DNA from: a virus
Taxonomy: Duplodnaviria; Caudoviricetes
Virus record (IMG/VR): IMGVR_UViG_3300032013_000003
Location: 1-59,063 of that record
Reading direction: 5' to 3' (one strand)
Length of the DNA: 59,063 bases
Part shown: positions 1 to 59,063 of the stretch, piece after piece
Numbering within the stretch: position 1 is the first letter of the stretch
Layout of the letters: each line of letters starts with the position of its first letter
Notes under the pieces: generated by a model
The model's input: the letters and a program-made list of their open reading frames with translations, nothing else
What the model was told of the DNA's origin: nothing
Database searches by the model: none
Position numbers and translations under genes: made by a program

Positions 1-130
1 GCGAAGGGTGCAGATCGACGCCGAACTCGCGGCGCTCAAGGCGAAGGTCACCGGCGGCCAGGTCGCCGCCGATGGCGCATCTCCGTTGTCCGAGGCGCGC
101 AAGGGCGTCTGGCAGAGCCAGCGCGCCAAG
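1..130. repeat. Terminal direct repeat, left copy (circular assembly overlap)
   Basis: 1-130 matches 58934-59063 except position 4 (A vs C). Confidence 0.95.
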
Positions 131-3100
131 CTCAAGCAAATCGGTCTCCTCGACGAGGAGATCGACGCGATGACCCATGAGCAGGCGCGCGCCCGGCTCG
201 GCATGGGCCCGCAACCGGTCACGGTGCCCGAGGCGAAGGAGGCTGAACTCGCGCAGGCCGTCGCCGAGCACGACGCGGCGCGCGCCGAACTGGACGACAT
301 CCTGCGCCGACTCGAGGCGCCGGACATCGGCCCGGGTATTGCCCCGCCGGAGCGCGGCGTCCCGGTCGGCGAGTTCGGCGCGCCGGGTCAGCGCGGCTAC
401 GACCCGGGCAACGTCAAAGCACCCGGCCCCCCATCGGTCATGGAGGCGCAGACCGCCGACGTCACCGCGGTGGGCAAGAAGAAGTTCGCGCAGGGCACGC
501 CGATCGAGGGCGCGGCGATTGCTCCGCCGAACGAGCAGGCGCCCATGGTCGGCGGCGCGGTGTCCGTCAAGCCCGTCGGGCGTCCGAGCGCCGGCACACT
601 CGAGGCGACGCTCGCTGACGGCACGGTCAAGCCGTTGACCAAGCATGAAGTCGGCGACTGGGTCCAGTCGCAGCTTCCCGATGGATTCACGGATGGTGGT
701 CATCTGCAGACCTACCGCCCATTCTCGATCGAGTACGGCATCCCGGCCACTGCAGAGGACATCGTCGAAAACTCCCTCTACGTCGTCAAGCCCAGCCACC
801 TGATCGACGACGGGCTGATGGGCAACGAGTTGAGGGTTGCCAACCGCGACTCAGTGCTCAGCGCGTGGAACGAAGGCAAGCGCCTGCGCCCGGTCGACGT
901 CGACGTGGCGCCAGACGGACGACTCTACGTCGAGGATGGGAACCACCGGATCCAGGCCGCGGCACGCGACGATCGCCCGATCGTGGTCAGGTTCCGCAAG
1001 ACCGGCCCGGACTGGAAGCCGCAGTCGGGCGCCCATGACATCTCCGGACGGGTCGCGGCGGAGCTGCCCAAGACGCGGCCCGAGGCCACCGACTCGCTCA
1101 CCGGCCAGCTCCGCGGCATGAAATCGCAGCTCGGCGCCGGCGCCGATCTCAAGGCGATGGGGGCTCCAGGTCGTGCCGAGTACGCAGCGGCGAAGGCCGA
1201 GCGGACCGCGGCGGCGAGCGAGCACTTCAGGGCGCAGGCGAACGCAAAGAACTACGCCGGATCGCAGATGGCCGCGGATGAGGCGGCGGCGCGATCCGAG
1301 TTGGCGATCGGTGGATCGGCGAGCGAACCCAAGAATCCAAAGCGCGTCGAGGCATCAAGAAAGGCCGCCGCGGCCTCGGTAGAGCGGCGCCGTGAGATTC
1401 ATTCCGCTGTGGCCAGTAATCTTCCCGATGAACTTCAGGTCGCATGGGACAAGGAGGGGTACAAGTTCATGCAGGAGGAGTCGGCGCGGATCCGCGGTAA
1501 CAGGGACCCGATCAGCGCGGCGTCAGATATTTCGGAGTCGTTCACCGAGAAGTATGGTTCTGCCAGCGAGAGCGGGCGTGGCTACGAGGGTGACCGATAT
1601 CATCGGCGTCTCGAGATCGAGGCGAAGCACGCCGACTCGTGGGCCAAGGAGCAAAGCAAGAGGCACAACGCTATTGCCAAGCACGATGAAGCTGAGCGCG
1701 TTCGCGATCAGGCGGACCGCATTGCATCGATCGCCGAACGCTGGAAACGCCCCGCCGACGACGTGACGGAACTCTGGAGCGAGCGCGCGGCCGTCCTAGA
1801 GTACGAGGGCGGCATGTCACGCATTGAGGCTGAGCGCACTGCCCTCGATGAGATCTCCGGAATGGTCAATGAAGCACATGGCCGCACGGCCATGGACGAG
1901 TTCTTTCGCAATCTCACGCGCCCCAAGACGCGCGATGCGTACGTCGCGGCGAACATCGGACGGGCAATGCGCGAAGAGGGGTCACACGCGAAGGCGTTGG
2001 CCAAGGTCGAGCGCGAGTGGGCGGACGTAACGTCGAACGTGCGCTCGAAGGCGACCACGACGCCATTCGACTTCGAGCAGAGCGGCCTGCGCTTCGACCG
2101 GTCGACGCGAAACTACCACGAGGCGCCGCCCATGCGGTCCGCGGTCGACGACGTGGCACACGCGGCAGAGGTCGTGACCAAGTACGAGCGGGCCAGCGCG
2201 AAGCTGACCGAGGCGCTTGGTCCCGATGCGCCACCGGCGGCACAGCAAGCGGCGAAGGCGTTTCGCGAGGCAGAGGAAGCTGCGGAGCGCAAGCAGATGG
2301 AGCGCACGACCAGGGCGATCGACGACCATGCCGATGCGCAGGCCAAGGCCAAGACGGTGCCCTACAAGTCGCGCGCAGCGTCCGAAGCGAAGCAGTCGGC
2401 TCGTGGCGGGCAGTCCTCGACCGAGCCGGCGCCGCCACCCAACAACGACTGGATCGAGGAGGCCAAGCAGCTGTTCGGCGGACGTCGGCTCTCGATGGAG
2501 GAGCGCCTCGCGAAGGACGCGGCACTGCGCAAGGGAACGGTCGACGCGGCCAAGCAGGATGTCGCGCACGCCGATGCGGCGCTGTCCAAGGCGCGCGTGG
2601 CGGAGACCGAGGCGAAGATCGGCGCACGACAGGCGACCGACACGGCCGTCGCGTCTCGTGCGGCAATGGAGGCCGCGGCCCCGGGCGCTGCTGCGGTACC
2701 GACCAGCGCGCTCGGTTCGCTCGCGACCACCGCTGCCGTGATCGCCGAGATGGGCGTGCCCGGACTGCCGCATCCGCACGACATCCCCGTGATCGGACCG
2801 CTGCTCGGCATCTACCTCAAGTACAAGGCGTTCAAGTACGCAGCCGGACGCTTCGTGGGTCGCGTTCCGGCCACAGCCGACGCGCGCGCGGCCTCGCTGG
2901 TCGCCAGGACGAAGGACCGGATCGCGACGGCCGTGGACCGGACGCTGGGTCTCGCCGAAGCGGCGGCGCCGAAGATGCGGGGTGGCATTGTCGCGACGTC
3001 CACGGTGCTGGGCCACCGACTGCTCGACGACGGCGAGCCAGACGCCCCGAAGGACGCCAACGCGCAGCAGATGGCGGCGGTGCGGATCCGTGAGATCGCG

Positions 3101-3676
3101 AACGCATCGACGCGGCCCGAGCTCGTCACCCAACTCGTGCGGCGCGAGATGCATGGCGTGGTCGACCCGGATCTGCTCGCTGCGGCAGAGAAGCACCTGA
3201 TGGCCCGGTTCGAAGCGCTGGCCAAAGTCATGCCAAAGGCGCCGCCGCCGAACCCCTACTCGAAGCGCGAGTGGCTGCCCTCGCCGGCCGCGGCCTACGA
3301 CCTGGCGCAGCGCCTCGCGGTCGTCCACGACCCGGAGCAGGCGTTCATCGACCCGACGCCCGCGAAGGCGCAGACGGCCGCGGCGGTCTACCCGAAGCTG
3401 CTCCAGTACGCGCAGCAGCGCCTGATGGACCGCATCGGCGACGCGAGCAAGCCAGTGCCCTACGAGCAGCGGATCCGCGGCGCGCTCGTGTTCAAGGTTC
3501 CACTGGACGACTCACTGCAGCCCGACCACGCGGCGATCTTGGCGACCGCGCACGCACCATCGCCGATCACGGACGCCCAGCCCGCGCCGCAGCAGGCGCC
3601 GACGCCGTCCATTGCGAGTAACACCAACCTGACGTCCGTCTACCAGACGGGCATTGAACGACGAGCCATGAGGTGA
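8..3676 (+). CDS. C-terminal 1222 aa of a giant internal virion/ejection protein (joined to 57951..58940 across the origin, ~1552 aa); contains a ParB/Srx-like domain
   Basis: In frame with the ORF from 57951; Ala-rich helical; VDVAPDGRLYVEDGNHRIQAA motif; last of three large genes after the nozzle. Confidence 0.75.
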   Translation: MQIDAELAALKAKVTGGQVAADGASPLSEARKGVWQSQRAKLKQIGLLDEEIDAMTHEQARARLGMGPQPVTVPEAKEAELAQAVAEHDAARAELDDILRRLEAPDIGPGIAPPERGVPVGEFGAPGQRGYDPGNVKAPGPPSVMEAQTADVTAVGKKKFAQGTPIEGAAIAPPNEQAPMVGGAVSVKPVGRPSAGTLEATLADGTVKPLTKHEVGDWVQSQLPDGFTDGGHLQTYRPFSIEYGIPATAEDIVENSLYVVKPSHLIDDGLMGNELRVANRDSVLSAWNEGKRLRPVDVDVAPDGRLYVEDGNHRIQAAARDDRPIVVRFRKTGPDWKPQSGAHDISGRVAAELPKTRPEATDSLTGQLRGMKSQLGAGADLKAMGAPGRAEYAAAKAERTAAASEHFRAQANAKNYAGSQMAADEAAARSELAIGGSASEPKNPKRVEASRKAAAASVERRREIHSAVASNLPDELQVAWDKEGYKFMQEESARIRGNRDPISAASDISESFTEKYGSASESGRGYEGDRYHRRLEIEAKHADSWAKEQSKRHNAIAKHDEAERVRDQADRIASIAERWKRPADDVTELWSERAAVLEYEGGMSRIEAERTALDEISGMVNEAHGRTAMDEFFRNLTRPKTRDAYVAANIGRAMREEGSHAKALAKVEREWADVTSNVRSKATTTPFDFEQSGLRFDRSTRNYHEAPPMRSAVDDVAHAAEVVTKYERASAKLTEALGPDAPPAAQQAAKAFREAEEAAERKQMERTTRAIDDHADAQAKAKTVPYKSRAASEAKQSARGGQSSTEPAPPPNNDWIEEAKQLFGGRRLSMEERLAKDAALRKGTVDAAKQDVAHADAALSKARVAETEAKIGARQATDTAVASRAAMEAAAPGAAAVPTSALGSLATTAAVIAEMGVPGLPHPHDIPVIGPLLGIYLKYKAFKYAAGRFVGRVPATADARAASLVARTKDRIATAVDRTLGLAEAAAPKMRGGIVATSTVLGHRLLDDGEPDAPKDANAQQMAAVRIREIANASTRPELVTQLVRREMHGVVDPDLLAAAEKHLMARFEALAKVMPKAPPPNPYSKREWLPSPAAAYDLAQRLAVVHDPEQAFIDPTPAKAQTAAAVYPKLLQYAQQRLMDRIGDASKPVPYEQRIRGALVFKVPLDDSLQPDHAAILATAHAPSPITDAQPAPQQAPTPSIASNTNLTSVYQTGIERRAMR

Positions 3677-3679
3677 CCT

Positions 3680-4165
3680 ATGTCCAGAATGCCACGCGCC
3701 GGCGGGCGCTATGTTACGCCGATCGATAGCAACGGGGTGCCCCTCACGAACGAGGGGCCACGTGGCGCGTACACGCTGACGGCCGGCCAGACGTACTACT
3801 ACATCCTTGGCGGGCCCGACGCTTCGTTCATCAGCGGCACGTTCACCGCAGTCACCAGCACCGCGGCGCCGAACGGGCTGATCATCACGTCGGCGACCGT
3901 CCAGGACACCGATCACGACGCGCGCGACGTCACGGACCAGAGTTCGACGGTCGGCGAGTGGGTCAGCGAGGACCCCAGCTCGGGATTCGTCGGCGCTGAC
4001 GGCACGGGCTGGTCAGCCTCGAGCGGCGTGCTCGCGGCGACCGGCGCAGGCCTCGGTGGTGGACGGTTCAACATCGCCGAGACCGCGGCGTATCGCACGC
4101 GTGTCGCGGTGGTCGTCGGCGCGACGGGCGGACCCCTGCGGGTCAGCAGCCACGGCAAAGACTAG
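3680..4165 (+). CDS. Putative virion structural protein
   Basis: Gly/Thr/Ser-rich beta-type composition, GAGG RBS, within the structural operon. Confidence 0.55.
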   Translation: MSRMPRAGGRYVTPIDSNGVPLTNEGPRGAYTLTAGQTYYYILGGPDASFISGTFTAVTSTAAPNGLIITSATVQDTDHDARDVTDQSSTVGEWVSEDPSSGFVGADGTGWSASSGVLAATGAGLGGGRFNIAETAAYRTRVAVVVGATGGPLRVSSHGKD

Positions 4166-4167
4166 CG

Positions 4168-5310
4168 ATGAGCCTCACGATCGGCATCGGAATCGGTGGT
4201 CGCGTTGGTGGCGGCGGGGAACCGCTCGCCCCGACGGCGACGATGACCGTGTCGATCTCCGACAGTCCGGATCCGGTCAACGCGTCGAGCAACATCACGT
4301 ACACGATCCAGGCGACCGTTACCGGTGCAGCCGATGCGGTCGGAGTCACCGCGACGTTCACACTCGATTCGCAGATCGCGTTCGTCTCGCACAGCGGCAC
4401 CGGCTGGTCCCTGTCTCGGGTCGGCCAGGTCATCACGGCGACGGCCAACGCGCTCGTCTCGGGTGCCGCTCCAGCAATCACCGTCGTGGCCACGGCGCCG
4501 GCGGTCAATGCGACGGTCACGAGCAGCGTGGTCCTGACCGCAGCGAACGCGACGCAGCAGACCGACACCGAGAATACGACGGTCAACGCCTCGATCGCTG
4601 GCGTGACGCGAGACGCGACTAACCTCAACTACTACCCGGCAAGTACGGCCGAGTGGACCACGTTCATGACTGCGATCGGGCTCGCCACTGGCAACCCCGG
4701 CAACGTGTGGGCGCTCCAGGGCACCGGCAACGCAGCGGACACCGGCGCCGGAGGATGCACGCTGACGAACACGCTTGACCTGGCACAGCAGGCGGTCGCG
4801 GGCGCGTCGCGACTCGGATACAAGAGCGCCGACGGCGGAAGCAGCGAGCGGCTCGTCGGGACGACAGGGGCGCCGGATCCGCGAACCACCTCGACCCTGC
4901 TGCTCCACTACATCGACTTCGGTGCCCTGCCGGCCGCGTCCGCGCGCGACATCATGGGCGTGCAGACCGGCGCGATCATCAGATATGCGGCGGGATCTGG
5001 CGTGCTTCAGATCGTCGCCGGCGCGACGACTCCATCGCTGAACGACTACCACAACACGGTCGGGTGGATCGCGATGCGCGTCAACATCACGGCCAGTACG
5101 ATCACCCTGTTCACGCAGCTCGAGAAGCTGTCGGGCACGTTCGTTCTTCCGAACAGCGGCTCGGCGATCTGGTTCGGCGGACACACGGCGCTGTCGAGCG
5201 CAGCGGTGCACTCGTATGGCGCGGAGTTCAGCGGCGCTGCCGCTGAGATCAGCGATGCCCAGCTCAAGACACTGCTGCAAGGGCTAGGAGCGACGATCCC
5301 ATGGTCATGA
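4168..5310 (+). CDS. Putative tail/virion protein with DUF11-like Ig domain and C-terminal beta-sandwich
   Basis: SISDSPDPVNASSNITYTIQ is a DUF11-type motif; Thr/Ala-rich. Confidence 0.6.
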   Translation: MSLTIGIGIGGRVGGGGEPLAPTATMTVSISDSPDPVNASSNITYTIQATVTGAADAVGVTATFTLDSQIAFVSHSGTGWSLSRVGQVITATANALVSGAAPAITVVATAPAVNATVTSSVVLTAANATQQTDTENTTVNASIAGVTRDATNLNYYPASTAEWTTFMTAIGLATGNPGNVWALQGTGNAADTGAGGCTLTNTLDLAQQAVAGASRLGYKSADGGSSERLVGTTGAPDPRTTSTLLLHYIDFGALPAASARDIMGVQTGAIIRYAAGSGVLQIVAGATTPSLNDYHNTVGWIAMRVNITASTITLFTQLEKLSGTFVLPNSGSAIWFGGHTALSSAAVHSYGAEFSGAAAEISDAQLKTLLQGLGATIPWS

Positions 5311-6155
5311 CCCGTCGGTTGCTCCTCGTGATGGGCCAGTCGAACGCGGGCGGGCTGTGCGTCGCCTCGAACGTGAACAACTACGCCGATTTCGCCACCC
5401 CAGACGCGAGCATCCCGTTCGTGTCGCGCGGGCTGCTTTCCTCCGACCCGCCCGGTGGCGACGTGCTCGACCCGGCCAGCGGCGTGCGCTCGCTTGGACC
5501 GCGCCTCATCTCTATGGGCGGCTCGCTCGGCGTCGGGACGTGCGGACCTGAGGTGTCGGCAGGCAAAGAACTGCACCGCATGATGCCCAATGAGTGGGCC
5601 GTCGGGCAGATCTGGATCGACTCGTCCAACATGGACAAGTGGAAGCCTACGACGGTGTACCCGAACACAGGACCGCCGTTCTGGCACGCCACGATGCTGG
5701 CGCAGATCGAGGACATCCAGCTCAAAACCAAGTCGTCTCTTCGCCGCGGCGCCGTCATGTGGCTGCAGGGCACGTCGGACGCGATCGACGGCATCGAGAG
5801 CGCCTACCTGACGAATATGAACGCACTGTTCGGGGCGATCGGTGCGCGGTACTGCGCCAACGCCGACGACCTGGTCATCTCGGTCGATCGCATCTCGCAG
5901 CTGTTCATCGACAACTTCGGCGCACCCGCAAACATCGGTGGCCCCGTGGTGCGCGCTGCCGAGACCGCGTTCGTTGCGGCCAAGCCGTCGCGCCGAGCGC
6001 TGATCAACACCGATGACCTGGCCCTGCGCGTCGACAACGCGCACTTCGCGGACAACAGCTACGCCACGGTCGGCGTGCGGCACGCAGCGGCGATCTTCCA
6101 GCTGGTCGCGGCCGGTGGTGGCGGAATGATCGGCCCGTCGATGGGGATGCGATGA
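5307..6155 (+). CDS. SGNH carbohydrate esterase (sialate O-acetylesterase/SASA-like)
   Basis: GQSNA block I, WLQGTSDA block III, DNAH catalytic DxxH; ATGA overlap with upstream stop. Confidence 0.8.
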   Translation: MTRRLLLVMGQSNAGGLCVASNVNNYADFATPDASIPFVSRGLLSSDPPGGDVLDPASGVRSLGPRLISMGGSLGVGTCGPEVSAGKELHRMMPNEWAVGQIWIDSSNMDKWKPTTVYPNTGPPFWHATMLAQIEDIQLKTKSSLRRGAVMWLQGTSDAIDGIESAYLTNMNALFGAIGARYCANADDLVISVDRISQLFIDNFGAPANIGGPVVRAAETAFVAAKPSRRALINTDDLALRVDNAHFADNSYATVGVRHAAAIFQLVAAGGGGMIGPSMGMR

Positions 6156-6784
6156 GCACCGACGACGACGATTTCGAGATCAAGCCGACGCCAAGTCGTG
6201 GCACGCATACCGGGCACACGCCGAAGTCGTACCGTCTCACCGAGCAGGAGCGCGCCATGCAGCGTCGACGTCCGGGCGTTCCGGTCGTGCGCCCCGATCC
6301 CGCCGACGAGGTGACCGCGCCGATCGCGTTGCTCATCAACGGCCAGCTCGAGACCGACGACTACGCGCAGATCGAAGCGCTGCGGCGCTCGACGGACGAC
6401 CCGTACGTGCTGTTGATGAACCTCGCGAAGGCGATGTCGAGGCACCGCGACAAGGAGCAGAGCAGCTCGAGGGGCATCGAGAAGCAGGTCCTCGCCGCGA
6501 TCGAGGAGCAGTCGAAGAACACGACCGAGATGGCGAACCGGATCTCGAACCTCGAGACCGATGGGCGCGAGACGAAGCGCAAGCTGGGGTTCGCACAGAA
6601 GGTCGCGGCCGGCGCCATCACGATCGCGATCGCTGCAGCGGGCGGGCTGCTCAGCAAGATTTGGGACCGAGCGGGCGACGAGCGCGAGGCGAAGGTCAAG
6701 CAGGTCTACATGCAGCAGGACATCGACAGACTTACGAAGCAATACGAGTGGCTGGCGAGGCAGGCCAGGAAAGACACGCCATGA
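6152..6784 (+). CDS. Coiled-coil membrane protein in lysis region
   Basis: Coiled coil followed by the hydrophobic segment VAAGAITIAIAAAGGLL. Confidence 0.55.
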   Translation: MSTDDDDFEIKPTPSRGTHTGHTPKSYRLTEQERAMQRRRPGVPVVRPDPADEVTAPIALLINGQLETDDYAQIEALRRSTDDPYVLLMNLAKAMSRHRDKEQSSSRGIEKQVLAAIEEQSKNTTEMANRISNLETDGRETKRKLGFAQKVAAGAITIAIAAAGGLLSKIWDRAGDEREAKVKQVYMQQDIDRLTKQYEWLARQARKDTP

Positions 6785-6903
6785 ACATCCTAACCAAAGA
6801 ACGAATCTTGTACTGGACGTGGATCGGGATCGGAGTCTCGGCTCTCTACGGGGCCACGTGGCTGTTCGCAACGGCCGCTCATCACTTTCGAGGCGCATCA
6901 TGA
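6781..6903 (+). CDS. Small single-TM protein (40 aa)
   Basis: MNILTKERILYWTWIGIGVSALYGATWLF; overlapping start/stop on both sides. Confidence 0.5.
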   Translation: MNILTKERILYWTWIGIGVSALYGATWLFATAAHHFRGAS

Positions 6904-7109
6904 AACAGGCATTGGCCGGACTGTTCGGCAGCAAGAAGTTCCTCGCGGCACTGACCGCGATCCTCGTCTATGTCGGGGGCCGGTTCGGCTTCGACCTGGA
7001 CACCGCGGCACTCGACCACGTCTGGCAGGCGCTACTGATCTACGTCGGCGCACAGGGCGTCGCGGACATGGGCAAGCCGGCCGCGCAGGTGAAGGCGGGT
7101 GGCGTATGA
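6900..7109 (+). CDS. Holin candidate (two TM segments)
   Basis: SKKFLAALTAILV...LLIYVGAQGVAD, holin-like; upstream of endolysin. Confidence 0.7.
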   Translation: MKQALAGLFGSKKFLAALTAILVYVGGRFGFDLDTAALDHVWQALLIYVGAQGVADMGKPAAQVKAGGV

Positions 7110-7582
7110 TGCCGCGAGCTCGAATCGAGGGGCCGCTCCATCGCCGGATGTGGGCGCACCGCTGGGTGGCGCTAGACTTCGCAGCGGCCGTCCTGGTCTG
7201 CTTGGCGCTCATCACCGGCGTGTCGCTGGTCAGCGTCGCGTGCGCCACCGCTCACCGTGCGGGCGACGCCGCAAAGCCTGCGCTCATCGACTGCGCCAAG
7301 CAGAACGCGTCGGGCATCGTTGCCCTGCTCGCTGCGTTCGGAGTCCGCTCGGCCATCGAAGGGAGGCTCGACGTGGACGCGCTCGAGACGATCGCGAAGG
7401 GCCAGGCGGCAGGCGTAGCGGCGTGCGCATTCGCTGAATTCGTCCGGGCATGGAAGGCCAAGCCGACGCCGCAGGTCGCAGCGCGCGGTGGCGACGATGA
7501 CCCGGTGGTCGAGCTTCAGGCCCTGCTCGAGCGGGTGAGCGGCGGGGCGAAGGTTGTGCTCGCGGACGGGACGGCGATGTGA
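7106..7582 (+). CDS. Membrane/lipoprotein, possible spanin component
   Basis: Hydrophobic stretch ending in LVSVAC lipobox-like motif; between holin and lysin. Confidence 0.45.
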   Translation: MMPRARIEGPLHRRMWAHRWVALDFAAAVLVCLALITGVSLVSVACATAHRAGDAAKPALIDCAKQNASGIVALLAAFGVRSAIEGRLDVDALETIAKGQAAGVAACAFAEFVRAWKAKPTPQVAARGGDDDPVVELQALLERVSGGAKVVLADGTAM

Positions 7583-8136
7583 CCACGACCGGTCCTCGCC
7601 CGAAGTTCACCGCAGCACAGGCCGTAGCGCAAGCCCGCGCGCTGGTCGGGCGCGGCGTCTACCAGCTCGGCACCGGTGACATCGACAGTCACGGCGACGA
7701 TCCGCGCGACTGCTTTGGCTTCGCGGCGTGCGAGCTGTTCGGCATCAAGCGGCACCGGCCGGGATTCAACCACGGGCCCTGGGCGACGGTGGAGGACGAC
7801 CTCAACTGCAACAGCGCGACCGAGGACGCCGACCACCACGGCGAATTGTTCGAGCGCGTGCAGACGCCGGCGCCGGGCGTCCTACTCGCGTACCCGACGA
7901 TCCGACTGCAGGGCCACGTGTTCATCGGGCACATCGGCATCGTCGTTGGCGTGTCGCGGTGCCTCGAGTGGGACCACGACCACCCGGACTACGCACTGCT
8001 GGACGTTGTCGATTGCCACGGCCCGAACGGTCGGAGACCGGGCATCGTGCTCGGCAACGGCACGGTCTGGAACCGACACGACGAGACGTGGCCGAAGCCG
8101 GAGCACCGGACGGCCATGCTGCGAGTCCGTGCATGA
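7579..8136 (+). CDS. Endolysin, NlpC/P60-CHAP-type cysteine peptidase
   Basis: RDCFGF catalytic Cys and GHIGIV catalytic His; last gene of the late operon. Confidence 0.7.
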   Translation: MTTTGPRPKFTAAQAVAQARALVGRGVYQLGTGDIDSHGDDPRDCFGFAACELFGIKRHRPGFNHGPWATVEDDLNCNSATEDADHHGELFERVQTPAPGVLLAYPTIRLQGHVFIGHIGIVVGVSRCLEWDHDHPDYALLDVVDCHGPNGRRPGIVLGNGTVWNRHDETWPKPEHRTAMLRVRA

Positions 8137-8268
8137 CGCTCGCCGATCTCGGTCCAGTTCATCGATCTCATGCTACCATGCTCCTCGCCCGTCCCGCCGC
8201 AGCGAGCCTACACGCCGGCGCAAGCCGACTCCATGCAAGGAACCTCGCGCCCGCTGCACTCGGACGGG

Positions 8269-8466
8269 CTACTCGTTCTCCAGCACCGCGATGAGCGCGC
8301 ACAGCAGGTTGGCGGCGCCCCAGCCGGTCAGATTGTGCATCGCCTGGACCTGCTGCGCCGCGGTGAACCTATACTCGCGGCGCTCGGCGATCCACCGCCG
8401 AACCTCTGCCAGACACGACGCCGGCCGATCGCGCACCGGAATGGCGTTGCGCTCGTCGTCGGTCAT
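8269..8466 (-). CDS. Hypothetical protein
   Basis: TGATG coupling to upstream gene. Confidence 0.45.
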   Translation of the reverse strand: MTDDERNAIPVRDRPASCLAEVRRWIAERREYRFTAAQQVQAMHNLTGWGAANLLCALIAVLENE

Positions 8467-9290
8467 CACCACGGCTCACCGTCCTCCACGTCCTGAATCT
8501 CGCACCTGACCCGGTTCGTCTCGGCCTGCTTCGAGGCGGAGATCTTGGCGCGGAGTTGGGCGGACCAGTGGGCAGAGACGGCAGCGCGCTGGGCCTCCGT
8601 CCTCCTGGCGCGACGCCGCGGCCCGCCTTCCTCTCGCTGGTCGCGCTGGTCGATGTCCAGCAGATTTCGAAGGGTGATGCCGTCGTACACGAAGTCCAGC
8701 GGGTCCGGGCACTGCGCGGGGTCGAGCCTGAGCCATGGCGTCTCGATCGTGGGCGGCTCGCGGTAGTGAGCCATGTCTCGCGGCTCCATGTCGTCCGACG
8801 TGACCAGTGCGGGCCGCGGGTTCTCCGCCTCGAACTTCGCGTGGGCGGAGCGGACGGCGTCGACCGGTTGCTGGATTCGGCTGACCCTGTCGGTGAGGTT
8901 GAACGTGAACCGCCCCATCTCGACGTAGCCGCCGAGACCCTGGTGGCGCTCAGGCCTGAGTTCGGCGTGCCCGTCTTGGTTGCAAAGCGACGCGATGGGA
9001 CCTTCGATCCAGTCCCCGAGCAGCAGGGTCACCCTGACGTGGTCGCCAACCCGGAAGCAACGCGCCCGGTGCGACGCGCTCGCTGCATCGATGTTCGCCT
9101 GGGCTGCCGCTTCCGACAGGCCGCAGAGGGCGACGGGCAAGAGCGCGTCGCACCGGGCGCACTTGTGGTGGACGGTGGCGGTCGATGGTTCGGATCCGTA
9201 GTCAACGCCGATGAGGACGCGGCCGGCCAGCAGGTCCGCGTTGAGCGTATAGATCTTGTCCTGCTCGGGCTTCACTTCGTCGTCGTGCAT
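8466..9290 (-). CDS. Hypothetical mosaic protein (IGVDYG motif, CxxC, SH3-like segment)
   Basis: AGGAG RBS, MHDDEV start. Confidence 0.6.
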   Translation of the reverse strand: MHDDEVKPEQDKIYTLNADLLAGRVLIGVDYGSEPSTATVHHKCARCDALLPVALCGLSEAAAQANIDAASASHRARCFRVGDHVRVTLLLGDWIEGPIASLCNQDGHAELRPERHQGLGGYVEMGRFTFNLTDRVSRIQQPVDAVRSAHAKFEAENPRPALVTSDDMEPRDMAHYREPPTIETPWLRLDPAQCPDPLDFVYDGITLRNLLDIDQRDQREEGGPRRRARRTEAQRAAVSAHWSAQLRAKISASKQAETNRVRCEIQDVEDGEPW

Positions 9291-9874
9291 TGGTCTCCTT
9301 CGAGTATATCCGCGATCTCCAGGTACCGTTCGTGATTCTGGTCGTACACCGCGTCGTCGTGGATCTTGCGCAGGGCGACCTCCAGCTCCGCGATCCGCTT
9401 GTCCGTCTGCGCCGCCCGTTGCCGGTACGCCAAGGGCCACGAGTCGCGCTCCTGCTCGTAGTGGCGGACCATGTCGCGCGAGGCGGCGAGGTCGGCGTGG
9501 AGGCGGGCGAGATCTCGGTCCTGCTGCTCGATGACCAGCTTCGCCTCGCCGAGCTCGGTGCGGAGGGTGGCGATCTGCTCGTTCATCTCGTCGCGCTCGT
9601 ATCGCCAGCATCGGTTCGCAAGCACGACGCGGCGCAGGTGAGACCTGGGCGGCATCTCGTCGACGGGCACGAGGCACTCGCCGGCAGCGATGCGCACGTC
9701 CTCGGCGTGCCGATCGACCTCGTCCAGCGCCGCGGAGTAGCCGGTAAGCAGGGTCGAGAGGTTTGTCCTGATCCAGTTCTGCGCCCTGCCGTACTCGACG
9801 GTCGACGCTGGGTTGTCGAACGACTCTTCCTGTCGCACCCACTCCGCGATCAGAGCGCGGGCGTCGGTGGTCAT
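9272..9874 (-). CDS. Coiled-coil hypothetical protein
   Basis: Heptad-rich ORF coupled to neighbours. Confidence 0.6.
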   Translation of the reverse strand: MTTDARALIAEWVRQEESFDNPASTVEYGRAQNWIRTNLSTLLTGYSAALDEVDRHAEDVRIAAGECLVPVDEMPPRSHLRRVVLANRCWRYERDEMNEQIATLRTELGEAKLVIEQQDRDLARLHADLAASRDMVRHYEQERDSWPLAYRQRAAQTDKRIAELEVALRKIHDDAVYDQNHERYLEIADILEGDQCTTTK

Positions 9875-10089
9875 GGGGCGCCTCGGAGTGCCGCCATAAG
9901 TGCCCTGCGTGCGATCTCCTTGTCTCTGGCATCCTGCTCTGTTTCGACTGGTCGCGTGTACGCCAGCGCCGCCCGGGCGATCGCCACGAGCTGGAGCAGG
10001 TCAGCCGGGTCGATGTTGAAGTCGGCACCAGCAGGCGTTGACCGGACGTCAGTCTCGAGCTCGTCGAGCTGAGAGGTGGTGATGGTCAT
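9871..10089 (-). CDS. Hypothetical protein
   Basis: ATGA-coupled ORF. Confidence 0.5.
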   Translation of the reverse strand: MTITTSQLDELETDVRSTPAGADFNIDPADLLQLVAIARAALAYTRPVETEQDARDKEIARRALMAALRGAP

Positions 10090-10283
10090 GGTGAGGCCTC
10101 GCAATCGGCCATGCGGGACTCGACCTGCGCCGCGATCGCGGCGTATTTGCGAGCAGCGGTTCGCAGGTTCTTACGATCCTCCGACAGGTGCATCCCGCAG
10201 GTGGAGGAGTACTTCGAGGCTGCACAGCGAAGCGCTGCTTCGGCCTCGAACAAATCTTCAACGGTCCAACTCATCTCATCCAT
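10086..10283 (-). CDS. Hypothetical protein
   Basis: Coupled ORF. Confidence 0.45.
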   Translation of the reverse strand: MDEMSWTVEDLFEAEAALRCAASKYSSTCGMHLSEDRKNLRTAARKYAAIAAQVESRMADCEASP

Positions 10284-10560
10284 CCTTCTGCGCGGGGCGG
10301 GTGGTGGTGTCGCACTGCTGACCTGGATACGACCAGCAGATCGCGAGGGCCCAGTCGAGGCTCGAGCTTCCGAACACCGCCCGGCGCACCTCGTTCTGCC
10401 ATCGCCTCATCTCGGCATCGGTGTTACGCGGCCGACCGCACGGGCACGGCTGCTCGGTAGTGACAGCCGGTACACGGCCATCATCGCCGCCCGCAACCCT
10501 GCGTCCGCCTTCAGGTTCTACAGCAGCGTCGAGAACAGGGAGTTGTCGTTCTTGGGTCAT
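10276..10560 (-). CDS. Hypothetical protein with CPC motif
   Basis: GAGGAG RBS. Confidence 0.5.
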   Translation of the reverse strand: MTQERQLPVLDAAVEPEGGRRVAGGDDGRVPAVTTEQPCPCGRPRNTDAEMRRWQNEVRRAVFGSSSLDWALAICWSYPGQQCDTTTRPAQKDG

Positions 10561-10581
10561 CGTCGTCGGTCTCCTCGGGGG

Positions 10582-10821
10582 TCAGTACGGCAGCTCAGGC
10601 GGGACGACTCGTTGCTCCTGGTAGTCCTTTGGCCAGTGCAGCTTGAGCATCTCGTGGCGCAGCCCAGAAGTGCGGACGTACTCAAGCGACTCGCGGCAGC
10701 TGTCGTCCCAGAGTTTGCCGTCCACGGTTATGCCGTGCTGCTCGTTGAACTCGGCGTTGCGGATGAGTCCGGCGAGGACCCAGGTTGGGATGGCAACGGT
10801 CTGGCTGTTGTCTTTGTTCAT
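10582..10821 (-). CDS. Hypothetical protein
   Basis: AAGGA RBS before MNKDNSQ. Confidence 0.55.
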   Translation of the reverse strand: MNKDNSQTVAIPTWVLAGLIRNAEFNEQHGITVDGKLWDDSCRESLEYVRTSGLRHEMLKLHWPKDYQEQRVVPPELPY

Positions 10822-10898
10822 CGTCGGTGTCCTTTCGAGTTCTGCTGTCTGTTCGTTGCTGACTGAACTCGAAGCGCAATGCCTCGAGCGATCCGTTG

Positions 10899-10953
10899 TG
10901 GTTTCAGGTACCAGTGGGTAACACCGTGCCGGTTCGAGTCCGGCCATTCGCAC
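10899..10953 (+). other. attP core: 3' half of a tRNA-Leu(CAG)
   Basis: TGGT-TTCAGGT-ACCA anticodon arm, long variable arm, GCCGG-TTCGAGT-CCGGC T arm, CATTCGC-A acceptor strand; no D arm or 5' acceptor strand upstream. Confidence 0.85.
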
Positions 10954-11013
10954 GCATAGTTACGAGATCGAAAAACGCGAGGTGAACCCCAAATCGGCTC
11001 CGAGTTCCGTTGG

Positions 11014-11367
11014 TCATGGCGCGTGCCTCGGGCAAAGCCAGCCAAGTGCGCCGTGGAACCACTTCGACTTCTTGCCCATGATCGCCATGTCGATCGTCGC
11101 GCAACACCGCGGCGTGATGCACCGAACAGTCGGACCATGCGTGGCCCCGCGTTGCGGAGGAACCAGTTCGTGCAGCTTCGCGATCGCGAGTTCGACCAAA
11201 TCGTCTCTGGTGCCGCCCGGTCCGTCCTCGGTCTCCTGCAGCAGCATGGCCAGCACGCCGATAGTCGCACCGGTTGCCAGCGCGAGGTTGTTGCCGCTGG
11301 CCTTGCGTGCAGCGTCCCGGATCACGCGCATCACGCGGATGCGGTCGGCGTCGGTTACATCGCTCAT
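11014..11367 (-). CDS. Hypothetical protein with C-terminal Cys cluster
   Basis: Coupled ORF. Confidence 0.55.
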   Translation of the reverse strand: MSDVTDADRIRVMRVIRDAARKASGNNLALATGATIGVLAMLLQETEDGPGGTRDDLVELAIAKLHELVPPQRGATHGPTVRCITPRCCATIDMAIMGKKSKWFHGALGWLCPRHAP

Positions 11368-11570
11368 CGCTCGACGTCCTCATCAGAGATCCAGATATAC
11401 GCGGCGATCCAGGTTCCGCCGAACTGGTCGTCTCTTTCGGGTTGCAGGTCGATCGGCAGGTTGACAGCTCGGTCGTCGCCGCGTGCCTTGCAGTGGCTCT
11501 GACTGCATCCGGTACCGTACGCGCGTCGGGCCGCAGCGCGGAGCTGCTCATCGGTCGGCCTACCGCTCAC
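11364..11570 (-). CDS. Hypothetical protein
   Basis: GTGA-coupled ORF. Confidence 0.5.
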   Translation of the reverse strand: MSGRPTDEQLRAAARRAYGTGCSQSHCKARGDDRAVNLPIDLQPERDDQFGGTWIAAYIWISDEDVER

Positions 11571-11971
11571 ATCCCACCCCTCGCCCGCATCGCGGATGTG
11601 CCGTGCTCGGCTCGGCACGGGAACTTGCTGGCGCTCGGGCGTCGTGTAGCGGTCACCCAGTGTTCGTGCCCGCATTCCAGCGTCAGGCACCAGCGTCCAG
11701 AGTTCATTGGCGAGCGATCCACTCGCACAACGCGACGATAGTGGCTCGGCACGCGGATGCGCTTCGAAGGCACGGCGACCCAGTCCATCTCGACCTGGCG
11801 GTCAAGAACCTTGACCACACGAGGCGGCCCGCCGTCGAACCTCACGATGTGCCATCCGCTGCGCTCCTGACCCATCCGAGGCTTGTCGTAGAAGGCCGGC
11901 TCCCATGCGGCGCCGACATCGCGCTGCACTTCGATCGCTTCGCCGGGTAAAAACTTCTTGCTTGCGCTCAC
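11567..11971 (-). CDS. Hypothetical protein (SH3-like segment plus LECGH zinc ribbon)
   Basis: Motifs seen in translation. Confidence 0.55.
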   Translation of the reverse strand: MSASKKFLPGEAIEVQRDVGAAWEPAFYDKPRMGQERSGWHIVRFDGGPPRVVKVLDRQVEMDWVAVPSKRIRVPSHYRRVVRVDRSPMNSGRWCLTLECGHEHWVTATRRPSASKFPCRAEHGTSAMRARGGM

Positions 11972-12144
11972 GTCAATTCATTCCTCGCCCGCATCACCGC
12001 GGCCTCCACGATCCACGGCCCCACCGGGGCATCGTCCGGTACCGCGGCGCAGATCTCCGCACGCTCGGCCTCGGTGAGCCGCAGGGTCATGCGCTCGGTC
12101 TGGGGCAGGCCACGGGTGGGTGGTTGGCCGCGAGGGCGGGTCAT
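11968..12144 (-). CDS. Small DNA-binding protein, ribbon-helix-helix-like
   Basis: TERMTLRLTEAERAEICAA resembles RHH/MobC-type pattern. Confidence 0.55.
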   Translation of the reverse strand: MTRPRGQPPTRGLPQTERMTLRLTEAERAEICAAVPDDAPVGPWIVEAAVMRARNELT

Positions 12145-12449
12145 GGCTTCCTCTGAGCACGAGATGACCCTGGGCCGACCGGACCGAAGCGCTCGATCGT
12201 TTGACGTCCGTCGAACGCAGCGAAGCACCGATGGCACGAACCGTTATCGGTGACGCCGTGAGAGCACCGAGGGACCCGCATTTCCCTGCGGATCGCAGCC
12301 ACGCGCTCACCGATGTAGCTCACCGCGTTGAGCGCTCCGAGCTTCGACGGATCCCGACCGTCGGTCCAGTCGGTGTCCAGATAAGCGTCGATCGCTGCAA
12401 CGAGATGACCAGGGAGGATGATGGCTTCGTCGGCCGGCTTAGTACTCAT
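12141..12449 (-). CDS. Hypothetical protein
   Basis: Coupled ORF with C-terminal CxH...CxxC. Confidence 0.5.
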   Translation of the reverse strand: MSTKPADEAIILPGHLVAAIDAYLDTDWTDGRDPSKLGALNAVSYIGERVAAIRREMRVPRCSHGVTDNGSCHRCFAAFDGRQTIERFGPVGPGSSRAQRKP

Positions 12450-12915
12450 AGCTGTAGAACTCCTCGCGCTCACCGAGCCGGAGCGCGATCCCGTCCTGCG
12501 CGTAGCCGTGTGCGCGTCGGTAGAACACGTGCACCTTGCCCTTGGGGTCGCGCTCGTACGTGTAGATCTGCGTTTGACTGACGCCGTTGCCGTCGGTGCG
12601 CGTCGCCTTATCTTCTTGCACCGTGACCTTGGATCCGCTCGGCGATACCGCGATCACGGTCGCCGCGTGGCGGTCTGCGATGTAGCAGACGGTACATGCA
12701 TCCCCAACGCTCGGGCGACGCGTCATGTCCTTCGCGTCCTGACGGAGCGTGCAGTAGATCCAGAGCACACGCTCCTCCATCTCGGCCGCACGGGCTCGTG
12801 TACCGGGGAGCGCAGGCTGCAGGCAGCCATCCAGTCCGCGCACGTACAACGGGAGACCCGAATCCAGGGCTGCTCGTCCGGCGAGCCCGATGTCTTTGTC
12901 GGTCAGTGTCGTCAT
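12439..12915 (-). CDS. Conserved phage-type hypothetical protein
   Basis: GDACTVCYIADRHAATVIAVSPSG pattern seen in phage proteins; probably leaderless. Confidence 0.6.
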   Translation of the reverse strand: MTTLTDKDIGLAGRAALDSGLPLYVRGLDGCLQPALPGTRARAAEMEERVLWIYCTLRQDAKDMTRRPSVGDACTVCYIADRHAATVIAVSPSGSKVTVQEDKATRTDGNGVSQTQIYTYERDPKGKVHVFYRRAHGYAQDGIALRLGEREEFYSYEY

Positions 12916-12921
12916 GCGATT

Positions 12922-12949
12922 ACTGTACGTCATGTATTCCATCCGTCAA
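12922..12949 (-). promoter_or_regulatory. Sigma70-like promoter, probably leaderless
   Basis: TTGACG-16nt-TACAGT, then 6 nt to ATG at 12915. Confidence 0.55.
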
Positions 12950-14004
12950 CCCCCTTTCTTCGCCCCACCTTCCAACACCTTCCACGCCCTCCGCCGCGCC
13001 GCATCCTCCGCTTGCCGCTTGTCGATGTACGCCCCGCCGTCCGTGATTCCCGTCGAAGCGTGCCCAAGCGCCGCCGCGACCGTCTCCGAGTGCGAGCCCT
13101 GCACCTTGCCGATCGTGGCCGACGTCCCGCGCAGCCCGTGTGGCCCCACCTCAGGCACGCCGGCCAGCTTGCACAGGCGCCAGACCTGCTCCCTGGCCCA
13201 GTCCTGCGGGCGAGCTCGCGTGCTGGCGTGCGCGAACAGCGGATCCTCGGCCGCGCGGTCAGCGGCCAGCCTGAGCAGCCCCGGGCGCAGTACCGCGGGC
13301 ACCTCGGCCTGGCGCCGGCCGGCCTCCGTCTTCGAGTCCGGGATCCAGAACATCCGGCCGTCGTCGTCCACGTCGCGAACGTGCGCGAGCACGACCTCGC
13401 CGTTGCGGCTGCCCAGCAGCAGGTAGGCCAGCGTGCAGACCGCACCATCGTCCGTGGCGAGCCGCGCCGCGCAGACGTCGATCACCTTGCGGCTCTCCTC
13501 GATGCGGAGCTGCTTCTTGCCCTTGCGACGACGGCCGCGCCCCTTGACGCGCGCGAACGGATCCGCAGGCAACCATCCGCGCTCAGCGCACCACCGGCCG
13601 AACGCTTTGCACACGCTCAGCCCGTTGCGGTGCGTGTCGACCGCACCGGTGCGCGCGTCGTAGAGCTGGGTCGCAAGCTTTGGGGTGAGACGCTTCAGAT
13701 CCAGCATGCCATTGGACTCGAGCGCTAGCATCTTGCGCAAGTGAAACGCCTCACGCGCGACCGTTGACGTGCGGAGCTCGCCTTCGCTCACCCGCTTCTC
13801 CTGGCTCGCGAGGTACGCGGCGACCGCGATGTCGATCGTTCGGGTCTCGGCGTTCTTGCGGAACGCGGCGATGAAGTCGTTCGCTTGGCGCTCGCTCTCA
13901 AAGTAGCGAGAGTCTCGAGAGCCATCCGCTCCGACGCAGATAACTCGCCAGCTGTTCTCGCTGACGTGGAATGGTCCGTGACAGCGTTCGTGTCGTTGTC
14001 GCAT
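12946..14004 (-). CDS. int: Tyrosine integrase
   Basis: Catalytic R (GSRNGE), K (SKT), HxLR (HGLR), LGH and Y (GGAY). Confidence 0.92.
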   Translation of the reverse strand: MRQRHERCHGPFHVSENSWRVICVGADGSRDSRYFESERQANDFIAAFRKNAETRTIDIAVAAYLASQEKRVSEGELRTSTVAREAFHLRKMLALESNGMLDLKRLTPKLATQLYDARTGAVDTHRNGLSVCKAFGRWCAERGWLPADPFARVKGRGRRRKGKKQLRIEESRKVIDVCAARLATDDGAVCTLAYLLLGSRNGEVVLAHVRDVDDDGRMFWIPDSKTEAGRRQAEVPAVLRPGLLRLAADRAAEDPLFAHASTRARPQDWAREQVWRLCKLAGVPEVGPHGLRGTSATIGKVQGSHSETVAAALGHASTGITDGGAYIDKRQAEDAARRRAWKVLEGGAKKGG

Positions 14005-14092
14005 GGCTCGTCCTGTAGTCCGGATTGCCGAGCACGCGCTAGCTCCTCGCGCACAACAGCGCGGATTGCCTCGAGCAGCGCGGCGGTGGGGG

Positions 14093-14482
14093 TCACGGGC
14101 ACCCGTTCGCGTGCCAGCGTCGCCACTCCTGGCGCACGCGGCTCAGGACGTGAGCTTTGCGGTTTCCGTTAAGCCGAACGAAGATCCGTCCGTGGTCGTA
14201 TGCCCATACCCCTACTTCCTTGTCGGGCGAACAGACAATGTCGACCATTGCAGACAGTGATCTCGCGAGCCAGTTGGCATCCGGCTCACCGTGCTCCGCA
14301 ACTACCGCAACGTAGAATCCGGCTGCCTCCAGTTCGCTGATCTGCTTGGCGGAGACGCATACGTCAACCGCGACTCGGGGTCTGCCGTCGTGGATGATAG
14401 CTACCGGCGATAGGCGTCGCGATACCGGCGCCGACCGTGCCGGTGACCCGAGGTCGCGGACCCCCTGCTTCGTCAGCTTCAC
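14093..14482 (-). CDS. Hypothetical protein
   Basis: GGAG RBS before GTG. Confidence 0.45.
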   Translation of the reverse strand: MKLTKQGVRDLGSPARSAPVSRRLSPVAIIHDGRPRVAVDVCVSAKQISELEAAGFYVAVVAEHGEPDANWLARSLSAMVDIVCSPDKEVGVWAYDHGRIFVRLNGNRKAHVLSRVRQEWRRWHANGCP

Positions 14483-14483
14483 G

Positions 14484-14678
14484 TCACGTTCTCCTCGTAA
14501 AATACGACACCCTCCACCGACCCGCGCCCCACACGCCCGTGAACGACCCGCCATCCCAGTCCGGCACGGTCACGTGATTGTATGCGTCGCACTTCGCGCA
14601 GTGCAGCGACATCCCGGCCCAGTACACGCCGTCGGGTGAGGCGATCGGGGCGCGGCAGTTGTCGCAGTGGAGGGTCAT
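14484..14678 (-). CDS. Small zinc-ribbon protein
   Basis: CDNC...CAKC. Confidence 0.5.
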   Translation of the reverse strand: MTLHCDNCRAPIASPDGVYWAGMSLHCAKCDAYNHVTVPDWDGGSFTGVWGAGRWRVSYFTRRT

Positions 14679-15124
14679 GGCCGTGGCCACTCCTGGCGCC
14701 TGCCATCGCGCCACACCACGTAGAGGCTACTGAGCGTCCCGCGCTTGAGCGCCTGTCGCGCCATCTTGTACGTCGCCCACGTACCGCCTCGGTTGCGCTC
14801 CGTGTCCTCGAACGGCGCCGCGATCATGACGTTCGATGCCTCGACGATGGCTCGGTTCCGCTTCATGTGCGGCATCGGGGCGAGCACCTCGCCGCAGATC
14901 GTGTACGCGCACCATTGGCCGTCGGGCCAGTCCGGTCCGGGGTGGCCGATGATGCGACAGCCGCGGGCCCGGCAGATCTCGTGGAACTCCTCGTCGGCGC
15001 CGACGCACATGCCGTGGTGCGCGACCACGTCACCGAACAGCTCCGCCACGAGGTCGTCAACGGCGGCCCCTTGTTCGGCGGTCATACCGTAGCGCGTCCC
15101 GGTGAACCCGATATGGAGGGTCAC
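14675..15124 (-). CDS. SLOG-family (YspA/DprA-like) nucleotide-binding protein
   Basis: IGFTGTR, HHGMCVGAD, RNRAIV and GGTWAT motifs. Confidence 0.8.
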   Translation of the reverse strand: MTLHIGFTGTRYGMTAEQGAAVDDLVAELFGDVVAHHGMCVGADEEFHEICRARGCRIIGHPGPDWPDGQWCAYTICGEVLAPMPHMKRNRAIVEASNVMIAAPFEDTERNRGGTWATYKMARQALKRGTLSSLYVVWRDGRRQEWPRP

Positions 15125-15282
15125 GCCCGCCACCACGCCATCAGAAACGCCGCGAACCCGATCGTCGCCAACAGCATCCACCGGAACGCGTCGTGATTCC
15201 CGAGCGCCCATGCGGCAATCGTGGCGACGAGGCTCGTGGTGGTTAGACAGGCCAGGGCGAGCTGGATGGGCGAGCGGGTCAT
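15121..15282 (-). CDS. Small two-TM membrane protein
   Basis: Two hydrophobic segments. Confidence 0.5.
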   Translation of the reverse strand: MTRSPIQLALACLTTTSLVATIAAWALGNHDAFRWMLLATIGFAAFLMAWWRA

Positions 15283-15587
15283 GGGCGGTCCCTGGCGGCG
15301 CGGTAGGCGTCGATAGCGCACATCAGGGCGCTCATCAGGAGCCCGTCTTCGTCGTCGGTCGCGGCATCGCGCCACGACTCCGCGGACTCGACCACCGTCA
15401 GCAGTGCGATCTCGCGCATTGCCGTCTCGTGACGCTGACGCTCGATGTCGAACGCGAGCTTGCGCAGGGCGTCGAGCTCAGTCAGGCAGTTCCGCAGCGC
15501 CTGCGCGTACGGCGCCAGTTCGTCGTACTGCAGGCCGGAATCGACGCGATGGATCAGGCGCTCGATGTTGGCGCGGTCGAAGGTCAT
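15279..15587 (-). CDS. Hypothetical protein
   Basis: Coupled ORF. Confidence 0.55.
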   Translation of the reverse strand: MTFDRANIERLIHRVDSGLQYDELAPYAQALRNCLTELDALRKLAFDIERQRHETAMREIALLTVVESAESWRDAATDDEDGLLMSALMCAIDAYRAARDRP

Positions 15588-15745
15588 GCTGACCTCCGAT
15601 GCGTCTCGTAGCAGGCCTTGCACCGACACCCGTGCGTCGCTGTCCCGTGTCGCGCGGTCGTGATGCATAGGTTGTAGCCGCGCAGCCTCGCGCGGTTGAC
15701 GCGCTTGTCGCGGCGGACGTTCCAGGTCGTCTTGAAACGCCTCAC
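15584..15745 (-). CDS. Small Zn-binding protein
   Basis: HGT...GCRCKAC motif. Confidence 0.5.
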   Translation of the reverse strand: MRRFKTTWNVRRDKRVNRARLRGYNLCITTARHGTATHGCRCKACYETHRRSA

Positions 15746-15893
15746 GCGCGCCACTCCGACCGCTCCGCCCCAAGCGCCTTGAGCAGCGCGCTGACGTACA
15801 GTTCCGAGCTTTGGCGCGCGCCCCACGACAGTCCTGCCATGAAGGACAAGACCAGGGCGCGTGGCATCGGTTCGCGCTGGATGGATTCGACGG

Positions 15894-16250
15894 TCATCTT
15901 CTTCCCCTCGTGAACGACCCCGGCGGGAACACCGGCAGATCGTAGTTGTCGACCTTGTGCGTTAGCTTCGGGCCGCCCGTGTAGTACCCGCTCAACGGCA
16001 GCGGACTCTTCGGTAGCTTCGGCGCCTTCACGTCCGCCTGTGCGATCAGCGTGTCCATCCCGAGCTGTGTCAGGCACCACCGTTTGCGCCCGTCCTCGTC
16101 GACGCCACCGAACCAGATCAACTTGAGGCGCTGGAACAGCTGGCGACGCACCGGCTGGATCGGGTGGCGCGGATTGGTCAGCAGGCCGCGCAGGTCGTCG
16201 ATGTGGGACGGCCGGAGGTCGGCGATGGTGAGTTGGGCGGTACGTCTCAT
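15894..16250 (-). CDS. Hypothetical protein, possible winged helix
   Basis: LFQRLKLI...WCLTQLGMD pattern. Confidence 0.5.
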   Translation of the reverse strand: MRRTAQLTIADLRPSHIDDLRGLLTNPRHPIQPVRRQLFQRLKLIWFGGVDEDGRKRWCLTQLGMDTLIAQADVKAPKLPKSPLPLSGYYTGGPKLTHKVDNYDLPVFPPGSFTRGRR

Positions 16251-16573
16251 GGTGCTGCTCGTCCGTTCATGTTGGGCCACCACGTCTGCGGTTTCGTGAT
16301 GCGGTCATCCTCGTCGTCCCAACTGCCGCTGCAGCTGGAGCACTGTTCCGCGGCGGACTCGAAGCCGTGGTAGTCGCCGAGTCGGTATGCGCGAGTCAGC
16401 GCGCCGGCGACCGCGATGTTGCGGAACAGGATCGACAGGTCGACCCAGTACGCCTCTTCGCCGGAGCAGCACATCTCGCAGCCGGATCCGAAGCACGTTC
16501 CGCACTGGCCGTACGCGATGAACTGGTTGTCGCCCTCGAGCGACATGCCGGTGTAGTCGAGATCTGGTGTCAC
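16247..16573 (-). CDS. Cys-rich hypothetical protein
   Basis: CGTCFGSGCEMC. Confidence 0.5.
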   Translation of the reverse strand: MTPDLDYTGMSLEGDNQFIAYGQCGTCFGSGCEMCCSGEEAYWVDLSILFRNIAVAGALTRAYRLGDYHGFESAAEQCSSCSGSWDDEDDRITKPQTWWPNMNGRAAP

Positions 16574-16788
16574 TTCGGCCCCGCACTGAGAAGCGCGGCC
16601 ATCTGCTTCACGACCGGTTCGCAGGTCCGCGGGGCGTGCAGCTTCGTCAGCTTGCACTCCAACTGGGCGCGGTGCGGGCACGTCGTGGCACAGAACGGAG
16701 CCCCGTCCAGCCAGATCGGCAACGCCATGTCACTGGCGCCGAGTCCCGCCGCGAGGGTCTGCGCGTCGATTCGCCAGGCGAGGGTCAT
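16570..16788 (-). CDS. Hypothetical protein
   Basis: Coupled ORF. Confidence 0.45.
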   Translation of the reverse strand: MTLAWRIDAQTLAAGLGASDMALPIWLDGAPFCATTCPHRAQLECKLTKLHAPRTCEPVVKQMAALLSAGPK

Positions 16789-17054
16789 GGGGTGCTCCGG
16801 GTGGCGAGAACGCGGTCGAGTGTTCCGAGCAGCTCCGGGATCTCGTCGAGGAACTCGAAGCGGGCCATCTCGTCGCGAGTCGCCTGGATACGCGTGAAGT
16901 CCTCGTCGGGCAGCTGCGCAGCGCGACGCCGTCGGATCTCGGCGACGGCCATCTGCACAAGCATCGCCCCGACCGCGCGGTGTCGCTCGTCGAGCATCAC
17001 GTCGCGGTCCCACATGCTCATGCCTTCCAGCTGCTCATCCGTCAAATCCGCCAT
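16785..17054 (-). CDS. Hypothetical protein
   Basis: LTDEQLE...MAVAEIRRRR pattern. Confidence 0.5.
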   Translation of the reverse strand: MADLTDEQLEGMSMWDRDVMLDERHRAVGAMLVQMAVAEIRRRRAAQLPDEDFTRIQATRDEMARFEFLDEIPELLGTLDRVLATRSTP

Positions 17055-17128
17055 ACGTCATCGCTCCTGCTCGAAAGGTCCGCCCGGCACCATGCCGAGC
17101 GGTTGGCGCGCGGTGGTCACGCGCCGGA

Positions 17129-18037
17129 TCACTTGCCCTCACGCTCGAGGCGCGCGATCTCGGCAGCCTCTTCGGGCGAGGGGTCACCAGCCTGCGCGGC
17201 CATCTCCGCAGCGATCTGCGACGACAAGTCTGCCTTGTGGCTCTCACCGCCGGTCTCGACGTCGATGATCCTGCGCTGGTCGTCGACCGTGCGCGCGTTG
17301 TCCAACGCGTTCGCGATGTGCCACGACTCGTCGAACTGGAGGAACTTGCCGAGGCGGTGTATCGGCGCTTTCCTCATCATCTGGTCGGGCCAGTCGCGCC
17401 ACGCCGGGCTGTCGCTGCCGGCCTTGCGGACGGCGTCGAGGTCGTCGCGGTCCATCACCTCGAACACCGACTCGCCGTTGGCGAGCTTCGCGATCGCGTA
17501 CGCCGCGATGATCTCCTTGCCGCGGTTGCCGAAGTTCGGCCGGTGCACGATCGAGTTGGCTGTCCCCTCGTCGACTTCGAACAGGTCGCCCTCATAGACC
17601 ACGTTCGAGCGGATCGAGCGGACGCCGCGCGAGCGCAGCGCCATCTTGATCACACCCTTGTAGCCGCGCTGGAACGTCGCCTCCATCACGCCCTTGTTCT
17701 TGTAGGGCACGAGGTACGCCTCGCCCTTGAGGGCGCCCGGCTCGAGCCCGGTGACGGCGCACGCGATGAGACCGAGGTAGATGGACTCCTTGGTGCACTG
17801 GCGCAGCTTCTCGCCGCGCTCGTCGGCCATGTCGCGCAGTGTGAATCGGAGCAGTGCCTCGGGCTTCACGCTGTTCTTGGCCCACTCACGGAGCACACCG
17901 ACGCGTGCATCGAGGAACGCCTTGTGCTCATTGATGGTGGCGAGCGCCGTGGTCTGCTGCGGCGCGGACTGGATCGCCTTGCTGCTGGCATCGTAGTTCA
18001 GGCGCGAACCGGCGCGCGGTGGCTGTGTCGTGCTCAT
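17129..18037 (-). CDS. recT: RecT-family single-strand annealing protein
   Basis: GLEPG...EAYLVPY, GYKG, VVYEGDLF, W...MMRK motifs. Confidence 0.92.
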   Translation of the reverse strand: MSTTQPPRAGSRLNYDASSKAIQSAPQQTTALATINEHKAFLDARVGVLREWAKNSVKPEALLRFTLRDMADERGEKLRQCTKESIYLGLIACAVTGLEPGALKGEAYLVPYKNKGVMEATFQRGYKGVIKMALRSRGVRSIRSNVVYEGDLFEVDEGTANSIVHRPNFGNRGKEIIAAYAIAKLANGESVFEVMDRDDLDAVRKAGSDSPAWRDWPDQMMRKAPIHRLGKFLQFDESWHIANALDNARTVDDQRRIIDVETGGESHKADLSSQIAAEMAAQAGDPSPEEAAEIARLEREGK

Positions 18038-18270
18038 GGCGTCGGTACCCACACCTTCACAATGCGATCGACCTGGTGAACCTGCGTGCACTCGACGCCG
18101 CCGTACAGCTGCAGGCCTTCGTCGTGATGCACCTCGGCCGTGAAGCGCCAGTGCGCGCCGTCATCCTCGAACACGAAGACGGCCCGGCGACCGTGTCGCC
18201 ACTCGGATGCCGAGACCTCCTCGAGATCCATCTCTCGAATCGATGCCTCGTCGAACGTTTTCTTGGTCAT
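18034..18270 (-). CDS. Hypothetical protein
   Basis: Coupled between yqaJ and recT. Confidence 0.6.
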   Translation of the reverse strand: MTKKTFDEASIREMDLEEVSASEWRHGRRAVFVFEDDGAHWRFTAEVHHDEGLQLYGGVECTQVHQVDRIVKVWVPTP

Positions 18271-19214
18271 TGGTCCTCCTTCCAGCTCGTCGGCGTGCGC
18301 AGCGCCCACGTGTTCTTGGTCTTGTATGCGGTGATGTTGTCGGCGCGATCGCCGCAGTCGATGCGCGTGGCGCCGGCGGCGCTCAGGCGGAGCAGGAGCG
18401 AGTTCTTGCGCAGCTCCTCGTCCTTGGTTGCCCGCTTGCGCGCGATGCGGGCCTCGCGCCACAGCGCGATATCCATCGTCATCTCGGCGTCGGCGATCAC
18501 GACCTGCGGCTTGACGCGGTCCATCTTCTCGCTCACGTGCATGCGCCACGCGTCGGTGTGGTCGACCGTCGGCTCGCGGCCGAACTTGACCATGCCCCAG
18601 AACTCGCGCAGAGACTCGAGAATGCGGTCCTCGATGGCCTTGTCGCGCTCGATGCGCAGGGGGCCGATCTGCTTCTGGCCGCCGCACAGGCACACGATGT
18701 CGACCCACGGCAGGTCAGCCACGGCCATCTCGACTCGGCACTGGACCTCGTACTTGGCCGGCGGCCCGTCGCGCCAGTCGTCCTCGAGCCACGCCGAGCA
18801 CGTTTTGACCTGGAGGCCGCCGAGCAGACCGTCGGCGCGCAGCTGGCGGACGGTTGGGGCGTAGCCGTCCTTCTCGGGGTCGAACTCGGTCGTGCCAACC
18901 TGATGTGCACGCGCGAGCTCCTCGACCAGACCATCGGGCGTGCAGCGAAGCCACCCGTCCATCACGAAGCTGCCCGTCGGGACGAACACCCGGACCTTGC
19001 GGTCATGGGCGTACTTGCCGCGGATGACCGGCTCGAGCACGGTGCCCCAGTACGCGGCCTCCTCGGGTCCGTCGTCGCGCACTGGCAGCCCGCGGTGGCG
19101 ACGCCAGATCTTCATGGGGGCGTTGTACTTGTCCAACCCAAGAACTCCTGCTGCCTCGGACGCCCCAAGGCACGACAGGTCGCGTTGCTGGTCGACTGCT
19201 ACCGCGATGCTCAC
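18267..19214 (-). CDS. YqaJ-like viral recombinase exonuclease
   Basis: LGASEAAGVLGLDKY, WGTVLEP, TPDG, QVKT; adjacent to recT. Confidence 0.88.
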   Translation of the reverse strand: MSIAVAVDQQRDLSCLGASEAAGVLGLDKYNAPMKIWRRHRGLPVRDDGPEEAAYWGTVLEPVIRGKYAHDRKVRVFVPTGSFVMDGWLRCTPDGLVEELARAHQVGTTEFDPEKDGYAPTVRQLRADGLLGGLQVKTCSAWLEDDWRDGPPAKYEVQCRVEMAVADLPWVDIVCLCGGQKQIGPLRIERDKAIEDRILESLREFWGMVKFGREPTVDHTDAWRMHVSEKMDRVKPQVVIADAEMTMDIALWREARIARKRATKDEELRKNSLLLRLSAAGATRIDCGDRADNITAYKTKNTWALRTPTSWKEDQ

Positions 19215-19570
19215 TTTCCGCCCCCCTCGATCCACCTCTGGATCACCCCGCACGCGGTGGGCCACGTCTCGCCTGCTTGGCGATCCCACGCGAGGGTCTG
19301 CAAGATCATCCGGTCCTGCTCGGACAGCGACGTCGCGCGGTGCAGTGAGACCAGCGCACGGGCCAGCTGGCGAAAACCGGGTCGCGACGGGTCGACCGGC
19401 ATCGACAGCACGATGTGCGCGTAGGTCAGCGCCTGGTCGATCGTCCACTCCCTGGGAGGCTCGTCGTCGGGCGATGGCTTGTGCATCGACTCGGTGACCT
19501 CCTCGTCGGACCCGGCGATCGGGTGCGGGCGAGTAAGGCGCGGAATGGTGGTGCGTGAGGAGTCGGTCAT
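19211..19570 (-). CDS. Hypothetical protein
   Basis: Coupled ORF. Confidence 0.5.
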   Translation of the reverse strand: MTDSSRTTIPRLTRPHPIAGSDEEVTESMHKPSPDDEPPREWTIDQALTYAHIVLSMPVDPSRPGFRQLARALVSLHRATSLSEQDRMILQTLAWDRQAGETWPTACGVIQRWIEGGGK

Positions 19571-19911
19571 TGGACCACCTTGCGTCGGATGTCAGCAGCC
19601 AGGTCCGCCGCTTCCTCGTGAGAGATGAGTGTCGGCTCCAACGAATTGCGCGGCGACGACATCAGGTAGCCATCGCTGGTTCGCTCGGCCGCGCACCTCC
19701 TGAAGTCTTCTGACTCACCGCGCTCGATGGCCGAGGCGATTGCCAACATCTCCTCTCCGGTCCCCTCTATGTCGGCGTTGCCAAGCCTCGACGAGCAACG
19801 CAAGGCTGCTCCGAACTCCGTGCGCTCGAACCACCTGCGCCCGTCGTGTTCGGCGCGCTCGATGAGCCACCAGTTATCGATCGAATCGCACTTGCTGAGC
19901 ACGCACTTCAT
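19567..19911 (-). CDS. Hypothetical protein
   Basis: Coupled ORF. Confidence 0.55.
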   Translation of the reverse strand: MKCVLSKCDSIDNWWLIERAEHDGRRWFERTEFGAALRCSSRLGNADIEGTGEEMLAIASAIERGESEDFRRCAAERTSDGYLMSSPRNSLEPTLISHEEAADLAADIRRKVVQ

Positions 19912-20420
19912 GACTCCACGTCCGTTCTGTCGAACTGTTCGTCGACGGTGACTACCGGCAGATCTCCGTGTGGTCCGTTGAAGTCACCAGGAACTACTGG
20001 GCACGTCATAGGATCCATGTCCGCATGCCTCGCCACGCTCGCGGCCACATCATGCCTGCGCTGCTCGTCGATGACGTCGCACTGAGCGAGGACCCCGGCC
20101 TGCCAGTCGGGCGATGGTGCAGGAACCGGCATGTCGCGGCCGGCCGTCAGGATCTCGCGCTTGAGCCAGCCGGCCCATTCGGCCTTCGAGCGGGGCACCG
20201 TGTCTGCCTCGTTCGCAGCGTACCCTCGCTGCTCGGGGCGCGACGATAGGTAGGTGCCGTACGCCAGCTCGGCCGCGCGGACCTCGATCGGGTTGGCGCG
20301 AGCGGCCACGCCGAGCGAGCGGTACTCCGAGCAGCCCGGCACGTGGCACTCGATGCGCAGCAGTTCGTTGTTGTCGCGGTACACGCCGACCCACTTGTGC
20401 TTGTGTTCCTGTTTGTCCAT
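19908..20420 (-). CDS. Hypothetical protein (partial paralog of 31399..31671)
   Basis: AAGGGG RBS; EVRAAELA motif. Confidence 0.55.
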   Translation of the reverse strand: MDKQEHKHKWVGVYRDNNELLRIECHVPGCSEYRSLGVAARANPIEVRAAELAYGTYLSSRPEQRGYAANEADTVPRSKAEWAGWLKREILTAGRDMPVPAPSPDWQAGVLAQCDVIDEQRRHDVAASVARHADMDPMTCPVVPGDFNGPHGDLPVVTVDEQFDRTDVES

Positions 20421-20458
20421 ATCGTCCCCTTGTTGTGAGTCAGCGTGTTCGCGGAGTG

Positions 20459-20659
20459 CTACGCCGGCGGCGGCCAGCACGAGCGCATGTAGTTCGTGTC
20501 GCAGCAGTGCGACTCGACGACGAGGCGCGGCGGCGGGTCCGGGTTGCACACGCCGCCCGGAGTGCTGGCCTTGAACTCGGCGCCGCCTTCGACGTCGCGA
20601 AGTTCGGCGATGGTCAACGTGCGGATCGCTTCGACTGTCAGTTGCAGTTTCTTCCTCAT
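20459..20659 (-). CDS. RiPP (lanthipeptide-like) precursor peptide with double-glycine leader
   Basis: MRKKLQLTVEAIRTLTIAELRDVEGG leader; 40-aa core with 4 Cys and 5 Ser/Thr; AAGGAG RBS. Confidence 0.65.
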   Translation of the reverse strand: MRKKLQLTVEAIRTLTIAELRDVEGGAEFKASTPGGVCNPDPPPRLVVESHCCDTNYMRSCWPPPA

Positions 20660-20755
20660 TCCCTATCTCCTTGTTTCGTACTGCGTTGAAAGGGCCGGCC
20701 CTCGTCGGAATTGCCCTCGGATGCCCTCACGAGGTCACGACGAGGACCGGCGGAA

Positions 20756-21022
20756 TCACGGCGGCGACCAGCCCGTGCGGATGAGGGCCTCGGCTTCGGC
20801 GTCCGTGATCTCGGTCCATGTCGGATAGACATCCGAGAGCAACGCGTACGCGTTGACAGCCAGCGACAGCGCGCCTGCCACCGGAGTCCCGAGAGCACGA
20901 AACACCTCAGCGTAGACGCGCGTTCTCCGGTTGCCGTGCTCGGTGTAGACTCCGCCGCTCGCCGCGATCGCGCAGATCAGCGCCGCCTCTTCGCGCACAC
21001 GCTTGCTGTAGCGGGGTTTCAT
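20756..21022 (-). CDS. Hypothetical protein (paralog of 31148..31402)
   Basis: MKPRYSKR...AEAEALIRTGWSP. Confidence 0.65.
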   Translation of the reverse strand: MKPRYSKRVREEAALICAIAASGGVYTEHGNRRTRVYAEVFRALGTPVAGALSLAVNAYALLSDVYPTWTEITDAEAEALIRTGWSPP

Positions 21023-21024
21023 GG

Positions 21025-21558
21025 CTACCACGTCGGCTCGGTCAAGTCGCGTACGTACTTGGGCGCGGTGCGCGTACGCTTTGACTGCAGCTCCGGGATC
21101 GCTGGCGCGCCGAGGTCAGCGCGGACGACACCGACATGCTCGATGAGCCTGGTCGTGCGACTCGCAGCCTTCGCGGCGGCCTTGCGCTTCGCCTTGGTCG
21201 CCTTCTTGTTGTAGCGGCGCATGGCGGCGAGCCCCTGCGACTTCGGCACGGGGTTCAGCTTGTACTCGCCGGGCGCCATCAGGCCAGCACGGTCGAACGA
21301 GACGATCTCGCGCTGAGCGCTGGTCGGCAGTACGTAGCGGACGATGCGGTCGGCGTACTCGATGAACGCGGTGGACCGGAAGAAGTACGCGGCGACGACA
21401 CCCGGCTCCTTCTGCGTGGCCCGCGCGAACGCGCAGCACTTGCTGTTCTTCGCCTTGGCCTTCTTGATGTCGTCGACGGAGACCCCGATGAGCGCGGGCT
21501 GCGTTGCGTCGACGATTGGGAGATTCTTCTGCTTCGCGATGGTGTGGACGTAGGACAT
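21025..21558 (-). CDS. Basic hypothetical protein
   Basis: AAGGAG RBS; clean high-GC3 codon usage. Confidence 0.65.
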   Translation of the reverse strand: MSYVHTIAKQKNLPIVDATQPALIGVSVDDIKKAKAKNSKCCAFARATQKEPGVVAAYFFRSTAFIEYADRIVRYVLPTSAQREIVSFDRAGLMAPGEYKLNPVPKSQGLAAMRRYNKKATKAKRKAAAKAASRTTRLIEHVGVVRADLGAPAIPELQSKRTRTAPKYVRDLTEPTW

Positions 21559-21593
21559 TCTGTTGCTCCTTGGGAGTCACCTCCCTGCCGTGG

Positions 21594-22397
21594 TTACTGA
21601 CGCTTTCCGGTGCGGACGTCGTGCAGCGTCTGTGCGAGCTGAGCCATCGCCAGCCGCGTTGTGACGATCTCCTCGCTCAGGCTCACGTTGATGGCGCGCA
21701 TCTGCTCGCAGTCCTCGAGCGCTGCGAGGCGAAGGGCTTCGGCTTCCTTGAGTGCGCGGTTCATCTTGCACGAGTCGGCCGTCTGCTTGATGAGGCGGTT
21801 CACTGTCTCGCGGTGCATTGACCCCTCGCGCTCGAGCCGCTGCCGTTCGGTGCGCAGGAGGACGTCGAGATGGACCACATTGTTGCGCTCGGCGTAGAGC
21901 TCGGCGGTCGTGTCGGCGAGGGCCTTGTCGGACCGGTCGAACTTCGCCTGGTACTCGGCGCCGAGTGACTGCTGAACGCTCAACTGGCGCTGAAGCGTCT
22001 GGACCGTGGCGCCAAGATTCGCGACTCGCTCGGTCATGGTGTCGAGCTCGAGTTCGCGCCGGCCGAGCAGCTCGCAGATGAACCGGACGTGCTGGCCGCT
22101 GCCGCACAGCGCCCACAGGTCGTCGTACGCGTGCTTGGTCTCGCCGCAGACGTTCGCGGCGACGTCGGACATCCGATCGTCGATCGATACGCTGTTCTCG
22201 TCGAGCTCGACGTCGAGATGGGGCAGCACCGCGACGGGGCGGACGTACGGCAGCCGCTCGGGCGCGGGCTGGCCGACGATCGTCGGCTCGCTCGAGTCGG
22301 GACAGCGCCCCACGTCGATGAGGGGCGGGCGCATGTCGACGGTGATCGCGCTGTGGATCGCGAGGTCGTGCATGGCGATATCGTAGGAGGCGGTCAC
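21594..22397 (-). CDS. Coiled-coil protein
   Basis: Long heptad region. Confidence 0.6.
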   Translation of the reverse strand: MTASYDIAMHDLAIHSAITVDMRPPLIDVGRCPDSSEPTIVGQPAPERLPYVRPVAVLPHLDVELDENSVSIDDRMSDVAANVCGETKHAYDDLWALCGSGQHVRFICELLGRRELELDTMTERVANLGATVQTLQRQLSVQQSLGAEYQAKFDRSDKALADTTAELYAERNNVVHLDVLLRTERQRLEREGSMHRETVNRLIKQTADSCKMNRALKEAEALRLAALEDCEQMRAINVSLSEEIVTTRLAMAQLAQTLHDVRTGKRQ

Positions 22398-22479
22398 GGT
22401 CAGTCCTTTCGAGATTCGACCCACAGGAGGGCCGCGAGTGAGGCGATTGCGACGTAGCGGAGGGCGTTGGCGAGGTGCT

Positions 22480-22659
22480 TCACGGCTTGGCTCCGTTGCG
22501 GGCGTTCCATGCTTCGGCGCAGAGAGCACGGGCGTCGCGGTCGCCGCGGATCGCTCGACCGATCATCTCCTGATCGAGGGCTGCTCGACCGAGCCAACCG
22601 GTGTTGTGCCGGAGCCAGTTCAGCTGCTCGTAGCAGATCGTCTCAGCGGTCACCCTCAC
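22480..22659 (-). CDS. Hypothetical protein (59 aa, not in ORF track)
   Basis: VRVTAETICYEQL...ARALCAEAWNAR; GGAGGGAG RBS. Confidence 0.5.
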   Translation of the reverse strand: MRVTAETICYEQLNWLRHNTGWLGRAALDQEMIGRAIRGDRDARALCAEAWNARNGAKP

Positions 22660-22738
22660 GGCTCCCTCCTTCCGCCCATCAGCGCCCAGATGCCGAGGGT
22701 CAGCACGGCGAGCAGGAGGATGGTGGCGTGGCCGTCGG

Positions 22739-22921
22739 TCATCGCTTCCTCCCAGTCTTCATCGAGTCGGCGACGCGCTCCCAGCCCCACGAGACCATCT
22801 CGAACATCGCCTCTTCCGCGATCGTCTCGAGTTCGTCCTCGGTAGAGTCGTCGTCGACCTCAATGACCGCGACGCGACGGCAACCGACCAGCCCGATCGA
22901 CACGTTCACAGCGATTTTCAC
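22739..22921 (-). CDS. Small acidic hypothetical protein
   Basis: GGAGG RBS; coupled. Confidence 0.55.
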   Translation of the reverse strand: MKIAVNVSIGLVGCRRVAVIEVDDDSTEDELETIAEEAMFEMVSWGWERVADSMKTGRKR

Positions 22922-23130
22922 GGCCGACCTCCATGCATCGCCTCGATCCAGATCTCCGCCGCTTCGGAGGCGCAGAACCGGATTGGCTGCGTCGTCGCGC
23001 GAGGATCCACGTCGACCGACGGCATCGGCAGGTAGAGTTGCCCGACGTCGACGACGGGAAGCTTCCGGCCGTTCGCGGCCACGGTCGGCGTCCAATCGAC
23101 GGGGAGGCGCTGGGTCTCGTGCGGCTTCAC
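22918..23130 (-). CDS. Hypothetical protein
   Basis: Coupled ORF. Confidence 0.45.
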   Translation of the reverse strand: MKPHETQRLPVDWTPTVAANGRKLPVVDVGQLYLPMPSVDVDPRATTQPIRFCASEAAEIWIEAMHGGRP

Positions 23131-23360
23131 AGCGAACCGTCCGTCGCGAGGAACGCCATTGCGCACGGGTCCTGGGAGTCGATCCTGATCTGCTCGAGGC
23201 GTTGGTCGGTCGGCGACCCCTCTGGCGCGTCGGCCAGTTCGCGGTCCAGCTCGTCTAGCTGGAACTGCAGGATGGCGCGCGCCATCTGGTCGGGCTCGCG
23301 GCGCTGCTCCTGGATAACGGAGCGACGCTCGGCGAGGGTGTCTTGCGCCGAGCGCTTCAC
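23127..23360 (-). CDS. Hypothetical protein
   Basis: Coupled ORF. Confidence 0.5.
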   Translation of the reverse strand: MKRSAQDTLAERRSVIQEQRREPDQMARAILQFQLDELDRELADAPEGSPTDQRLEQIRIDSQDPCAMAFLATDGSL

Positions 23361-23551
23361 GGCCGCACCGTCCTCAGGTCGAGGTGGGCAGCGCGCGCGT
23401 CGCACTCCTCGGCGCGATCGAGACGCATCTGGCACTGGTCGCCGACGAAGCGCGAGGCGTCGGTACGGAGCGAGACGGCGAGAGCGCGCCAGGCAGAGGC
23501 GTGACCGCCGACGGAGGAGAGGGATTCGAAGAGGGCGAGTGGTGAGGGCAT
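23357..23551 (-). CDS. First gene of the leftward early operon
   Basis: Directly downstream of a PL-like promoter. Confidence 0.5.
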   Translation of the reverse strand: MPSPLALFESLSSVGGHASAWRALAVSLRTDASRFVGDQCQMRLDRAEECDARAAHLDLRTVRP

Positions 23552-23557
23552 GCCGCT

Positions 23558-23598
23558 ATAGTGGCAAGCACCTCTTGTCTTGTCAAGTCAGACTTGGC
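23558..23598 (-). promoter_or_regulatory. PL-like promoter overlapped by operator GCCAAGTC-T-GACTTGAC
   Basis: TTGACA-17nt-CACTAT, 6 nt before ATG 23551; inverted repeat shares half-site with 24168-24189. Confidence 0.7.
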
Positions 23599-23758
23599 GA
23601 CGCCGTGTCGATTTCGCTCGCCCTCTTGCGTCAGATTGGCGATCCGCGAGCAACCTCACGACTTTCAGCACGACCTCGATCGCTTCGTTGTCGTTCCGGA
23701 TTAGCCGCACAACACGCAGCACCTTCTCGTCCGGCACGTCCAGCACCGAAGCACCCAT
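23588..23758 (-). CDS. Small protein downstream of repressor (56 aa)
   Basis: MGASVLDVPDEKVLRVVRLI; fills the gap between repressor and PL. Confidence 0.4.
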   Translation of the reverse strand: MGASVLDVPDEKVLRVVRLIRNDNEAIEVVLKVVRLLADRQSDARGRAKSTRRRQV

Positions 23759-23789
23759 CGAACGGCAATACTACGCCGGCGTCTGGCGC

Positions 23790-24137
23790 TCAAGCCTTCT
23801 TCGTACCAAACCGTCGCGCTATCTGTTCCACGAGCGCTTTGTCAGCCTCCGATAACTCGGGCCATCTGCGGATGAGTTCGCGGAGTCTGTCGTCGATGAG
23901 GGGCGCTACCCCACTTGGGGGCGTTCCGCCGAGCGCCGCCACGATTGCGGCCCATTCGTAGGTCCAACTCGCCGTCCCATTAAGGAGCAAATATAGGTTC
24001 TGCCGGGTCATGCCGGCGCGACGCGCCAACTCTGCGCGTGTCCACTTGCGATCGGCCAGCCGGCGCTCGATCCATGCCTTGTCTTCCTTGGTCACGCGGT
24101 ACGGCGTGCGTGGCTGCTGCTCCTTGGAGTCCGGCAT
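23790..24137 (-). CDS. CI-like XRE HTH repressor
   Basis: WTRAELARRAGMTRQNLYLLLNG HTH; divergent from cro-like gene. Confidence 0.8.
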   Translation of the reverse strand: MPDSKEQQPRTPYRVTKEDKAWIERRLADRKWTRAELARRAGMTRQNLYLLLNGTASWTYEWAAIVAALGGTPPSGVAPLIDDRLRELIRRWPELSEADKALVEQIARRFGTKKA

Positions 24138-24167
24138 GGTCGGATTTCCTCGGTAACACGAGCAGAT

Positions 24168-24209
24168 GCCAAGTCGCTCTTGACTTGGCGGACAAGTGTG
24201 CCTTACCTT
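24168..24209 (+). promoter_or_regulatory. PR-like promoter with operator GCCAAGTC-6nt-GACTTGGC
   Basis: Perfect 8-bp inverted repeat overlapping TTGACT; TACCTT -10 element 7 nt before the cro ATG. Confidence 0.7.
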
Positions 24210-24216
24210 TGTGGTC

Positions 24217-24453
24217 ATGACTGATGGTCAGCGGCTGATGAGATGGCGTAAGGCTCGTGGGATTTCGCGGCAAAAGCTGGCGAAGACCCTTGCGGTTTCG
24301 CGACAGACGATCCTCGCGTGGGAAACCGGGACTTGGCAGCCATCGGAGGATCGGTGGCCGCAGATCGCGCGCGCACTTGGATTGCCTGCGCCGAGGCAGG
24401 CGAAGCAGTACGCCCCACTCCCCGAACCTCCGACCGCGCGAGCCGCCTCGTGA
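24217..24453 (+). CDS. Cro-like XRE HTH regulator
   Basis: RKARGISRQKLAKTLAVSRQTILAWETG. Confidence 0.85.
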   Translation: MTDGQRLMRWRKARGISRQKLAKTLAVSRQTILAWETGTWQPSEDRWPQIARALGLPAPRQAKQYAPLPEPPTARAAS

Positions 24454-24710
24454 CAATTCACCCGGCTCTCGGTAACCACCTCATTCCGGAGTGCCATGCT
24501 GGTTGTTTGCACAGCGAGCCTCCGGCGCACTACGTACTTCTGCGCAGTACACCTTTCGCGGCCCGCTCGCCCCTGTCCCTCGCGTCCAACGTTGAGCGCA
24601 GCGTCACCCAGCACGCGCTCCGTCGTACTGGCACCGCTCCCTCCCGGGCGGTGTCGCGAGGGTCTGCTCGGGGCGAGCGGGCCGCCCTTTCTCTCACCGT
24701 GGAGTCCTGA

Positions 24711-25796
24711 GTGGAAAACCTCGTCCAACGTCTGATGTCGAGCCGCACCGACTGGCTCGAGCACCTCGAGAACGATCTGCGCATCTCGGTCGTGCGCGAC
24801 GGCGACCTCGCCTCGCTCAAGTACAACCAGATCGAGTCGCCGATGGCCGACCCGATGGTCCAGCAGTGCCGCGGCATGGTCGTCGACGTCGCACGTGAAC
24901 GTGTCCTGGCGTGGCCCTACAACAAGTTTTGGAACTTCGGCGAGCACCTCGCGGCGCCGCTCGACTGGTCGACCGCGCGCGTGCAGGAGAAGCTCGATGG
25001 ATCGCTGATGATCCTCTACTTCGACCGCGAGTGGTGCGTGGCGTCCAGTGGACACCCGACGGCGGGCGGCTCGTTCGGCGCCGACACCAGGACGTTCCGC
25101 GATGCGTTCTGGTCCGTGTGGAACGACCTCGGCATGAAGCCTCCGACCGCTGCGCGCTCGCAGCACACGACGTTCATGTTCGAACTGTGCGACTCGCCCA
25201 ACCGCGTGGTCGTGCGCCACGAGAAGCCTCGTCTCGTCCTGCACGGCGCGCGAGATCTGGAGGGTGGCGAGATGCATCACAACGACCTCGGGCTGCTGGC
25301 CGACAAGCTCGGATGGGAGCATGTCGCTGACCATCCGATCTCCACAGTCGCGGACTGCCTCGCGGCTGCCGAGGCGCTCGACCCGCTCAAGCAGGAGGGT
25401 TTCGTCGTCGTCGACGCCTCGTTCAACCGCGTCAAGATCAAGTCGCCGCGCTACGTCATCCTGCACCACCTCAAGGGCGAGGCAACCCCGCGGCGAGCGA
25501 TCGAACTGTGGCAGACCGGCGAGACCGAGGAACTGCTCAACAGCTTCCCCGAGTTCAAGCCGGTCATCGAGCCGATTCACGCCGACCTGGACCTGATCGC
25601 GGCGCAGTGCGTGAAGGACTTCGAGGAAAACATGCCGCGCGCGAGCCGCAAGGAGTTCGCGATGGCCGTGAAGGACCGGCCGTGGTCGTCGGTGCTGTTC
25701 AGGATGCTCGGCGAGGAGCGGCACGACGTGGAGACCGCGAAGGCGATCATGCGGCGCGGCTCGCTGCAGAGCCTGGAGAGGATGCTCGGGCGATGA
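24711..25796 (+). CDS. RNA ligase, T4 Rnl1-like
   Basis: CRG, KFWNFGE, EKLDGS (adenylation motif), TFMFEL, EGFVV, KIKS. Confidence 0.88.
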   Translation: MENLVQRLMSSRTDWLEHLENDLRISVVRDGDLASLKYNQIESPMADPMVQQCRGMVVDVARERVLAWPYNKFWNFGEHLAAPLDWSTARVQEKLDGSLMILYFDREWCVASSGHPTAGGSFGADTRTFRDAFWSVWNDLGMKPPTAARSQHTTFMFELCDSPNRVVVRHEKPRLVLHGARDLEGGEMHHNDLGLLADKLGWEHVADHPISTVADCLAAAEALDPLKQEGFVVVDASFNRVKIKSPRYVILHHLKGEATPRRAIELWQTGETEELLNSFPEFKPVIEPIHADLDLIAAQCVKDFEENMPRASRKEFAMAVKDRPWSSVLFRMLGEERHDVETAKAIMRRGSLQSLERMLGR

Positions 25797-26185
25797 AATC
25801 CGCCGCATCCCCCCAAAAGGTCCCCAATTCGGGGAGTAAATCCGGCGATCGGGCCGAGAACACCCCCAGGCCGCGAGGTCGCCCACTCGGCATGCGCGAT
25901 CGCCACGGTCGGTGCGTGCCTGCGCGCTGTGACCTGGCCAGCGCGTCGTGGCGTGCGTTCTGCCGCGACTTCGGGCACCGGCTCGAGAAGCTGATGGCCG
26001 AGCGTGATGTCGCGGCCACCGAGCTCGCAGCGGCTACGAGCTTCCACCTCGGCTCGATCCAGGCGTGGCGCCGCGGTGCGCGGATGCCGAACACCCACGG
26101 GCTAGCGGTGATCGCCATGGCGCTCGGATGCGCGTTGGTCGACCTGTTGCCCGCGCAGGCGCACGCGGCTGGGGGGGTCTCATGA
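25793..26185 (+). CDS. XRE-family HTH protein
   Basis: ELAAATSFHLGSIQAWRRGARMP...IAMALGC. Confidence 0.7.
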   Translation: MKSAASPQKVPNSGSKSGDRAENTPRPRGRPLGMRDRHGRCVPARCDLASASWRAFCRDFGHRLEKLMAERDVAATELAAATSFHLGSIQAWRRGARMPNTHGLAVIAMALGCALVDLLPAQAHAAGGVS

Positions 26186-26436
26186 CCGCCTCCTACTTCG
26201 ACCACCTGACCACGCCTCGCCACCAGCACGTACCCGACAGCGATGGCCTGTGCTCGTACCTGCTGGTCGTCGACGGGGCGTTCGTGCAGTCGTTGTCGCC
26301 CGTCAAGACGACGCTGTCAGACCTCGAGGCGATCGCGTTCCTGTGGCCGCACTCGGAGGCGGAGAGGTGGTTTCGCGAACTGGTGGAGCGGTGGCCGTAT
26401 CTGAGAGGCGCGCAGGCGGTGAGGGGTCGCCCATGA
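26182..26436 (+). CDS. Hypothetical protein
   Basis: Coupled ORF. Confidence 0.5.
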   Translation: MTASYFDHLTTPRHQHVPDSDGLCSYLLVVDGAFVQSLSPVKTTLSDLEAIAFLWPHSEAERWFRELVERWPYLRGAQAVRGRP

Positions 26437-26945
26437 CCAGACGAGGCGAGAGATTAACAAGCGGCATGACGAACGCGGAGCGGCTTCGTTTACTGCGCGC
26501 CGATGCCGTTGCTCGAGGGCTGTGTCTGGAGTGCAGGTGCAGAACGCCACGCGATGAACTCAAAACATGCGACGTGTGTTTGCAGCGCGCGAGAGACCGC
26601 ATCGAGTCTCACCGCCTGCGCGGCAAGTGCGACTGTGGTCGGCGGCCACCGCCCGGACTGTCGATGTGCAACAAGTGCCGTGCGCGATCTTCCAGAAGGA
26701 ATGCCCAGGACCGTAGTCGACTCGTCGCCGAGCAGATCTGTCCGCGGTGCCGGAACGGTCAGCCGCGGGACGGTCGTCGTCAGTGCGACGCATGCCTTGT
26801 TGATCTACGCGAACGGGCAAGCCGTCGGTATTGGAGCAGCAGGCCGGAGCGCGAGCGAACCCCTCCGACCTGCTCGGAGTGTGGCGAACAAGGCCACCTC
26901 GCCAGCCGACACCGCCCTGACTGGAGACTGGAGTCTCGCCCATGA
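26433..26945 (+). CDS. Multi-zinc-finger basic protein
   Basis: Repeated CxxC pairs and a C-terminal CxxCxxxGH knuckle. Confidence 0.65.
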   Translation: MTRRGERLTSGMTNAERLRLLRADAVARGLCLECRCRTPRDELKTCDVCLQRARDRIESHRLRGKCDCGRRPPPGLSMCNKCRARSSRRNAQDRSRLVAEQICPRCRNGQPRDGRRQCDACLVDLRERASRRYWSSRPERERTPPTCSECGEQGHLASRHRPDWRLESRP

Positions 26946-27118
26946 CCCTCCGCACCACCGCTCGCATCTACTCGACCCTCCTCGTCGCGTTCGTCGTCGC
27001 CGTCTACGTCGCGCTGTACATCCTCGCCGGCGCGTGGCCGATCGTGGCGCTGGCGGTATTCGGTGGGCTGTTGATCGCCGCGGCGGTTGGCGGGCTCTGC
27101 TTTGATGGTGAGCCGTGA
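26942..27118 (+). CDS. Small membrane protein
   Basis: Two hydrophobic helices. Confidence 0.55.
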   Translation: MTLRTTARIYSTLLVAFVVAVYVALYILAGAWPIVALAVFGGLLIAAAVGGLCFDGEP

Positions 27119-27678
27119 TTGCTGGACAGCTCGCCTTCTCGCTCCCTGGCCAGGCGACCGATCGATCTGGCCCCTGGATCGTGAGCCATAAGTTCGACCG
27201 CGACGGAGCTCGTCTCGCGGACGGTCACTACTCTCGACGCACACCAGGGAGCCCGCAATTCATGCCGCCCGGCGAGACGTTCATATTGGTCACCCCAGCC
27301 CGAGACGCGGTGTTCGGCTGGTGGCGCCCCCATCCGCGCGCCGGGATCGTCGCTATGAACGGCCTCGACGGCTGGACATGCAGCATATTCCGCAACACCG
27401 GCCCGTCGCTATCGAGCGCACTCGTCCTCGCAGCAGAGGAAGAGTTGGCGCTGGCATGGAGCCGTGGAGATCTCGCTGCACCGTGCGGTCCTGACGGGCT
27501 TCTAACGTATGTCTGGCCGCGCAAAATCCGATCGACCAACCCGGGCTGGTGCTTCCAACTCGCTGGGTGGAGGCGCTCGAAGTGGACCAGGAGCGGCAAG
27601 AGGCTGCTGCACAAACCGTGGCACCTCGCCGGGATTGCGGCGTGCGAGTGGCCAAGGGTTGAGGCGATCGTCGCATGA
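27115..27678 (+). CDS. Putative Mom-like GNAT-fold DNA modification protein
   Basis: HYSRR, CSIFRN, LLTYV...NPGWCFQLAGW resemble Mom/XF1762-like families. Confidence 0.5.
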   Translation: MIAGQLAFSLPGQATDRSGPWIVSHKFDRDGARLADGHYSRRTPGSPQFMPPGETFILVTPARDAVFGWWRPHPRAGIVAMNGLDGWTCSIFRNTGPSLSSALVLAAEEELALAWSRGDLAAPCGPDGLLTYVWPRKIRSTNPGWCFQLAGWRRSKWTRSGKRLLHKPWHLAGIAACEWPRVEAIVA

Positions 27679-28088
27679 TCCCCGCCTACCTCACAACCGG
27701 CGTGACCTTAGTCCACACCGAGCAACCCTCTACGTGGCACGCACTCCGCGCTGCGTACCCGGGCGGGCGAATCGTCACGACCTGCGTGCTCGAGCTGCCG
27801 TACGCGCGGCTCAACGTCATGGTCGTGCGTCCTGGTGAGCGCGTGCCGTCGAACATCTGCGGCGCTTGCAGGAGGCACGTGGAGATCGCGATGCACGGGG
27901 CGTGCGTCCCGGTCGAGGCGGTTGCGGTCCAGCGGGTGAACACGCCGAACCTGCGTGGCGCGAGGATCCGGGCAGCGACGTTGACGGGCGTGGCGGCGAG
28001 GGTGAGCACGGCCGAGGTGGAGTGGACGGAGGGCGGGATTCCGGAGGTGGCGATCAGTGACCTCAGCTCGAGGAGTTACGTGAGATGA
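27675..28088 (+). CDS. Hypothetical protein
   Basis: Coupled ORF. Confidence 0.4.
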   Translation: MIPAYLTTGVTLVHTEQPSTWHALRAAYPGGRIVTTCVLELPYARLNVMVVRPGERVPSNICGACRRHVEIAMHGACVPVEAVAVQRVNTPNLRGARIRAATLTGVAARVSTAEVEWTEGGIPEVAISDLSSRSYVR

Positions 28089-28263
28089 GTAGTCCGATTC
28101 CGGTTGCGCACAGCTGGACCATATACACAAGAGGTCTCGCGTACGTCGCCCGGCACCGCTGGATGTGCTCGTGTCGTCGGTGCGGCACGTGGCAGAAGAA
28201 AGTTCGCTCTGCCCGCAACGGCGGCGCGAGGCACGTGGCGGCGATGGAGAAGAAGTAGTCGCG

Positions 28264-29126
<863 letters not shown>

Positions 29127-29130
<4 letters not shown>

Positions 29131-29618
29131 CCGACGAACAAGACCCCGAAGTCCTCGCCGACCTGCGACTCCGCGCCTCGTCGATGCACGACCGCACTCG
29201 AGCCCGACCGACCAAGAGCGCATGGTCACCGCCGGCGATCGTTGACCGGTGGCCGTGCAAGACGGGCTGCGGCGCGATGGTCGACGTCCCGATCGACGCA
29301 GTGCAGGCGCTCGACGTGTTCAACGCGCAGCTCAAGCGGCAGCGCGAGAAGCCGATCGCCCCGAGCCAAGTCATGGTCTGCGACAAGTGCAAGGCGACGC
29401 TACTCGAGCAGGAAGCCGAGGAGAAGCGAACGCGAGCGGAGCGGGTCTCGTTCCACGTCGCAGCGCTCGGCGCATCGAAAGGCATCCCGACCGAGGAGCA
29501 CGGCATCCTCGAGCAGCTCAAGCGTTGGGGCCACCCGGACCCCGAGGGGCTGGCGAAGGCAATCGCAGAGCGACGCGCGGCCGAGCGCGGAAGCAACAAA
29601 CCACGCAGAGGAATCTGA
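29127..29618 (+). CDS. Zn-binding protein following the initiator (possible helicase loader)
   Basis: CxxxC...CxxC; lambda P position. Confidence 0.45.
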
Positions 29619-29842
29619 TGCACCAGTCGTTCGATGAAATCACCAACCGCCGCGACTCGCGCGGTCGATCCCGCTGCAGGTGGACAACGCGATCGCGCGT
29701 CGCCTGCCGCTACGCCTTCCTGTTCGGCACGACGCTGACCGAAGCGGCTGACGCGATGGGCGTGAAGGTCGCGTCTGTCTCCGAGGCGTGGAGATCGCTT
29801 TACCCGGGAGTCTCAGCGTTCCGGAGACGGAGGGCCGCGTGA
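29618..29842 (+). CDS. Small HTH protein
   Basis: TLTEAADAMGVKVASVSEAW. Confidence 0.55.
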   Translation: MHQSFDEITNRRDSRGRSRCRWTTRSRVACRYAFLFGTTLTEAADAMGVKVASVSEAWRSLYPGVSAFRRRRAA

Positions 29843-30405
29843 GGAAGAAGCAGACCCGTAAATCTATCTCGTACAGCCGTGAGCTCTACCTGCGCGCCTC
29901 GGAATTCGCCGCTAGCAAGGGCGTCTCGATGTCGCAACTCGCCGCCCGAGGTCTCCGTGCGGTGCTCGACGGTGAGGTCGAGATCGGTACTCTCCCATCA
30001 CCGGACGAGGTCCAGCGCGCGACCGTGGAGGCTCGCGCGGTATTGACCTTGGCTGAAGTCGAGGCGCGCTGCGCCGCACGCGACCTCGAGCGCAAGGCCA
30101 TCGCGGAGCGTGCGCGTCTCCTGCGAGAACGTCAGACCGCAGCGAAGGCCGTGCCCTGGACACCGGTCCGACTTGCCCCGACCCCGCGCGATGTCAAGCC
30201 GGTCTGTGCGCTCTGCGTCGAGCCGATCGCCGGCGATCCGATCCTGGCGCCGCTCGGTCGTGACGGCGCGATCGTCAAGGTCTGCATGGATTGCGAGACG
30301 ACGACACCGAAGGAGCGCGATCACCTGTTCGGCGCGCGCAGCCACGGGATCGGCAGCGACGGCGTTGGCGAGGGCAACCGTCGCGTGGGCAGGGTGGCGC
30401 GATGA
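29839..30405 (+). CDS. RHH plus zinc-finger protein
   Basis: RKSISYSRELYLRASEFAASKGVSMSQL; CxxC...CxxC. Confidence 0.55.
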   Translation: MRKKQTRKSISYSRELYLRASEFAASKGVSMSQLAARGLRAVLDGEVEIGTLPSPDEVQRATVEARAVLTLAEVEARCAARDLERKAIAERARLLRERQTAAKAVPWTPVRLAPTPRDVKPVCALCVEPIAGDPILAPLGRDGAIVKVCMDCETTTPKERDHLFGARSHGIGSDGVGEGNRRVGRVAR

Positions 30406-30677
30406 AGTCACAGTGGCTCGACGGGACCGGGATCCTGTGTCCGAAGTGCGGCTGCGACACCGAGGTGCTCGAGACGCGGCGCAACGTGAAGTCGCTGCGC
30501 CGTCGCCGTAAGTGCGTCAACGCGGCGTGCGACGGTCGGGTGACCACGGTGGAGATCATCGTCTCGGACGCGCGCGTGAAGGGTCGGCACACGAACGACC
30601 TTGTGCTCATGCCGCGCGCTCAGGTCGCGAAACTGGTCGAGTTCGTGCGTGACCTCGATATTGCGGAGGACGCATGA
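30402..30677 (+). CDS. NrdR-N/Ogr-like zinc-ribbon regulator
   Basis: CPKC...VLETR...RRRRKC...C..RVTTVE. Confidence 0.7.
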   Translation: MKSQWLDGTGILCPKCGCDTEVLETRRNVKSLRRRRKCVNAACDGRVTTVEIIVSDARVKGRHTNDLVLMPRAQVAKLVEFVRDLDIAEDA

Positions 30678-30823
30678 AGACTCCCCGCAGCGACATCGTC
30701 ACCGACGCGTTCTGCGCCGGCAAGACGATCGCAGAACTGGCGCTCGCGTACTGGGCGAGCCCAGCCGTTATCGAGTCAGCGATTCGGCGGCAACTGAACA
30801 GGGAGAGGAGCCGGAAGCGATGA
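30674..30823 (+). CDS. Small HTH-like protein
   Basis: GKTIAELALAY...IESAIR. Confidence 0.45.
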   Translation: MKTPRSDIVTDAFCAGKTIAELALAYWASPAVIESAIRRQLNRERSRKR

Positions 30824-31147
30824 TCGCCCGCACCGAGAACTACGGCCACGGCTGGCGCGTCCTGCTCGACCTGGGCGGCGAGGAGTGGGTGTTCACGGTC
30901 GAGAGGGCTGTCGCGTTGCGGAACGCGTTGACCGCGGCGATCGACGAGGCCGCAGCGAAGTCCTGCCTCGAGCAGGCGGAGGAGAAGCGATGAGCGACTC
31001 GATCAAGAGACCACCGGGATGTCTGTGTCACTGGGAGGTTGGCGACTCGTCATGCCCGGTGCATCCGCCTGATGCCGCCGAGCTGGCGTACGCGAGGAGC
31101 ATCGGGGCCCCGTATCGGCTGAACGACGTGGCTAGGAAGGCGAAGCC

Positions 31148-31402
31148 ATGAAGCCCCGCTACTCCAAGCGCACCGTCGACGAGGCAGTGCAGTTGCTCGA
31201 TGTGTATGCCAGTCAGATGGCGACGAACTATTGGCATGAGACGCTCGCGCATACCGCTGACCGCGTTGGCACGGCCTTCGATGCATGGGATCTGGCGTTC
31301 AAGTCCTGGCTGTCGGTGCATGACATGTCGCTGAACAGCGAAGGGTGCAGGGACAGCGGCGCAGAAGCCGCACAGCGACTGCGCGAAGGGTGGCGACCGT
31401 GA
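31148..31402 (+). CDS. Hypothetical protein (paralog of 20756..21022)
   Basis: MKPRYSKR...AEAAQRLREGWRP. Confidence 0.65.
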   Translation: MKPRYSKRTVDEAVQLLDVYASQMATNYWHETLAHTADRVGTAFDAWDLAFKSWLSVHDMSLNSEGCRDSGAEAAQRLREGWRP

Positions 31403-31671
31403 AGGCAAACGATATGGTATGGGTACTGATGGAGGTGCGGGCGGCCGAGATCGCGGAGGGCGCGTTCTGCGGCCGTCGGGGCAGACCTGTCCTCGGCGGC
31501 GACATCCTCGGTCAGATGTCCGACGACGAGTTGGACGGGTGGACGCGAGCGGATCGCGACTCTGCTCCAATCCACAACCCAGAGCACCAGACGTACTGTG
31601 CGTGGCCGATCGGCTGGGTGAAGTCACGGCTCGCCGGGTGGATGGCCTACCAGATCGCGAGCACGCCATGA
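31399..31671 (+). CDS. Hypothetical protein
   Basis: EVRAAEIA motif. Confidence 0.5.
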   Translation: MKANDMVWVLMEVRAAEIAEGAFCGRRGRPVLGGDILGQMSDDELDGWTRADRDSAPIHNPEHQTYCAWPIGWVKSRLAGWMAYQIASTP

Positions 31672-31883
31672 CCCCCGGAGAACGCTCACTCTGGCTCGCC
31701 GTGTACGCCGCGAGCTGGCACGTCTCGACAGGTCGGCCGCACCTCGGGCACTTCACGGATGAGGACCGGGCGAGGTGGTGCGCGCAACAGGCGAGCAAGG
31801 CGCTTGAGGCGCTCCGACGGGCGGTGAGCAGTGACTCGACCGGCGAGCTCGACGCGAGGGCGATGCGCGAGGTGCTCGAGTGA
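31668..31883 (+). CDS. Hypothetical protein
   Basis: Coupled ORF. Confidence 0.5.
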   Translation: MTPGERSLWLAVYAASWHVSTGRPHLGHFTDEDRARWCAQQASKALEALRRAVSSDSTGELDARAMREVLE

Positions 31884-32296
31884 TCGCCTGTCCGAAGTGC
31901 GGCTTTTCCCCTGACGCCGAGGTTACCGCGCGCTGGGCGTTTCGGCTGGACAAGCGCATCGAGTCGGCGAACCTGTACACGGTGAACAAGGGCAACTCGA
32001 GGTGGCGCTACTCGAAGGTGCGTGACGAGTGGCAGTGGCTGGTCAAGAAGGCGCGGATCGAGTCGCGGCTGACCACGGCCAGGGCGAACGCGTTGAGGCG
32101 AGTCACGATCACGCGCCACTACGCCGGACGGTGCCAGGCGATCGACCGCGACAACCTCGGCGTGAAGCCGCTGGTCGATGCGCTGGTGCGCGAGGGCGTG
32201 ATCCACGATGACGCGCCCGCGTGGCTGGAACTGCACGTGATGCAGGAACGGTGGGACAGCAACGAAACGTGCATCGTAGTGGAGGAGTTGGCATGA
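31880..32296 (+). CDS. RusA-like Holliday junction resolvase
   Basis: DRDNLGVKPLVDALVREGVIHDD matches RusA DxDN..K...D.L...DD. Confidence 0.8.
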   Translation: MIACPKCGFSPDAEVTARWAFRLDKRIESANLYTVNKGNSRWRYSKVRDEWQWLVKKARIESRLTTARANALRRVTITRHYAGRCQAIDRDNLGVKPLVDALVREGVIHDDAPAWLELHVMQERWDSNETCIVVEELA

Positions 32297-32601
32297 GCGA
32301 GACGATCAAACTGGGCGAACTCGAGGCGTTGGTGTCGGCGATGACCGAGGCGGAGCAGTACAAGTCGCTGCCCTCGTGGAACAACGGCGGCATGCCACTC
32401 GCTGACTTCGCGATCCCCGGCCACAACGAAGGCCTGACGGTGGAGATGCTCGCGGTCGACGCAGATGGGATCGTGGCGCTACGGCGCGCAGCCGAGACGC
32501 TCGTCGCGATCGCAAAGTCTGCGTACGCCTGGAAACACTCCGAGTGGGAGCACGGCGAATTGGCCGCGTTGCTCGATGCCATCGACGGTGTCGAGCCATG
32601 A
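32293..32601 (+). CDS. Hypothetical protein
   Basis: GGAGG RBS. Confidence 0.5.
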   Translation: MSETIKLGELEALVSAMTEAEQYKSLPSWNNGGMPLADFAIPGHNEGLTVEMLAVDADGIVALRRAAETLVAIAKSAYAWKHSEWEHGELAALLDAIDGVEP

Positions 32602-33094
32602 CCGACTTATCCGTCCGCTTCGGCACCGACCCGCGCTGGACGACCTGGCGGGGCTGGCCGCCGGCGATCGTGATGCGCGCCTGGGCCGTGACCGAGCGGG
32701 CGAGGCAGATCGGGTTCGTGCCGTGAGGTGTCTAGAGTGCACGCCGGCTGCGCAGTGCCCGCCATGCTCGGAGCGGACAACGAAGCCCGCCGACGACCTC
32801 CAGTCGGCCCTACGGGCCCTCGTGGACGTCGTGGACCGGATCGGCGGCTATATGACGCCCGAGGACCAGCGCGTGCTGTGGAGGGCGCGGGTGCTGGCGA
32901 GGGGCGGGAGGTGAGGACTTGGAGCGAGGCGATTGCCGAGCGTTCGGAGCCTGCGCCATGACGCTTGATGAGTTAGCTACGCTGGTCAGGTTGTTCGGCG
33001 ATCGCGTGCGGATCGGTCCGGGCGGCGAGGTGACGATCGAGCGAGAGCCACCGCGCCAGTATGCCGTGGACACGAAGAAGGGCAGGACGACGAA

Positions 33095-33529
33095 GTGGAC
33101 GAACCGCTGACACCGCGACAGCTGCGCCGGCTCGTTGCTCAGGTCGACGCCGAGGATCGCCGGAATCGACACGCTGACACTGGAGTCGACGAGACCAAGC
33201 TGACGCCGACCGAGCAGGCCTTCTGCGCGCTGGCCGCGAGTCGTGGGCGGCGCGTCATCCGCAACGGGTGGCCGGACTTCCTCGTAGAGGACCCGAAGAC
33301 TGGCAAGATGATCGCGGTCGAAGTGAAGTCGAACGTTGACGCGCTACGTCCGGAGCAACGCAGGATGTTCGCGGCGCTCGAGCGACTCGGGATCCGCGTG
33401 TTTGTGTGGAGACCAAAGAGCCCGAGGAGTCTCTCGCCTTGGAGTAGCAAGAAGCTCAGGAAGCCCCGAGAAGATCGCGAGCAGGGGGCGAGGCTTCCTG
33501 CTGTGCGTAGGATGAGACCTATCCGTTAG
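33095..33529 (+). CDS. VRR-NUC (PD-(D/E)xK) nuclease
   Basis: GWPDFL...VEVKS...LRPEQ. Confidence 0.8.
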   Translation: MDEPLTPRQLRRLVAQVDAEDRRNRHADTGVDETKLTPTEQAFCALAASRGRRVIRNGWPDFLVEDPKTGKMIAVEVKSNVDALRPEQRRMFAALERLGIRVFVWRPKSPRSLSPWSSKKLRKPREDREQGARLPAVRRMRPIR

Positions 33530-33743
33530 TGCGCACACATTCGGCGCGTCACCAATGACGTGGCTTACGCTGGAAGAATAAATCGACGTCATGGCCGAAA
33601 GTATCGGAGTGACAGTACCATGGTTCGACTAGTTGAGACTATGACACAAATGTCCGTATGGTCACGTATGGTCATTTCGTGTAGAACCAACTCGACCATG
33701 CGCTTCCGGTGTCTTGCAACGCCGTACCCCGGGCAGAAGTAGC
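33530..33743. promoter_or_regulatory. AT-richer intergenic region at early/late boundary (late promoter or pac candidate)
   Basis: Tandem CGTATGGTCA x2 at 33655-33674 and related ATGGT/ACCAT motifs. Confidence 0.45.
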
Positions 33744-34154
33744 GTGGGTCGCCCGCGCGCTCAGTTCCCGGCCCTCGTCGACGTCAACATCGACGGCATC
33801 GTCATCGGCTCGCATGCGCTGACGAAGAACGTCGAGCGTCTCGAGCGCATCCTGAACGTCGTCGGCCGGCGCCTCGCGCACTGGCTCAAGTCGACCGCGG
33901 ACACGCAGCCGCTCCCACCCGAGGAGTGGACCGAGAATTTCAAGTTCTACTCGAGCGCGCTGACCAACCTGCTCAAGGAGCAACGCGAGCGCTACCGCCT
34001 GACGCAGCACGATCAGGCCACGCCCGAACAGCTGCAGGCCCAGTTCCGCGAGGAGCTGCAGCGAGCTCTGCAGTCCTTCACGCCGCAAGAGCGTGCGTTC
34101 ACCCTGGCACTCTGGGATGCGAGCGCGACTACCACAACGGAGACGCCACAGTGA
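33744..34154 (+). CDS. Possible terminase small subunit
   Basis: First late ORF, helical, GRP N-terminus; position only. Confidence 0.35.
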   Translation: MGRPRAQFPALVDVNIDGIVIGSHALTKNVERLERILNVVGRRLAHWLKSTADTQPLPPEEWTENFKFYSSALTNLLKEQRERYRLTQHDQATPEQLQAQFREELQRALQSFTPQERAFTLALWDASATTTTETPQ

Positions 34155-34375
34155 AAGAGGCAGACTTCGAGAAGTACACCGAGGACCGCGACGTGCTGGA
34201 GCCGTTTGTGCGTCGCACGCTCGCTCGTGTTCGAGAGCGGCATCCCAGCGTCACACTCGAAGACATCACAGTGGTCATCGAGGTCAAAACGCCCAGCCCG
34301 AACGTCGGGCTCGACGCCAAGCTGCGGTTCGCGCGCTTGCTGTCCGACATGGACCGAGAGGGTGTTGTCTTGTGA
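34151..34375 (+). CDS. Hypothetical protein
   Basis: GTGA-coupled. Confidence 0.5.
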   Translation: MKEADFEKYTEDRDVLEPFVRRTLARVRERHPSVTLEDITVVIEVKTPSPNVGLDAKLRFARLLSDMDREGVVL

Positions 34376-34629
34376 TCAGTCCCAAGCGCGCCGTCGAGCG
34401 CTGCGAACGCCTCGCTGCCCTCGGTCCGCCACCGCCACAGCGCCACAACCGCAAGTTGAAGCGCTGGCTCGACGCGTTCTCGTCGATCATGGTGAGCGAG
34501 ATGAGCGAGATGAGCGAGATGAGCGAGATACTGCGTGCGGTCTACACGCCAGGCAGCATCGAGGACCTGGCGCATCGCCCGATGCCGTGGGTCTACGGGC
34601 TGATCCGCAAGGAGTCGAAGGATGCCTGA
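34372..34629 (+). CDS. Small protein resembling the major capsid N-terminal arm
   Basis: ILRAVYTPGSI...LIRKE vs MCP FLKDVYTTEKI...FMSKE; internal (TGAGCGAGA)4. Confidence 0.55.
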   Translation: MISPKRAVERCERLAALGPPPPQRHNRKLKRWLDAFSSIMVSEMSEMSEMSEILRAVYTPGSIEDLAHRPMPWVYGLIRKESKDA

Positions 34630-34999
34630 CCATCGCCCACACCCGCGCCTGCGCTGGCACACCGAGGACGTCACGCGCGAGCCGATCTTCGTCGTGCCAG
34701 GCGCGTCGGTCGGCTCGTCATCCGTCGTTCCGCGCGGCAAGACCTGGGGCATCCGCGAGCGCGGCGACACGGGCAAGCTGGTGCCGCACAGCTACCGATG
34801 CCCGGTGCACGGGGTGTTCGATCTGCGCGTGCCGGTGAGCGACGTGCCGGATGAGGTGGCGTGCACGGCTGAACTCATGGACGTGCCGCTGGACGTTGCG
34901 CTCGTCGCGTTCCACCCTGGGAATTACTGCGGCTACATGTCGCCCTGGGCCGGCGCGACCTGCGCGATCGGCGTGGAGTCCGGGATGGTGAACGGGTGA
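34622..34999 (+). CDS. FmdB-like zinc-ribbon protein
   Basis: YRCPVHGVFD...C...C. Confidence 0.5.
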   Translation: MPDHRPHPRLRWHTEDVTREPIFVVPGASVGSSSVVPRGKTWGIRERGDTGKLVPHSYRCPVHGVFDLRVPVSDVPDEVACTAELMDVPLDVALVAFHPGNYCGYMSPWAGATCAIGVESGMVNG

Positions 35000-35181
35000 G
35001 CGTCGTGCACCTGTACAGCAACGAGGGATACGACGAGAGCGAAGTGTGGTGCGGCGAAGTCGCGTACTATCGCGATGGCACGCCCGCGCGAGAGCCTCAC
35101 AAGGCCACGTGCAAGCACTGCCTGTCCGAGGCTGCGATCTACGGTGAGGCAGCGATGGTGCGACTGAAGGAGCTGCAGTGA
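34996..35181 (+). CDS. Small Cys protein
   Basis: VH...WCG...ATCKHCL. Confidence 0.5.
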   Translation: MSVVHLYSNEGYDESEVWCGEVAYYRDGTPAREPHKATCKHCLSEAAIYGEAAMVRLKELQ

Positions 35182-35447
35182 CCGCCTTCGACTTCGCCGG
35201 TGCACCTCGCTCCTTCTCTCGTGGCAAGCGCGTCACCCTCGACGGTGCATTCTGGGCAGAAGGATGCATCGGCGCCGGGATGCTCGGCCTTCCGGCGGTT
35301 CCCGTGCATCGCCTCGGGCTCGACTGGCCGCGCTGCTTCCATTCGCTCGGCGTGGCGCTCGGGCGGCATGAGGTGCGACGGCTCGAGCTGAACGTCGCGC
35401 AGCAGGCGTGGATGCAGAGCCCGATCGCGCGGAGACAGGCGCCGTGA
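35178..35447 (+). CDS. Hypothetical protein
   Basis: Coupled ORF. Confidence 0.45.
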   Translation: MTAFDFAGAPRSFSRGKRVTLDGAFWAEGCIGAGMLGLPAVPVHRLGLDWPRCFHSLGVALGRHEVRRLELNVAQQAWMQSPIARRQAP

Positions 35448-35755
35448 AGCACTCCCCCGACTGCGCACTCGTCCTCTACGCCAGCATCGACCCAGCGACG
35501 CTCAAGCGCCCGCTCGAGTGCGACGGCGTGGAGTGCGACGGCGCGCACGCGATGCCCGATGCTCCCGAGGAAGCGCCGACCGAGGACGATGCACCCTCGA
35601 ACGTGCGCCCGATTCGCTCAGGCAATGACGTCGTGCTCACGGGCGATGCAGCACGCGCCTACCGACAGCTGCAGAAGGCCGAGCAGGCGCTGCGGGGCGC
35701 GCAACGAAGCAAGGACGAGGCGCTGAGGGCGTTTCTCGAGGCGGTGACGAGGTGA
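35444..35755 (+). CDS. Hypothetical protein
   Basis: Coupled ORF. Confidence 0.5.
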   Translation: MKHSPDCALVLYASIDPATLKRPLECDGVECDGAHAMPDAPEEAPTEDDAPSNVRPIRSGNDVVLTGDAARAYRQLQKAEQALRGAQRSKDEALRAFLEAVTR

Positions 35756-35891
35756 AGTTCACCTTCACGCGAGCCGAACTCGAGGAGAGTCGCTTCTCGT
35801 GGCGCTGGATCACGTGGTGCCGCGAGTGGGGGTACATCGGCGCGGCATTCGCCGAACTGGATCGCCTGGAGCGTGCGCTGTGGGAGCGGTC

Positions 35892-36461
35892 ATGATCGCC
35901 GCTGCCGAGACGAACCACGTCGCCCTCGAGCGCATCGGTGGCGCACCGCTTTCCCTTCGCATCCGCCACGCGCATCGCGACGACCCGGGCGAGATGGCCT
36001 ACATCCGATCATCGTTCGGCGAGGGCTACAAGCAGAGCAGCAACCGCCTGTTCAAGATGCCATGGCCCGACTTCAAGCGCCTCGAGCGGCCCCGACTGGA
36101 CGCTGTGCTCGGTCGGGCTGACACGCAGCTGCTCGTCGCGGACCTCGACGGTGCGGTCGCAGGCTGGCTCGCGTGGTGCCCCGGGCGCCGCGTCGACACC
36201 GTGCACTGGACGCACACGCGGCTGCGGATCCACGAGGACAACTGCGCCACACGCGCGGACCGACGAGCGAAGTGCGACTGTGACGCTGAGGACCTGCGCA
36301 AGCGTCGGGTCATGACGACCCTGGTGAACGCGGCGCAGCTCAAGAATCGACTGGTCTACACGCATCGCGGGGCACGTCGCTCCGATGAGTGGATCGTGCC
36401 GTGGCTCGCAAGGCGCGGCGTAACCGCGGCATTTTTGTCGCTACGTGAATGGGAGACCTGA
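35892..36461 (+). CDS. GNAT-family acetyltransferase-like protein
   Basis: LLVADLDGAVAGWL strand pattern; motif A-like LRKRRVMTTL after a Cys/His insertion. Confidence 0.6.
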   Translation: MIAAAETNHVALERIGGAPLSLRIRHAHRDDPGEMAYIRSSFGEGYKQSSNRLFKMPWPDFKRLERPRLDAVLGRADTQLLVADLDGAVAGWLAWCPGRRVDTVHWTHTRLRIHEDNCATRADRRAKCDCDAEDLRKRRVMTTLVNAAQLKNRLVYTHRGARRSDEWIVPWLARRGVTAAFLSLREWET

Positions 36462-37003
36462 TGAACTCCGAGATCGACATCACCGAGAGGTTTGCCGAGG
36501 TAGCCGATGGCCCATGGTATGAGTGGGACCCGCGCGTCACGGCCGCAATCGAACCGCACATTCCGAGCGACCGGGACCTGACGCAGCGATTCCGCGCCCG
36601 ACTCGAGAAGCAGGCGCCCGGGACCGAGTGCACCGCGAGCAAGTCTGCCAGCGCGCGCTACACCGTGGTCGACAACGTGAACTACGAGCGCAGCAAGCGC
36701 TACCTGCGCGTGCGCATCGGCACGGAGCACGTCTTCGCAGCGACGCGACTCTCTGACGTCGTTCGTCGTGCGTACTTCGATGCGGCTGACCTGCTCGCCG
36801 ACACGATCGCACTGCAGGTCCACGCCATGCGCCGAGAGCACGGGAGGGTGGTGGTCAGCTGGCTGCCGTCCGGGTTGATGCATCAGAAGACCGGCGACGA
36901 GCGCCTCCGCATCGCCACCGATCCATACACCGACACGGCCGTCGCGCTGATCGCGGCCTACTACGTCGTCGCGCCGGTCAGCAAGGAAGGGTTCGCACCG
37001 TGA
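36461..37003 (+). CDS. Protein containing major-capsid-like segments
   Basis: RSKRYLRVRIGTEHVFAATRLSD vs MCP 84-106 RKTQYQRIVVNHELLFATARKSD (9/23 identical, ungapped). Confidence 0.6.
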   Translation: MNSEIDITERFAEVADGPWYEWDPRVTAAIEPHIPSDRDLTQRFRARLEKQAPGTECTASKSASARYTVVDNVNYERSKRYLRVRIGTEHVFAATRLSDVVRRAYFDAADLLADTIALQVHAMRREHGRVVVSWLPSGLMHQKTGDERLRIATDPYTDTAVALIAAYYVVAPVSKEGFAP

Positions 37004-37239
37004 ACGCCGAGATCGGAATCGACGGCGAAGGCCGCGCCTACGTGCTGCTCAGCAAGCTGACGCCGACCGAGCAGGACCTCATGAAGTACCTGCGCGCGTT
37101 CCTGCCGCTGAAGTACTACGAGTTCGACGCCGAAGCGCGCATCGTCGGCGATCGCCTGCCTGGCTCAGGGCGCGACGTTGTCTACCAGGAGCCGGGCAAG
37201 TCGGACGGGGTGAGCGTCGGCAAGAAGGATCAGGCATGA
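37000..37239 (+). CDS. Hypothetical protein
   Basis: Coupled ORF. Confidence 0.5.
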   Translation: MNAEIGIDGEGRAYVLLSKLTPTEQDLMKYLRAFLPLKYYEFDAEARIVGDRLPGSGRDVVYQEPGKSDGVSVGKKDQA

Positions 37240-37586
37240 AACTCCTTTCCATCAAGCTGCCCGACCTGCCCATCCTCGGCAGCCAATCGCACTTCTACTG
37301 CGACAAGCCCAACGCGCCGCTCAAGGGCTGGTCGGTGCACGTCCGCGGGCCCGTGGTGTTCCTCGTCTCGCCGCCCGGCTGGATGCCCGGTGAACCGTCG
37401 GCCCGGTTCGATCCGAAGGGCCCGCGCCGCATGGTCGGCCCGCTGCGTGACTGCGTGCTGTTCTGGGAAGGCGGCGACGTGGACGCGGCGCAGAAGTACG
37501 ACGGTGAGCCGATGGGCATGCCGGTCGAGGTGCTGAGCGACGAGGAGATGGAGCGGGCGACGGCGCCGAAGAGGGTGGCGAAGTGA
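37236..37586 (+). CDS. Hypothetical protein
   Basis: Coupled ORF. Confidence 0.55.
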   Translation: MKLLSIKLPDLPILGSQSHFYCDKPNAPLKGWSVHVRGPVVFLVSPPGWMPGEPSARFDPKGPRRMVGPLRDCVLFWEGGDVDAAQKYDGEPMGMPVEVLSDEEMERATAPKRVAK

Positions 37587-37930
37587 GCCAGTCCGCGACG
37601 TGGGACACGATGCAGGTGGCGCGCGATGCCCGGCTGTGTGGACGACTCGACGTCGCGGAAGCGCTGCAGGCGGAGATCGACGAGGATCTGCCCGCGTACT
37701 CGCACTTCTACGCAAGAAAATGCAGTCGACCGCACCAGCTGTCACAGGTCGACTTCCTCGAGTGGACCGGAACGCACGAGGCGGCGCGGCTCGTGTCAGT
37801 TCAGATGGCGCAGTCGCTGAACTACAGCGCGCCGATTCAGTTCGAGCGCGGCTCCGATGCCATCGAGATGCGCATGCGCTACTACCACGCCAGCCACTTC
37901 GGCTGGAACGGCGTGTTCCGGATCGACTGA
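37583..37930 (+). CDS. Protein resembling the major capsid C-terminus
   Basis: DAIEMRMRYY...GWNGVFRID vs MCP DSAEARLANY...GWNWNAKIN. Confidence 0.5.
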   Translation: MSQSATWDTMQVARDARLCGRLDVAEALQAEIDEDLPAYSHFYARKCSRPHQLSQVDFLEWTGTHEAARLVSVQMAQSLNYSAPIQFERGSDAIEMRMRYYHASHFGWNGVFRID

Positions 37931-37934
37931 CGCC

Positions 37935-39809
37935 ATGCACCTCGACCCCTCCGTCCTCTCGACCCTCGGCAGACTGGCCAAGCTGCGGCCGGCGGAGGCG
38001 GTGAGCGACGAGGCCAAGGAGACGCCCGAACAGGCTGCGGCGGTGCTGCGCAACCTGGGCTACCCCCACCCCAAACAGGCGGCGTTCTTCCGACGCAGCA
38101 AGGCAGCATGGAAGGCGACCTGCAAGACGCGTCGAGCCGGCGCCACTGCGGGCGGCGTGCGCGAGTTCTTGGCCCGAGCCATCGAGCAGCCAGGTTTCCG
38201 CGCCACGTACGTCACGACGACGCGCCAGGAAGCCCACGACCGCGCGTGGGAGAACGACAATGACTCAGGCTTCGTCCAGATCCTTCGCAAGTACGCCACG
38301 CCACGACGTCACCCGACGCTGAAAGAGGCGTTCGTGTGGGGCGGGGTTCAGATCGACGTCCGCGAGGGCGACCTCGTGCTCAAGTTCTCCAACGGGTCGC
38401 ACATCGAGCTGTTCGGCGCGGACAACGTGCGTCGGCACCGCACCAAGCGCGGCAACTCCAAGCACGTCTTCTGGATCGACGAGGCGCAGGACTTCCCGTC
38501 GCTCGACGTGTTCTTCGATCGCGTCGTGATCGGATCGCTGACCGACTACGAGGGCGAGGCGTGGATCACGGGAACCCCCGGCGTCGACTGCGTCGGCATG
38601 TTCTACGATATCACCAAGGATGTCGACGACGGGCGAATCGAAGGCTGGGAGGTCCACACGATCGCGGTGGTCGATAACCCGTACTTCGGCCACGTCGTCA
38701 CTGATACAACCGATGGCGCGACGATCTACTACGTCGAGGACAACGCCGGAGAGCGATCCGGTCCGTACGACACCACCGAGCAGGCCGAGAAGATCGCAGT
38801 CGAGGTCCGGTGGGAGCGCACCGCCGGCGCGGCCAAGCGCAAGAAGAACTGGAAGGGCACGGAACCAGACTTCGTTCGCGAGTGGCTCGGGCGCTGGGTG
38901 AAGGACGATGCTCGGTTCGTCTACCCGGTCCACGCGGTGCCGAAGCACGTACTCATCTACGCACCGCAGCGGCTCGCCGACAACCCGTTCTGGTCGACCG
39001 ACGATCGATTCAAGGATCACCCGCCCTGGTACGACCACAACGCAGCGCTTGCCGACCTGCCGCACCCGCCCCGGAACTGGGGCCGCCGCGAGTATCAGTG
39101 GCTGTTCGGTCTCTGGGTCGACTTCGGCTACAACCCTGACCCGTTCGCCATCGTGATCGGCGCGTTCACCCCAGACCTGAACGACGTCTACGAGATGTTC
39201 AGCTGGAAGTGCACCAAGGTCCACACCGACGATCAGGGCGGCTACATGAAGCTCGCCTACGACACCGTCGACTCACTAGTGTCGTTCGTCGGAGACCCGG
39301 CCGGCAAGCAGGACGACTTCGAGGTGTGGAAGACGCGGATGAACCTGCCCATCACCGAGGCGAACAAGCAGGGCAAGAACACGCTCGAGGAGTTCCTCGC
39401 TGACGACATCCGTCGCGGCTGGTACCACCTGCGCGCGGAGCCCGACGGCAAGAACCCGTCGCCGCTCTACCTCGAGATGCAGCACCTCGTCTACCTCCCC
39501 GGCAAACCCGGCAAGACTCGTGAGGTTCACAAGCATCGCAAGGTCAACGGCATCGAGTACGGCGATCATTGCGTCGACGCGGCCAGGTACGGCCACGCTG
39601 ACCTCACGCACTATCTGGCTCGAGCGCCCGAAGAGAAGCCACCCGCCGGTTCACGCGAGGCGCTTCAGGCCGAGGCAGATCGCGAAGAGGAGCGCCTCGA
39701 TGCCCGCATGGCCCGGCAGCAGCGGGCGTACGAGGAGGGCGACGAGGTCCCGGGCGAGTACAATCAGACCGAGAACACCGTGTATGGGAGCCATGCGTAT
39801 GACTACTAG
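37935..39809 (+). CDS. terL: Terminase large subunit
   Basis: PHPKQ Q-motif, RRAGAT Walker A variant, WIDEAQ Walker B, TGTP, VDFG and DHCVDAARY nuclease motifs. Confidence 0.92.
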   Translation: MHLDPSVLSTLGRLAKLRPAEAVSDEAKETPEQAAAVLRNLGYPHPKQAAFFRRSKAAWKATCKTRRAGATAGGVREFLARAIEQPGFRATYVTTTRQEAHDRAWENDNDSGFVQILRKYATPRRHPTLKEAFVWGGVQIDVREGDLVLKFSNGSHIELFGADNVRRHRTKRGNSKHVFWIDEAQDFPSLDVFFDRVVIGSLTDYEGEAWITGTPGVDCVGMFYDITKDVDDGRIEGWEVHTIAVVDNPYFGHVVTDTTDGATIYYVEDNAGERSGPYDTTEQAEKIAVEVRWERTAGAAKRKKNWKGTEPDFVREWLGRWVKDDARFVYPVHAVPKHVLIYAPQRLADNPFWSTDDRFKDHPPWYDHNAALADLPHPPRNWGRREYQWLFGLWVDFGYNPDPFAIVIGAFTPDLNDVYEMFSWKCTKVHTDDQGGYMKLAYDTVDSLVSFVGDPAGKQDDFEVWKTRMNLPITEANKQGKNTLEEFLADDIRRGWYHLRAEPDGKNPSPLYLEMQHLVYLPGKPGKTREVHKHRKVNGIEYGDHCVDAARYGHADLTHYLARAPEEKPPAGSREALQAEADREEERLDARMARQQRAYEEGDEVPGEYNQTENTVYGSHAYDY

Positions 39810-39962
39810 AATCGGCGGCACCAGCGAGTGGCTGTATCGCATGCAGCGCGAAGAGGAGATCCGACGCAGGCGGATGTGGAACGCATGGCCGATCGTTCCC
39901 GTGCACGAGGACGCACGCTCGTACGAGAACCACGACCCCGGCGACGAGGACAGGAGCGAGCG

Positions 39963-40184
39963 ATGAGCGAGATCTATGCCGTTTGGTGGTGCGCCGCAGG
40001 CGAGAAGAACCTCGGCGACGGTCCGACGAACTGGGTCGGCGCATGGACGTCGCTCGACGCCGCGCGCGCCGCGCAGATGGCGGTGGCCGGCAGTTGGATC
40101 AACACCGGCATCGTGACCCTGCCCCTCAACGCCGACCGCCCGACGTCGCGCCACGATGCGCAGCAAGGCGATCCGTACCCGTGA
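39963..40184 (+). CDS. Hypothetical protein
   Basis: Coupled ORF with AGGAG RBS. Confidence 0.5.
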   Translation: MSEIYAVWWCAAGEKNLGDGPTNWVGAWTSLDAARAAQMAVAGSWINTGIVTLPLNADRPTSRHDAQQGDPYP

Positions 40185-40438
40185 AGCCACCCACCGGCCC
40201 CATCGACGCCGACGAGGACGGCAACGCCATCCCGGTCCCGCCTGCCGAGTCCGACCTCGCCCAGCTAATCCAGCTGCTCGAGTACGGGCGCCGCCGCGGG
40301 TTCCGGATCGGCCCGACCGTGAAGATCGGCCATCTCGTGACGCAGGTGCAGGACCTGAGGCAGAAAGAGGGCACCGGCCAGGACCTCGAGCCGGATCCTG
40401 GACCGTGGCGCGCTGCAGGGTACGAGGGAGACGAGTGA
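40181..40438 (+). CDS. Hypothetical protein
   Basis: Coupled ORF. Confidence 0.55.
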   Translation: MKPPTGPIDADEDGNAIPVPPAESDLAQLIQLLEYGRRRGFRIGPTVKIGHLVTQVQDLRQKEGTGQDLEPDPGPWRAAGYEGDE

Positions 40439-40803
40439 AGCCCAGCAGCGAGATCGACACCAAGCCGATCCGCAAGCCCGCGCCGCGCCCGCCGATCGAG
40501 CGGTATCTGCGCTGTTCGGTCGAGATCCCCGACGGTAGCGTCGAGATGGGACTCGAGGTTACCGGGCTGGCCGATCGCCAGGAGACGCGTACCGTCCTTC
40601 GCGCGATCGCCACCATGGCGTACATGCGCGCCCGTCTTCAGGGCGGATGGGCAACGACCGAGGAGTTGGCCGACGTCATTACCCCGGACCTTGAAGCCAA
40701 CATGGACGAGATGTGGCCGAATCGGCCGTGGTTTGTCGAGGTCTGGTCATCGGCCGAGGCGCTCACCCAAGTCTACGCGCCGCTCGGCATGCCCATCCGC
40801 TGA
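40435..40803 (+). CDS. Hypothetical protein
   Basis: Coupled ORF. Confidence 0.55.
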   Translation: MKPSSEIDTKPIRKPAPRPPIERYLRCSVEIPDGSVEMGLEVTGLADRQETRTVLRAIATMAYMRARLQGGWATTEELADVITPDLEANMDEMWPNRPWFVEVWSSAEALTQVYAPLGMPIR

Positions 40804-40887
40804 ACCCTATTGCGCGCCCGCGCGCGTTGTGTAACGCTCCCTGCAAATCAACCGGTCCACAGGCAAAGGGACCATCGATCCCTTGCC

Positions 40888-42843
40888 ATGGCCCCACGCT
40901 ACAACGCCCCCATCCGCAGCGACGCACACTGGATGCGCGCGAAGGTGGGCGAGCCGGTGCACGATCGGCTGGTCCCGTACGGCAAGGCGCTGCTCGAGCG
41001 CGAAGCGAACTTCCACGCGAAGAACCTCACGAGGGAGCGCGTGTACCGCGGTGTCGACCTGCAGAACCAGCGGATCGCGCTCGCCGCGCTGTCCGGCTCG
41101 GGCATGGGCATCGCGCGGCTGAACGTCATCAAGGCGATCGGCGACACCTTCGCTTCGCGGCTGTCGAAGGACCGTCCGATGCCCGGGATCGTCGTCAACG
41201 ATTCGGACTTCGAACTGAAAAAGCGGGCCAAGGACTATCGCGAGTTCATCGTCGGCCAGATGCGCGACACCGAGTTCGACGCGCTGTCGGTTCGCGCGCT
41301 ACAGGACGGCGTCAAGCTGGGCCTCGGCTTCACGCGCGTCGACGACAGCGACGAGGCGGTTATCGCCGAGCGCATCCCGGTGAACGATCTGCTGTTCGAC
41401 CGGCGCGAGCTCAAGTACGGCAAGCCGCGCCAGGCGATCCGGATCCAGCGCGTCGCCCGTGACCACCTCGCCGAGCTGTTCCCGAAGCACAAGGAATGGA
41501 TCCTCGAGCGCTGCGCTGCCTCGCTGCGCCGTAAGGACGACACCGACGTGGACGGCGACGGCCCGAAGGTCGGCGACCTGGACGACTACGTCGACACGTG
41601 GGAGGCGTGGTTCCCGCCGATGGTGCCTGACTCGGACATCGGCCGGCACGTGCTCTGCGTCGAGGGCCTGACGCTCGTCACCGAGCAGTGGCACGAGCCG
41701 CGGTTCCCGTGGTCGATGTTCCAACTCGGCGATCCCGACTGGGGCATCTACCCCGAGGGATTCGTCGACATGCTCATCGGGATCCAGCACCGGATCAACC
41801 TGATCGTGCGGGACATCCAGCTGAACCTCGCCGCGACGGGCCGCGGGATCTGGATGGTCAACAAGGCGAACGACATCCCGGTGGAAATGCTCGCCGGCGC
41901 CGCGCCCTACAAGGTCAACTACAACGGCTCGCAGCCGCCGACGTACATCGCGCCGCAGTCCTTCAACATGGCGCAGATGTCGGCGCTCAAGGAGTTCATC
42001 GGCTGGGCCTTCGACCTCTCGGGCGTCTCGAAGGCGAACGCGGAGTCGAAGTCCTCGCTCGGCGCCGGCGCCTCGGGCGTCGCGCTGGACACGCAGTACG
42101 ACATCGACAGCGACCGGTTCCGCATTCCACAGGCGAACTACGCGCGGTACCGGATGCACGGCGGTCAATGCTACCTCGACGCCAGCGCGCGCGTGGCCCG
42201 TCGGCGGCAAGAGGGCAAGGGCGAGAAGCGCTCATGGGTCGCCACGACGTGGAAGTCCAAGGATGCGATCCAGAAGCTGGACTACTCGAAGGTCGTGCTC
42301 GAGGAGGGCTCGTACCGCCTGCGCATCGAGCCGGTCGGGTTCATCCCGGACACTCGCGCGGGCAAGATCGCGGTGGTCGAGCAGCTGGCCAAGGCCGGCG
42401 TCATCCCGCAGTGGCTCGTGCCGATGCTGTTCGACGAGCCCGACCTCGCCGAGGCGAGCCGTATCATGCTCGCACCGATCAAGAACTGCCTGCGCAAGAT
42501 GGATCTGCTCGCCGAGGTCGACGAGGACCTGCCGATGCCCGAGCAGTACAACGACCTCGACATCGAGCTGAAGGTCTCGGTCGCCTACTACAACTGGATT
42601 CAGTGCGAGAACGCGCCGCCCGAGATCCAGGAGCGCTACCGCACGTACTGCGACCTCGTGACCGAGGCGATCAAGGTCAAGGGTCCCGCGACTCCGCCGA
42701 TGGGCATGGCGCCCGCCGAGCAGCCGCTCCCTGGTGGCGTCCCGATGATGCCGCAAGGGCCAGTCCCGCCACCCATGCCGATCGGCGCCCCGCCGATGGG
42801 TCCACCCATGATGCCGCCGGCGCAGATGCCGATGGCGGCCTGA
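40888..42843 (+). CDS. Portal protein
   Basis: 651 aa between terL and scaffold; LSGVS...SGVAL motif; Pro/Met-rich tail as in podoviral portals. Confidence 0.85.
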   Translation: MAPRYNAPIRSDAHWMRAKVGEPVHDRLVPYGKALLEREANFHAKNLTRERVYRGVDLQNQRIALAALSGSGMGIARLNVIKAIGDTFASRLSKDRPMPGIVVNDSDFELKKRAKDYREFIVGQMRDTEFDALSVRALQDGVKLGLGFTRVDDSDEAVIAERIPVNDLLFDRRELKYGKPRQAIRIQRVARDHLAELFPKHKEWILERCAASLRRKDDTDVDGDGPKVGDLDDYVDTWEAWFPPMVPDSDIGRHVLCVEGLTLVTEQWHEPRFPWSMFQLGDPDWGIYPEGFVDMLIGIQHRINLIVRDIQLNLAATGRGIWMVNKANDIPVEMLAGAAPYKVNYNGSQPPTYIAPQSFNMAQMSALKEFIGWAFDLSGVSKANAESKSSLGAGASGVALDTQYDIDSDRFRIPQANYARYRMHGGQCYLDASARVARRRQEGKGEKRSWVATTWKSKDAIQKLDYSKVVLEEGSYRLRIEPVGFIPDTRAGKIAVVEQLAKAGVIPQWLVPMLFDEPDLAEASRIMLAPIKNCLRKMDLLAEVDEDLPMPEQYNDLDIELKVSVAYYNWIQCENAPPEIQERYRTYCDLVTEAIKVKGPATPPMGMAPAEQPLPGGVPMMPQGPVPPPMPIGAPPMGPPMMPPAQMPMAA

Positions 42844-42849
42844 GGAAGA

Positions 42850-43131
42850 ATGCGAATCGTCTTCGACCGCCCGCTCTCCGTCGAGCAGACCCAGATCGCC
42901 GTCGACGAGTCTCGTTACTCGTACGGCATCAAGCTTCCGAAGGTCAGCTACCTGACCATGGAAGGCGACACCAGCGCCGCCGATCGCGAGACCGAGGCGC
43001 GCGAGTGCCAGCCGTCGAGCATGTTCACGCCCGTCGACACCGACTGGGGCGAGCAGGATTCGCTCGCCAACATCCCGCGCAAGAAGGTCCCGTCCTGGAT
43101 CCGCGCGCTCAGCCTCAAGGATAACGAGTAA
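42850..43131 (+). CDS. Hypothetical protein
   Basis: GAGG RBS; between portal and scaffold. Confidence 0.55.
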   Translation: MRIVFDRPLSVEQTQIAVDESRYSYGIKLPKVSYLTMEGDTSAADRETEARECQPSSMFTPVDTDWGEQDSLANIPRKKVPSWIRALSLKDNE

Positions 43132-44435
43132 TGGACGTCGAATTCCACGAGGAGATGTCACCGATCGGCGGCGCCAAGCCTGCCGCTGGCAACTCACAGC
43201 GCGCGCGTGGCCAGATTCACGAGTCGGTGACCGTCGGGTCGGGATCGTCCGAGCCCGTCCGCGACGAGCCGGCCGGATCCGTCGAGCAGGAGTCGGTGAC
43301 CATCGGCAAGGGTGGTCGCGGCTTCGGCCTGTCGCCCACCGCGCGCAAGATGCTCGAGAACATCGACAAGCACGGGACGGTCTCCGACGAGCCGCCCGAA
43401 GCCACCAAGGCCGATTCGCCGCCTGCTGCAGGAGCACCGGCCGCCGCTGTGAATCCTCCCGCCACGCCGACCGGGGCGTCTGCTCCTGCAGCCACCGCGG
43501 CTCTCCCGACCGCGCCGGCGACGTCCACCGAGGACGCGATCGCCGAGATGAGGGCCCGCGCGGACCGGTTCGCGGAGCACAACACGCGGCTCGTCACCGA
43601 GCTCGAGCAGCTGCGCGCGCGCCCGACCCGGGGCGAGCCATCGAAGCGCGAGCAGGCGCTCGACGAGGCCGAGCGGACCATCATGGAGGACTCGATCGGC
43701 GCGCTCCGGCGGGTCTACGCCACTGCGCTGGGCGTCGAGGACCCGAAGCATCCCGACGTCGACAAGCACCTCACGTGGCTGTACCATGACCTCACCGAGC
43801 GCGAGCTCGGCGTGCCGCTCGACCCGAGCATCAAGGCACAACGCGAGTCCGAGCGCGTGAAGCACCTGCTCGCCCGCGACCGGCGCGAGCGCACGGCAGA
43901 GGCGGCGAAGCCTGCCGAGCAGCCCGTCGACCACGAGACCGTGCAGAAGACCGCGGCCGTCACGCGCCTCATCAGCGAGGGCGACCACGCAACGAAGTTC
44001 CCGCTCCTGCGCAATCTGAGCGCGGACTTCGACGGCATGAAGCCCGAGGAGCTGCTGTGGCGAGAAATCAGCCGCGGCCTCCAGACCGGCGAGTACGCCA
44101 ACCCGACGACGCCGGCGCATGACCAACAGCTGATCGATCTCGCATCCCGCAAGATCGAGACTCACTACCAAGCCCTTGCCGAGAAGATCGCCAAGGCAAC
44201 GCAGAAGTCACCCGCAGCAAGCACCGCCACGCCAACTCAAGCAGCCGTAGCGACGGATCAAAAAGCGGAGCCACAGGGAAACGGGCCCCGGACCATCACG
44301 AACGCGAGCGCGAGTGTTGCACCCGCAACAACTCCGGCAGCAAAGCCAGCACCGACCGAGACGACCCCGAAGCCGTGGAGAAACGAAAAGGAGCGCATCA
44401 AGTGGCTCGCCTCCAAGCACTTCGGGGAGACCTGA
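43131..44435 (+). CDS. Capsid scaffolding protein
   Basis: Low-complexity termini, charged coiled coil, immediately before MCP. Confidence 0.7.
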   Translation: MDVEFHEEMSPIGGAKPAAGNSQRARGQIHESVTVGSGSSEPVRDEPAGSVEQESVTIGKGGRGFGLSPTARKMLENIDKHGTVSDEPPEATKADSPPAAGAPAAAVNPPATPTGASAPAATAALPTAPATSTEDAIAEMRARADRFAEHNTRLVTELEQLRARPTRGEPSKREQALDEAERTIMEDSIGALRRVYATALGVEDPKHPDVDKHLTWLYHDLTERELGVPLDPSIKAQRESERVKHLLARDRRERTAEAAKPAEQPVDHETVQKTAAVTRLISEGDHATKFPLLRNLSADFDGMKPEELLWREISRGLQTGEYANPTTPAHDQQLIDLASRKIETHYQALAEKIAKATQKSPAASTATPTQAAVATDQKAEPQGNGPRTITNASASVAPATTPAAKPAPTETTPKPWRNEKERIKWLASKHFGET

Positions 44436-44478
44436 TCGATAGCTGACTCGCGGTGCTCCCCAACAAGGAGCACACCAC

Positions 44479-45747
44479 GTGACCGCACATACGCTAGCGA
44501 ATCAAGACGCCTTCCTCAAGGACGTCTACACCACCGAGAAGATCCTCGAGCAGAGCTACGGGGAGAATGCCCTGTTCGCCTTCATGTCGAAGGAGCAGGG
44601 CGTCATGGCCGGCGGACGTCGATACGTCCAGCCTGTCGAGTTCGGCAACCCGAGCGGCGCGAACGGCGACTACGCGTCCGCGATGACCGACAACACGATC
44701 AGCCAGTACGAGGACTTCCTCATCCCGCGGAAGACTCAGTACCAGCGCATCGTGGTGAACCACGAGCTGCTGTTCGCGACGGCGCGCAAGTCCGACGCGT
44801 ACGTCAGTTCGATCAAGGAGTTCGACCGCGGATTCAAGTCGCTGGGCGAGAAGATCGGGCGCCGCCTGTACCGCACCGCGGGTGGCAACATCGGCAAGCT
44901 CGCGATCGCCTCGACGAACACGACCACGCTGACGTTCACCGACAACGCGGCCGTCTTCAACTTCCACATCAACCAGGTCCTGCAGTTCAGCGCGACCGAC
45001 GGCACCGGCTCGCTGCTCGACAGCGGCGACACCACGACCGTCACCGCGGTGGACCATGAGTCCGGCTCCGTCACGATCGCCGACAACCTCGGCACCAAGA
45101 TCGCCGGCGTCGCGACCTCCTCGTACGTCTTCCAGCGCGGCGACTACGGCGTCTGCCTCGCCGGCGTCGAGGACTGGCTTCCGATCGACGACCGCACCAC
45201 GAAGCTGGCCGCGTCGTTCAACTCGGTCGTGCGTACGCCCGCCCCGGTCTACCTGGGCGGCATCTACTACGACGGCACCGCGGCCGGTGGCCTCGACGAG
45301 GTCATCATCAAGGCGACCGGCAAGGCTGGCAAGTACGGCGCCAAGACGTCGCACATCTTCGCCAATCCCGAGTCGCTGTCGGACCTCGAGCTGATCAGCA
45401 ACTCGAAGATGCGCATCCTCGGCGAGCTGACCACGTCGATCCGCAATGAGACCGGCGACCTGATCGTCGGGTTCAGCGGCTACAAGGCCCTCGTCGGCGG
45501 GCGCGTCGTTCGCATCTACCCCGACCGCAACTGCCCCTCGAATCGCCTCACCGGCCTGCAGCTCGACACGTGGACCCTCTGGCACACGGGCGAGCTGATC
45601 AACTGGACCGGCGAGTCGTACACCGGCAACCGCCTGCAGCCCTCGCAGAACGAGGACAGCGCGGAGGCCCGCCTCGCGAACTACTCCAACGTCGGTTGCA
45701 AGGCACCGGGATGGAACTGGAACGCGAAGATCAACCCGAGCACCTGA
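44479..45747 (+). CDS. Major capsid protein
   Basis: 422 aa, strong AAGGAG RBS, strongly biased codons, position after scaffold. Confidence 0.85.
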   Translation: MTAHTLANQDAFLKDVYTTEKILEQSYGENALFAFMSKEQGVMAGGRRYVQPVEFGNPSGANGDYASAMTDNTISQYEDFLIPRKTQYQRIVVNHELLFATARKSDAYVSSIKEFDRGFKSLGEKIGRRLYRTAGGNIGKLAIASTNTTTLTFTDNAAVFNFHINQVLQFSATDGTGSLLDSGDTTTVTAVDHESGSVTIADNLGTKIAGVATSSYVFQRGDYGVCLAGVEDWLPIDDRTTKLAASFNSVVRTPAPVYLGGIYYDGTAAGGLDEVIIKATGKAGKYGAKTSHIFANPESLSDLELISNSKMRILGELTTSIRNETGDLIVGFSGYKALVGGRVVRIYPDRNCPSNRLTGLQLDTWTLWHTGELINWTGESYTGNRLQPSQNEDSAEARLANYSNVGCKAPGWNWNAKINPST

Positions 45748-45756
45748 GGTACGGCC

Positions 45757-46155
45757 ATGACGACTCAAGGAACCGCTCGAAGCACTCACCCGGTCAACTC
45801 GCCGAGGTCCGGGACGGAGATCCTGTACGCCCACGTCACCGGCGGCGGCGCCGCGACGTCGTGCACGCTCGACGCGCAGAGTGCGCTCAACGGCGAGATC
45901 CTCTCGCTGACGTACTCGAGCACCGGCGTCTACACCGGCGTCTTTCGCTACGTCTACCCCGCACTCGTCGGCGCCCCGATCGTCTCGTGGGGCGCGCAGG
46001 GCACCGCCGGCATCCACGGCACCGTCACGGCGATCGACGTCACCGCCGGGACCTTCACCGTCAAGTTCTACGTCGGCAACACGCTGACGGACCTGGCGAC
46101 CACCGACACCCCCTACTTCACGTGGACGGTCCGCACGTCCGCAAGGAATCCGTAA
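45757..46155 (+). CDS. Putative capsid decoration/structural protein
   Basis: Thr/Gly-rich beta protein after MCP; STGVYT motif. Confidence 0.55.
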   Translation: MTTQGTARSTHPVNSPRSGTEILYAHVTGGGAATSCTLDAQSALNGEILSLTYSSTGVYTGVFRYVYPALVGAPIVSWGAQGTAGIHGTVTAIDVTAGTFTVKFYVGNTLTDLATTDTPYFTWTVRTSARNP

Positions 46156-46156
46156 C

Positions 46157-46879
46157 ATGCTGAGCGCAGAACAACTGAAGAAGGTCGGAAACTTCGACCA
46201 GAGCACCATCGACGGGCTCTCGGACGCGATCGGCGCCGGCATCGACGCCGTCTCCGCGGCCGGAGCGCTGTCGCTCACCACGTACCTCACCGAGTTGACC
46301 GTCTCGGGAACCAAGGCGTACACGCTCGCCGCGCCGACCGTCGCTGGTCAGCGCAAGCGCATCGTGTGCGTCTCGGCGGCCTCCACGCCGCTCGGGACCG
46401 TGACGATCTCGAGCCCGGACGACACCGCAGGGTTCGTCTGCTCCACGACGTTCACGTTCACGACCGTGGGTCAGGCGATCGAACTGGTCGCCACGTCCGG
46501 CCTGAAGTGGCGCGCGGTGCGCGTCGTGCGAGCCGGCGTCAAGGCCACCATCACCGCCGGCGTCGACGTCCTGACGGGCCTCAACCTGCACCAGGTGTAC
46601 TCGCTCGCCGTCGACGGGACGGACGCGGGCACCGGTGCCGGCGGCCTGCCGAATGGGTCGGCAGTCGGCGAGCGATGCTCGATCGTTTGCGAGCTTGCGG
46701 CCAACACGCCGATCGGCAGCCTCTCGGGCACCTACATCGGAATGTTCGGCACGGCCTACACCGCGGTCGGCGCGATCGGTGTCGTGGCATCGACGACCGT
46801 GGTCGGCGACTGCGCGCTGCTCGAGTGGACCGGGTCGGCCTGGCTCGTCGTGTATCAGAACGGCTGCACGCTCTCGTGA
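46157..46879 (+). CDS. Putative structural protein with two repeated beta domains
   Basis: Repeats GQRKRIVC/GERCSIVC and GQAIEL...W/GDCALLEW. Confidence 0.6.
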   Translation: MLSAEQLKKVGNFDQSTIDGLSDAIGAGIDAVSAAGALSLTTYLTELTVSGTKAYTLAAPTVAGQRKRIVCVSAASTPLGTVTISSPDDTAGFVCSTTFTFTTVGQAIELVATSGLKWRAVRVVRAGVKATITAGVDVLTGLNLHQVYSLAVDGTDAGTGAGGLPNGSAVGERCSIVCELAANTPIGSLSGTYIGMFGTAYTAVGAIGVVASTTVVGDCALLEWTGSAWLVVYQNGCTLS

Positions 46880-46906
46880 TCTGAAGGTAGCCGGACGACC
46901 GCCAGC

Positions 46907-48700
46907 ATGACGAACGTCATCTACGACAACACCGCGCTCGATACCGCGCTCTACGCGACGAAGGTCGACGTAAAGCCGGTCACGAACGCGACGCGCCAGG
47001 TCGCCGCTGCGGACCTGAACAGGCTCCGCACCGCGTTTGACGACACCCGCAAGATCATCAACGGGCTCTCGTTCAACGTGATGGTGTACGGGGCGACCGG
47101 CGACGGATCGACCGACGACGCGGCTGCGTTCATCGCTGCGATCGCGGCGGCCCAGACGCAGGTGGCGAGCGGCGCCTACGGCATCTGGGTCGACGTCCCC
47201 AAGGGCGTGTACATCCTCGGGACGAAGCTCGAACTGCCCAACGGCGTCGGTCTGCGCGGAATGGGCCCGACCGCGAGCGTACTGCGCGCCAAGAGCACGT
47301 TCAGCGGAACGAGTCTGGTCACGAACGCGGACCATGCCGGGACGCAGGAGTTTTGCTTCCTCGAAGGCCTGCAGATCGACGGCAACGAGGGCAACGGCGC
47401 GGTGTGCAGCGTTGCGGTCGTCGACCTCGTGTCGCTGTTCATCAACAGCTACATGAACAACTGCGTGGTGCTCGAAGGCTCGAACGTCGGGCTGCGTGTC
47501 GCTGGCGTGAACGGCATGGGGCCGGTGTTTTTTCTCAACAACTGGGTCGTCCGCAACAACGGGCACAACGTCCTCGTCGAGGAGGTCGTCGGCAACACGC
47601 ACGGCCTCAACGGTCTGTACTTCGTCAACCTCGCCAGCGAACACCAGGGCACCAACTCGAGCGCGCTGTACCTGAAGGGCCTCGGTCACAGCCAGCAGTG
47701 GAACTTTCACAACATCCACATCGAGCAGGGCGCGACCGGCGCGACCGGGCGCTCAGCCATCACGATTGACGGCGTCTCGCACGTCCTCATCGACGGCGTC
47801 CAGCTCGAGGCGGATCTCGCGACCGTATCGAACGGAATCGTGATCACGAACGTGGTGCAGAACGTCGGGATCCAGATCCGCGGCGTGACGAACCAGAACC
47901 TGATCAACCCGGTCATCCTGGACCAGAAGAACAGCGTGACCATCGGCGCGGTCAACGTGCCGTACTACTGCACGCCCGACGTCAACTTTCGTGGCGCGCC
48001 GCGCTTCACGCCAGACTCCACGACTGGCGCGAAGTCGATCTCATTCCAGTCTTCGGCGCTCGTCGACCGGGCCTGGTTTGATGACTTGGGCCAGCTGACC
48101 GGTAGTAGCCAGAACGGTGCAGGCCTCGACGTCGTGGGCAGCGAGGCCGTGACCAACGATCGCGCGCTGACGATCGTCAACAACGCCAAGACGCGCGTCT
48201 ACGGCTGGAACTTCCCGGTCGGCGGCGGCGGCGTGTCGCGGTTCCGCTACATCACCGGCGGCGTCGACATCATGCAGTTCGGCACCGACGGCTCGGTGTT
48301 CCACTACCAAGCGGCCACGTTCCAGCTCGCGCCGACGTTCCAGTCCGGGTTCATCAACTCGGCCGGGACGCGCAACACGAACGAGATCACGCCGACACAG
48401 CTGACCGCGAACGTCGACAACTACGCACCGACTGGCTTCTCGACGGCCTACGCGATCATCCTAACGAGCGACGCGTCGCGCGACATCACGGGCTTCGCGT
48501 CGCCGACGACCGGGCGCCGGATCTTCGTCTACAACAACGGCGCGCAAAACATCGTGCTCAAGCACGACGTGACGTCAACGGCCGCGAATCGCATCTTCGG
48601 GCGCGGCGCCGCGGACACGACGCTGACGCCGAAGACCGGGGTGATTCTCTACTACAGCGCCTCGATCACTCGCTGGATCATCGAAGGAGATTCGCTGTGA
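46907..48700 (+). CDS. Tailspike/depolymerase with pectate-lyase-3-like beta helix
   Basis: FNVMVYGATGDGSTDDAAAFIAAI...VPKGVY; Asn-rich beta-helix repeats. Confidence 0.8.
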   Translation: MTNVIYDNTALDTALYATKVDVKPVTNATRQVAAADLNRLRTAFDDTRKIINGLSFNVMVYGATGDGSTDDAAAFIAAIAAAQTQVASGAYGIWVDVPKGVYILGTKLELPNGVGLRGMGPTASVLRAKSTFSGTSLVTNADHAGTQEFCFLEGLQIDGNEGNGAVCSVAVVDLVSLFINSYMNNCVVLEGSNVGLRVAGVNGMGPVFFLNNWVVRNNGHNVLVEEVVGNTHGLNGLYFVNLASEHQGTNSSALYLKGLGHSQQWNFHNIHIEQGATGATGRSAITIDGVSHVLIDGVQLEADLATVSNGIVITNVVQNVGIQIRGVTNQNLINPVILDQKNSVTIGAVNVPYYCTPDVNFRGAPRFTPDSTTGAKSISFQSSALVDRAWFDDLGQLTGSSQNGAGLDVVGSEAVTNDRALTIVNNAKTRVYGWNFPVGGGGVSRFRYITGGVDIMQFGTDGSVFHYQAATFQLAPTFQSGFINSAGTRNTNEITPTQLTANVDNYAPTGFSTAYAIILTSDASRDITGFASPTTGRRIFVYNNGAQNIVLKHDVTSTAANRIFGRGAADTTLTPKTGVILYYSASITRWIIEGDSL

Positions 48701-48764
48701 AGGGAAGCCATGCCCCGTGAGCTTCCTCCCCGCATTCCTGCCTGCCGACCTCGGTGGTGACCCC

Positions 48765-49415
48765 TTGCAGAAATCCCTAGCCGACATCATCTCGATCGTT
48801 CGCTTCCGAGGCGACATGCGGAGCTCTATCCGCTTCCCGGACGCGAACCTGACGACCGAGATCCAGGCGTCGTGGGCCGAGCTGTACCAGCTGATCGCGC
48901 AAACGAATCAGGGCTACTGGGACACGAGCGGGACGATCGACACGACCCCGGCCATCGGCTTCGCGCCGACGCCCAACGGCACCTGGGTCATCCGCAAGGT
49001 CAGCCGGCTCAACGGCACCCTGTACGACCCGATGGATCAAGTCGGCGTCGACGAGATCGACTCGTTCGCGGCGACCGGAAAGCCGCTGTGCTTCCGGCCA
49101 ACCGAGCGCGGCATCGACCTGTACCCGACGCCCGATGCGATCTACACGCTCCGGTTCGTCTACACGCCCGTCGCCCCGCAGCTGGACGAGGCGCGTGAGT
49201 TCTTCAACGGGTGGGAGGAGTTCGTCATCTTCGGCGCACTCATCCGGCTCGCCGCGAACAGCGAGCGCAACATCACGGACTGGGAGCGTCAGCTCGAGAA
49301 GGCGCGCGTAGTCATCACCGGTGGCGCCGCGCAACGCAAGTCGCAGGAGCCGGACTACGTGCCGATCCGCGAGATCTGGCGCGACGAATTCGACCGTGAC
49401 CAGAGGTGGCGCTGA
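48765..49415 (+). CDS. Head-tail adaptor (tubular protein A-like)
   Basis: LYPTPDAIYTLRFVY motif; TTG start chosen from GGTGG RBS. Confidence 0.7.
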   Translation: MQKSLADIISIVRFRGDMRSSIRFPDANLTTEIQASWAELYQLIAQTNQGYWDTSGTIDTTPAIGFAPTPNGTWVIRKVSRLNGTLYDPMDQVGVDEIDSFAATGKPLCFRPTERGIDLYPTPDAIYTLRFVYTPVAPQLDEAREFFNGWEEFVIFGALIRLAANSERNITDWERQLEKARVVITGGAAQRKSQEPDYVPIREIWRDEFDRDQRWR

Positions 49416-49756
49416 TGGCGGGGCGTAGGGCGCAGCGCATTCCGCCGGCGACGTCGCTCGGCCTGTCGGTGGTCGACGATCCGCAGGTCGCGCGCGTGTT
49501 CGAGGAGACCGGAGCGGCGATCGAGCGGCTACAGCGCGCGCGGAACCGCGAGGCGAAGGTCGTGGACCTGATCGTCGGGACGAACAAGGTGCGCCATGGT
49601 CTGGGGCGAGACGCGCTCGGCTACACGCTCGTTGCCACGGTCGCCGACGCGACCTTCGCGCACGCGATGGACATCACGAACCCCCGGCCGGATCTCGAGG
49701 TCTGGATCACCGTCGTCGGCGTCGCACAACCCGACGCGCGAGTGGAGGTTTGGTAG
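49415..49756 (+). CDS. Small virion protein
   Basis: VRHGLGR motif, common in podoviral tail genes. Confidence 0.55.
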   Translation: MAGRRAQRIPPATSLGLSVVDDPQVARVFEETGAAIERLQRARNREAKVVDLIVGTNKVRHGLGRDALGYTLVATVADATFAHAMDITNPRPDLEVWITVVGVAQPDARVEVW

Positions 49757-51073
49757 ATGACGACACTGCCGAACATGGGTCTCACGTTGCCGACGCAGGG
49801 CGCGTCTGGGGCCGGAACGTGGGACGACGCGCTCGACGCCAACTCGGCACTGATCGACGCGCACGACCATTCGCCCGGCAAGGGCACGACGATCAAGACG
49901 AACGGGATCGAGATCAATGCCGATCTGACGTTCGCGTCGCTGTACGCGCCGATCAACCTGCACCGGCTGACCTTCGCGTCGATCGCCGCGCTGACCTCGA
50001 ACAACAAGAGCCTTTTCGTCTCATCGAGCGACAACGAACTCTACTGGCGGTCCAACGCAGGCGCCAACGTGAAGCTGACCAGTGGGTCGCAGCTGAACGT
50101 GGCGGCATTCACCGGTGGCATCGGCGGCGACTACGCTGCCGTCAGCGCACTCGTCGACTTCGACGACGCCACCGACACGTACCGGTTCCGACAGGAGACG
50201 GCAGCGAGCGTCCGGCAGTTCGCCAAGGTCAAGTTCGCGGACATCTCGCTCGTCGAGTACGATCCGAGCGGAGACGCCTCCGTCCCGACGAACTCGATCA
50301 CCATCAAGAGCCCCGACGCGCTCGCCGGCAACTACTCGCTGACGATGCCTGCCGCGCTTCCCGGTTCCACGTCGCTTGTTCAGCTGGACTCGAGCGGCGT
50401 GCTGACCGCGAGCAACACGGTGGCGAATGCGCTGACGCTCTCGAGCGCGCTCGGTGCCGCCGCGGTCACCGCCAGTGGTCTGATCACTGCCAACGCCGGC
50501 GTCACGGTTCCGACTGGTCAGGCGCTCACGGTCAGCGGCACCGGAACGCTCAGCGTGGGCGGCGCCTCTACTCAGGCCGCGGTCACCGCCAGTGGTCTGA
50601 TCACTGCCAACGCCGGCGTCACGGCTGGCGCCAACCAGCATGTAACGGTCAGCGGGACTGGGATCTTCAAACACGGCACCAAGACGCTGTCGATTCACGG
50701 CGTCGCGTTTCAGGGCAGCGTTGGATACAGCTCGACACAGGGTGTCCGCATTTCGTCCGTGGTCGGGGCTACGGTGTTCGCTCCGATCATGCTCCCGGTT
50801 GGTTGCCGGATTCTGGCAGTCCGGGCGTTCATCAGGGACAACTCAACTGGCCCCACCAAATTGCAGATGGGGCTGTTCGCGCTGAACTCCGCCGGAGTGT
50901 CGACGTCGTCCCTGTCGTCGGTGTCGTCTGGCGCCGGCGCCGATCAGACCCTCACGGTGTCGACGTCGACCACTATCGCATCGAGCACCGCGTTTATGAT
51001 TCAGCTGGCGATTACGACCGGCACCGACGAGTGCAGCGGTTACTGCGCGGAGGTCGACTATGACCAGCAGTAG
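49757..51073 (+). CDS. Tail fibre protein
   Basis: IDAHDHSPGKG N-terminal motif; shaft repeats; divergent C-terminal domain. Confidence 0.7.
   Translation: MTTLPNMGLTLPTQGASGAGTWDDALDANSALIDAHDHSPGKGTTIKTNGIEINADLTFASLYAPINLHRLTFASIAALTSNNKSLFVSSSDNELYWRSNAGANVKLTSGSQLNVAAFTGGIGGDYAAVSALVDFDDATDTYRFRQETAASVRQFAKVKFADISLVEYDPSGDASVPTNSITIKSPDALAGNYSLTMPAALPGSTSLVQLDSSGVLTASNTVANALTLSSALGAAAVTASGLITANAGVTVPTGQALTVSGTGTLSVGGASTQAAVTASGLITANAGVTAGANQHVTVSGTGIFKHGTKTLSIHGVAFQGSVGYSSTQGVRISSVVGATVFAPIMLPVGCRILAVRAFIRDNSTGPTKLQMGLFALNSAGVSTSSLSSVSSGAGADQTLTVSTSTTIASSTAFMIQLAITTGTDECSGYCAEVDYDQQ
50459..50624 (+). repeat. Perfect 49-bp direct repeat (50459-50507, 50576-50624) in the tail fibre
   Basis: Encodes AAVTASGLITANAGVT twice. 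Confidence 0.9.
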
Positions 51074-51077
51074 CCTG

Positions 51078-51506
51078 TCACTGCAGAGCTTCGATCATCT
51101 GCTCGCCGCACTCGGACCATGTCGACATGGCACCGGTCCATGCCATGTGCGCATCCCACACCTTCGAGTCGACGAGGACGCGGCGCTCGTCGCTGGGGTC
51201 GGGCAGATAGCTCCAGGCTGGGATCCGTGGTGCCTGACCGCACGCCTCGGCCATGCGCGCTCCGACATCCGCGTAGATGCAGTCGGCCCATCGGGTCACG
51301 TCAACGACCCAGGTCACGTGGGCGTTCCACGTCTTGGTGTCGACTGCGACGCGACTCGGATCGGTGGCGGTCGTGTAGCTCAGACGCGGCATCCAACTGA
51401 CAGGGCCGCATTTGGCGAGCGTGGACATGGCGGCCGGTTCTTGGCTCTCGGGCTGGTCGGTGCATCCGGCGAGCGTCGCGATGGCGGCGAGGACGATCTT
51501 GTTCAT
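51078..51506 (-). CDS. Lipoprotein with two internal repeats, antisense to the tail operon (possible exclusion protein)
   Basis: MNKIVLAAIATLAGC lipobox; duplicated CG...V.VD.K.W.AH..W......W..C domain. Confidence 0.75.
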   Translation of the reverse strand: MNKIVLAAIATLAGCTDQPESQEPAAMSTLAKCGPVSWMPRLSYTTATDPSRVAVDTKTWNAHVTWVVDVTRWADCIYADVGARMAEACGQAPRIPAWSYLPDPSDERRVLVDSKVWDAHMAWTGAMSTWSECGEQMIEALQ

Positions 51507-51567
51507 GCCTCAATCCTGAGCACGGCTCGCCCCGCCCGCAAGCTGAACCCCCGGTCAGAGGTGCCTC

Positions 51568-54500
51568 ATGGCGCTGCGCCCCGCTGAGGTTCACGTCGGG
51601 TTCCGCGGTGGCGTATCTACGCGCGCCGACAGCAAAACCGTGCCTCCGACGCAACTGCTCGTCCTCGAGAACGGCATCTTTTCCCGTGAGACGTCCATCC
51701 GCAAGCGGAACGGCTACGAGTCGCTCGCTTCGGTGATCGACGGCTCGGCGTCCGTTCTGACCGGCGCGATTCGTACAGCCACACGCGACAACGAACTGAT
51801 CGCCTTCACCTCGAACCGGGCCTACTCGCGTCAGACCGGCGCGGACCAGTGGAGCGACACCGGCGCGGTCTACAGCGTCGTCGGCAACGATCGGCCGCTC
51901 GTCAAGACCGGCACGCAGCAGCTGATGCCCGACCACGCGACGCTCGGCGACGTCACCGTTGCGGCATGGGAGGACTCCGCCGGCGGAGTGTGGTGGAGCG
52001 TCGTCGATGCCGTGAGCGGGCGAATCTACCGAGCGGCGACACAGGCTTCGGCCACGGGAATCGCGCCCCGGTGCGTGGCGTGCGGAACGAATCTGCACGT
52101 CTACTACGCGATCGCGGCGAGCAACCGCATCATGGTGCTCGTCGTCAACCCGGCAGCCCCCAGCGCCGCGGTCACCCCGGCGATCCTGACCGACGACCTC
52201 GACGGTGCATCGCCGACCTACGACGCAGCCCCGACCGGTCGCACCGGGACGCCGTCGCTTATCGCTTGGTCTGAGAACGGCTCGACGAACATCCGTATCG
52301 GCTACGTCGATCAGTCCGGTGTGCTCGGCTCGCCAGCGCTCGGCCACCCGTCGGTCCTGACCTTTGCGGCGGTCCGCCTCGCGACGACGCCGGTCGCCTG
52401 CGCGTTCCTGGACGTCGACGGTGGCAACGGAGACACGATCGTCCTGTCCTGGGTCAACGCGACCAGCGACGGCAAGGTGGCAACGTTCACCGGCGGCAGT
52501 GTCTCAGGCGCCGTCGCGATCACCGCGACCACGAGCGCCACCGCCTACGCCTCGACCAGCGTGCAACGGATCGCGCTGGCCGCTCACGCCAGCGGACTGT
52601 CAGTCGCATTCGAGGAAGCGGCAGTGGCCGCGTCGAACCGGTTCGTGGTGGCCAGCGCGGCAACGCTGGCCCTGACGTTCTCGGCGGCAGTCACAATCCG
52701 CTCTGTCGGGCTGGCGTCTCGCGCTTTCGCGGTCGGCACCGACGTGTTCGCCGTGTTCGTGCACGACACCACGTACTTCAACACGTACGTCGCGCTCCGG
52801 CTGTCTGATGCCATCGCGGTCGGGCGCCACGCGCCGGCCGCTGCCGCAGGGGCGCCGACGCGCAAGCATCTGAGCTCGGCGCACGTCGACGGCGACTCCG
52901 TGTCCATCTCCCTTCCATTCCGGGAGCGCCTCGTCTCCGAAAACAACGACAAGTTCCGGGAGACCGGGATCCGGCTATTCACGCTCGACTTCGACAGCGA
53001 AGACTCGCACCAGTACGCGCAGCTCGGCCGCGGGCTCTACCTCGCCGGCGCGTGTCCGCAGCACTACGACGGGCGGCAGTGGACCGAACAAGGCTTCCAC
53101 TTCGGGCCCGAACTGATCGTGACGGTCTCCGCCGGCGGTGGATCGATGACGTCGGCCGTGACGTACCTCTACCGCGCCTGGTACGAGCGAACCGACTTCC
53201 AGGGCGAGGTGCATCGCGGCCCCGTCAGCATCGGCACGCTCGTCACGATGGGCGGCGCCGACACGCAGGTCACGCTGACGCTGCCGACGCTGCGCATCAC
53301 CCAGGGCACGAACACGCGGGTCTGCGTGGCCCGCTCGCTCGCGTCAGACACCGGCGACACCGCCGAACTGTTCCGCGTTACCTCGCTCGACCCGACCACC
53401 GCGGGCACGGCGAACGGCTACGTCGCGAACGATGCGACCGTCGACACCGTGTCGTTCATCGACCGGATGAGCGACGCCACTCTCCGTACCCAGGAGCCGC
53501 TCTACACCAACGGCGGCCTGCTCAGCAACGATCCGTCAGCGCTCGGCGCGGTCGTGTTCCGCGGTCAGTCGCGACTGTTCTTCACCGACCCGTCGAACGG
53601 GCTGAACCTGCGCTACTCGCAGCCGCTCGATGATGGCTACGGCGTCGAGATCCCGCCGGACCTCGTGCTCTCGGTCGACCCGTTCGGCGGCGACATCACG
53701 GCCGGCGCGTTCCAAGACGGGCGCGGCGTGATCTGGAAAGCGGGCTCGATCTTCCTGTTCCAGGGCGACGGGCCCGCGCCGAACGGCGACACCTCGACGG
53801 GTGGCTTCTCGACACCGCAGCTCATCACGAGCGACGTCGGCTGCACCGATCCATCGTCGATCGTCCTGACGCCGAACGGCCACATGTTCAAGTCGGCGAA
53901 GGGCATCTACCTGTTAGCCCGAGACGGCTCCGTTTCGTACGTGGGAGCCCCGGTCGAGGCGTACAACGCCCAGACGGTGCGGCGCGCGACGGTCATGCCG
54001 GACCGCACGCAGATCGTGTTCCTGACCGACAGCGGCCTCTCGCTGCTGTTCGACCACTACCACACGCAGTGGTCGACCTTCACGAACCACGAGGGCCTCG
54101 ACGCCGCAGTGGTCAACGGCCGGTATCACTACCTGCGCACCGATGGCCGCGTGTTCCGCGAGACGCCGGGGGTCTACCTCGACGACAACGCGCGGATCCG
54201 CCTGCGGCTCGAGACGGCCTGGATCCATATGCTGCCGCAGCTGCAGGGCTTTCAACGCTTTTGGCACCTCCACCTCCTCGGTACGTGGGTCTCGCCGCAT
54301 CAGCTGGGCATCCAGTACCAGACCGACTACACGCCGGGCTGGACGGACAGCTACTGGTACGACGCGACGGGGCTCACCGACGACACCGGTTGGATCACCG
54401 GCGGCAACGCGGCGCCCATCGGCGTCGAGCCGATCGTTGGGTCGCCCTACGGTGATGGGAACTACGGCGACGGCCAGTACGGCGGCTCGGCGTCGGGACC

Positions 54501-54672
54501 GTACCAGTGGCGACTCCACCTCGACGAGGCCGGCCAGTCGATTCAGTTCCGCTTCGAGGACTTCGAGGCGGAGACCTACGCAGGGGCGTCGTTCGAGCTC
54601 ACGGAAATGCTTTTGACCGGCGGGGTCAAGGCGCACGCGATCAAGCCGTTCACGACTGGAAGGAGTCTGTAA
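51568..54672 (+). CDS. Tail nozzle/tubular protein B-like
   Basis: 1034 aa; KRNGY, DVGC...S, FKSAKGIYLL and QGFQR motifs of podoviral stabilisation proteins. Confidence 0.8.
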   Translation: MALRPAEVHVGFRGGVSTRADSKTVPPTQLLVLENGIFSRETSIRKRNGYESLASVIDGSASVLTGAIRTATRDNELIAFTSNRAYSRQTGADQWSDTGAVYSVVGNDRPLVKTGTQQLMPDHATLGDVTVAAWEDSAGGVWWSVVDAVSGRIYRAATQASATGIAPRCVACGTNLHVYYAIAASNRIMVLVVNPAAPSAAVTPAILTDDLDGASPTYDAAPTGRTGTPSLIAWSENGSTNIRIGYVDQSGVLGSPALGHPSVLTFAAVRLATTPVACAFLDVDGGNGDTIVLSWVNATSDGKVATFTGGSVSGAVAITATTSATAYASTSVQRIALAAHASGLSVAFEEAAVAASNRFVVASAATLALTFSAAVTIRSVGLASRAFAVGTDVFAVFVHDTTYFNTYVALRLSDAIAVGRHAPAAAAGAPTRKHLSSAHVDGDSVSISLPFRERLVSENNDKFRETGIRLFTLDFDSEDSHQYAQLGRGLYLAGACPQHYDGRQWTEQGFHFGPELIVTVSAGGGSMTSAVTYLYRAWYERTDFQGEVHRGPVSIGTLVTMGGADTQVTLTLPTLRITQGTNTRVCVARSLASDTGDTAELFRVTSLDPTTAGTANGYVANDATVDTVSFIDRMSDATLRTQEPLYTNGGLLSNDPSALGAVVFRGQSRLFFTDPSNGLNLRYSQPLDDGYGVEIPPDLVLSVDPFGGDITAGAFQDGRGVIWKAGSIFLFQGDGPAPNGDTSTGGFSTPQLITSDVGCTDPSSIVLTPNGHMFKSAKGIYLLARDGSVSYVGAPVEAYNAQTVRRATVMPDRTQIVFLTDSGLSLLFDHYHTQWSTFTNHEGLDAAVVNGRYHYLRTDGRVFRETPGVYLDDNARIRLRLETAWIHMLPQLQGFQRFWHLHLLGTWVSPHQLGIQYQTDYTPGWTDSYWYDATGLTDDTGWITGGNAAPIGVEPIVGSPYGDGNYGDGQYGGSASGPYQWRLHLDEAGQSIQFRFEDFEAETYAGASFELTEMLLTGGVKAHAIKPFTTGRSL

Positions 54673-55574
54673 TGGGATTCTGGGGAAGCGTCCGGAACTA
54701 CCTCGTGGGCGGCGACGCCCAGAAGCAGATCGATACCAGGCTCGGTGGCTACGACCAGACCACGTCGCAGCTCGGTCAGATCGCGACGAATGCCCCAGGG
54801 CGCGCGGCCCCGACTGCGACGGCAGTGCAGGCAGGCCGGACACAGCTGGGCGCGCCGGCGCAGCTCGCGACCGGACAGATGGACCAGTCGCGCGGCGGGA
54901 TGCTCGGCGTTGCCAGCCAGCTCGGCGGCATCGCGAGCGGGCAGCGGGCGGGCGCCGGCGAGCTCGCCGTGAACCGCCAGGTCGGACAGGCAAACGCTGC
55001 GCAGCAGGCCGCAGCAAGGATGGCGCGCGGCGCAAACGCGGCGCTCGCCTACCGCAACTCGGCGCGCAACAGCGCAGACATCGGGCTGCAGGGCGCGGGG
55101 CTCGCGGCACAGGCGCAGATGCAGGACCAGCAGGGCGCAATGTCGCAACTCGGGCAGGTGTACGGCTCGATGTACGGCCAGGATGCGAACGTCGCGGGCC
55201 AGAACGCTCAGCTGGGCCAGCAGGCGATGCTGCAGCAGGGGGCGATGGACCAGCAGACGATGCTCGCCAACGCGCAAGCGGGCAACACGGTCGCGCTGGC
55301 GAACCTGCAGGCGCAGCTCGCCCAGACCGGGATGAACGACCAGCAGCAGCTGGCAGCGCTCGGGCAGATGCTCGGCTGGGATCAGGCGACGCTGCAGGCG
55401 CAGATCGCCAAGGCACAGGTCTCGGCCGGAGACAAGGGAATCCTCCCGGGACTACTCCAGGCAGGCGGCCAGATCGGCGCAGCAGCGGCCACCGGCGGCA
55501 TGTCGGCGGCAGTCCCGAAGGCCCCGGCTGCACCGCCCGGGGGTGGTCTCAGCGGAAACGACTGGGGGCCGTAA
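54672..55574 (+). CDS. Internal virion/ejection protein (Gln/Ala/Gly-rich)
   Basis: Composition and position after nozzle. Confidence 0.65.
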   Translation: MGFWGSVRNYLVGGDAQKQIDTRLGGYDQTTSQLGQIATNAPGRAAPTATAVQAGRTQLGAPAQLATGQMDQSRGGMLGVASQLGGIASGQRAGAGELAVNRQVGQANAAQQAAARMARGANAALAYRNSARNSADIGLQGAGLAAQAQMQDQQGAMSQLGQVYGSMYGQDANVAGQNAQLGQQAMLQQGAMDQQTMLANAQAGNTVALANLQAQLAQTGMNDQQQLAALGQMLGWDQATLQAQIAKAQVSAGDKGILPGLLQAGGQIGAAAATGGMSAAVPKAPAAPPGGGLSGNDWGP

Positions 55575-55580
55575 CGAGCC

Positions 55581-57950
55581 ATGGCCCTCTTCGGTAACAG
55601 CATGGTCGATGTCACGACGCCAGACGGACGGCGCATCACCGTGCCGCAGCAGCTGGCTCAGGCCTTCCCTGGCCTGCAGCCGTACGCACCTCCGCCCGAG
55701 GTCGCGCAGGCGCCGGCGTTGCCCATCGCACCCCCACCGCCGACGTTCACGCCACAGGACCAGCAGGACCTCGGCAGGCTGGCCGCGCCGCCACCAGACT
55801 CAGCGCCCGTGACGATGCCGAGCCAGTCACCACCGCAGGCCCCAGGCGGTCCGCGCGGACCAGTCGCGACGCCGGCGACCGATGCGGGCAGGCCGAATGC
55901 GCCGGGCCCGATGACGAACGACCAGCTCGCGAAGGTCGGGACCGCGGGCGCGTACAACGCCAGCGCCGCGGCACTCCAGGAGACGCGCGAAGCGACGAGG
56001 CAGCACGGCGAAGCCCTCGCTCAGCAGGCCCGAGAAATGGGCGAACGGAAGGTGGCCGCCGAGGATCACGCCGCCAGTCTGCTCGAGGCCGAGCGCCAAG
56101 CGGCAGAGGAGCAGGCGCAGGCAATCCAGGCGAAGAACGACGAGTACCTGCGAGACGCCAAGGCGATCGCCGACATCAAGGTTGATCGGAGTGCGAATCA
56201 CCCGGTGCTGGCGGCGATCAGCGCGGCCCTTGTCGGCATCGGGCAGGCGATGGGCGGCCAGAAGGTCGACGCCATGGCGCCGATCTACGCGGCTATCGAT
56301 CGCAAGGTCGCGGCGCAGATGCAGGAGATCGACCGGAAGCGCGCCGATCTGGGCGTTCAGCGCGACGCGCTCGGCATGCAGCGCGAGACCGGTCGCGATC
56401 GACTCGCCGAGATGACCAAGTATCGACTGGCCTACATCGAGCAGGCGCGACGGGACGTCGACGCGATCGCCCAGCGCACACAGAGCGATGTGATTCGGAC
56501 CAATACGCGAGTCCTGGACGCGGGACTCGTAGAGCGCGGTGCGCAAGAACTCGGGACGGCGGTCTCCAGGGAGCAGCAGCGTCTCGAGACCGAGAAGACC
56601 CGCAAGCAGCAGATGTTGATGCACCAGCAGACCGTGGGCGTGCAGATCCGCGGGCAGAACCTTGAGCAGAAGCGGTTCGAGAGTCAGCTGGAGTTCCAGA
56701 AGGCGAAGGAGATCGACGATATCGCGACGAAGATCGCGACAGCGAAGGGCGTGCAGAAGAGCGAGGTCGAGAAGAAGATCTCCGAGCAGGGCGTCATCGA
56801 CCCGTCGACTGGCAGTCTGATCCTGACGCCGGAGGGCCAGAAGAAGTTCGCCGATGCCGAGCAGGCGGAGGCCGCGGCGCGCGCCGCGAAGGATCCGGAG
56901 CAGGCGAAGAAGCTGAACGAGTACGCCGGCCAGCTGCGAGACAGCGCGCGCATCAACGATGTCGCGTTCGGCGTCAACAAGGAGAGCGCGCAGGAGGCGA
57001 TGAAGGTTCTGAAGAACACGCAGAACCTGACGAACGACATCGACTCCGCGAAGCAGATGCTCGAGAAGGGGCCGGACGCCTGGGATCGCGAGGAATGGGC
57101 GGCGATGACGATCGGACTGCAGAACGTCAAGATCAACTACGCCACGACCATCGGCGAGCGGCTCTCGGTACGCGCACTCGAGGCGCTTGACCACGTCCTG
57201 TCCATAGACACCGACAACGTGTTCTCGCGCGCGGTCGATAAGGGCAAGGCGCTCGCCGCGCTCAAGGTGCTCGACACCGAGCTGATCCAGAAGGGCAACG
57301 TCGCGCTGCGCGGCGCGGGCATCAAGACGGCATGGAGTCCCGCTACGGCGACCAAGGCAACGCAACTTGGCAGCGAGAAGACGTCGCAAGAGTTGGCAGC
57401 CGACGCGACCCCGGGCGGATTCCGCGGTGACGTTGAGAAGCGGCTTGGCGAGCTCGGCGAGCGGACCAAGATGGACGAGGCGCAGGAAGAGGCGAATGCT
57501 CGTCGCGGCGCACCCAGCAAGGCGTTCCCGCAGGGGCGGACGTCCGACTATGGGCTCGCCCCGGACACCGACGAGAAGATCCGCGCGCTCGTCTCGCAGT
57601 CCGCAAAGGTCGGACACGAGAAGTACGCCGACATCGTCAGCAAGCTGCGGGCGCCGCTCGAGGGCGGCCGTCCGTCGCTGGCTACGGGCGTGGCCAAGCT
57701 AATCTACGACACCGACCCCAAGCTGTTCGTGGACGTTCTGTCATCGCTGCCCGATGACACCGCGGCGCAGCTTGCGGATCAGGTCGGCGTGAACCCCGTA
57801 GTCGAGGGGCCGCAGAGGCGCTCGCTTGAGAGCATGTCCAACGAGGAGCGGTCGCAGCTCGAGGAGCAGCGCCGCCAGCGCACCTCCGAGGCAGAGCGGG
57901 CCAAGTACCGGGCAGCCTACGACGCGCGCTCGTCGAAGGGGGCCAAGTAG
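55581..57950 (+). CDS. Internal virion/ejection protein
   Basis: Pro-rich N-terminus, hydrophobic segment, long coiled coil. Confidence 0.65.
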   Translation: MALFGNSMVDVTTPDGRRITVPQQLAQAFPGLQPYAPPPEVAQAPALPIAPPPPTFTPQDQQDLGRLAAPPPDSAPVTMPSQSPPQAPGGPRGPVATPATDAGRPNAPGPMTNDQLAKVGTAGAYNASAAALQETREATRQHGEALAQQAREMGERKVAAEDHAASLLEAERQAAEEQAQAIQAKNDEYLRDAKAIADIKVDRSANHPVLAAISAALVGIGQAMGGQKVDAMAPIYAAIDRKVAAQMQEIDRKRADLGVQRDALGMQRETGRDRLAEMTKYRLAYIEQARRDVDAIAQRTQSDVIRTNTRVLDAGLVERGAQELGTAVSREQQRLETEKTRKQQMLMHQQTVGVQIRGQNLEQKRFESQLEFQKAKEIDDIATKIATAKGVQKSEVEKKISEQGVIDPSTGSLILTPEGQKKFADAEQAEAAARAAKDPEQAKKLNEYAGQLRDSARINDVAFGVNKESAQEAMKVLKNTQNLTNDIDSAKQMLEKGPDAWDREEWAAMTIGLQNVKINYATTIGERLSVRALEALDHVLSIDTDNVFSRAVDKGKALAALKVLDTELIQKGNVALRGAGIKTAWSPATATKATQLGSEKTSQELAADATPGGFRGDVEKRLGELGERTKMDEAQEEANARRGAPSKAFPQGRTSDYGLAPDTDEKIRALVSQSAKVGHEKYADIVSKLRAPLEGGRPSLATGVAKLIYDTDPKLFVDVLSSLPDDTAAQLADQVGVNPVVEGPQRRSLESMSNEERSQLEEQRRQRTSEAERAKYRAAYDARSSKGAK

Positions 57951-59063
57951 ATGCCGCTACTCCGCTCACCCAACGGCGCGGTCATCGACGTTCCAGCCGA
58001 GCAGGTCGGCAACTACGTCGGGTACGAGCCGGTCGAGGGCGCGGACGCGTCCCGTGCGATCGCCTCGCCCGAGTCGCCCGACCGCGGAGTGCTCGGCGGC
58101 CTCAACGCCGCGGCGACCGGCATCCTCAGCGGCGCCACGCTCGGCCTGTCCGACTACGCACTCAAGGGCGTGCTCGACCAGGGCCAGTTCGAGCGGCTCG
58201 CCGCGGAGCGCGAGGGTCACCCGGTCGCCGGCGGCATTGGACAGGTCGCGGGCGCGATCCTGCCTGCCATTGCGGCCCCGGGTTCGCTCCTGGCGCGCGC
58301 GCCGTCCGGTCTCGTGTCGCACGGGCTCGCCCCGCTGATCGCAGAGGGCAGGGCGCTGGGCGGCGCTGCAGGTGCCGGGAAGGTCCTACTCGCCGGCGGC
58401 ATCGAGGGCGCTGCGCAGAATGCCGGCATGTACCTGGCCGACACGGCCCTGGGCGATCGCGAACTATCGGCTGAGGGCCTTGCGGCATCGCTCGGTCCGG
58501 GGTTCGCGTTCGGCGTGGCCGGTGGCGCCGCAGCGCTGGGCGTCGAGAAGGGCACGATCGCCGCCCGGCGCATGTTCGCGCGGGTCGGTGGCGCGGACAA
58601 GGCAGCGGTCGAGGCCGAGCAGGCGTGGCTCGCGGCTCACCAGTCGACCGTCGAGGCGAACGACGCCGCGGCAGACCTTGCGCGCGCCAAGCTGGCCGAT
58701 GCGAAGGCGGCCCGCGAGCAGGCCCAGCTGATCAAGCAGCGCGCGCAGGCGGGCGTGGCGGACGCGAAGGTCGCCCCGGGATTCGACTGGGCTGGCGCGG
58801 AACTGCGCCCCACGCCAAGGAGCACGCCGCTCGGTGACGTCGCCAGCGAGGCTGACCTGCCGCTCGAGGTGCAGATCGCAGGCAAGTTGAACGACCGGGC
58901 GCACACGGGGCTCGTCCCTGGCGTCGTCGATCCGCGCAGGGTGCAGATCGACGCCGAACTCGCGGCGCTCAAGGCGAAGGTCACCGGCGGCCAGGTCGCC
59001 GCCGATGGCGCATCTCCGTTGTCCGAGGCGCGCAAGGGCGTCTGGCAGAGCCAGCGCGCCAAG
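57951..59063 (+). CDS. N-terminal part of the giant ejection protein (continues at position 8)
   Basis: MPLLRSPNG...GATLGLSD; open to the window end and in frame with 8..3676 through the terminal repeat. Confidence 0.8.
   Translation, partial: MPLLRSPNGAVIDVPAEQVGNYVGYEPVEGADASRAIASPESPDRGVLGGLNAAATGILSGATLGLSDYALKGVLDQGQFERLAAEREGHPVAGGIGQVAGAILPAIAAPGSLLARAPSGLVSHGLAPLIAEGRALGGAAGAGKVLLAGGIEGAAQNAGMYLADTALGDRELSAEGLAASLGPGFAFGVAGGAAALGVEKGTIAARRMFARVGGADKAAVEAEQAWLAAHQSTVEANDAAADLARAKLADAKAAREQAQLIKQRAQAGVADAKVAPGFDWAGAELRPTPRSTPLGDVASEADLPLEVQIAGKLNDRAHTGLVPGVVDPRRVQIDAELAALKAKVTGGQVAADGASPLSEARKGVWQSQRAK
58934..59063. repeat. Terminal direct repeat, right copy
   Basis: Matches 1-130. 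Confidence 0.95.

What the first reader, a model, noticed from the sequence alone, without database searches (positions are those of the whole stretch)
20459..20659. Orphan phage-encoded RiPP-like precursor peptide
The 66-aa ORF has a leader MRKKLQLTVEAIRTLTIAELRDVEGG. It combines a KKLxLxxExIxxL motif like that of Gram-negative lanthipeptide leaders with an ELxxVxGG double-glycine cleavage site. The core AEFKASTPGGVCNPDPPPRLVVESHCCDTNYMRSCWPPPA has 4 Cys and 5 Ser/Thr. It has its own strong RBS and is not overlapped with neighbours, unlike most of the arm. I see no LanB/C/M, radical-SAM or C39-peptidase transporter in this apparently complete genome. Inference: it borrows host RiPP machinery to make a secreted signal or toxin, or titrates host RiPP enzymes as counter-defence.
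Basis: partly seen in the sequence, partly recalled or inferred. Interest (0 to 1): 0.78.

Follow-up and report, generated by a model that had tools for sequence, protein, structure and literature searches.

The report
Phage-borne stand-alone lanthipeptide-type precursor peptide
A temperate soil phage carries a small gene for a peptide whose front end is the export and processing tag used by lanthipeptide antibiotics, yet the phage has none of the enzymes to process it, so it probably relies on its host's machinery.

Summary
The 66-aa ORF at 20459-20659 (minus strand) is very probably a real gene: GC3 0.88, AAGGAG 7 nt before the ATG, and about 18 metagenomic relatives.

Its first 26 residues are a double-glycine leader of the type Pfam PF28317 / NCBIfam NF038153 call "class I lanthipeptide":
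- The curated NCBIfam score is below cut-off (15 vs 22 bits).
- A profile of 11 PF28317-annotated proteins scores it 32.5 bits (next best segment in the phage 7.3; 0 of 20,000 shuffles reach it).
- A profile of six annotated LanA genes beside LanB, LanC and a peptidase-ABC exporter on a Spirosoma plasmid also picks it as top hit.

The core belongs to an undescribed mosaic subfamily with C-x-P-D-P-P-P-R and C-W-P-P-P motifs. One member is named from a Gemmatimonadota MAG.

The phage record (98% complete, novel, temperate) has no detectable LanB, LanC, radical-SAM, C39 or ABC gene.

Best reading: an enzyme-less precursor that depends on host enzymes and exporter. The host, expression, modification and function (bacteriocin, signal or decoy) are untested. 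I rate it a new variant of a known kind, of moderate-to-high interest.

The parts
20459..20659 (-). Precursor peptide gene, 66 aa plus TAG stop
   Evidence: ORF list and translation. GC3 0.88. Relatives.
20582..20659 (-). Leader, residues 1-26. It has the L-x-L-x-(K/V)-x5-L motif and E-L-x-x-V-x-G-G, a double-glycine cleavage site.
   Evidence: NF038153 aligns to residues 3-26. hhalign gives 98.8% over 30 columns ending just past GG. Own profiles score 32.5 and 16.8 bits. The motif is described in PMC7268733 (passage read).
20462..20581 (-). Core, residues 27-66. It has 4 Cys, 5 Ser/Thr and 8 Pro, with modules C-N-P-D-P-P-P-R and V-V-E-S-H-C-C-D-T-N-Y-M-R-S-C-W-P-P-P.
   Evidence: Counts. Modules shared with P0002, P0004, P0007-P0018, P0023 and P0031.
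20667..20672 (-). Shine-Dalgarno AAGGAG, 7 nt before the ATG
   Evidence: Sequence, coordinates.
20695..20750 (-). GC-rich hairpin (13-bp outer stem with one G-U). It starts 6 nt after the stop of the upstream gene and ends 22 nt before the RBS. No U-tract follows. It may be a terminator or an RNA-stabilising element.
   Evidence: The 121-nt stretch folded (20650-20770) has a minimum free energy of -48.7 kcal/mol, z -1.89, with 5 of 200 shuffles as good. Arm coordinates. The terminator scan did not call it.
20756..21031 (-). Upstream neighbour, 91 aa, unknown function. It has a paralogue at 31148-31402.
   Evidence: No PHROG or Pfam hit. BLASTP to the paralogue gives E 3e-7.
19908..20423 (-). 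Downstream neighbour, 171 aa, unknown function. Its own RBS lies 35 nt after the peptide stop, so it is probably co-transcribed.
   Evidence: No PHROG or Pfam hit. Sequence.

Best explanation
What it is. The gene encodes a stand-alone precursor peptide of the class I lanthipeptide (LanA) type. It has a 26-residue leader with the Gram-negative L-x-L-x-K-x5-L motif and a canonical double-glycine end, followed by a 40-residue core rich in Cys, Ser/Thr and Pro.

How it would work. The phage supplies only the substrate. Shown here: the leader homology, the core subfamily, and the absence of maturase or exporter genes in the phage. Inferred:
1. In an infected or lysogenic cell, the host's peptidase-containing ABC exporter (C39 domain) cuts after Gly26 and exports the core.
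2. The host's LanB dehydratase and LanC cyclase, which recognise this leader type, install thioether rings first.
3. The secreted product acts outside the cell, most simply as an additional bacteriocin-like or signalling peptide specified by the phage.

Genomic setting. The gene sits in the leftward operon of a temperate phage. That operon runs from the repressor-like HTH gene through RecE and RecT to the integrase. The peptide gene has its own strong RBS, which by analogy with lambdoid phages suggests early expression.
For: Real gene.
- GC3 0.88 and AAGGAG at -7.
- An exhaustive phmmer search of 1.84 billion representatives gave two true relatives (P0002 at E 5e-7, P0004 at E 5.6e-5).
- Profile searches added about 16 more relatives sharing C-[WNM]-P-D-P-P-P-R and/or W-P-P-P motifs.
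- Against L002, 11 of 30 identical residues use different codons, with dN/dS about 0.5.

Leader type.
- NF038153 is the only NCBIfam hit. 7 of 19 subfamily members match it at E <= 1, best 3.3e-5.
- 12 of the 55 proteins found with the subfamily profile carry a precomputed PF28317 annotation.
- hhalign of the subfamily against those leaders gives 98.8%, E 1.3e-16.
- A profile of 11 PF28317-annotated proteins scores the peptide 32.5 bits, with the next segment at 7.3 and 0 of 20,000 shuffles reaching it. Over 16,373 six-frame segments of 98 loci it hits only the two peptides and L098.
- Six annotated LanA genes lie between LanB, two LanC, a peptidase-ABC transporter and HlyD on a Spirosoma plasmid. 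They score 23.2-35.3 bits with the same profile.
- A profile of those six alone, independent of my own searches, ranks the window peptide first (16.8 bits, E 3.3e-4; next 7.0) and aligns as far as E-S-H-C-C-D.
- PMC7268733 (passage read) describes exactly this L-x-L-x-K-x5-L plus GG leader with C39 proteases in Bacteroidetes class I clusters.

Unstructured precursor. The ESM Atlas model of the peptide has pLDDT 0.32. Its feature neighbours ranked 2 and 3 are class I lanthipeptide leader clusters (score 0.85, a lead only).

Orphan status.
Against: - The window peptide itself is under the curated NF038153 cut-off (15 vs 22 bits).
- The Pfam copy available here lacks PF28317, so that model could not be run directly.
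- The proteins used for my 11-sequence profile were retrieved with a profile that included the window peptide, so there is some circularity. Only the Spirosoma profile is free of it, and its score is modest.
- No LanB, LanC or PCAT lies beside any member I could read: the phage, and the 3.4-kb contig L002. Association of this core subfamily with lanthionine enzymes is therefore not shown.
- The host is unknown, so its possession of the machinery is not shown.
- dN/dS of about 0.5 is weak. The C-terminal module is also nearly identical at the DNA level, which could reflect recent transfer rather than selection.
- No sigma-70-like promoter was found. If the gene is expressed only in the lytic cycle, the time available for a maturation and export pathway is short.
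- No adjacent immunity-like membrane protein was found.
Confidence: 0.5

Rival explanations
1. It is a double-glycine-leader peptide that is exported and cleaved by a host peptidase-ABC transporter but is not a lanthipeptide. It would be unmodified or disulfide-bonded (4 Cys), or modified by another enzyme class such as radical SAM or a prolyl-directed peptidase.
For: - The GG leader consensus is generic for PCAT export (recalled: Havarstein 1995 and Dirix 2004, both cited in PMC7268733).
- The window peptide is below the NF038153 cut-off.
- 1 of 19 subfamily members weakly matches TIGR04149, an rSAM-modified GG-leader RiPP family (E 0.084).
- The conserved motifs are Trp/Pro-rich rather than classic ring motifs.
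- A prolyl oligopeptidase sits in the Spirosoma reference cluster.
Against: - The nearest curated family for 7 of 19 members is the class I lanthipeptide leader.
- The E-S-x-C-C-D-T...S-C module resembles the E-S-C-C-N-N-S-C end of the Spirosoma LanA cores.
- Every Cys has a Ser/Thr 2-6 residues upstream (from the sequence).
Confidence: 0.17
2. It is a counter-defence decoy. The phage over-produces a leader-bearing peptide that occupies host LanB/LanC or the exporter. This blocks production of a host lanthipeptide that would otherwise hinder the phage.
For: - Class I lanthipeptide clusters with anti-phage function ('lanthiphages') are reported in Actinobacteria (preprint 10.1101/2024.06.26.600839; abstract and outline read).
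- The gene lies in an operon that is probably early, has a strong RBS and has no cognate enzymes.
Against: - The core is conserved as a family with cellular-looking members. A pure decoy would need only the leader.
- The reported anti-phage lanthipeptides are actinobacterial. Nothing links them to this leader type.
Confidence: 0.08
3. It is a phage communication peptide (arbitrium-like logic). It would be secreted during infection and sensed by later infections to bias lysis versus lysogeny.
For: - The phage is temperate: integrase, repressor-like HTH.
- The peptide gene lies in the regulatory/early arm.
- Phage-encoded peptide signalling is established for arbitrium (reviewed in PMC12360287; passages read).
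Against: - No receptor candidate was found. Neighbours have no TPR/AimR-like or any other family hit.
- Export would be through a GG leader, not a Sec signal.
- The 40-residue Cys-rich core is unlike known 6-residue arbitrium signals.
- Relatives occur in non-syntenic contexts.
Confidence: 0.08
4. It is a hitch-hiking or decaying host gene: a precursor picked up from a host cluster by imprecise recombination, with no role for the phage. Alternatively it is not a gene at all.
For: - The phage is a singleton with no relatives to show conservation.
- No expression data exist.
- dN/dS is only about 0.5.
Against: - The frame is intact with a near-ideal RBS and phage-like GC3.
- GC content equals the phage average.
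- A second member (L002) also lies among small overlapping phage-like ORFs without enzymes.
Confidence: 0.12

Closest known systems
Class I lanthipeptide precursors (LanA) of Bacteroidota with L-x-L-x-K-x5-L ... GG leaders (NCBIfam NF038153 lant_leader_L1a; Pfam PF28317). The pinensin family and the six LanA genes of Spirosoma oryzicola plasmid NZ_CP089546.1 are examples.
   Same: - Leader length, motif and GG end.
- Profile scores in the same range as the annotated Spirosoma LanAs: 32.5 bits vs 23.2-35.3.
- Cys- and Ser/Thr-rich core with an E-S-x-C-C ... S-C module.
   Different: - Encoded by a 66% GC phage with Shine-Dalgarno-led genes, not in a bacterial cluster.
- No LanB, LanC, PCAT, HlyD or peptidase within the 59 kb.
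- Below the curated NF038153 cut-off.
- The core carries Trp/Pro motifs (C-x-P-D-P-P-P-R, C-W-P-P-P). A full-text search for 'WPDPPP' found them in 0 papers.
Prochlorosin-type systems, in which many precursor genes lie far from one promiscuous synthetase
   Same: The precursor is encoded remotely from its enzymes, and the cores are hypervariable and mosaic behind a conserved leader (remote precursors are mentioned in PMC7268733; passage read).
   Different: Prochlorosins are class II (LanM) with Nif11 leaders in cyanobacterial chromosomes. Here the leader is of class I type and the carrier is a phage. A search for prochlorosin plus cyanophage found 1 paper, unrelated.
Phage-borne bacteriocin clusters, for example sublancin on Bacillus subtilis prophage SPbeta
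   Same: A temperate phage carries a gene for a double-glycine-leader, Cys-containing secreted peptide.
   Different: SPbeta carries the whole set: precursor, modifying enzymes, immunity and transporter (preprint 10.1101/2020.10.01.322628; passage read). This phage carries the precursor only.
Arbitrium AimP peptides of Bacillus phages
   Same: A small phage-encoded secreted peptide in the lysis-lysogeny region of a temperate phage.
   Different: - AimP uses a Sec signal and an adjacent AimR receptor (recalled).
- Here the leader is GG-type, the 40-residue core is Cys-rich, and no receptor-like neighbour was found.

Membership tests
Class I lanthipeptide precursor with NF038153 / PF28317 leader | Leader scores above the curated family cut-off | tested here: not met
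   NF038153 scores 15.0 bits, E 0.02, cut-off 22. PF28317 is not in the Pfam copy at hand. 7 of 19 subfamily members match NF038153 at E <= 1, best 3.3e-5.
Class I lanthipeptide precursor with NF038153 / PF28317 leader | Leader homologous to annotated members (L-x-L-x-K-x5-L motif, about 25-30 residues, ending GG) | tested here: met
   - Profile of 11 PF28317-annotated proteins: 32.5 bits, next 7.3, 0 of 20,000 shuffles reach it.
- hhalign 98.8%.
- Profile of six Spirosoma LanAs: 16.8 bits, E 3.3e-4, top of 971 segments.
- In the window the K of the motif is V.
Class I lanthipeptide precursor with NF038153 / PF28317 leader | Core with Ser/Thr donors and Cys acceptors | tested here: met
   5 Ser/Thr and 4 Cys in 40 residues.
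Class I lanthipeptide precursor with NF038153 / PF28317 leader | Encoded with LanB dehydratase and LanC cyclase | tested here: not met
   - No Lant_dehydr_N in six frames, though that control was weak.
- The LanC six-frame control failed.
- No such Pfam or PHROG hit on any ORF of 300 aa or more.
- None on L002 either.
Class I lanthipeptide precursor with NF038153 / PF28317 leader | Dehydration and thioether rings in the product | not testable with these tools
   Needs co-expression and mass spectrometry.
Double-glycine leader peptides exported by peptidase-containing ABC transporters | Leader consensus L(-12) ... E(-8) L(-7) x x [VIL](-4) x G G | tested here: met
   Read from the sequence: L15, E19, L20, V23, G25, G26. 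The consensus itself is recalled.
Double-glycine leader peptides exported by peptidase-containing ABC transporters | Cognate C39-ABC transporter encoded nearby | tested here: not met
   No Peptidase_C39 (control rang in 7 of 14 genomes) and no ABC_tran (control rang in 14 of 14) in six frames.
TIGR04149 rSAM-modified GG-leader RiPP | Leader matches the model, with a radical SAM/SPASM maturase nearby | tested here: not met
   The window peptide has no hit at E <= 10. 1 of 19 members matches at E 0.084. No Radical_SAM in six frames, with a control of 14 of 14.
Arbitrium (AimP/AimR) | Sec-type signal peptide and an adjacent TPR receptor gene | tested here: not met
   The N-terminus is charged, not hydrophobic (from the sequence). 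The 9 neighbouring genes scanned have no receptor-like family.
Self-sufficient phage-borne bacteriocin cluster (sublancin type) | Precursor together with modifying enzyme, immunity and transporter on the phage | tested here: not met

The most novel reading that the evidence does not exclude
This is an 'enzyme-less' viral RiPP. The phage carries only a substrate gene whose leader plugs into the host's class I lanthipeptide synthetase and peptidase-ABC exporter. Infected or lysogenic cells therefore secrete a phage-specified thioether peptide. That peptide could be a weapon or signal made entirely on borrowed machinery, or it could jam that machinery when it makes an anti-phage lanthipeptide.
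Probability: 0.3. Interest if true: 0.8.

Novelty: new variant of a known kind. Interest (0 to 1): 0.6.

Why it matters
- Phages are known to carry whole bacteriocin clusters and their own peptide signals. My full-text searches did not turn up a phage that carries only a lanthipeptide-type precursor.
- If the host enzymes do process it, precursor genes alone can be mobile cargo that reprogrammes a host's RiPP output. This would be a cheap route to chemical diversification.
- Genome-mining pipelines that require a nearby synthetase would miss such genes.
- The finding also defines a small, undescribed core family (C-W-P-D-P-P-P-R / C-W-P-P-P) behind a known leader. That gives a concrete substrate set for testing the promiscuity of Gram-negative class I enzymes.
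- It gives a testable candidate for phage interference with lanthipeptide-based defence.

Tried and rejected
Searches for relatives that found nothing or only noise
- Word-based search with the single peptide found only itself.
- Viral-contig scans with the peptide, with A2 and with A5 found nothing.
- The scan with A1 gave one spurious locus, L003: an A-E-L-R-D-V-E-G-G stretch inside a 188-aa protein.
- A degenerate DNA pattern for W-P-D-P-P-P-R gave 94 stretches in viral contigs. My script found 95 matches, 77 of them in open frames of 150 aa or less. By inspection none has a GG-type leader; all look like off-frame GC-rich noise.
- Three of the six phmmer hits (P0003, P0005, P0006) are long repetitive proteins, and I dropped them as not related.

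Searches for the host or related phages
- The genome-contig scan with A2 was empty (0 of 42 stretches).
- The scan with the terminase was also empty (0 of 38), so no bacterial genome handle was obtained.
- Megablast of 12 kb found nothing. tblastn of portal and terminase against 50,697 phage records found nothing.
- RecT matches were all 33% identity or less and spread over many hosts.
- The RecE scan of viral contigs was empty.
- The ESM Atlas on the portal named only the P22/SU10 portal type and gave no host.
- No tRNA was found.

Expression and transcription signals
- No RNA holder was listed; one DNA run only.
- The promoter and terminator scan found none.

Other dead ends
- tblastn of the window peptide against plasmids gave only chance-level hits, E 2-9.
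- The 13-mer of the hairpin arm recurs at 33768-33780 inside a coding region without a partner arm, so I judged it chance.
- I did not attempt structure or complex prediction. The Atlas model is already disordered (pLDDT 0.32), and no partner protein is known.

Tools and files not available
- Supplementary files of papers were closed. The precursor lists of PMC7268733 may hold members of this subfamily, and I could not check.

Full report
**The record.** The window is a whole IMG/VR virus record of 59,063 bases, with no end repeats, that CheckV puts at 98% complete. GC is 63-70% throughout.

- It is a temperate tailed phage. It has an integrase at 12946-14004 (-), RecT at 17129-18091 (-), a RecE-like exonuclease at 18267-19448 (-) and a repressor-like HTH protein at 23790-24218 (-).
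- On the other arm it has a large terminase at 37857-39809, a P22/SU10-type portal at 40810-42843 and tailspike-like proteins.
- It has no close relative. Megablast of 12 kb, and tblastn of portal and terminase against 50,697 phage records, found nothing. RecT matches are 33% identity or less. A RecE scan of 2.9 million viral contigs was empty.
- The only sequencing run that holds it is a soil metagenome DNA run.

- GC by codon position is 0.60/0.52/0.88, the pattern of the flanking genes. The overlapping plus-strand frames do not show it.
- AAGGAG lies 7 nt before the ATG.
- The gene is separated by 35 nt from the next gene and by 96 nt from the previous one.
- The longer gap holds a 13-bp-stem GC-rich hairpin at 20695-20750. 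The 121-nt stretch that was folded (20650-20770) has a minimum free energy of -48.7 kcal/mol, z -1.89, with 5 of 200 shuffles as good.
- No sigma-70-like promoter or U-tract terminator was called.
- The core has 4 Cys, 5 Ser/Thr and 8 Pro in 40 residues.

**Relatives.**

- A word-based search found only the protein itself.
- An exhaustive phmmer search of 1.84 billion representatives gave six hits at E <= 0.001: itself, two true relatives, and three long repetitive proteins that I set aside.
- The two true relatives are P0002 (73 aa, E 5e-7) and P0004 (64 aa, E 5.6e-5).
- Two rounds of profile search followed. A1 gave 9 proteins at E <= 10 among 104 candidates. A3 gave 55 among 883.
- These enlarged the set to about 18 short proteins. 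All have an M-[RK]-K-K-L ... G-G leader.

The cores are built from a few shuffled modules:
- T-C-S-[MV]-C ... T-G-C-H-T-G-D-x-C
- (S)-C-[WNM]-P-D-P-P-P-R, often at the very C-terminus
- V-[VI]-E-S-x-C-C-D-T-N-Y-M-x-S-C-W-P-P-P
- C-x-D-P-W-P-P-P-P-P

The window peptide combines the second and third modules. All members come from metagenome assemblies. The only named one is a hypothetical protein of a Gemmatimonadota MAG (P0012). A full-text search for 'WPDPPP' found no paper.

**The leader is a class I lanthipeptide-type leader.** Several lines agree.

- *Curated model.* NCBIfam NF038153 (lant_leader_L1a, 'class I lanthipeptide') is the only family hit, but below its cut-off (15 bits against 22). 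Of 19 subfamily members, 7 match it at E <= 1 (best 3.3e-5). One weakly matches the rSAM-target leader TIGR04149.
- *Pfam annotations.* 12 of the 55 proteins found with the subfamily profile carry a precomputed PF28317 (Lant_leader_dom) annotation. One of them, P0023, also shares a core module with the subfamily. The Pfam copy available to me lacks that model.
- *Profile against profile.* This gives 98.8% probability, E 1.3e-16, over 30 columns ending just past GG.
- *Profile of 11 PF28317-annotated proteins, none from the subfamily.* It scores the window peptide 32.5 bits, E 4e-9 over all 971 six-frame segments of the phage. The next segment scores 7.3, and none of 20,000 shuffles exceeds 12.2. 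Over 16,373 segments from 98 other loci (909 kb) it hits only the L002 peptide (35.5 bits), the window copy, and one ORF in L098 (25.0 bits). The next scores 9.2.
- *An annotated reference cluster.* A tblastn search with one of these proteins found a cluster on a Spirosoma oryzicola plasmid. Six tandem 'class I lanthipeptide' genes lie between two LanC genes, a flavin oxidoreductase, a peptidase-domain ABC transporter, a lantibiotic dehydratase, an HlyD adaptor and a prolyl oligopeptidase. Those six score 23.2-35.3 bits with my profile, the same range as the phage peptide.
- *Independent profile.* A profile built from those six alone owes nothing to my earlier searches. It again ranks the phage peptide first in the phage (16.8 bits, E 3.3e-4; next 7.0). 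It aligns through to E-S-H-C-C-D, opposite the E-S-C-C-N-N-S-C ends of the Spirosoma cores.
- *Literature.* Walker et al. 2020 (PMC7268733; passages read) describe this leader: L-x-L-x-K-x5-L in place of F-x-L-D, ending in Gly-Gly, with a C39 protease often in the cluster.
- *ESM Atlas.* The neighbours ranked 2 and 3 are class I lanthipeptide leader clusters at 0.85, which is only a lead. The Atlas model of the peptide is disordered (pLDDT 0.32), as expected of a precursor rather than a folded small protein.

**It is orphan.**

- Six-frame searches of the phage found no Peptidase_C39, Radical_SAM or ABC_tran, with controls ringing in 7, 14 and 14 of 14 genomes. They found no Lant_dehydr_N, but that control was weak: 1 of 14, under cut-off.
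- The LanC search had a dead control and says nothing.
- To cover this, every ORF of 300 aa or more was scanned with Pfam or PHROGs. None hits a RiPP enzyme, nor do ten further ORFs.
- The one relative whose DNA I could read is L002, a 3.4-kb metagenome contig at 67% GC. It also lies among small, overlapping, unannotatable ORFs, followed by two secreted-looking proteins and no enzymes.
- Apart from the peptide, nothing on L002 resembles the phage.

**Selection.** Between the two peptide genes, 11 of 30 identical residues use different codons, and dN/dS is about 0.5. The shared C-terminal module is also nearly identical in DNA, which fits modular exchange as much as purifying selection.

**Other phages.** The subfamily was not found in any other viral contig. 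A scan for the consensus leader found one further viral contig, L098 (38.9 kb, 60% complete). It has a 76-aa ORF with an M-K-L-T-L-H-R-E-T-I-R-N-L-T start just before the small terminase gene, but no clean GG site and no Lant_dehydr_N on the record.

**Host.** This could not be settled.

- Indirect hints point to a high-GC soil bacterium:
  - 66% GC with Shine-Dalgarno-led genes.
  - A P22-type portal.
  - A leader type known from Bacteroidota.
  - One subfamily member in Gemmatimonadota.
- The wider Gemmatimonadota/Bacteroidota group is a reasonable guess. Cultured Gemmatimonadota carry 0 to 4 lanthipeptide clusters by antiSMASH (PMC11271474; table passage read). This remains inference.

**Mechanism.** Shown here: a translatable gene, a leader homologous to class I LanA leaders with a canonical double-glycine site, a Cys/Ser/Thr-rich core belonging to a small family, and no processing or export genes on the phage.

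Inferred:
- The host peptidase-ABC exporter cuts after Gly26 and exports the core.
- Host LanB and LanC modify the core first.
- The product acts outside the cell.

I put about 0.8 on 'LanA-type GG-leader precursor' and about 0.5 on the whole chain. The rivals are:
- Export without lanthionine formation, or with another chemistry (0.17).
- A hitch-hiking or dead gene (0.12).
- A decoy against a lanthipeptide-based defence (0.08). This is made thinkable by the 'lanthiphage' preprint, of which I read the abstract and outline.
- An arbitrium-like signal (0.08), for which there is no receptor candidate.

**Comparison and novelty.**

- The nearest known things are Bacteroidota class I LanAs: same leader, but always inside clusters.
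- Next are prochlorosin-type remote precursors, which follow the same logic but are class II and chromosomal.
- Then the sublancin cluster of prophage SPbeta. It is phage-borne but complete, with precursor, enzymes, immunity and transporter (preprint 10.1101/2020.10.01.322628; passage read).
- My searches found no report of a phage carrying only such a precursor.
- Two reviews or surveys I looked into do not mention one in the passages shown: PMC12360287 and PMC11118758.
- I rate it a new variant of a known kind.

**Limits.** The genomic contexts of 16 of the 18 relatives, and published precursor lists, therefore remain unseen.

Noticed in passing
L098:6291-6521 (+): A second viral contig (38.9 kb, 60% complete, 57% GC) has a 76-aa ORF that starts with a consensus lanthipeptide-type leader (25.0 bits with my profile). 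It lies directly upstream of a P27-like small terminase gene. It lacks a clean GG site, and the record has no Lant_dehydr_N.
   Followed up: partly
window 20756-21031 (-) and 31148-31402 (+): The gene just upstream of the peptide has a paralogue on the other arm. Both start M-K-P-R-Y-S-K-R and end ...R-x-G-W-x-P (31% identity, E 3e-7). Neither has a family hit.
   Followed up: partly
window 20462-20524 vs L002:2182-2241: The C-terminal core module is almost identical in DNA between the phage and the metagenome contig, while the leaders differ at many synonymous sites. The cores look assembled from exchangeable modules.
   Followed up: partly
L099:16566-19013: The Spirosoma class I lanthipeptide cluster includes a prolyl oligopeptidase family peptidase. 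If such peptidases are usual partners of this leader family, the conserved P-D-P-P-P-R and W-P-P-P motifs could be processing or protection sites. This was not tested.
   Followed up: no
window 1-3676 and 57951-59063: Long ORFs run off both ends of the record (5'-open 2-3676, 3'-open 57951-59063). The same peptide is on record on a 59,074-base contig. The record is probably a circular or permuted genome cut inside a tail gene.
   Followed up: no
window 5301-6155 (+): A sialic-acid-specific acetylesterase-type carbohydrate esterase (Pfam SASA, E 6.8e-11) sits among tail genes, next to a DUF11-domain protein at 4168-5310. It is likely a receptor-modifying tail enzyme.
   Followed up: no
window 24711-25796 (+): An RNA ligase family protein (PHROG 562, E 2.5e-46) is the first gene of the rightward arm, opposite the repressor-like gene.
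   Followed up: no
L002:2318-2340 and window 20657-20673: The ribosome-binding stretch before the phage peptide (C-A-A-G-G-A-G-A-T-A-G-G-G-A) recurs letter for letter before the secreted-looking gene that follows the relative on L002. This may be chance, or it may reflect a shared host translation signal.
   Followed up: no
L003:7654-8220: A 188-aa viral protein contains A-E-L-R-D-V-E-G-G, identical to the end of the phage leader, but inside a larger secreted-looking protein. I judged it unrelated.
   Followed up: partly

What the first reader, a model, noticed from the sequence alone, without database searches (positions are those of the whole stretch)
34372..37930. Three small pre-terminase genes each resemble a different piece of the phage's own major capsid protein (possible capsid-decoy/mimic system)
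Seen by manual alignment to MCP 44479..45747. (1) 34372..34629 ILRAVYTPGSIEDLAHRPMPWVYGLIRKE vs MCP 12-39 FLKDVYTTEKILEQSYGENALFAFMSKE. (2) 36461..37003 RSKRYLRVRIGTEHVFAATRLSD vs MCP 84-106 RKTQYQRIVVNHELLFATARKSD, 9/23 identical without gaps. (3) 37583..37930 DAIEMRMRYY...GWN vs MCP DSAEARLANY...GWN. The pieces lie in N-to-C order, are intact translationally coupled ORFs and precede the real MCP in the late region. Established: some anti-phage systems are triggered by capsid proteins (CapRel-SJ46, Lit via the Gol peptide). Inference: these may be domesticated capsid fragments acting as sensor decoys, assembly modulators or interference factors against related phages, rather than debris.
Basis: partly seen in the sequence, partly recalled or inferred. 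Interest (0 to 1): 0.85.

Follow-up and report, generated by a model that had tools for sequence, protein, structure and literature searches.

The report
Small phage protein copies capsid N-arm
One of three small genes ahead of this phage's terminase really does carry a copy of the flexible N-terminal arm of the phage's own capsid protein, a second may carry its C-terminal tail, the third does not resemble it beyond chance, and the three do not form one system.

Summary
The three ORFs are real, translationally coupled genes in the operon that runs into TerL. By pairwise comparison none resembles the MCP beyond chance (BLASTP E 44/1.7/4.2; shuffles 435/500, 29/500, 196/500 reach the observed score). 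Profiles reverse this for two of them. The ORF1 family (14 sequences) consists of a unique N-terminal helical half fused to a homologue of MCP residues 3-58, the N-arm. Evidence: hhalign P 1e-8; two independent subfamilies give P 1e-7 and 3e-6 in the same register; reciprocal HMM searches agree; 17 control families reach at best P 0.004. ORF3's last 24 residues match the MCP C-terminus (P 1e-4), and it is the first non-MCP hit among 3004 ORFs, but the family has only two sequences. ORF2 lies within the control range (P 0.1, or 0.007 with a distant homologue added). The genes occur independently: one close relative has ORF1 only and another has ORF3 only. ORF1 homologues always sit beside TerL or the portal gene. 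Most likely ORF1 is a head-module accessory protein that uses an N-arm copy to engage the scaffold or the MCP. Partly confirmed, moderately novel.

The parts
34372..34629 (+). ORF1 (85 aa). Residues 1-37 are a family-specific helical N-half. Residues 38-85 (34483-34626) are homologous to the MCP N-arm.
   Evidence: GC3 phase. 9 homologue clusters and 6 viral loci. hhalign P 1.2e-8. Subfamily replicates. HMM ranks. AF2 model with four helices, pLDDT 79.7.
34493..34529 (+). Perfect 9-bp tandem repeat (4.1 copies) inside ORF1. It encodes SEM repeats and replaces the family's conserved ALDIS motif.
36461..37003 (+). ORF2 (180 aa), an accessory gene of unknown function. Its similarity to the MCP is not beyond controls.
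37583..37930 (+). ORF3 (115 aa). The C-terminal residues 91-114 (37853-37924) resemble the MCP C-terminus, residues 392-418.
37236..37586 (+). Conserved small gene that lies directly upstream of TerL in relatives. It marks the variable slot occupied by ORF3.
   Evidence: tblastn hits in L003, L004, L007, L008, L011 and L017. No family hit.
37935..39809 (+). Large terminase.
   Evidence: Pfam Terminase_6N, 22.2 bits, cut-off 22. Relatives.
40810..42843 (+). Portal protein (start codon uncertain).
   Evidence: P22_portal 24.6 bits, below the 26.1 cut-off. Conserved in relatives.
43131..44435 (+). Scaffolding protein (assigned by position), with a conserved C-terminal RTITNAxASVAP motif and a terminal basic helix.
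   Evidence: No Pfam hit.
44479..45747 (+). Major capsid protein, HK97 fold. N-arm residues 3-58 are 44485-44652. C-terminal strands, residues 392-418, are 45652-45732.
   Evidence: 2036 representatives at E<=0.001. AF2 pLDDT 91.2. Foldseek top hits are phage capsids SU10, A-1(L), Pa223 and HK97. NCBIfam capsid_maj_Podo E 2.9e-7, below cut-off.
33633..33662 (+). Promoter-like site in the lower-GC gap ahead of the gene string g33714...ORF1...ORF2...ORF3-TerL.
   Evidence: Consensus scan only. GC dip.

Best explanation
This is not a three-part system. The three ORFs are independent accessory genes sitting in variable slots of the operon that leads into the packaging and head genes.

Shown:
- ORF1 belongs to a small family of 80-120-aa proteins. 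Each has a strongly conserved, family-specific N-terminal helical half joined to a homologue of the first ~55 residues of this phage group's HK97-fold major capsid protein, that is, the N-arm.
- The family is found only beside TerL or the portal gene, in phages with this MCP family.
- ORF3 ends in a 24-residue tail resembling the MCP's C-terminal strands. This is probable, but rests on two sequences.
- ORF2 is unrelated to the MCP as far as can be shown.

Inferred mechanism: in other phages the MCP N-arm is the element that binds the scaffolding protein in the procapsid and later locks onto neighbouring subunits. The N-arm copy in ORF1 would therefore let this small protein occupy N-arm binding sites, either on the scaffold C-terminus or on MCP neighbours. 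It would thereby be recruited into, or modulate, the assembling head. The conserved N-half would carry the actual activity.
For: Homology of ORF1's C-half to the MCP N-arm:
- hhalign P 1.2e-8.
- The close subfamily gives P 1.2e-7 and the distant subfamily P 3.1e-6, both to MCP 3-58/61. Long-tailed members extend the match to the RYVxPxxY strand.
- An HMM of MCP 1-65 was searched against 3004 six-frame ORFs. Ranks 1-7 are MCPs and ranks 8-14 are all 7 ORF1-family frames.
- The reciprocal HMM of the ORF1 C-half puts 6 MCPs at ranks 8-13. It hits 29 of 151 MCPs at E<=0.01, and 120 of 142 aligned stretches start in the first 20 residues.
- The N-half HMM finds no MCP (best E 0.7 of 151).
- The best of 17 control families scores P 0.0037.

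Residue and structure agreement:
- The invariant ORF1 residues R55 and Y58 align with MCP K14 (nearly invariant) and Y17.
- Helices 60-68 and 72-79 of the ORF1 model align with MCP helices 19-27 and 31-35.

Context:
- All 7 ORF1 loci place the gene next to TerL or the portal gene: between TerL and portal in L012, L013 and L016, and upstream of TerL in the window, L011, L014 and L015.
- The genes are translationally coupled into TerL.

Literature on the N-arm:
- It binds the scaffold in proheads and forms a sheet with a neighbour's E-loop in mature heads (passages read in PMC11922011).
- The 80alpha scaffold C-terminal helix-and-hook contacts the N-arm, and SaPI1 CpmB is drawn at the capsid protein in the same figure as the scaffold (passages read in PMC5644958).
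Against: - No binding evidence of any kind was obtained. Complex prediction was never available.
- The tail after Y58 evolves fast. Between the window and L011, whose MCP N-termini are identical over 70 residues, the C-half has dN/dS about 1.6 against 0.20 for the N-half. This rests on about 40 codons and includes the repeat region.
- In the other subfamily the C-half dN/dS is 0.44-0.90.
- The window's own ORF1 is the weakest single match to the MCP profile (P 0.0037). Its repeat has overwritten a conserved motif.
- ORF1 tails are not most similar to their own phage's MCP.
- The family is absent from L003, L004, L007 and L008, so it is dispensable.
- ORF1 shows no profile similarity to the scaffold (P 0.13).
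Confidence: 0.42

Rival explanations
1. Recombination relics. The MCP-like stretches are historical scars: a 5' piece and a 3' piece of an MCP gene captured by illegitimate recombination and read through as tails of otherwise unrelated small genes. The proteins work through their non-MCP parts, and the tails have no capsid-related role.
For: - Both matches involve the extreme ends of the MCP (residues 1-58 and 392-418) and form the C-terminal ends of the small proteins, as expected for captured gene ends.
- The ORF1 tail is the least conserved part of the family and carries large indels.
- dN/dS is about 1.6 for the window vs L011 and 0.44-0.90 elsewhere.
- There is no co-variation with the cognate MCP.
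- These phages are strongly mosaic: MCP 98% but TerL 47% identity between the window and L011's phage.
Against: - Both ORF1 subfamilies, about 45% identical to each other, independently keep the MCP-like profile, with L54, R55 and Y58 invariant in 14 of 14 sequences.
- The ORF3 tail is conserved at 20/28 against 14/47 for its middle.
- The ORF1 family is consistently linked to TerL or the portal gene at three different genomic positions.
Confidence: 0.28
2. Immune decoy. ORF1, and perhaps ORF3, present MCP end-segments to a host capsid-sensing defence protein and soak it up or block it without activating it.
For: - MCPs are direct triggers of CapRel-SJ46, and a short MCP peptide (Gol) suffices for Lit (passages read in PMC9712102).
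- The tail evolves fast against an unchanged MCP N-arm, which fits an arms race.
- The genes are accessory and patchily distributed.
Against: - The genes lie in the late packaging and head operon, and in three loci between TerL and portal. They are not among early anti-defence genes.
- No PADLOC or other family hit ties them to defence.
- A peptide copy of a trigger would be expected to trigger rather than block. This is inference.
- The host and its defence repertoire are unknown.
Confidence: 0.12
3. Chance resemblance throughout. None of the three ORFs is related to the MCP.
For: - Pairwise tests are at chance.
- ORF2 is within controls.
- The ORF3 family has only 2 sequences. Its single-sequence score (31.0, P 2.8e-4) is only a little above the best single-sequence control (g45757, 28.3, P 0.001).
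Against: - For ORF1: replicated, reciprocal and position-specific profile hits, thousands of times better than 17 control families.
- For ORF3: it is the first non-MCP hit of 3004 ORFs (E 0.0011), and 0/240 shuffles reach its score. The match is end-to-end at both C-termini.
Confidence: 0.04

Closest known systems
SaPI1 CpmB versus the phage 80alpha scaffolding protein
   Same: A small accessory protein would engage the capsid-assembly interface at the MCP N-arm/scaffold contact. Passages read in PMC5644958 describe the scaffold C-terminal helix-and-hook on the N-arm, with CpmB shown at the capsid protein in the same figure. That CpmB competes through a scaffold-like C-terminus is taken from the paper's title and from recall.
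   Different: Here the copied element is the MCP's own N-arm, not the scaffold's C-terminus (ORF1 vs scaffold family P 0.13). The gene is in the phage itself, not in a satellite. No size-redirection or binding data exist.
T4 capsid targeting sequence (CTS) of internal proteins
   Same: A short shared sequence could act as a portable tag that brings diverse small proteins into the prohead. The passage read in PMC3012670 describes internal proteins that share only a conserved CTS and act as anti-restriction factors.
   Different: The T4 CTS is N-terminal, about 10 residues long and removed by the prohead protease (recalled). Here the shared segment is about 50 residues, C-terminal and homologous to the MCP itself. 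No prohead protease was recognised in the window. Packaging has not been shown.
Gol peptide of T4 gp23 / capsid triggers of CapRel-SJ46 and Lit
   Same: A short piece of an MCP can be biologically active on its own towards host immunity (passage read in PMC9712102).
   Different: Gol is a region within the MCP, not a separate gene. It activates the defence rather than blocking it. No defence partner is known here.
Full-length MCP paralogues (T4 gp24 vertex protein; cf-PICI capsid homologues)
   Same: These are duplicated capsid-protein sequence used for a second role in head assembly (recalled). A cf-PICI capsid appeared among the Foldseek hits of the MCP model.
   Different: Those are complete HK97 folds. 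ORF1 carries only the N-arm: its model has four helices and no HK97 body, with no PDB fold match at E<=0.001.

Membership tests
HK97-fold MCP family of this phage group (as a fragment or paralogue) | Significant profile similarity to the MCP family, ORF1 | tested here: met
   hhalign P 1.2e-8. Subfamilies give P 1.2e-7 and 3.1e-6. Reciprocal HMMs agree. 17 control families score P >= 0.0037. The match covers only MCP residues 1-58.
HK97-fold MCP family of this phage group (as a fragment or paralogue) | Significant profile similarity to the MCP family, ORF3 | tested here: inconclusive
   P 9.5e-5 over 24 columns. Rank 5 of 3004 (E 0.0011), while its homologue is at rank 8 (E 0.5). Only 2 sequences. 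MCP D393 and R398 are matched; C407 and P410 are not.
HK97-fold MCP family of this phage group (as a fragment or paralogue) | Significant profile similarity to the MCP family, ORF2 | tested here: not met
   P 0.1, with 7/70 shuffles reaching the score. P 0.0071 after adding the distant L004 homologue, which is within the control range. The HMM of MCP 66-135 ranks it 12th, E 4.6.
HK97-fold MCP family of this phage group (as a fragment or paralogue) | HK97 body (A and P domains, spine helix, E-loop) | tested here: not met
   The ORF1 AF2 model has four helices only and no capsid among its Foldseek hits. The Atlas model of ORF2 (pLDDT 0.51) has no capsid-like neighbour. No ORF3 model was made.
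CpmB-like competing scaffold | C-terminus homologous to the phage scaffold's MCP-binding C-terminus | tested here: not met
   ORF1, ORF2 and ORF3 families vs the scaffold family: for ORF1 P 0.13, and the scaffold is not among the top 6 targets for ORF2 or ORF3.
T4-type CTS-tagged internal proteins | Short N-terminal targeting sequence cleaved by a prohead protease, and the protein packaged in heads | not testable with these tools
   The tag-like segment here is C-terminal and about 50 aa. No protease family was found between portal and MCP. Packaging needs proteomics.
Known anti-phage defence or anti-defence families | Hit to a curated defence model | tested here: not met
   PADLOC: no hit for ORF1 or ORF3, and ORF2 has only RmrT at E 0.023. 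Pfam, PHROGs and NCBIfam give nothing.

The most novel reading that the evidence does not exclude
Phages of this group use copies of their capsid protein's terminal segments as portable modules: the N-arm in the ORF1 family and the C-terminal hairpin in ORF3. The copied arm docks a small effector onto the scaffold or capsid lattice, acting as a capsid-targeting tag or an assembly/interference factor against related co-infecting phages. Alternatively it titrates a host sensor that reads newly made MCP. Either way this would be a new class of 'self-mimic' accessory proteins of the head module.
Probability: 0.3. Interest if true: 0.8.

Novelty: new variant of a known kind. Interest (0 to 1): 0.55.

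Why it matters
The N-arm is the switch element of HK97-fold capsids. It holds the scaffold in the prohead and locks capsomers together in the mature head. A free-standing, conserved small protein that carries a copy of that arm would be a natural tool for entering or tuning capsid assembly, or for confusing capsid-sensing immunity.

I found no report of such a family in five full-text searches. Those searches are by words only and cannot see subscription journals.

The case also teaches a method.

Tried and rejected
Searches and models that gave nothing useful:
- Pairwise BLASTP and Smith-Waterman with shuffles gave no signal.
- Pfam, PHROGs, NCBIfam and PADLOC gave no family for any of the three ORFs.
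- Phage GenBank records gave no DNA or MCP protein match.
- ESM Atlas gave only unnamed viral clusters at score 0.90 for ORF2 (a lead only) and nothing for ORF3.
- Foldseek of the ORF1 model gave 8 matches at E<=10 and none at E<=0.001.
- PDB sequence search with the MCP profile gave only a weak hit, 7f38, E 0.037.
- More ORF3 homologues: the viral and metagenome scans returned the same single contig.
- More ORF2 homologues: a viral scan with A7 found none.

Tests of specific ideas:
- Cognate co-variation of ORF1 tails with MCP N-arms: none seen among 4 phages.
- ORF1 N-half as an MCP N-terminal extension: rejected, best E 0.7 of 151.
- Three-gene system: rejected on co-occurrence.

Technical failures:
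- One search gave no answer.
- read stale output because hhalign fails on an .hhm template with -M 50 (shown). Its numbers are discarded and were replaced.

Tools not available:
- Complex prediction (MCP alignment plus ORF1 alignment): busy, then declared unavailable. No complex was folded, so nothing can be said on binding.
- Paper supplements were not consulted.

Limits of what was done:
- No structure was predicted for ORF2 or ORF3.
- dN/dS values come from about 40-codon halves and are rough.

Full report
**What the window is**

The window is a complete or nearly complete uncultivated virus record: 59,063 bp, 98% complete by the record's estimate, 66% G+C. It has no DNA or MCP-protein match among GenBank phages.

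The region 33.7-46 kb is a single + strand gene string. A promoter-like site lies in a lower-GC gap at 33633-33662. About a dozen small genes follow, then:
- TerL, 37935-39809 (Pfam Terminase_6N);
- portal;
- a 434-aa scaffold, assigned by position;
- the MCP, 44479-45747.

The MCP is confirmed in four ways. It has 2036 representative homologues at E<=0.001. Its AlphaFold model has pLDDT 91.2. Foldseek top hits are phage capsids: SU10, cyanophage A-1(L), Pa223 and HK97. It also gives a sub-threshold NCBIfam podovirus-capsid hit.

In the model:
- residues 1-47 are the N-arm (helices 19-27 and 31-35), followed by strand 48-56;
- the E-loop is 76-94;
- the spine helix is 113-130;
- the C-terminus forms strands 394-407 and 414-418.

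**Checking the observation**

The three ORFs exist as described. They have the right third-position GC phase and overlap their neighbours' stops by GTGA, ATGA or TGATG. The quoted peptides are correct.

Taken as pairwise alignments they are not evidence:
- In a Smith-Waterman test, 435/500 (ORF1), 29/500 (ORF2) and 196/500 (ORF3) residue shuffles reach the observed score.

**Family profiles change the picture**

I collected relatives for each ORF:
- ORF1 has 9 clusters among 5.8 billion proteins and 6 viral loci.
- ORF2 has 2 clusters plus a distant gene in L004. hhalign of the ORF2 alignment A2 against that gene gives P 5e-5.
- ORF3 has 1 homologue.

I compared the alignments with a 99-sequence MCP alignment (A4). 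This used 99 of the 150 listed MCP hits: the window MCP plus P0019-P0120, with P0025, P0030, P0034 and P0081 left out.

ORF1:
- hhalign aligns ORF1 38-85 with MCP 1-54 at P 1.2e-8, Prob 95.6.
- No column-shuffled ORF1 alignment comes near the score of 56.8 (0/100, max 20.6; 0/40). The reversed alignment scores 16.1.
- The close subfamily alone gives P 1.2e-7 and the distant subfamily alone gives P 3.1e-6, in the same register. In long-tailed members the match runs on into the RYVxPxxY strand of the MCP.
- Against a background of 3004 real six-frame ORFs from the window and 15 related loci, an HMM of MCP 1-65 ranks the 7 MCPs first and then all 7 ORF1-family frames at ranks 8-14.
- The reciprocal HMM of the ORF1 C-half ranks 6 MCPs at 8-13. 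It hits 29 of 151 MCPs at E<=0.01, and 120 of 142 aligned stretches begin in the first 20 MCP residues.
- The ORF1 N-half HMM finds no MCP (best E 0.7).
- Seventeen other gene families of this phage, treated the same way, give at best P 0.0037.
- ORF1's invariant R55 and Y58 align with MCP K14 and Y17.
- The two C-terminal helices of the ORF1 model (pLDDT 79.7) align with the two N-arm helices of the MCP model.

I regard this homology as established.

ORF3:
- Residues 91-114 align with MCP 392-418 at P 9.5e-5.
- 0/200 and 0/40 shuffles reach the score.
- An HMM of MCP 385-422 puts the ORF3 frame first after the 4 MCPs (rank 5 of 3004, E 0.0011; best single stretch E 0.031). Its homologue in L017 is at rank 8 (E 0.5).
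- Both matches sit at the very C-terminus of both proteins.
- MCP's nearly invariant D393 and R398 are matched; C407 and P410 are not.
- The tail is conserved between the two ORF3 sequences (20/28 identical), while the middle is not (14/47).

Against this, the family has only two members. As single sequences ORF3 scores 31.0, while the best of 15 control proteins (g45757) scores 28.3. I rate the ORF3 relation as probable, at about two in three.

ORF2:
- P 0.1, with 7/70 shuffles reaching the score.
- Rank 12, E 4.6, with an HMM of MCP 66-135.
- Adding the distant L004 homologue lengthens the alignment (ORF2 71-117 vs MCP 81-131) and lowers P to 0.0071. That is within the control range and is not significant after 18 comparisons.
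- The MCP is nevertheless the best of 18 targets for all three ORFs, so ORF2 is unproven rather than disproved.

**Anatomy and distribution**

The three genes do not travel together.
- L011's phage has an MCP 98% identical to the window's, a portal 95% identical, and an upstream neighbour gene (g33714) 99% identical. It carries ORF1 but has no room for ORF2 or ORF3 in the syntenic gaps.
- L017 (portal 88% identical) has ORF3 between the conserved g37236 homologue and TerL. At the ORF1 site its g33714 and g34622 homologues abut.
- L003, L004, L007 and L008 have none of ORF1 or ORF3.

The slot just upstream of TerL is variable. It holds ORF3 in the window and L017, a P-loop protein in L008, an ORF2-like gene in L004, and nothing in L003 or L011.

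ORF1 homologues are always in the packaging and head neighbourhood, though not at one place. They lie between TerL and portal in L012, L013 and L016, about 700 bp upstream of TerL in L014 and L015, and further upstream in the window and L011.

**How it most likely works**

The homology and the genomic linkage are shown. The mechanism is inferred.

Passages I read state that the prohead N-arm binds the scaffolding protein in several phages, and later forms an intermolecular sheet with a neighbour's E-loop (PMC11922011). They also state that the 80alpha scaffold's C-terminal helix-and-hook sits on the N-arm helix (PMC5644958). This phage's scaffold ends in a conserved motif and a basic helix.

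A small protein ending in an N-arm copy can therefore be expected to compete for, or be recruited by, the same sites. One possibility is that it is carried into the prohead. The T4 capsid targeting sequence is an analogy (PMC3012670, passage). The other possibility is that it modulates assembly.

Caveats:
- The tail is the fastest-evolving part. dN/dS is about 1.6 between the window and L011 although their MCP N-arms are identical, and 0.44-0.90 in the other subfamily.
- The window's copy has a recent perfect 9-bp repeat that overwrites a conserved motif.

Fast tail evolution would also fit either a decoy in an arms race or a relic under weak constraint. These are the rivals.

**Comparison with known systems and novelty**

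The nearest analogues are partial mimicry at the scaffold/N-arm interface (SaPI1 CpmB), T4 CTS tags, and MCP-derived peptides seen by immunity (Gol/Lit and CapRel; PMC9712102, passages).

ORF1 is not a member of any of these:
- it is unrelated to the scaffold;
- its tag-like part is C-terminal and MCP-derived;
- it has no HK97 body.

Five word searches of the held literature found no report of a phage small-protein family homologous to the MCP N-arm. This does not cover subscription journals or supplements.

**Verdict**

One robust and previously undescribed N-arm-bearing family is worth an experiment.

Noticed in passing
window 34493-34529: A perfect 9-bp tandem repeat (TGAGCGAGA, 4.1 copies) inside ORF1 turns the family's conserved IMALDISExAEM into IMVSEMSEMSEMSEI. 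It looks like a recent slippage event in a conserved helix.
   Followed up: partly
L015 12562-13497 (within TerL 10915-13713); L005 1560-2506: TerL of two relatives carries an in-frame insertion of about 940 bp at the same position (about residue 545). In L015 the insertion hits Hint_2 (30 bits, cut-off 28.4) and Intein_splicing, so it is an intein in the large terminase.
   Followed up: partly
L011 / L019 (same virus record) versus window 33563-45747: Strong mosaicism. MCP 98%, portal 95% and g33714 99% amino-acid identity to the window, but TerL only 47%. The window also has an extra small gene (34155-34375) that is absent there.
   Followed up: partly
window 45757-46155 and 46157-46879: The two genes just after the MCP give the best control hits to the MCP profile (MCP 187-220, P 0.0037; MCP 149-178, P 0.021). 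This may reflect a shared insertion or decoration-type domain, or it may be noise.
   Followed up: no
L008 9577-9999; L004 3231-3749; window 37583-37930: The slot between the conserved g37236-like gene and TerL holds different cargo in different relatives: a P-loop/AAA protein, an ORF2-like gene, ORF3, or nothing.
   Followed up: partly
window 33095-33529: A VRR-NUC nuclease-domain protein (Pfam E 2.1e-9) ends the preceding gene block, just before the lower-GC gap and the promoter-like site.
   Followed up: no
L012 1078-1764 (ORF 1303-1767): A pre-terminase ORF in a distant relative is the best non-MCP hit to the HMM of MCP 66-135 (E 0.024). It has no Pfam family.
   Followed up: no
window 2-3676 and 57951-59063: Long + strand ORFs run off both ends of the record, so the contig may be a circular permutation cut inside a gene.
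   Followed up: no
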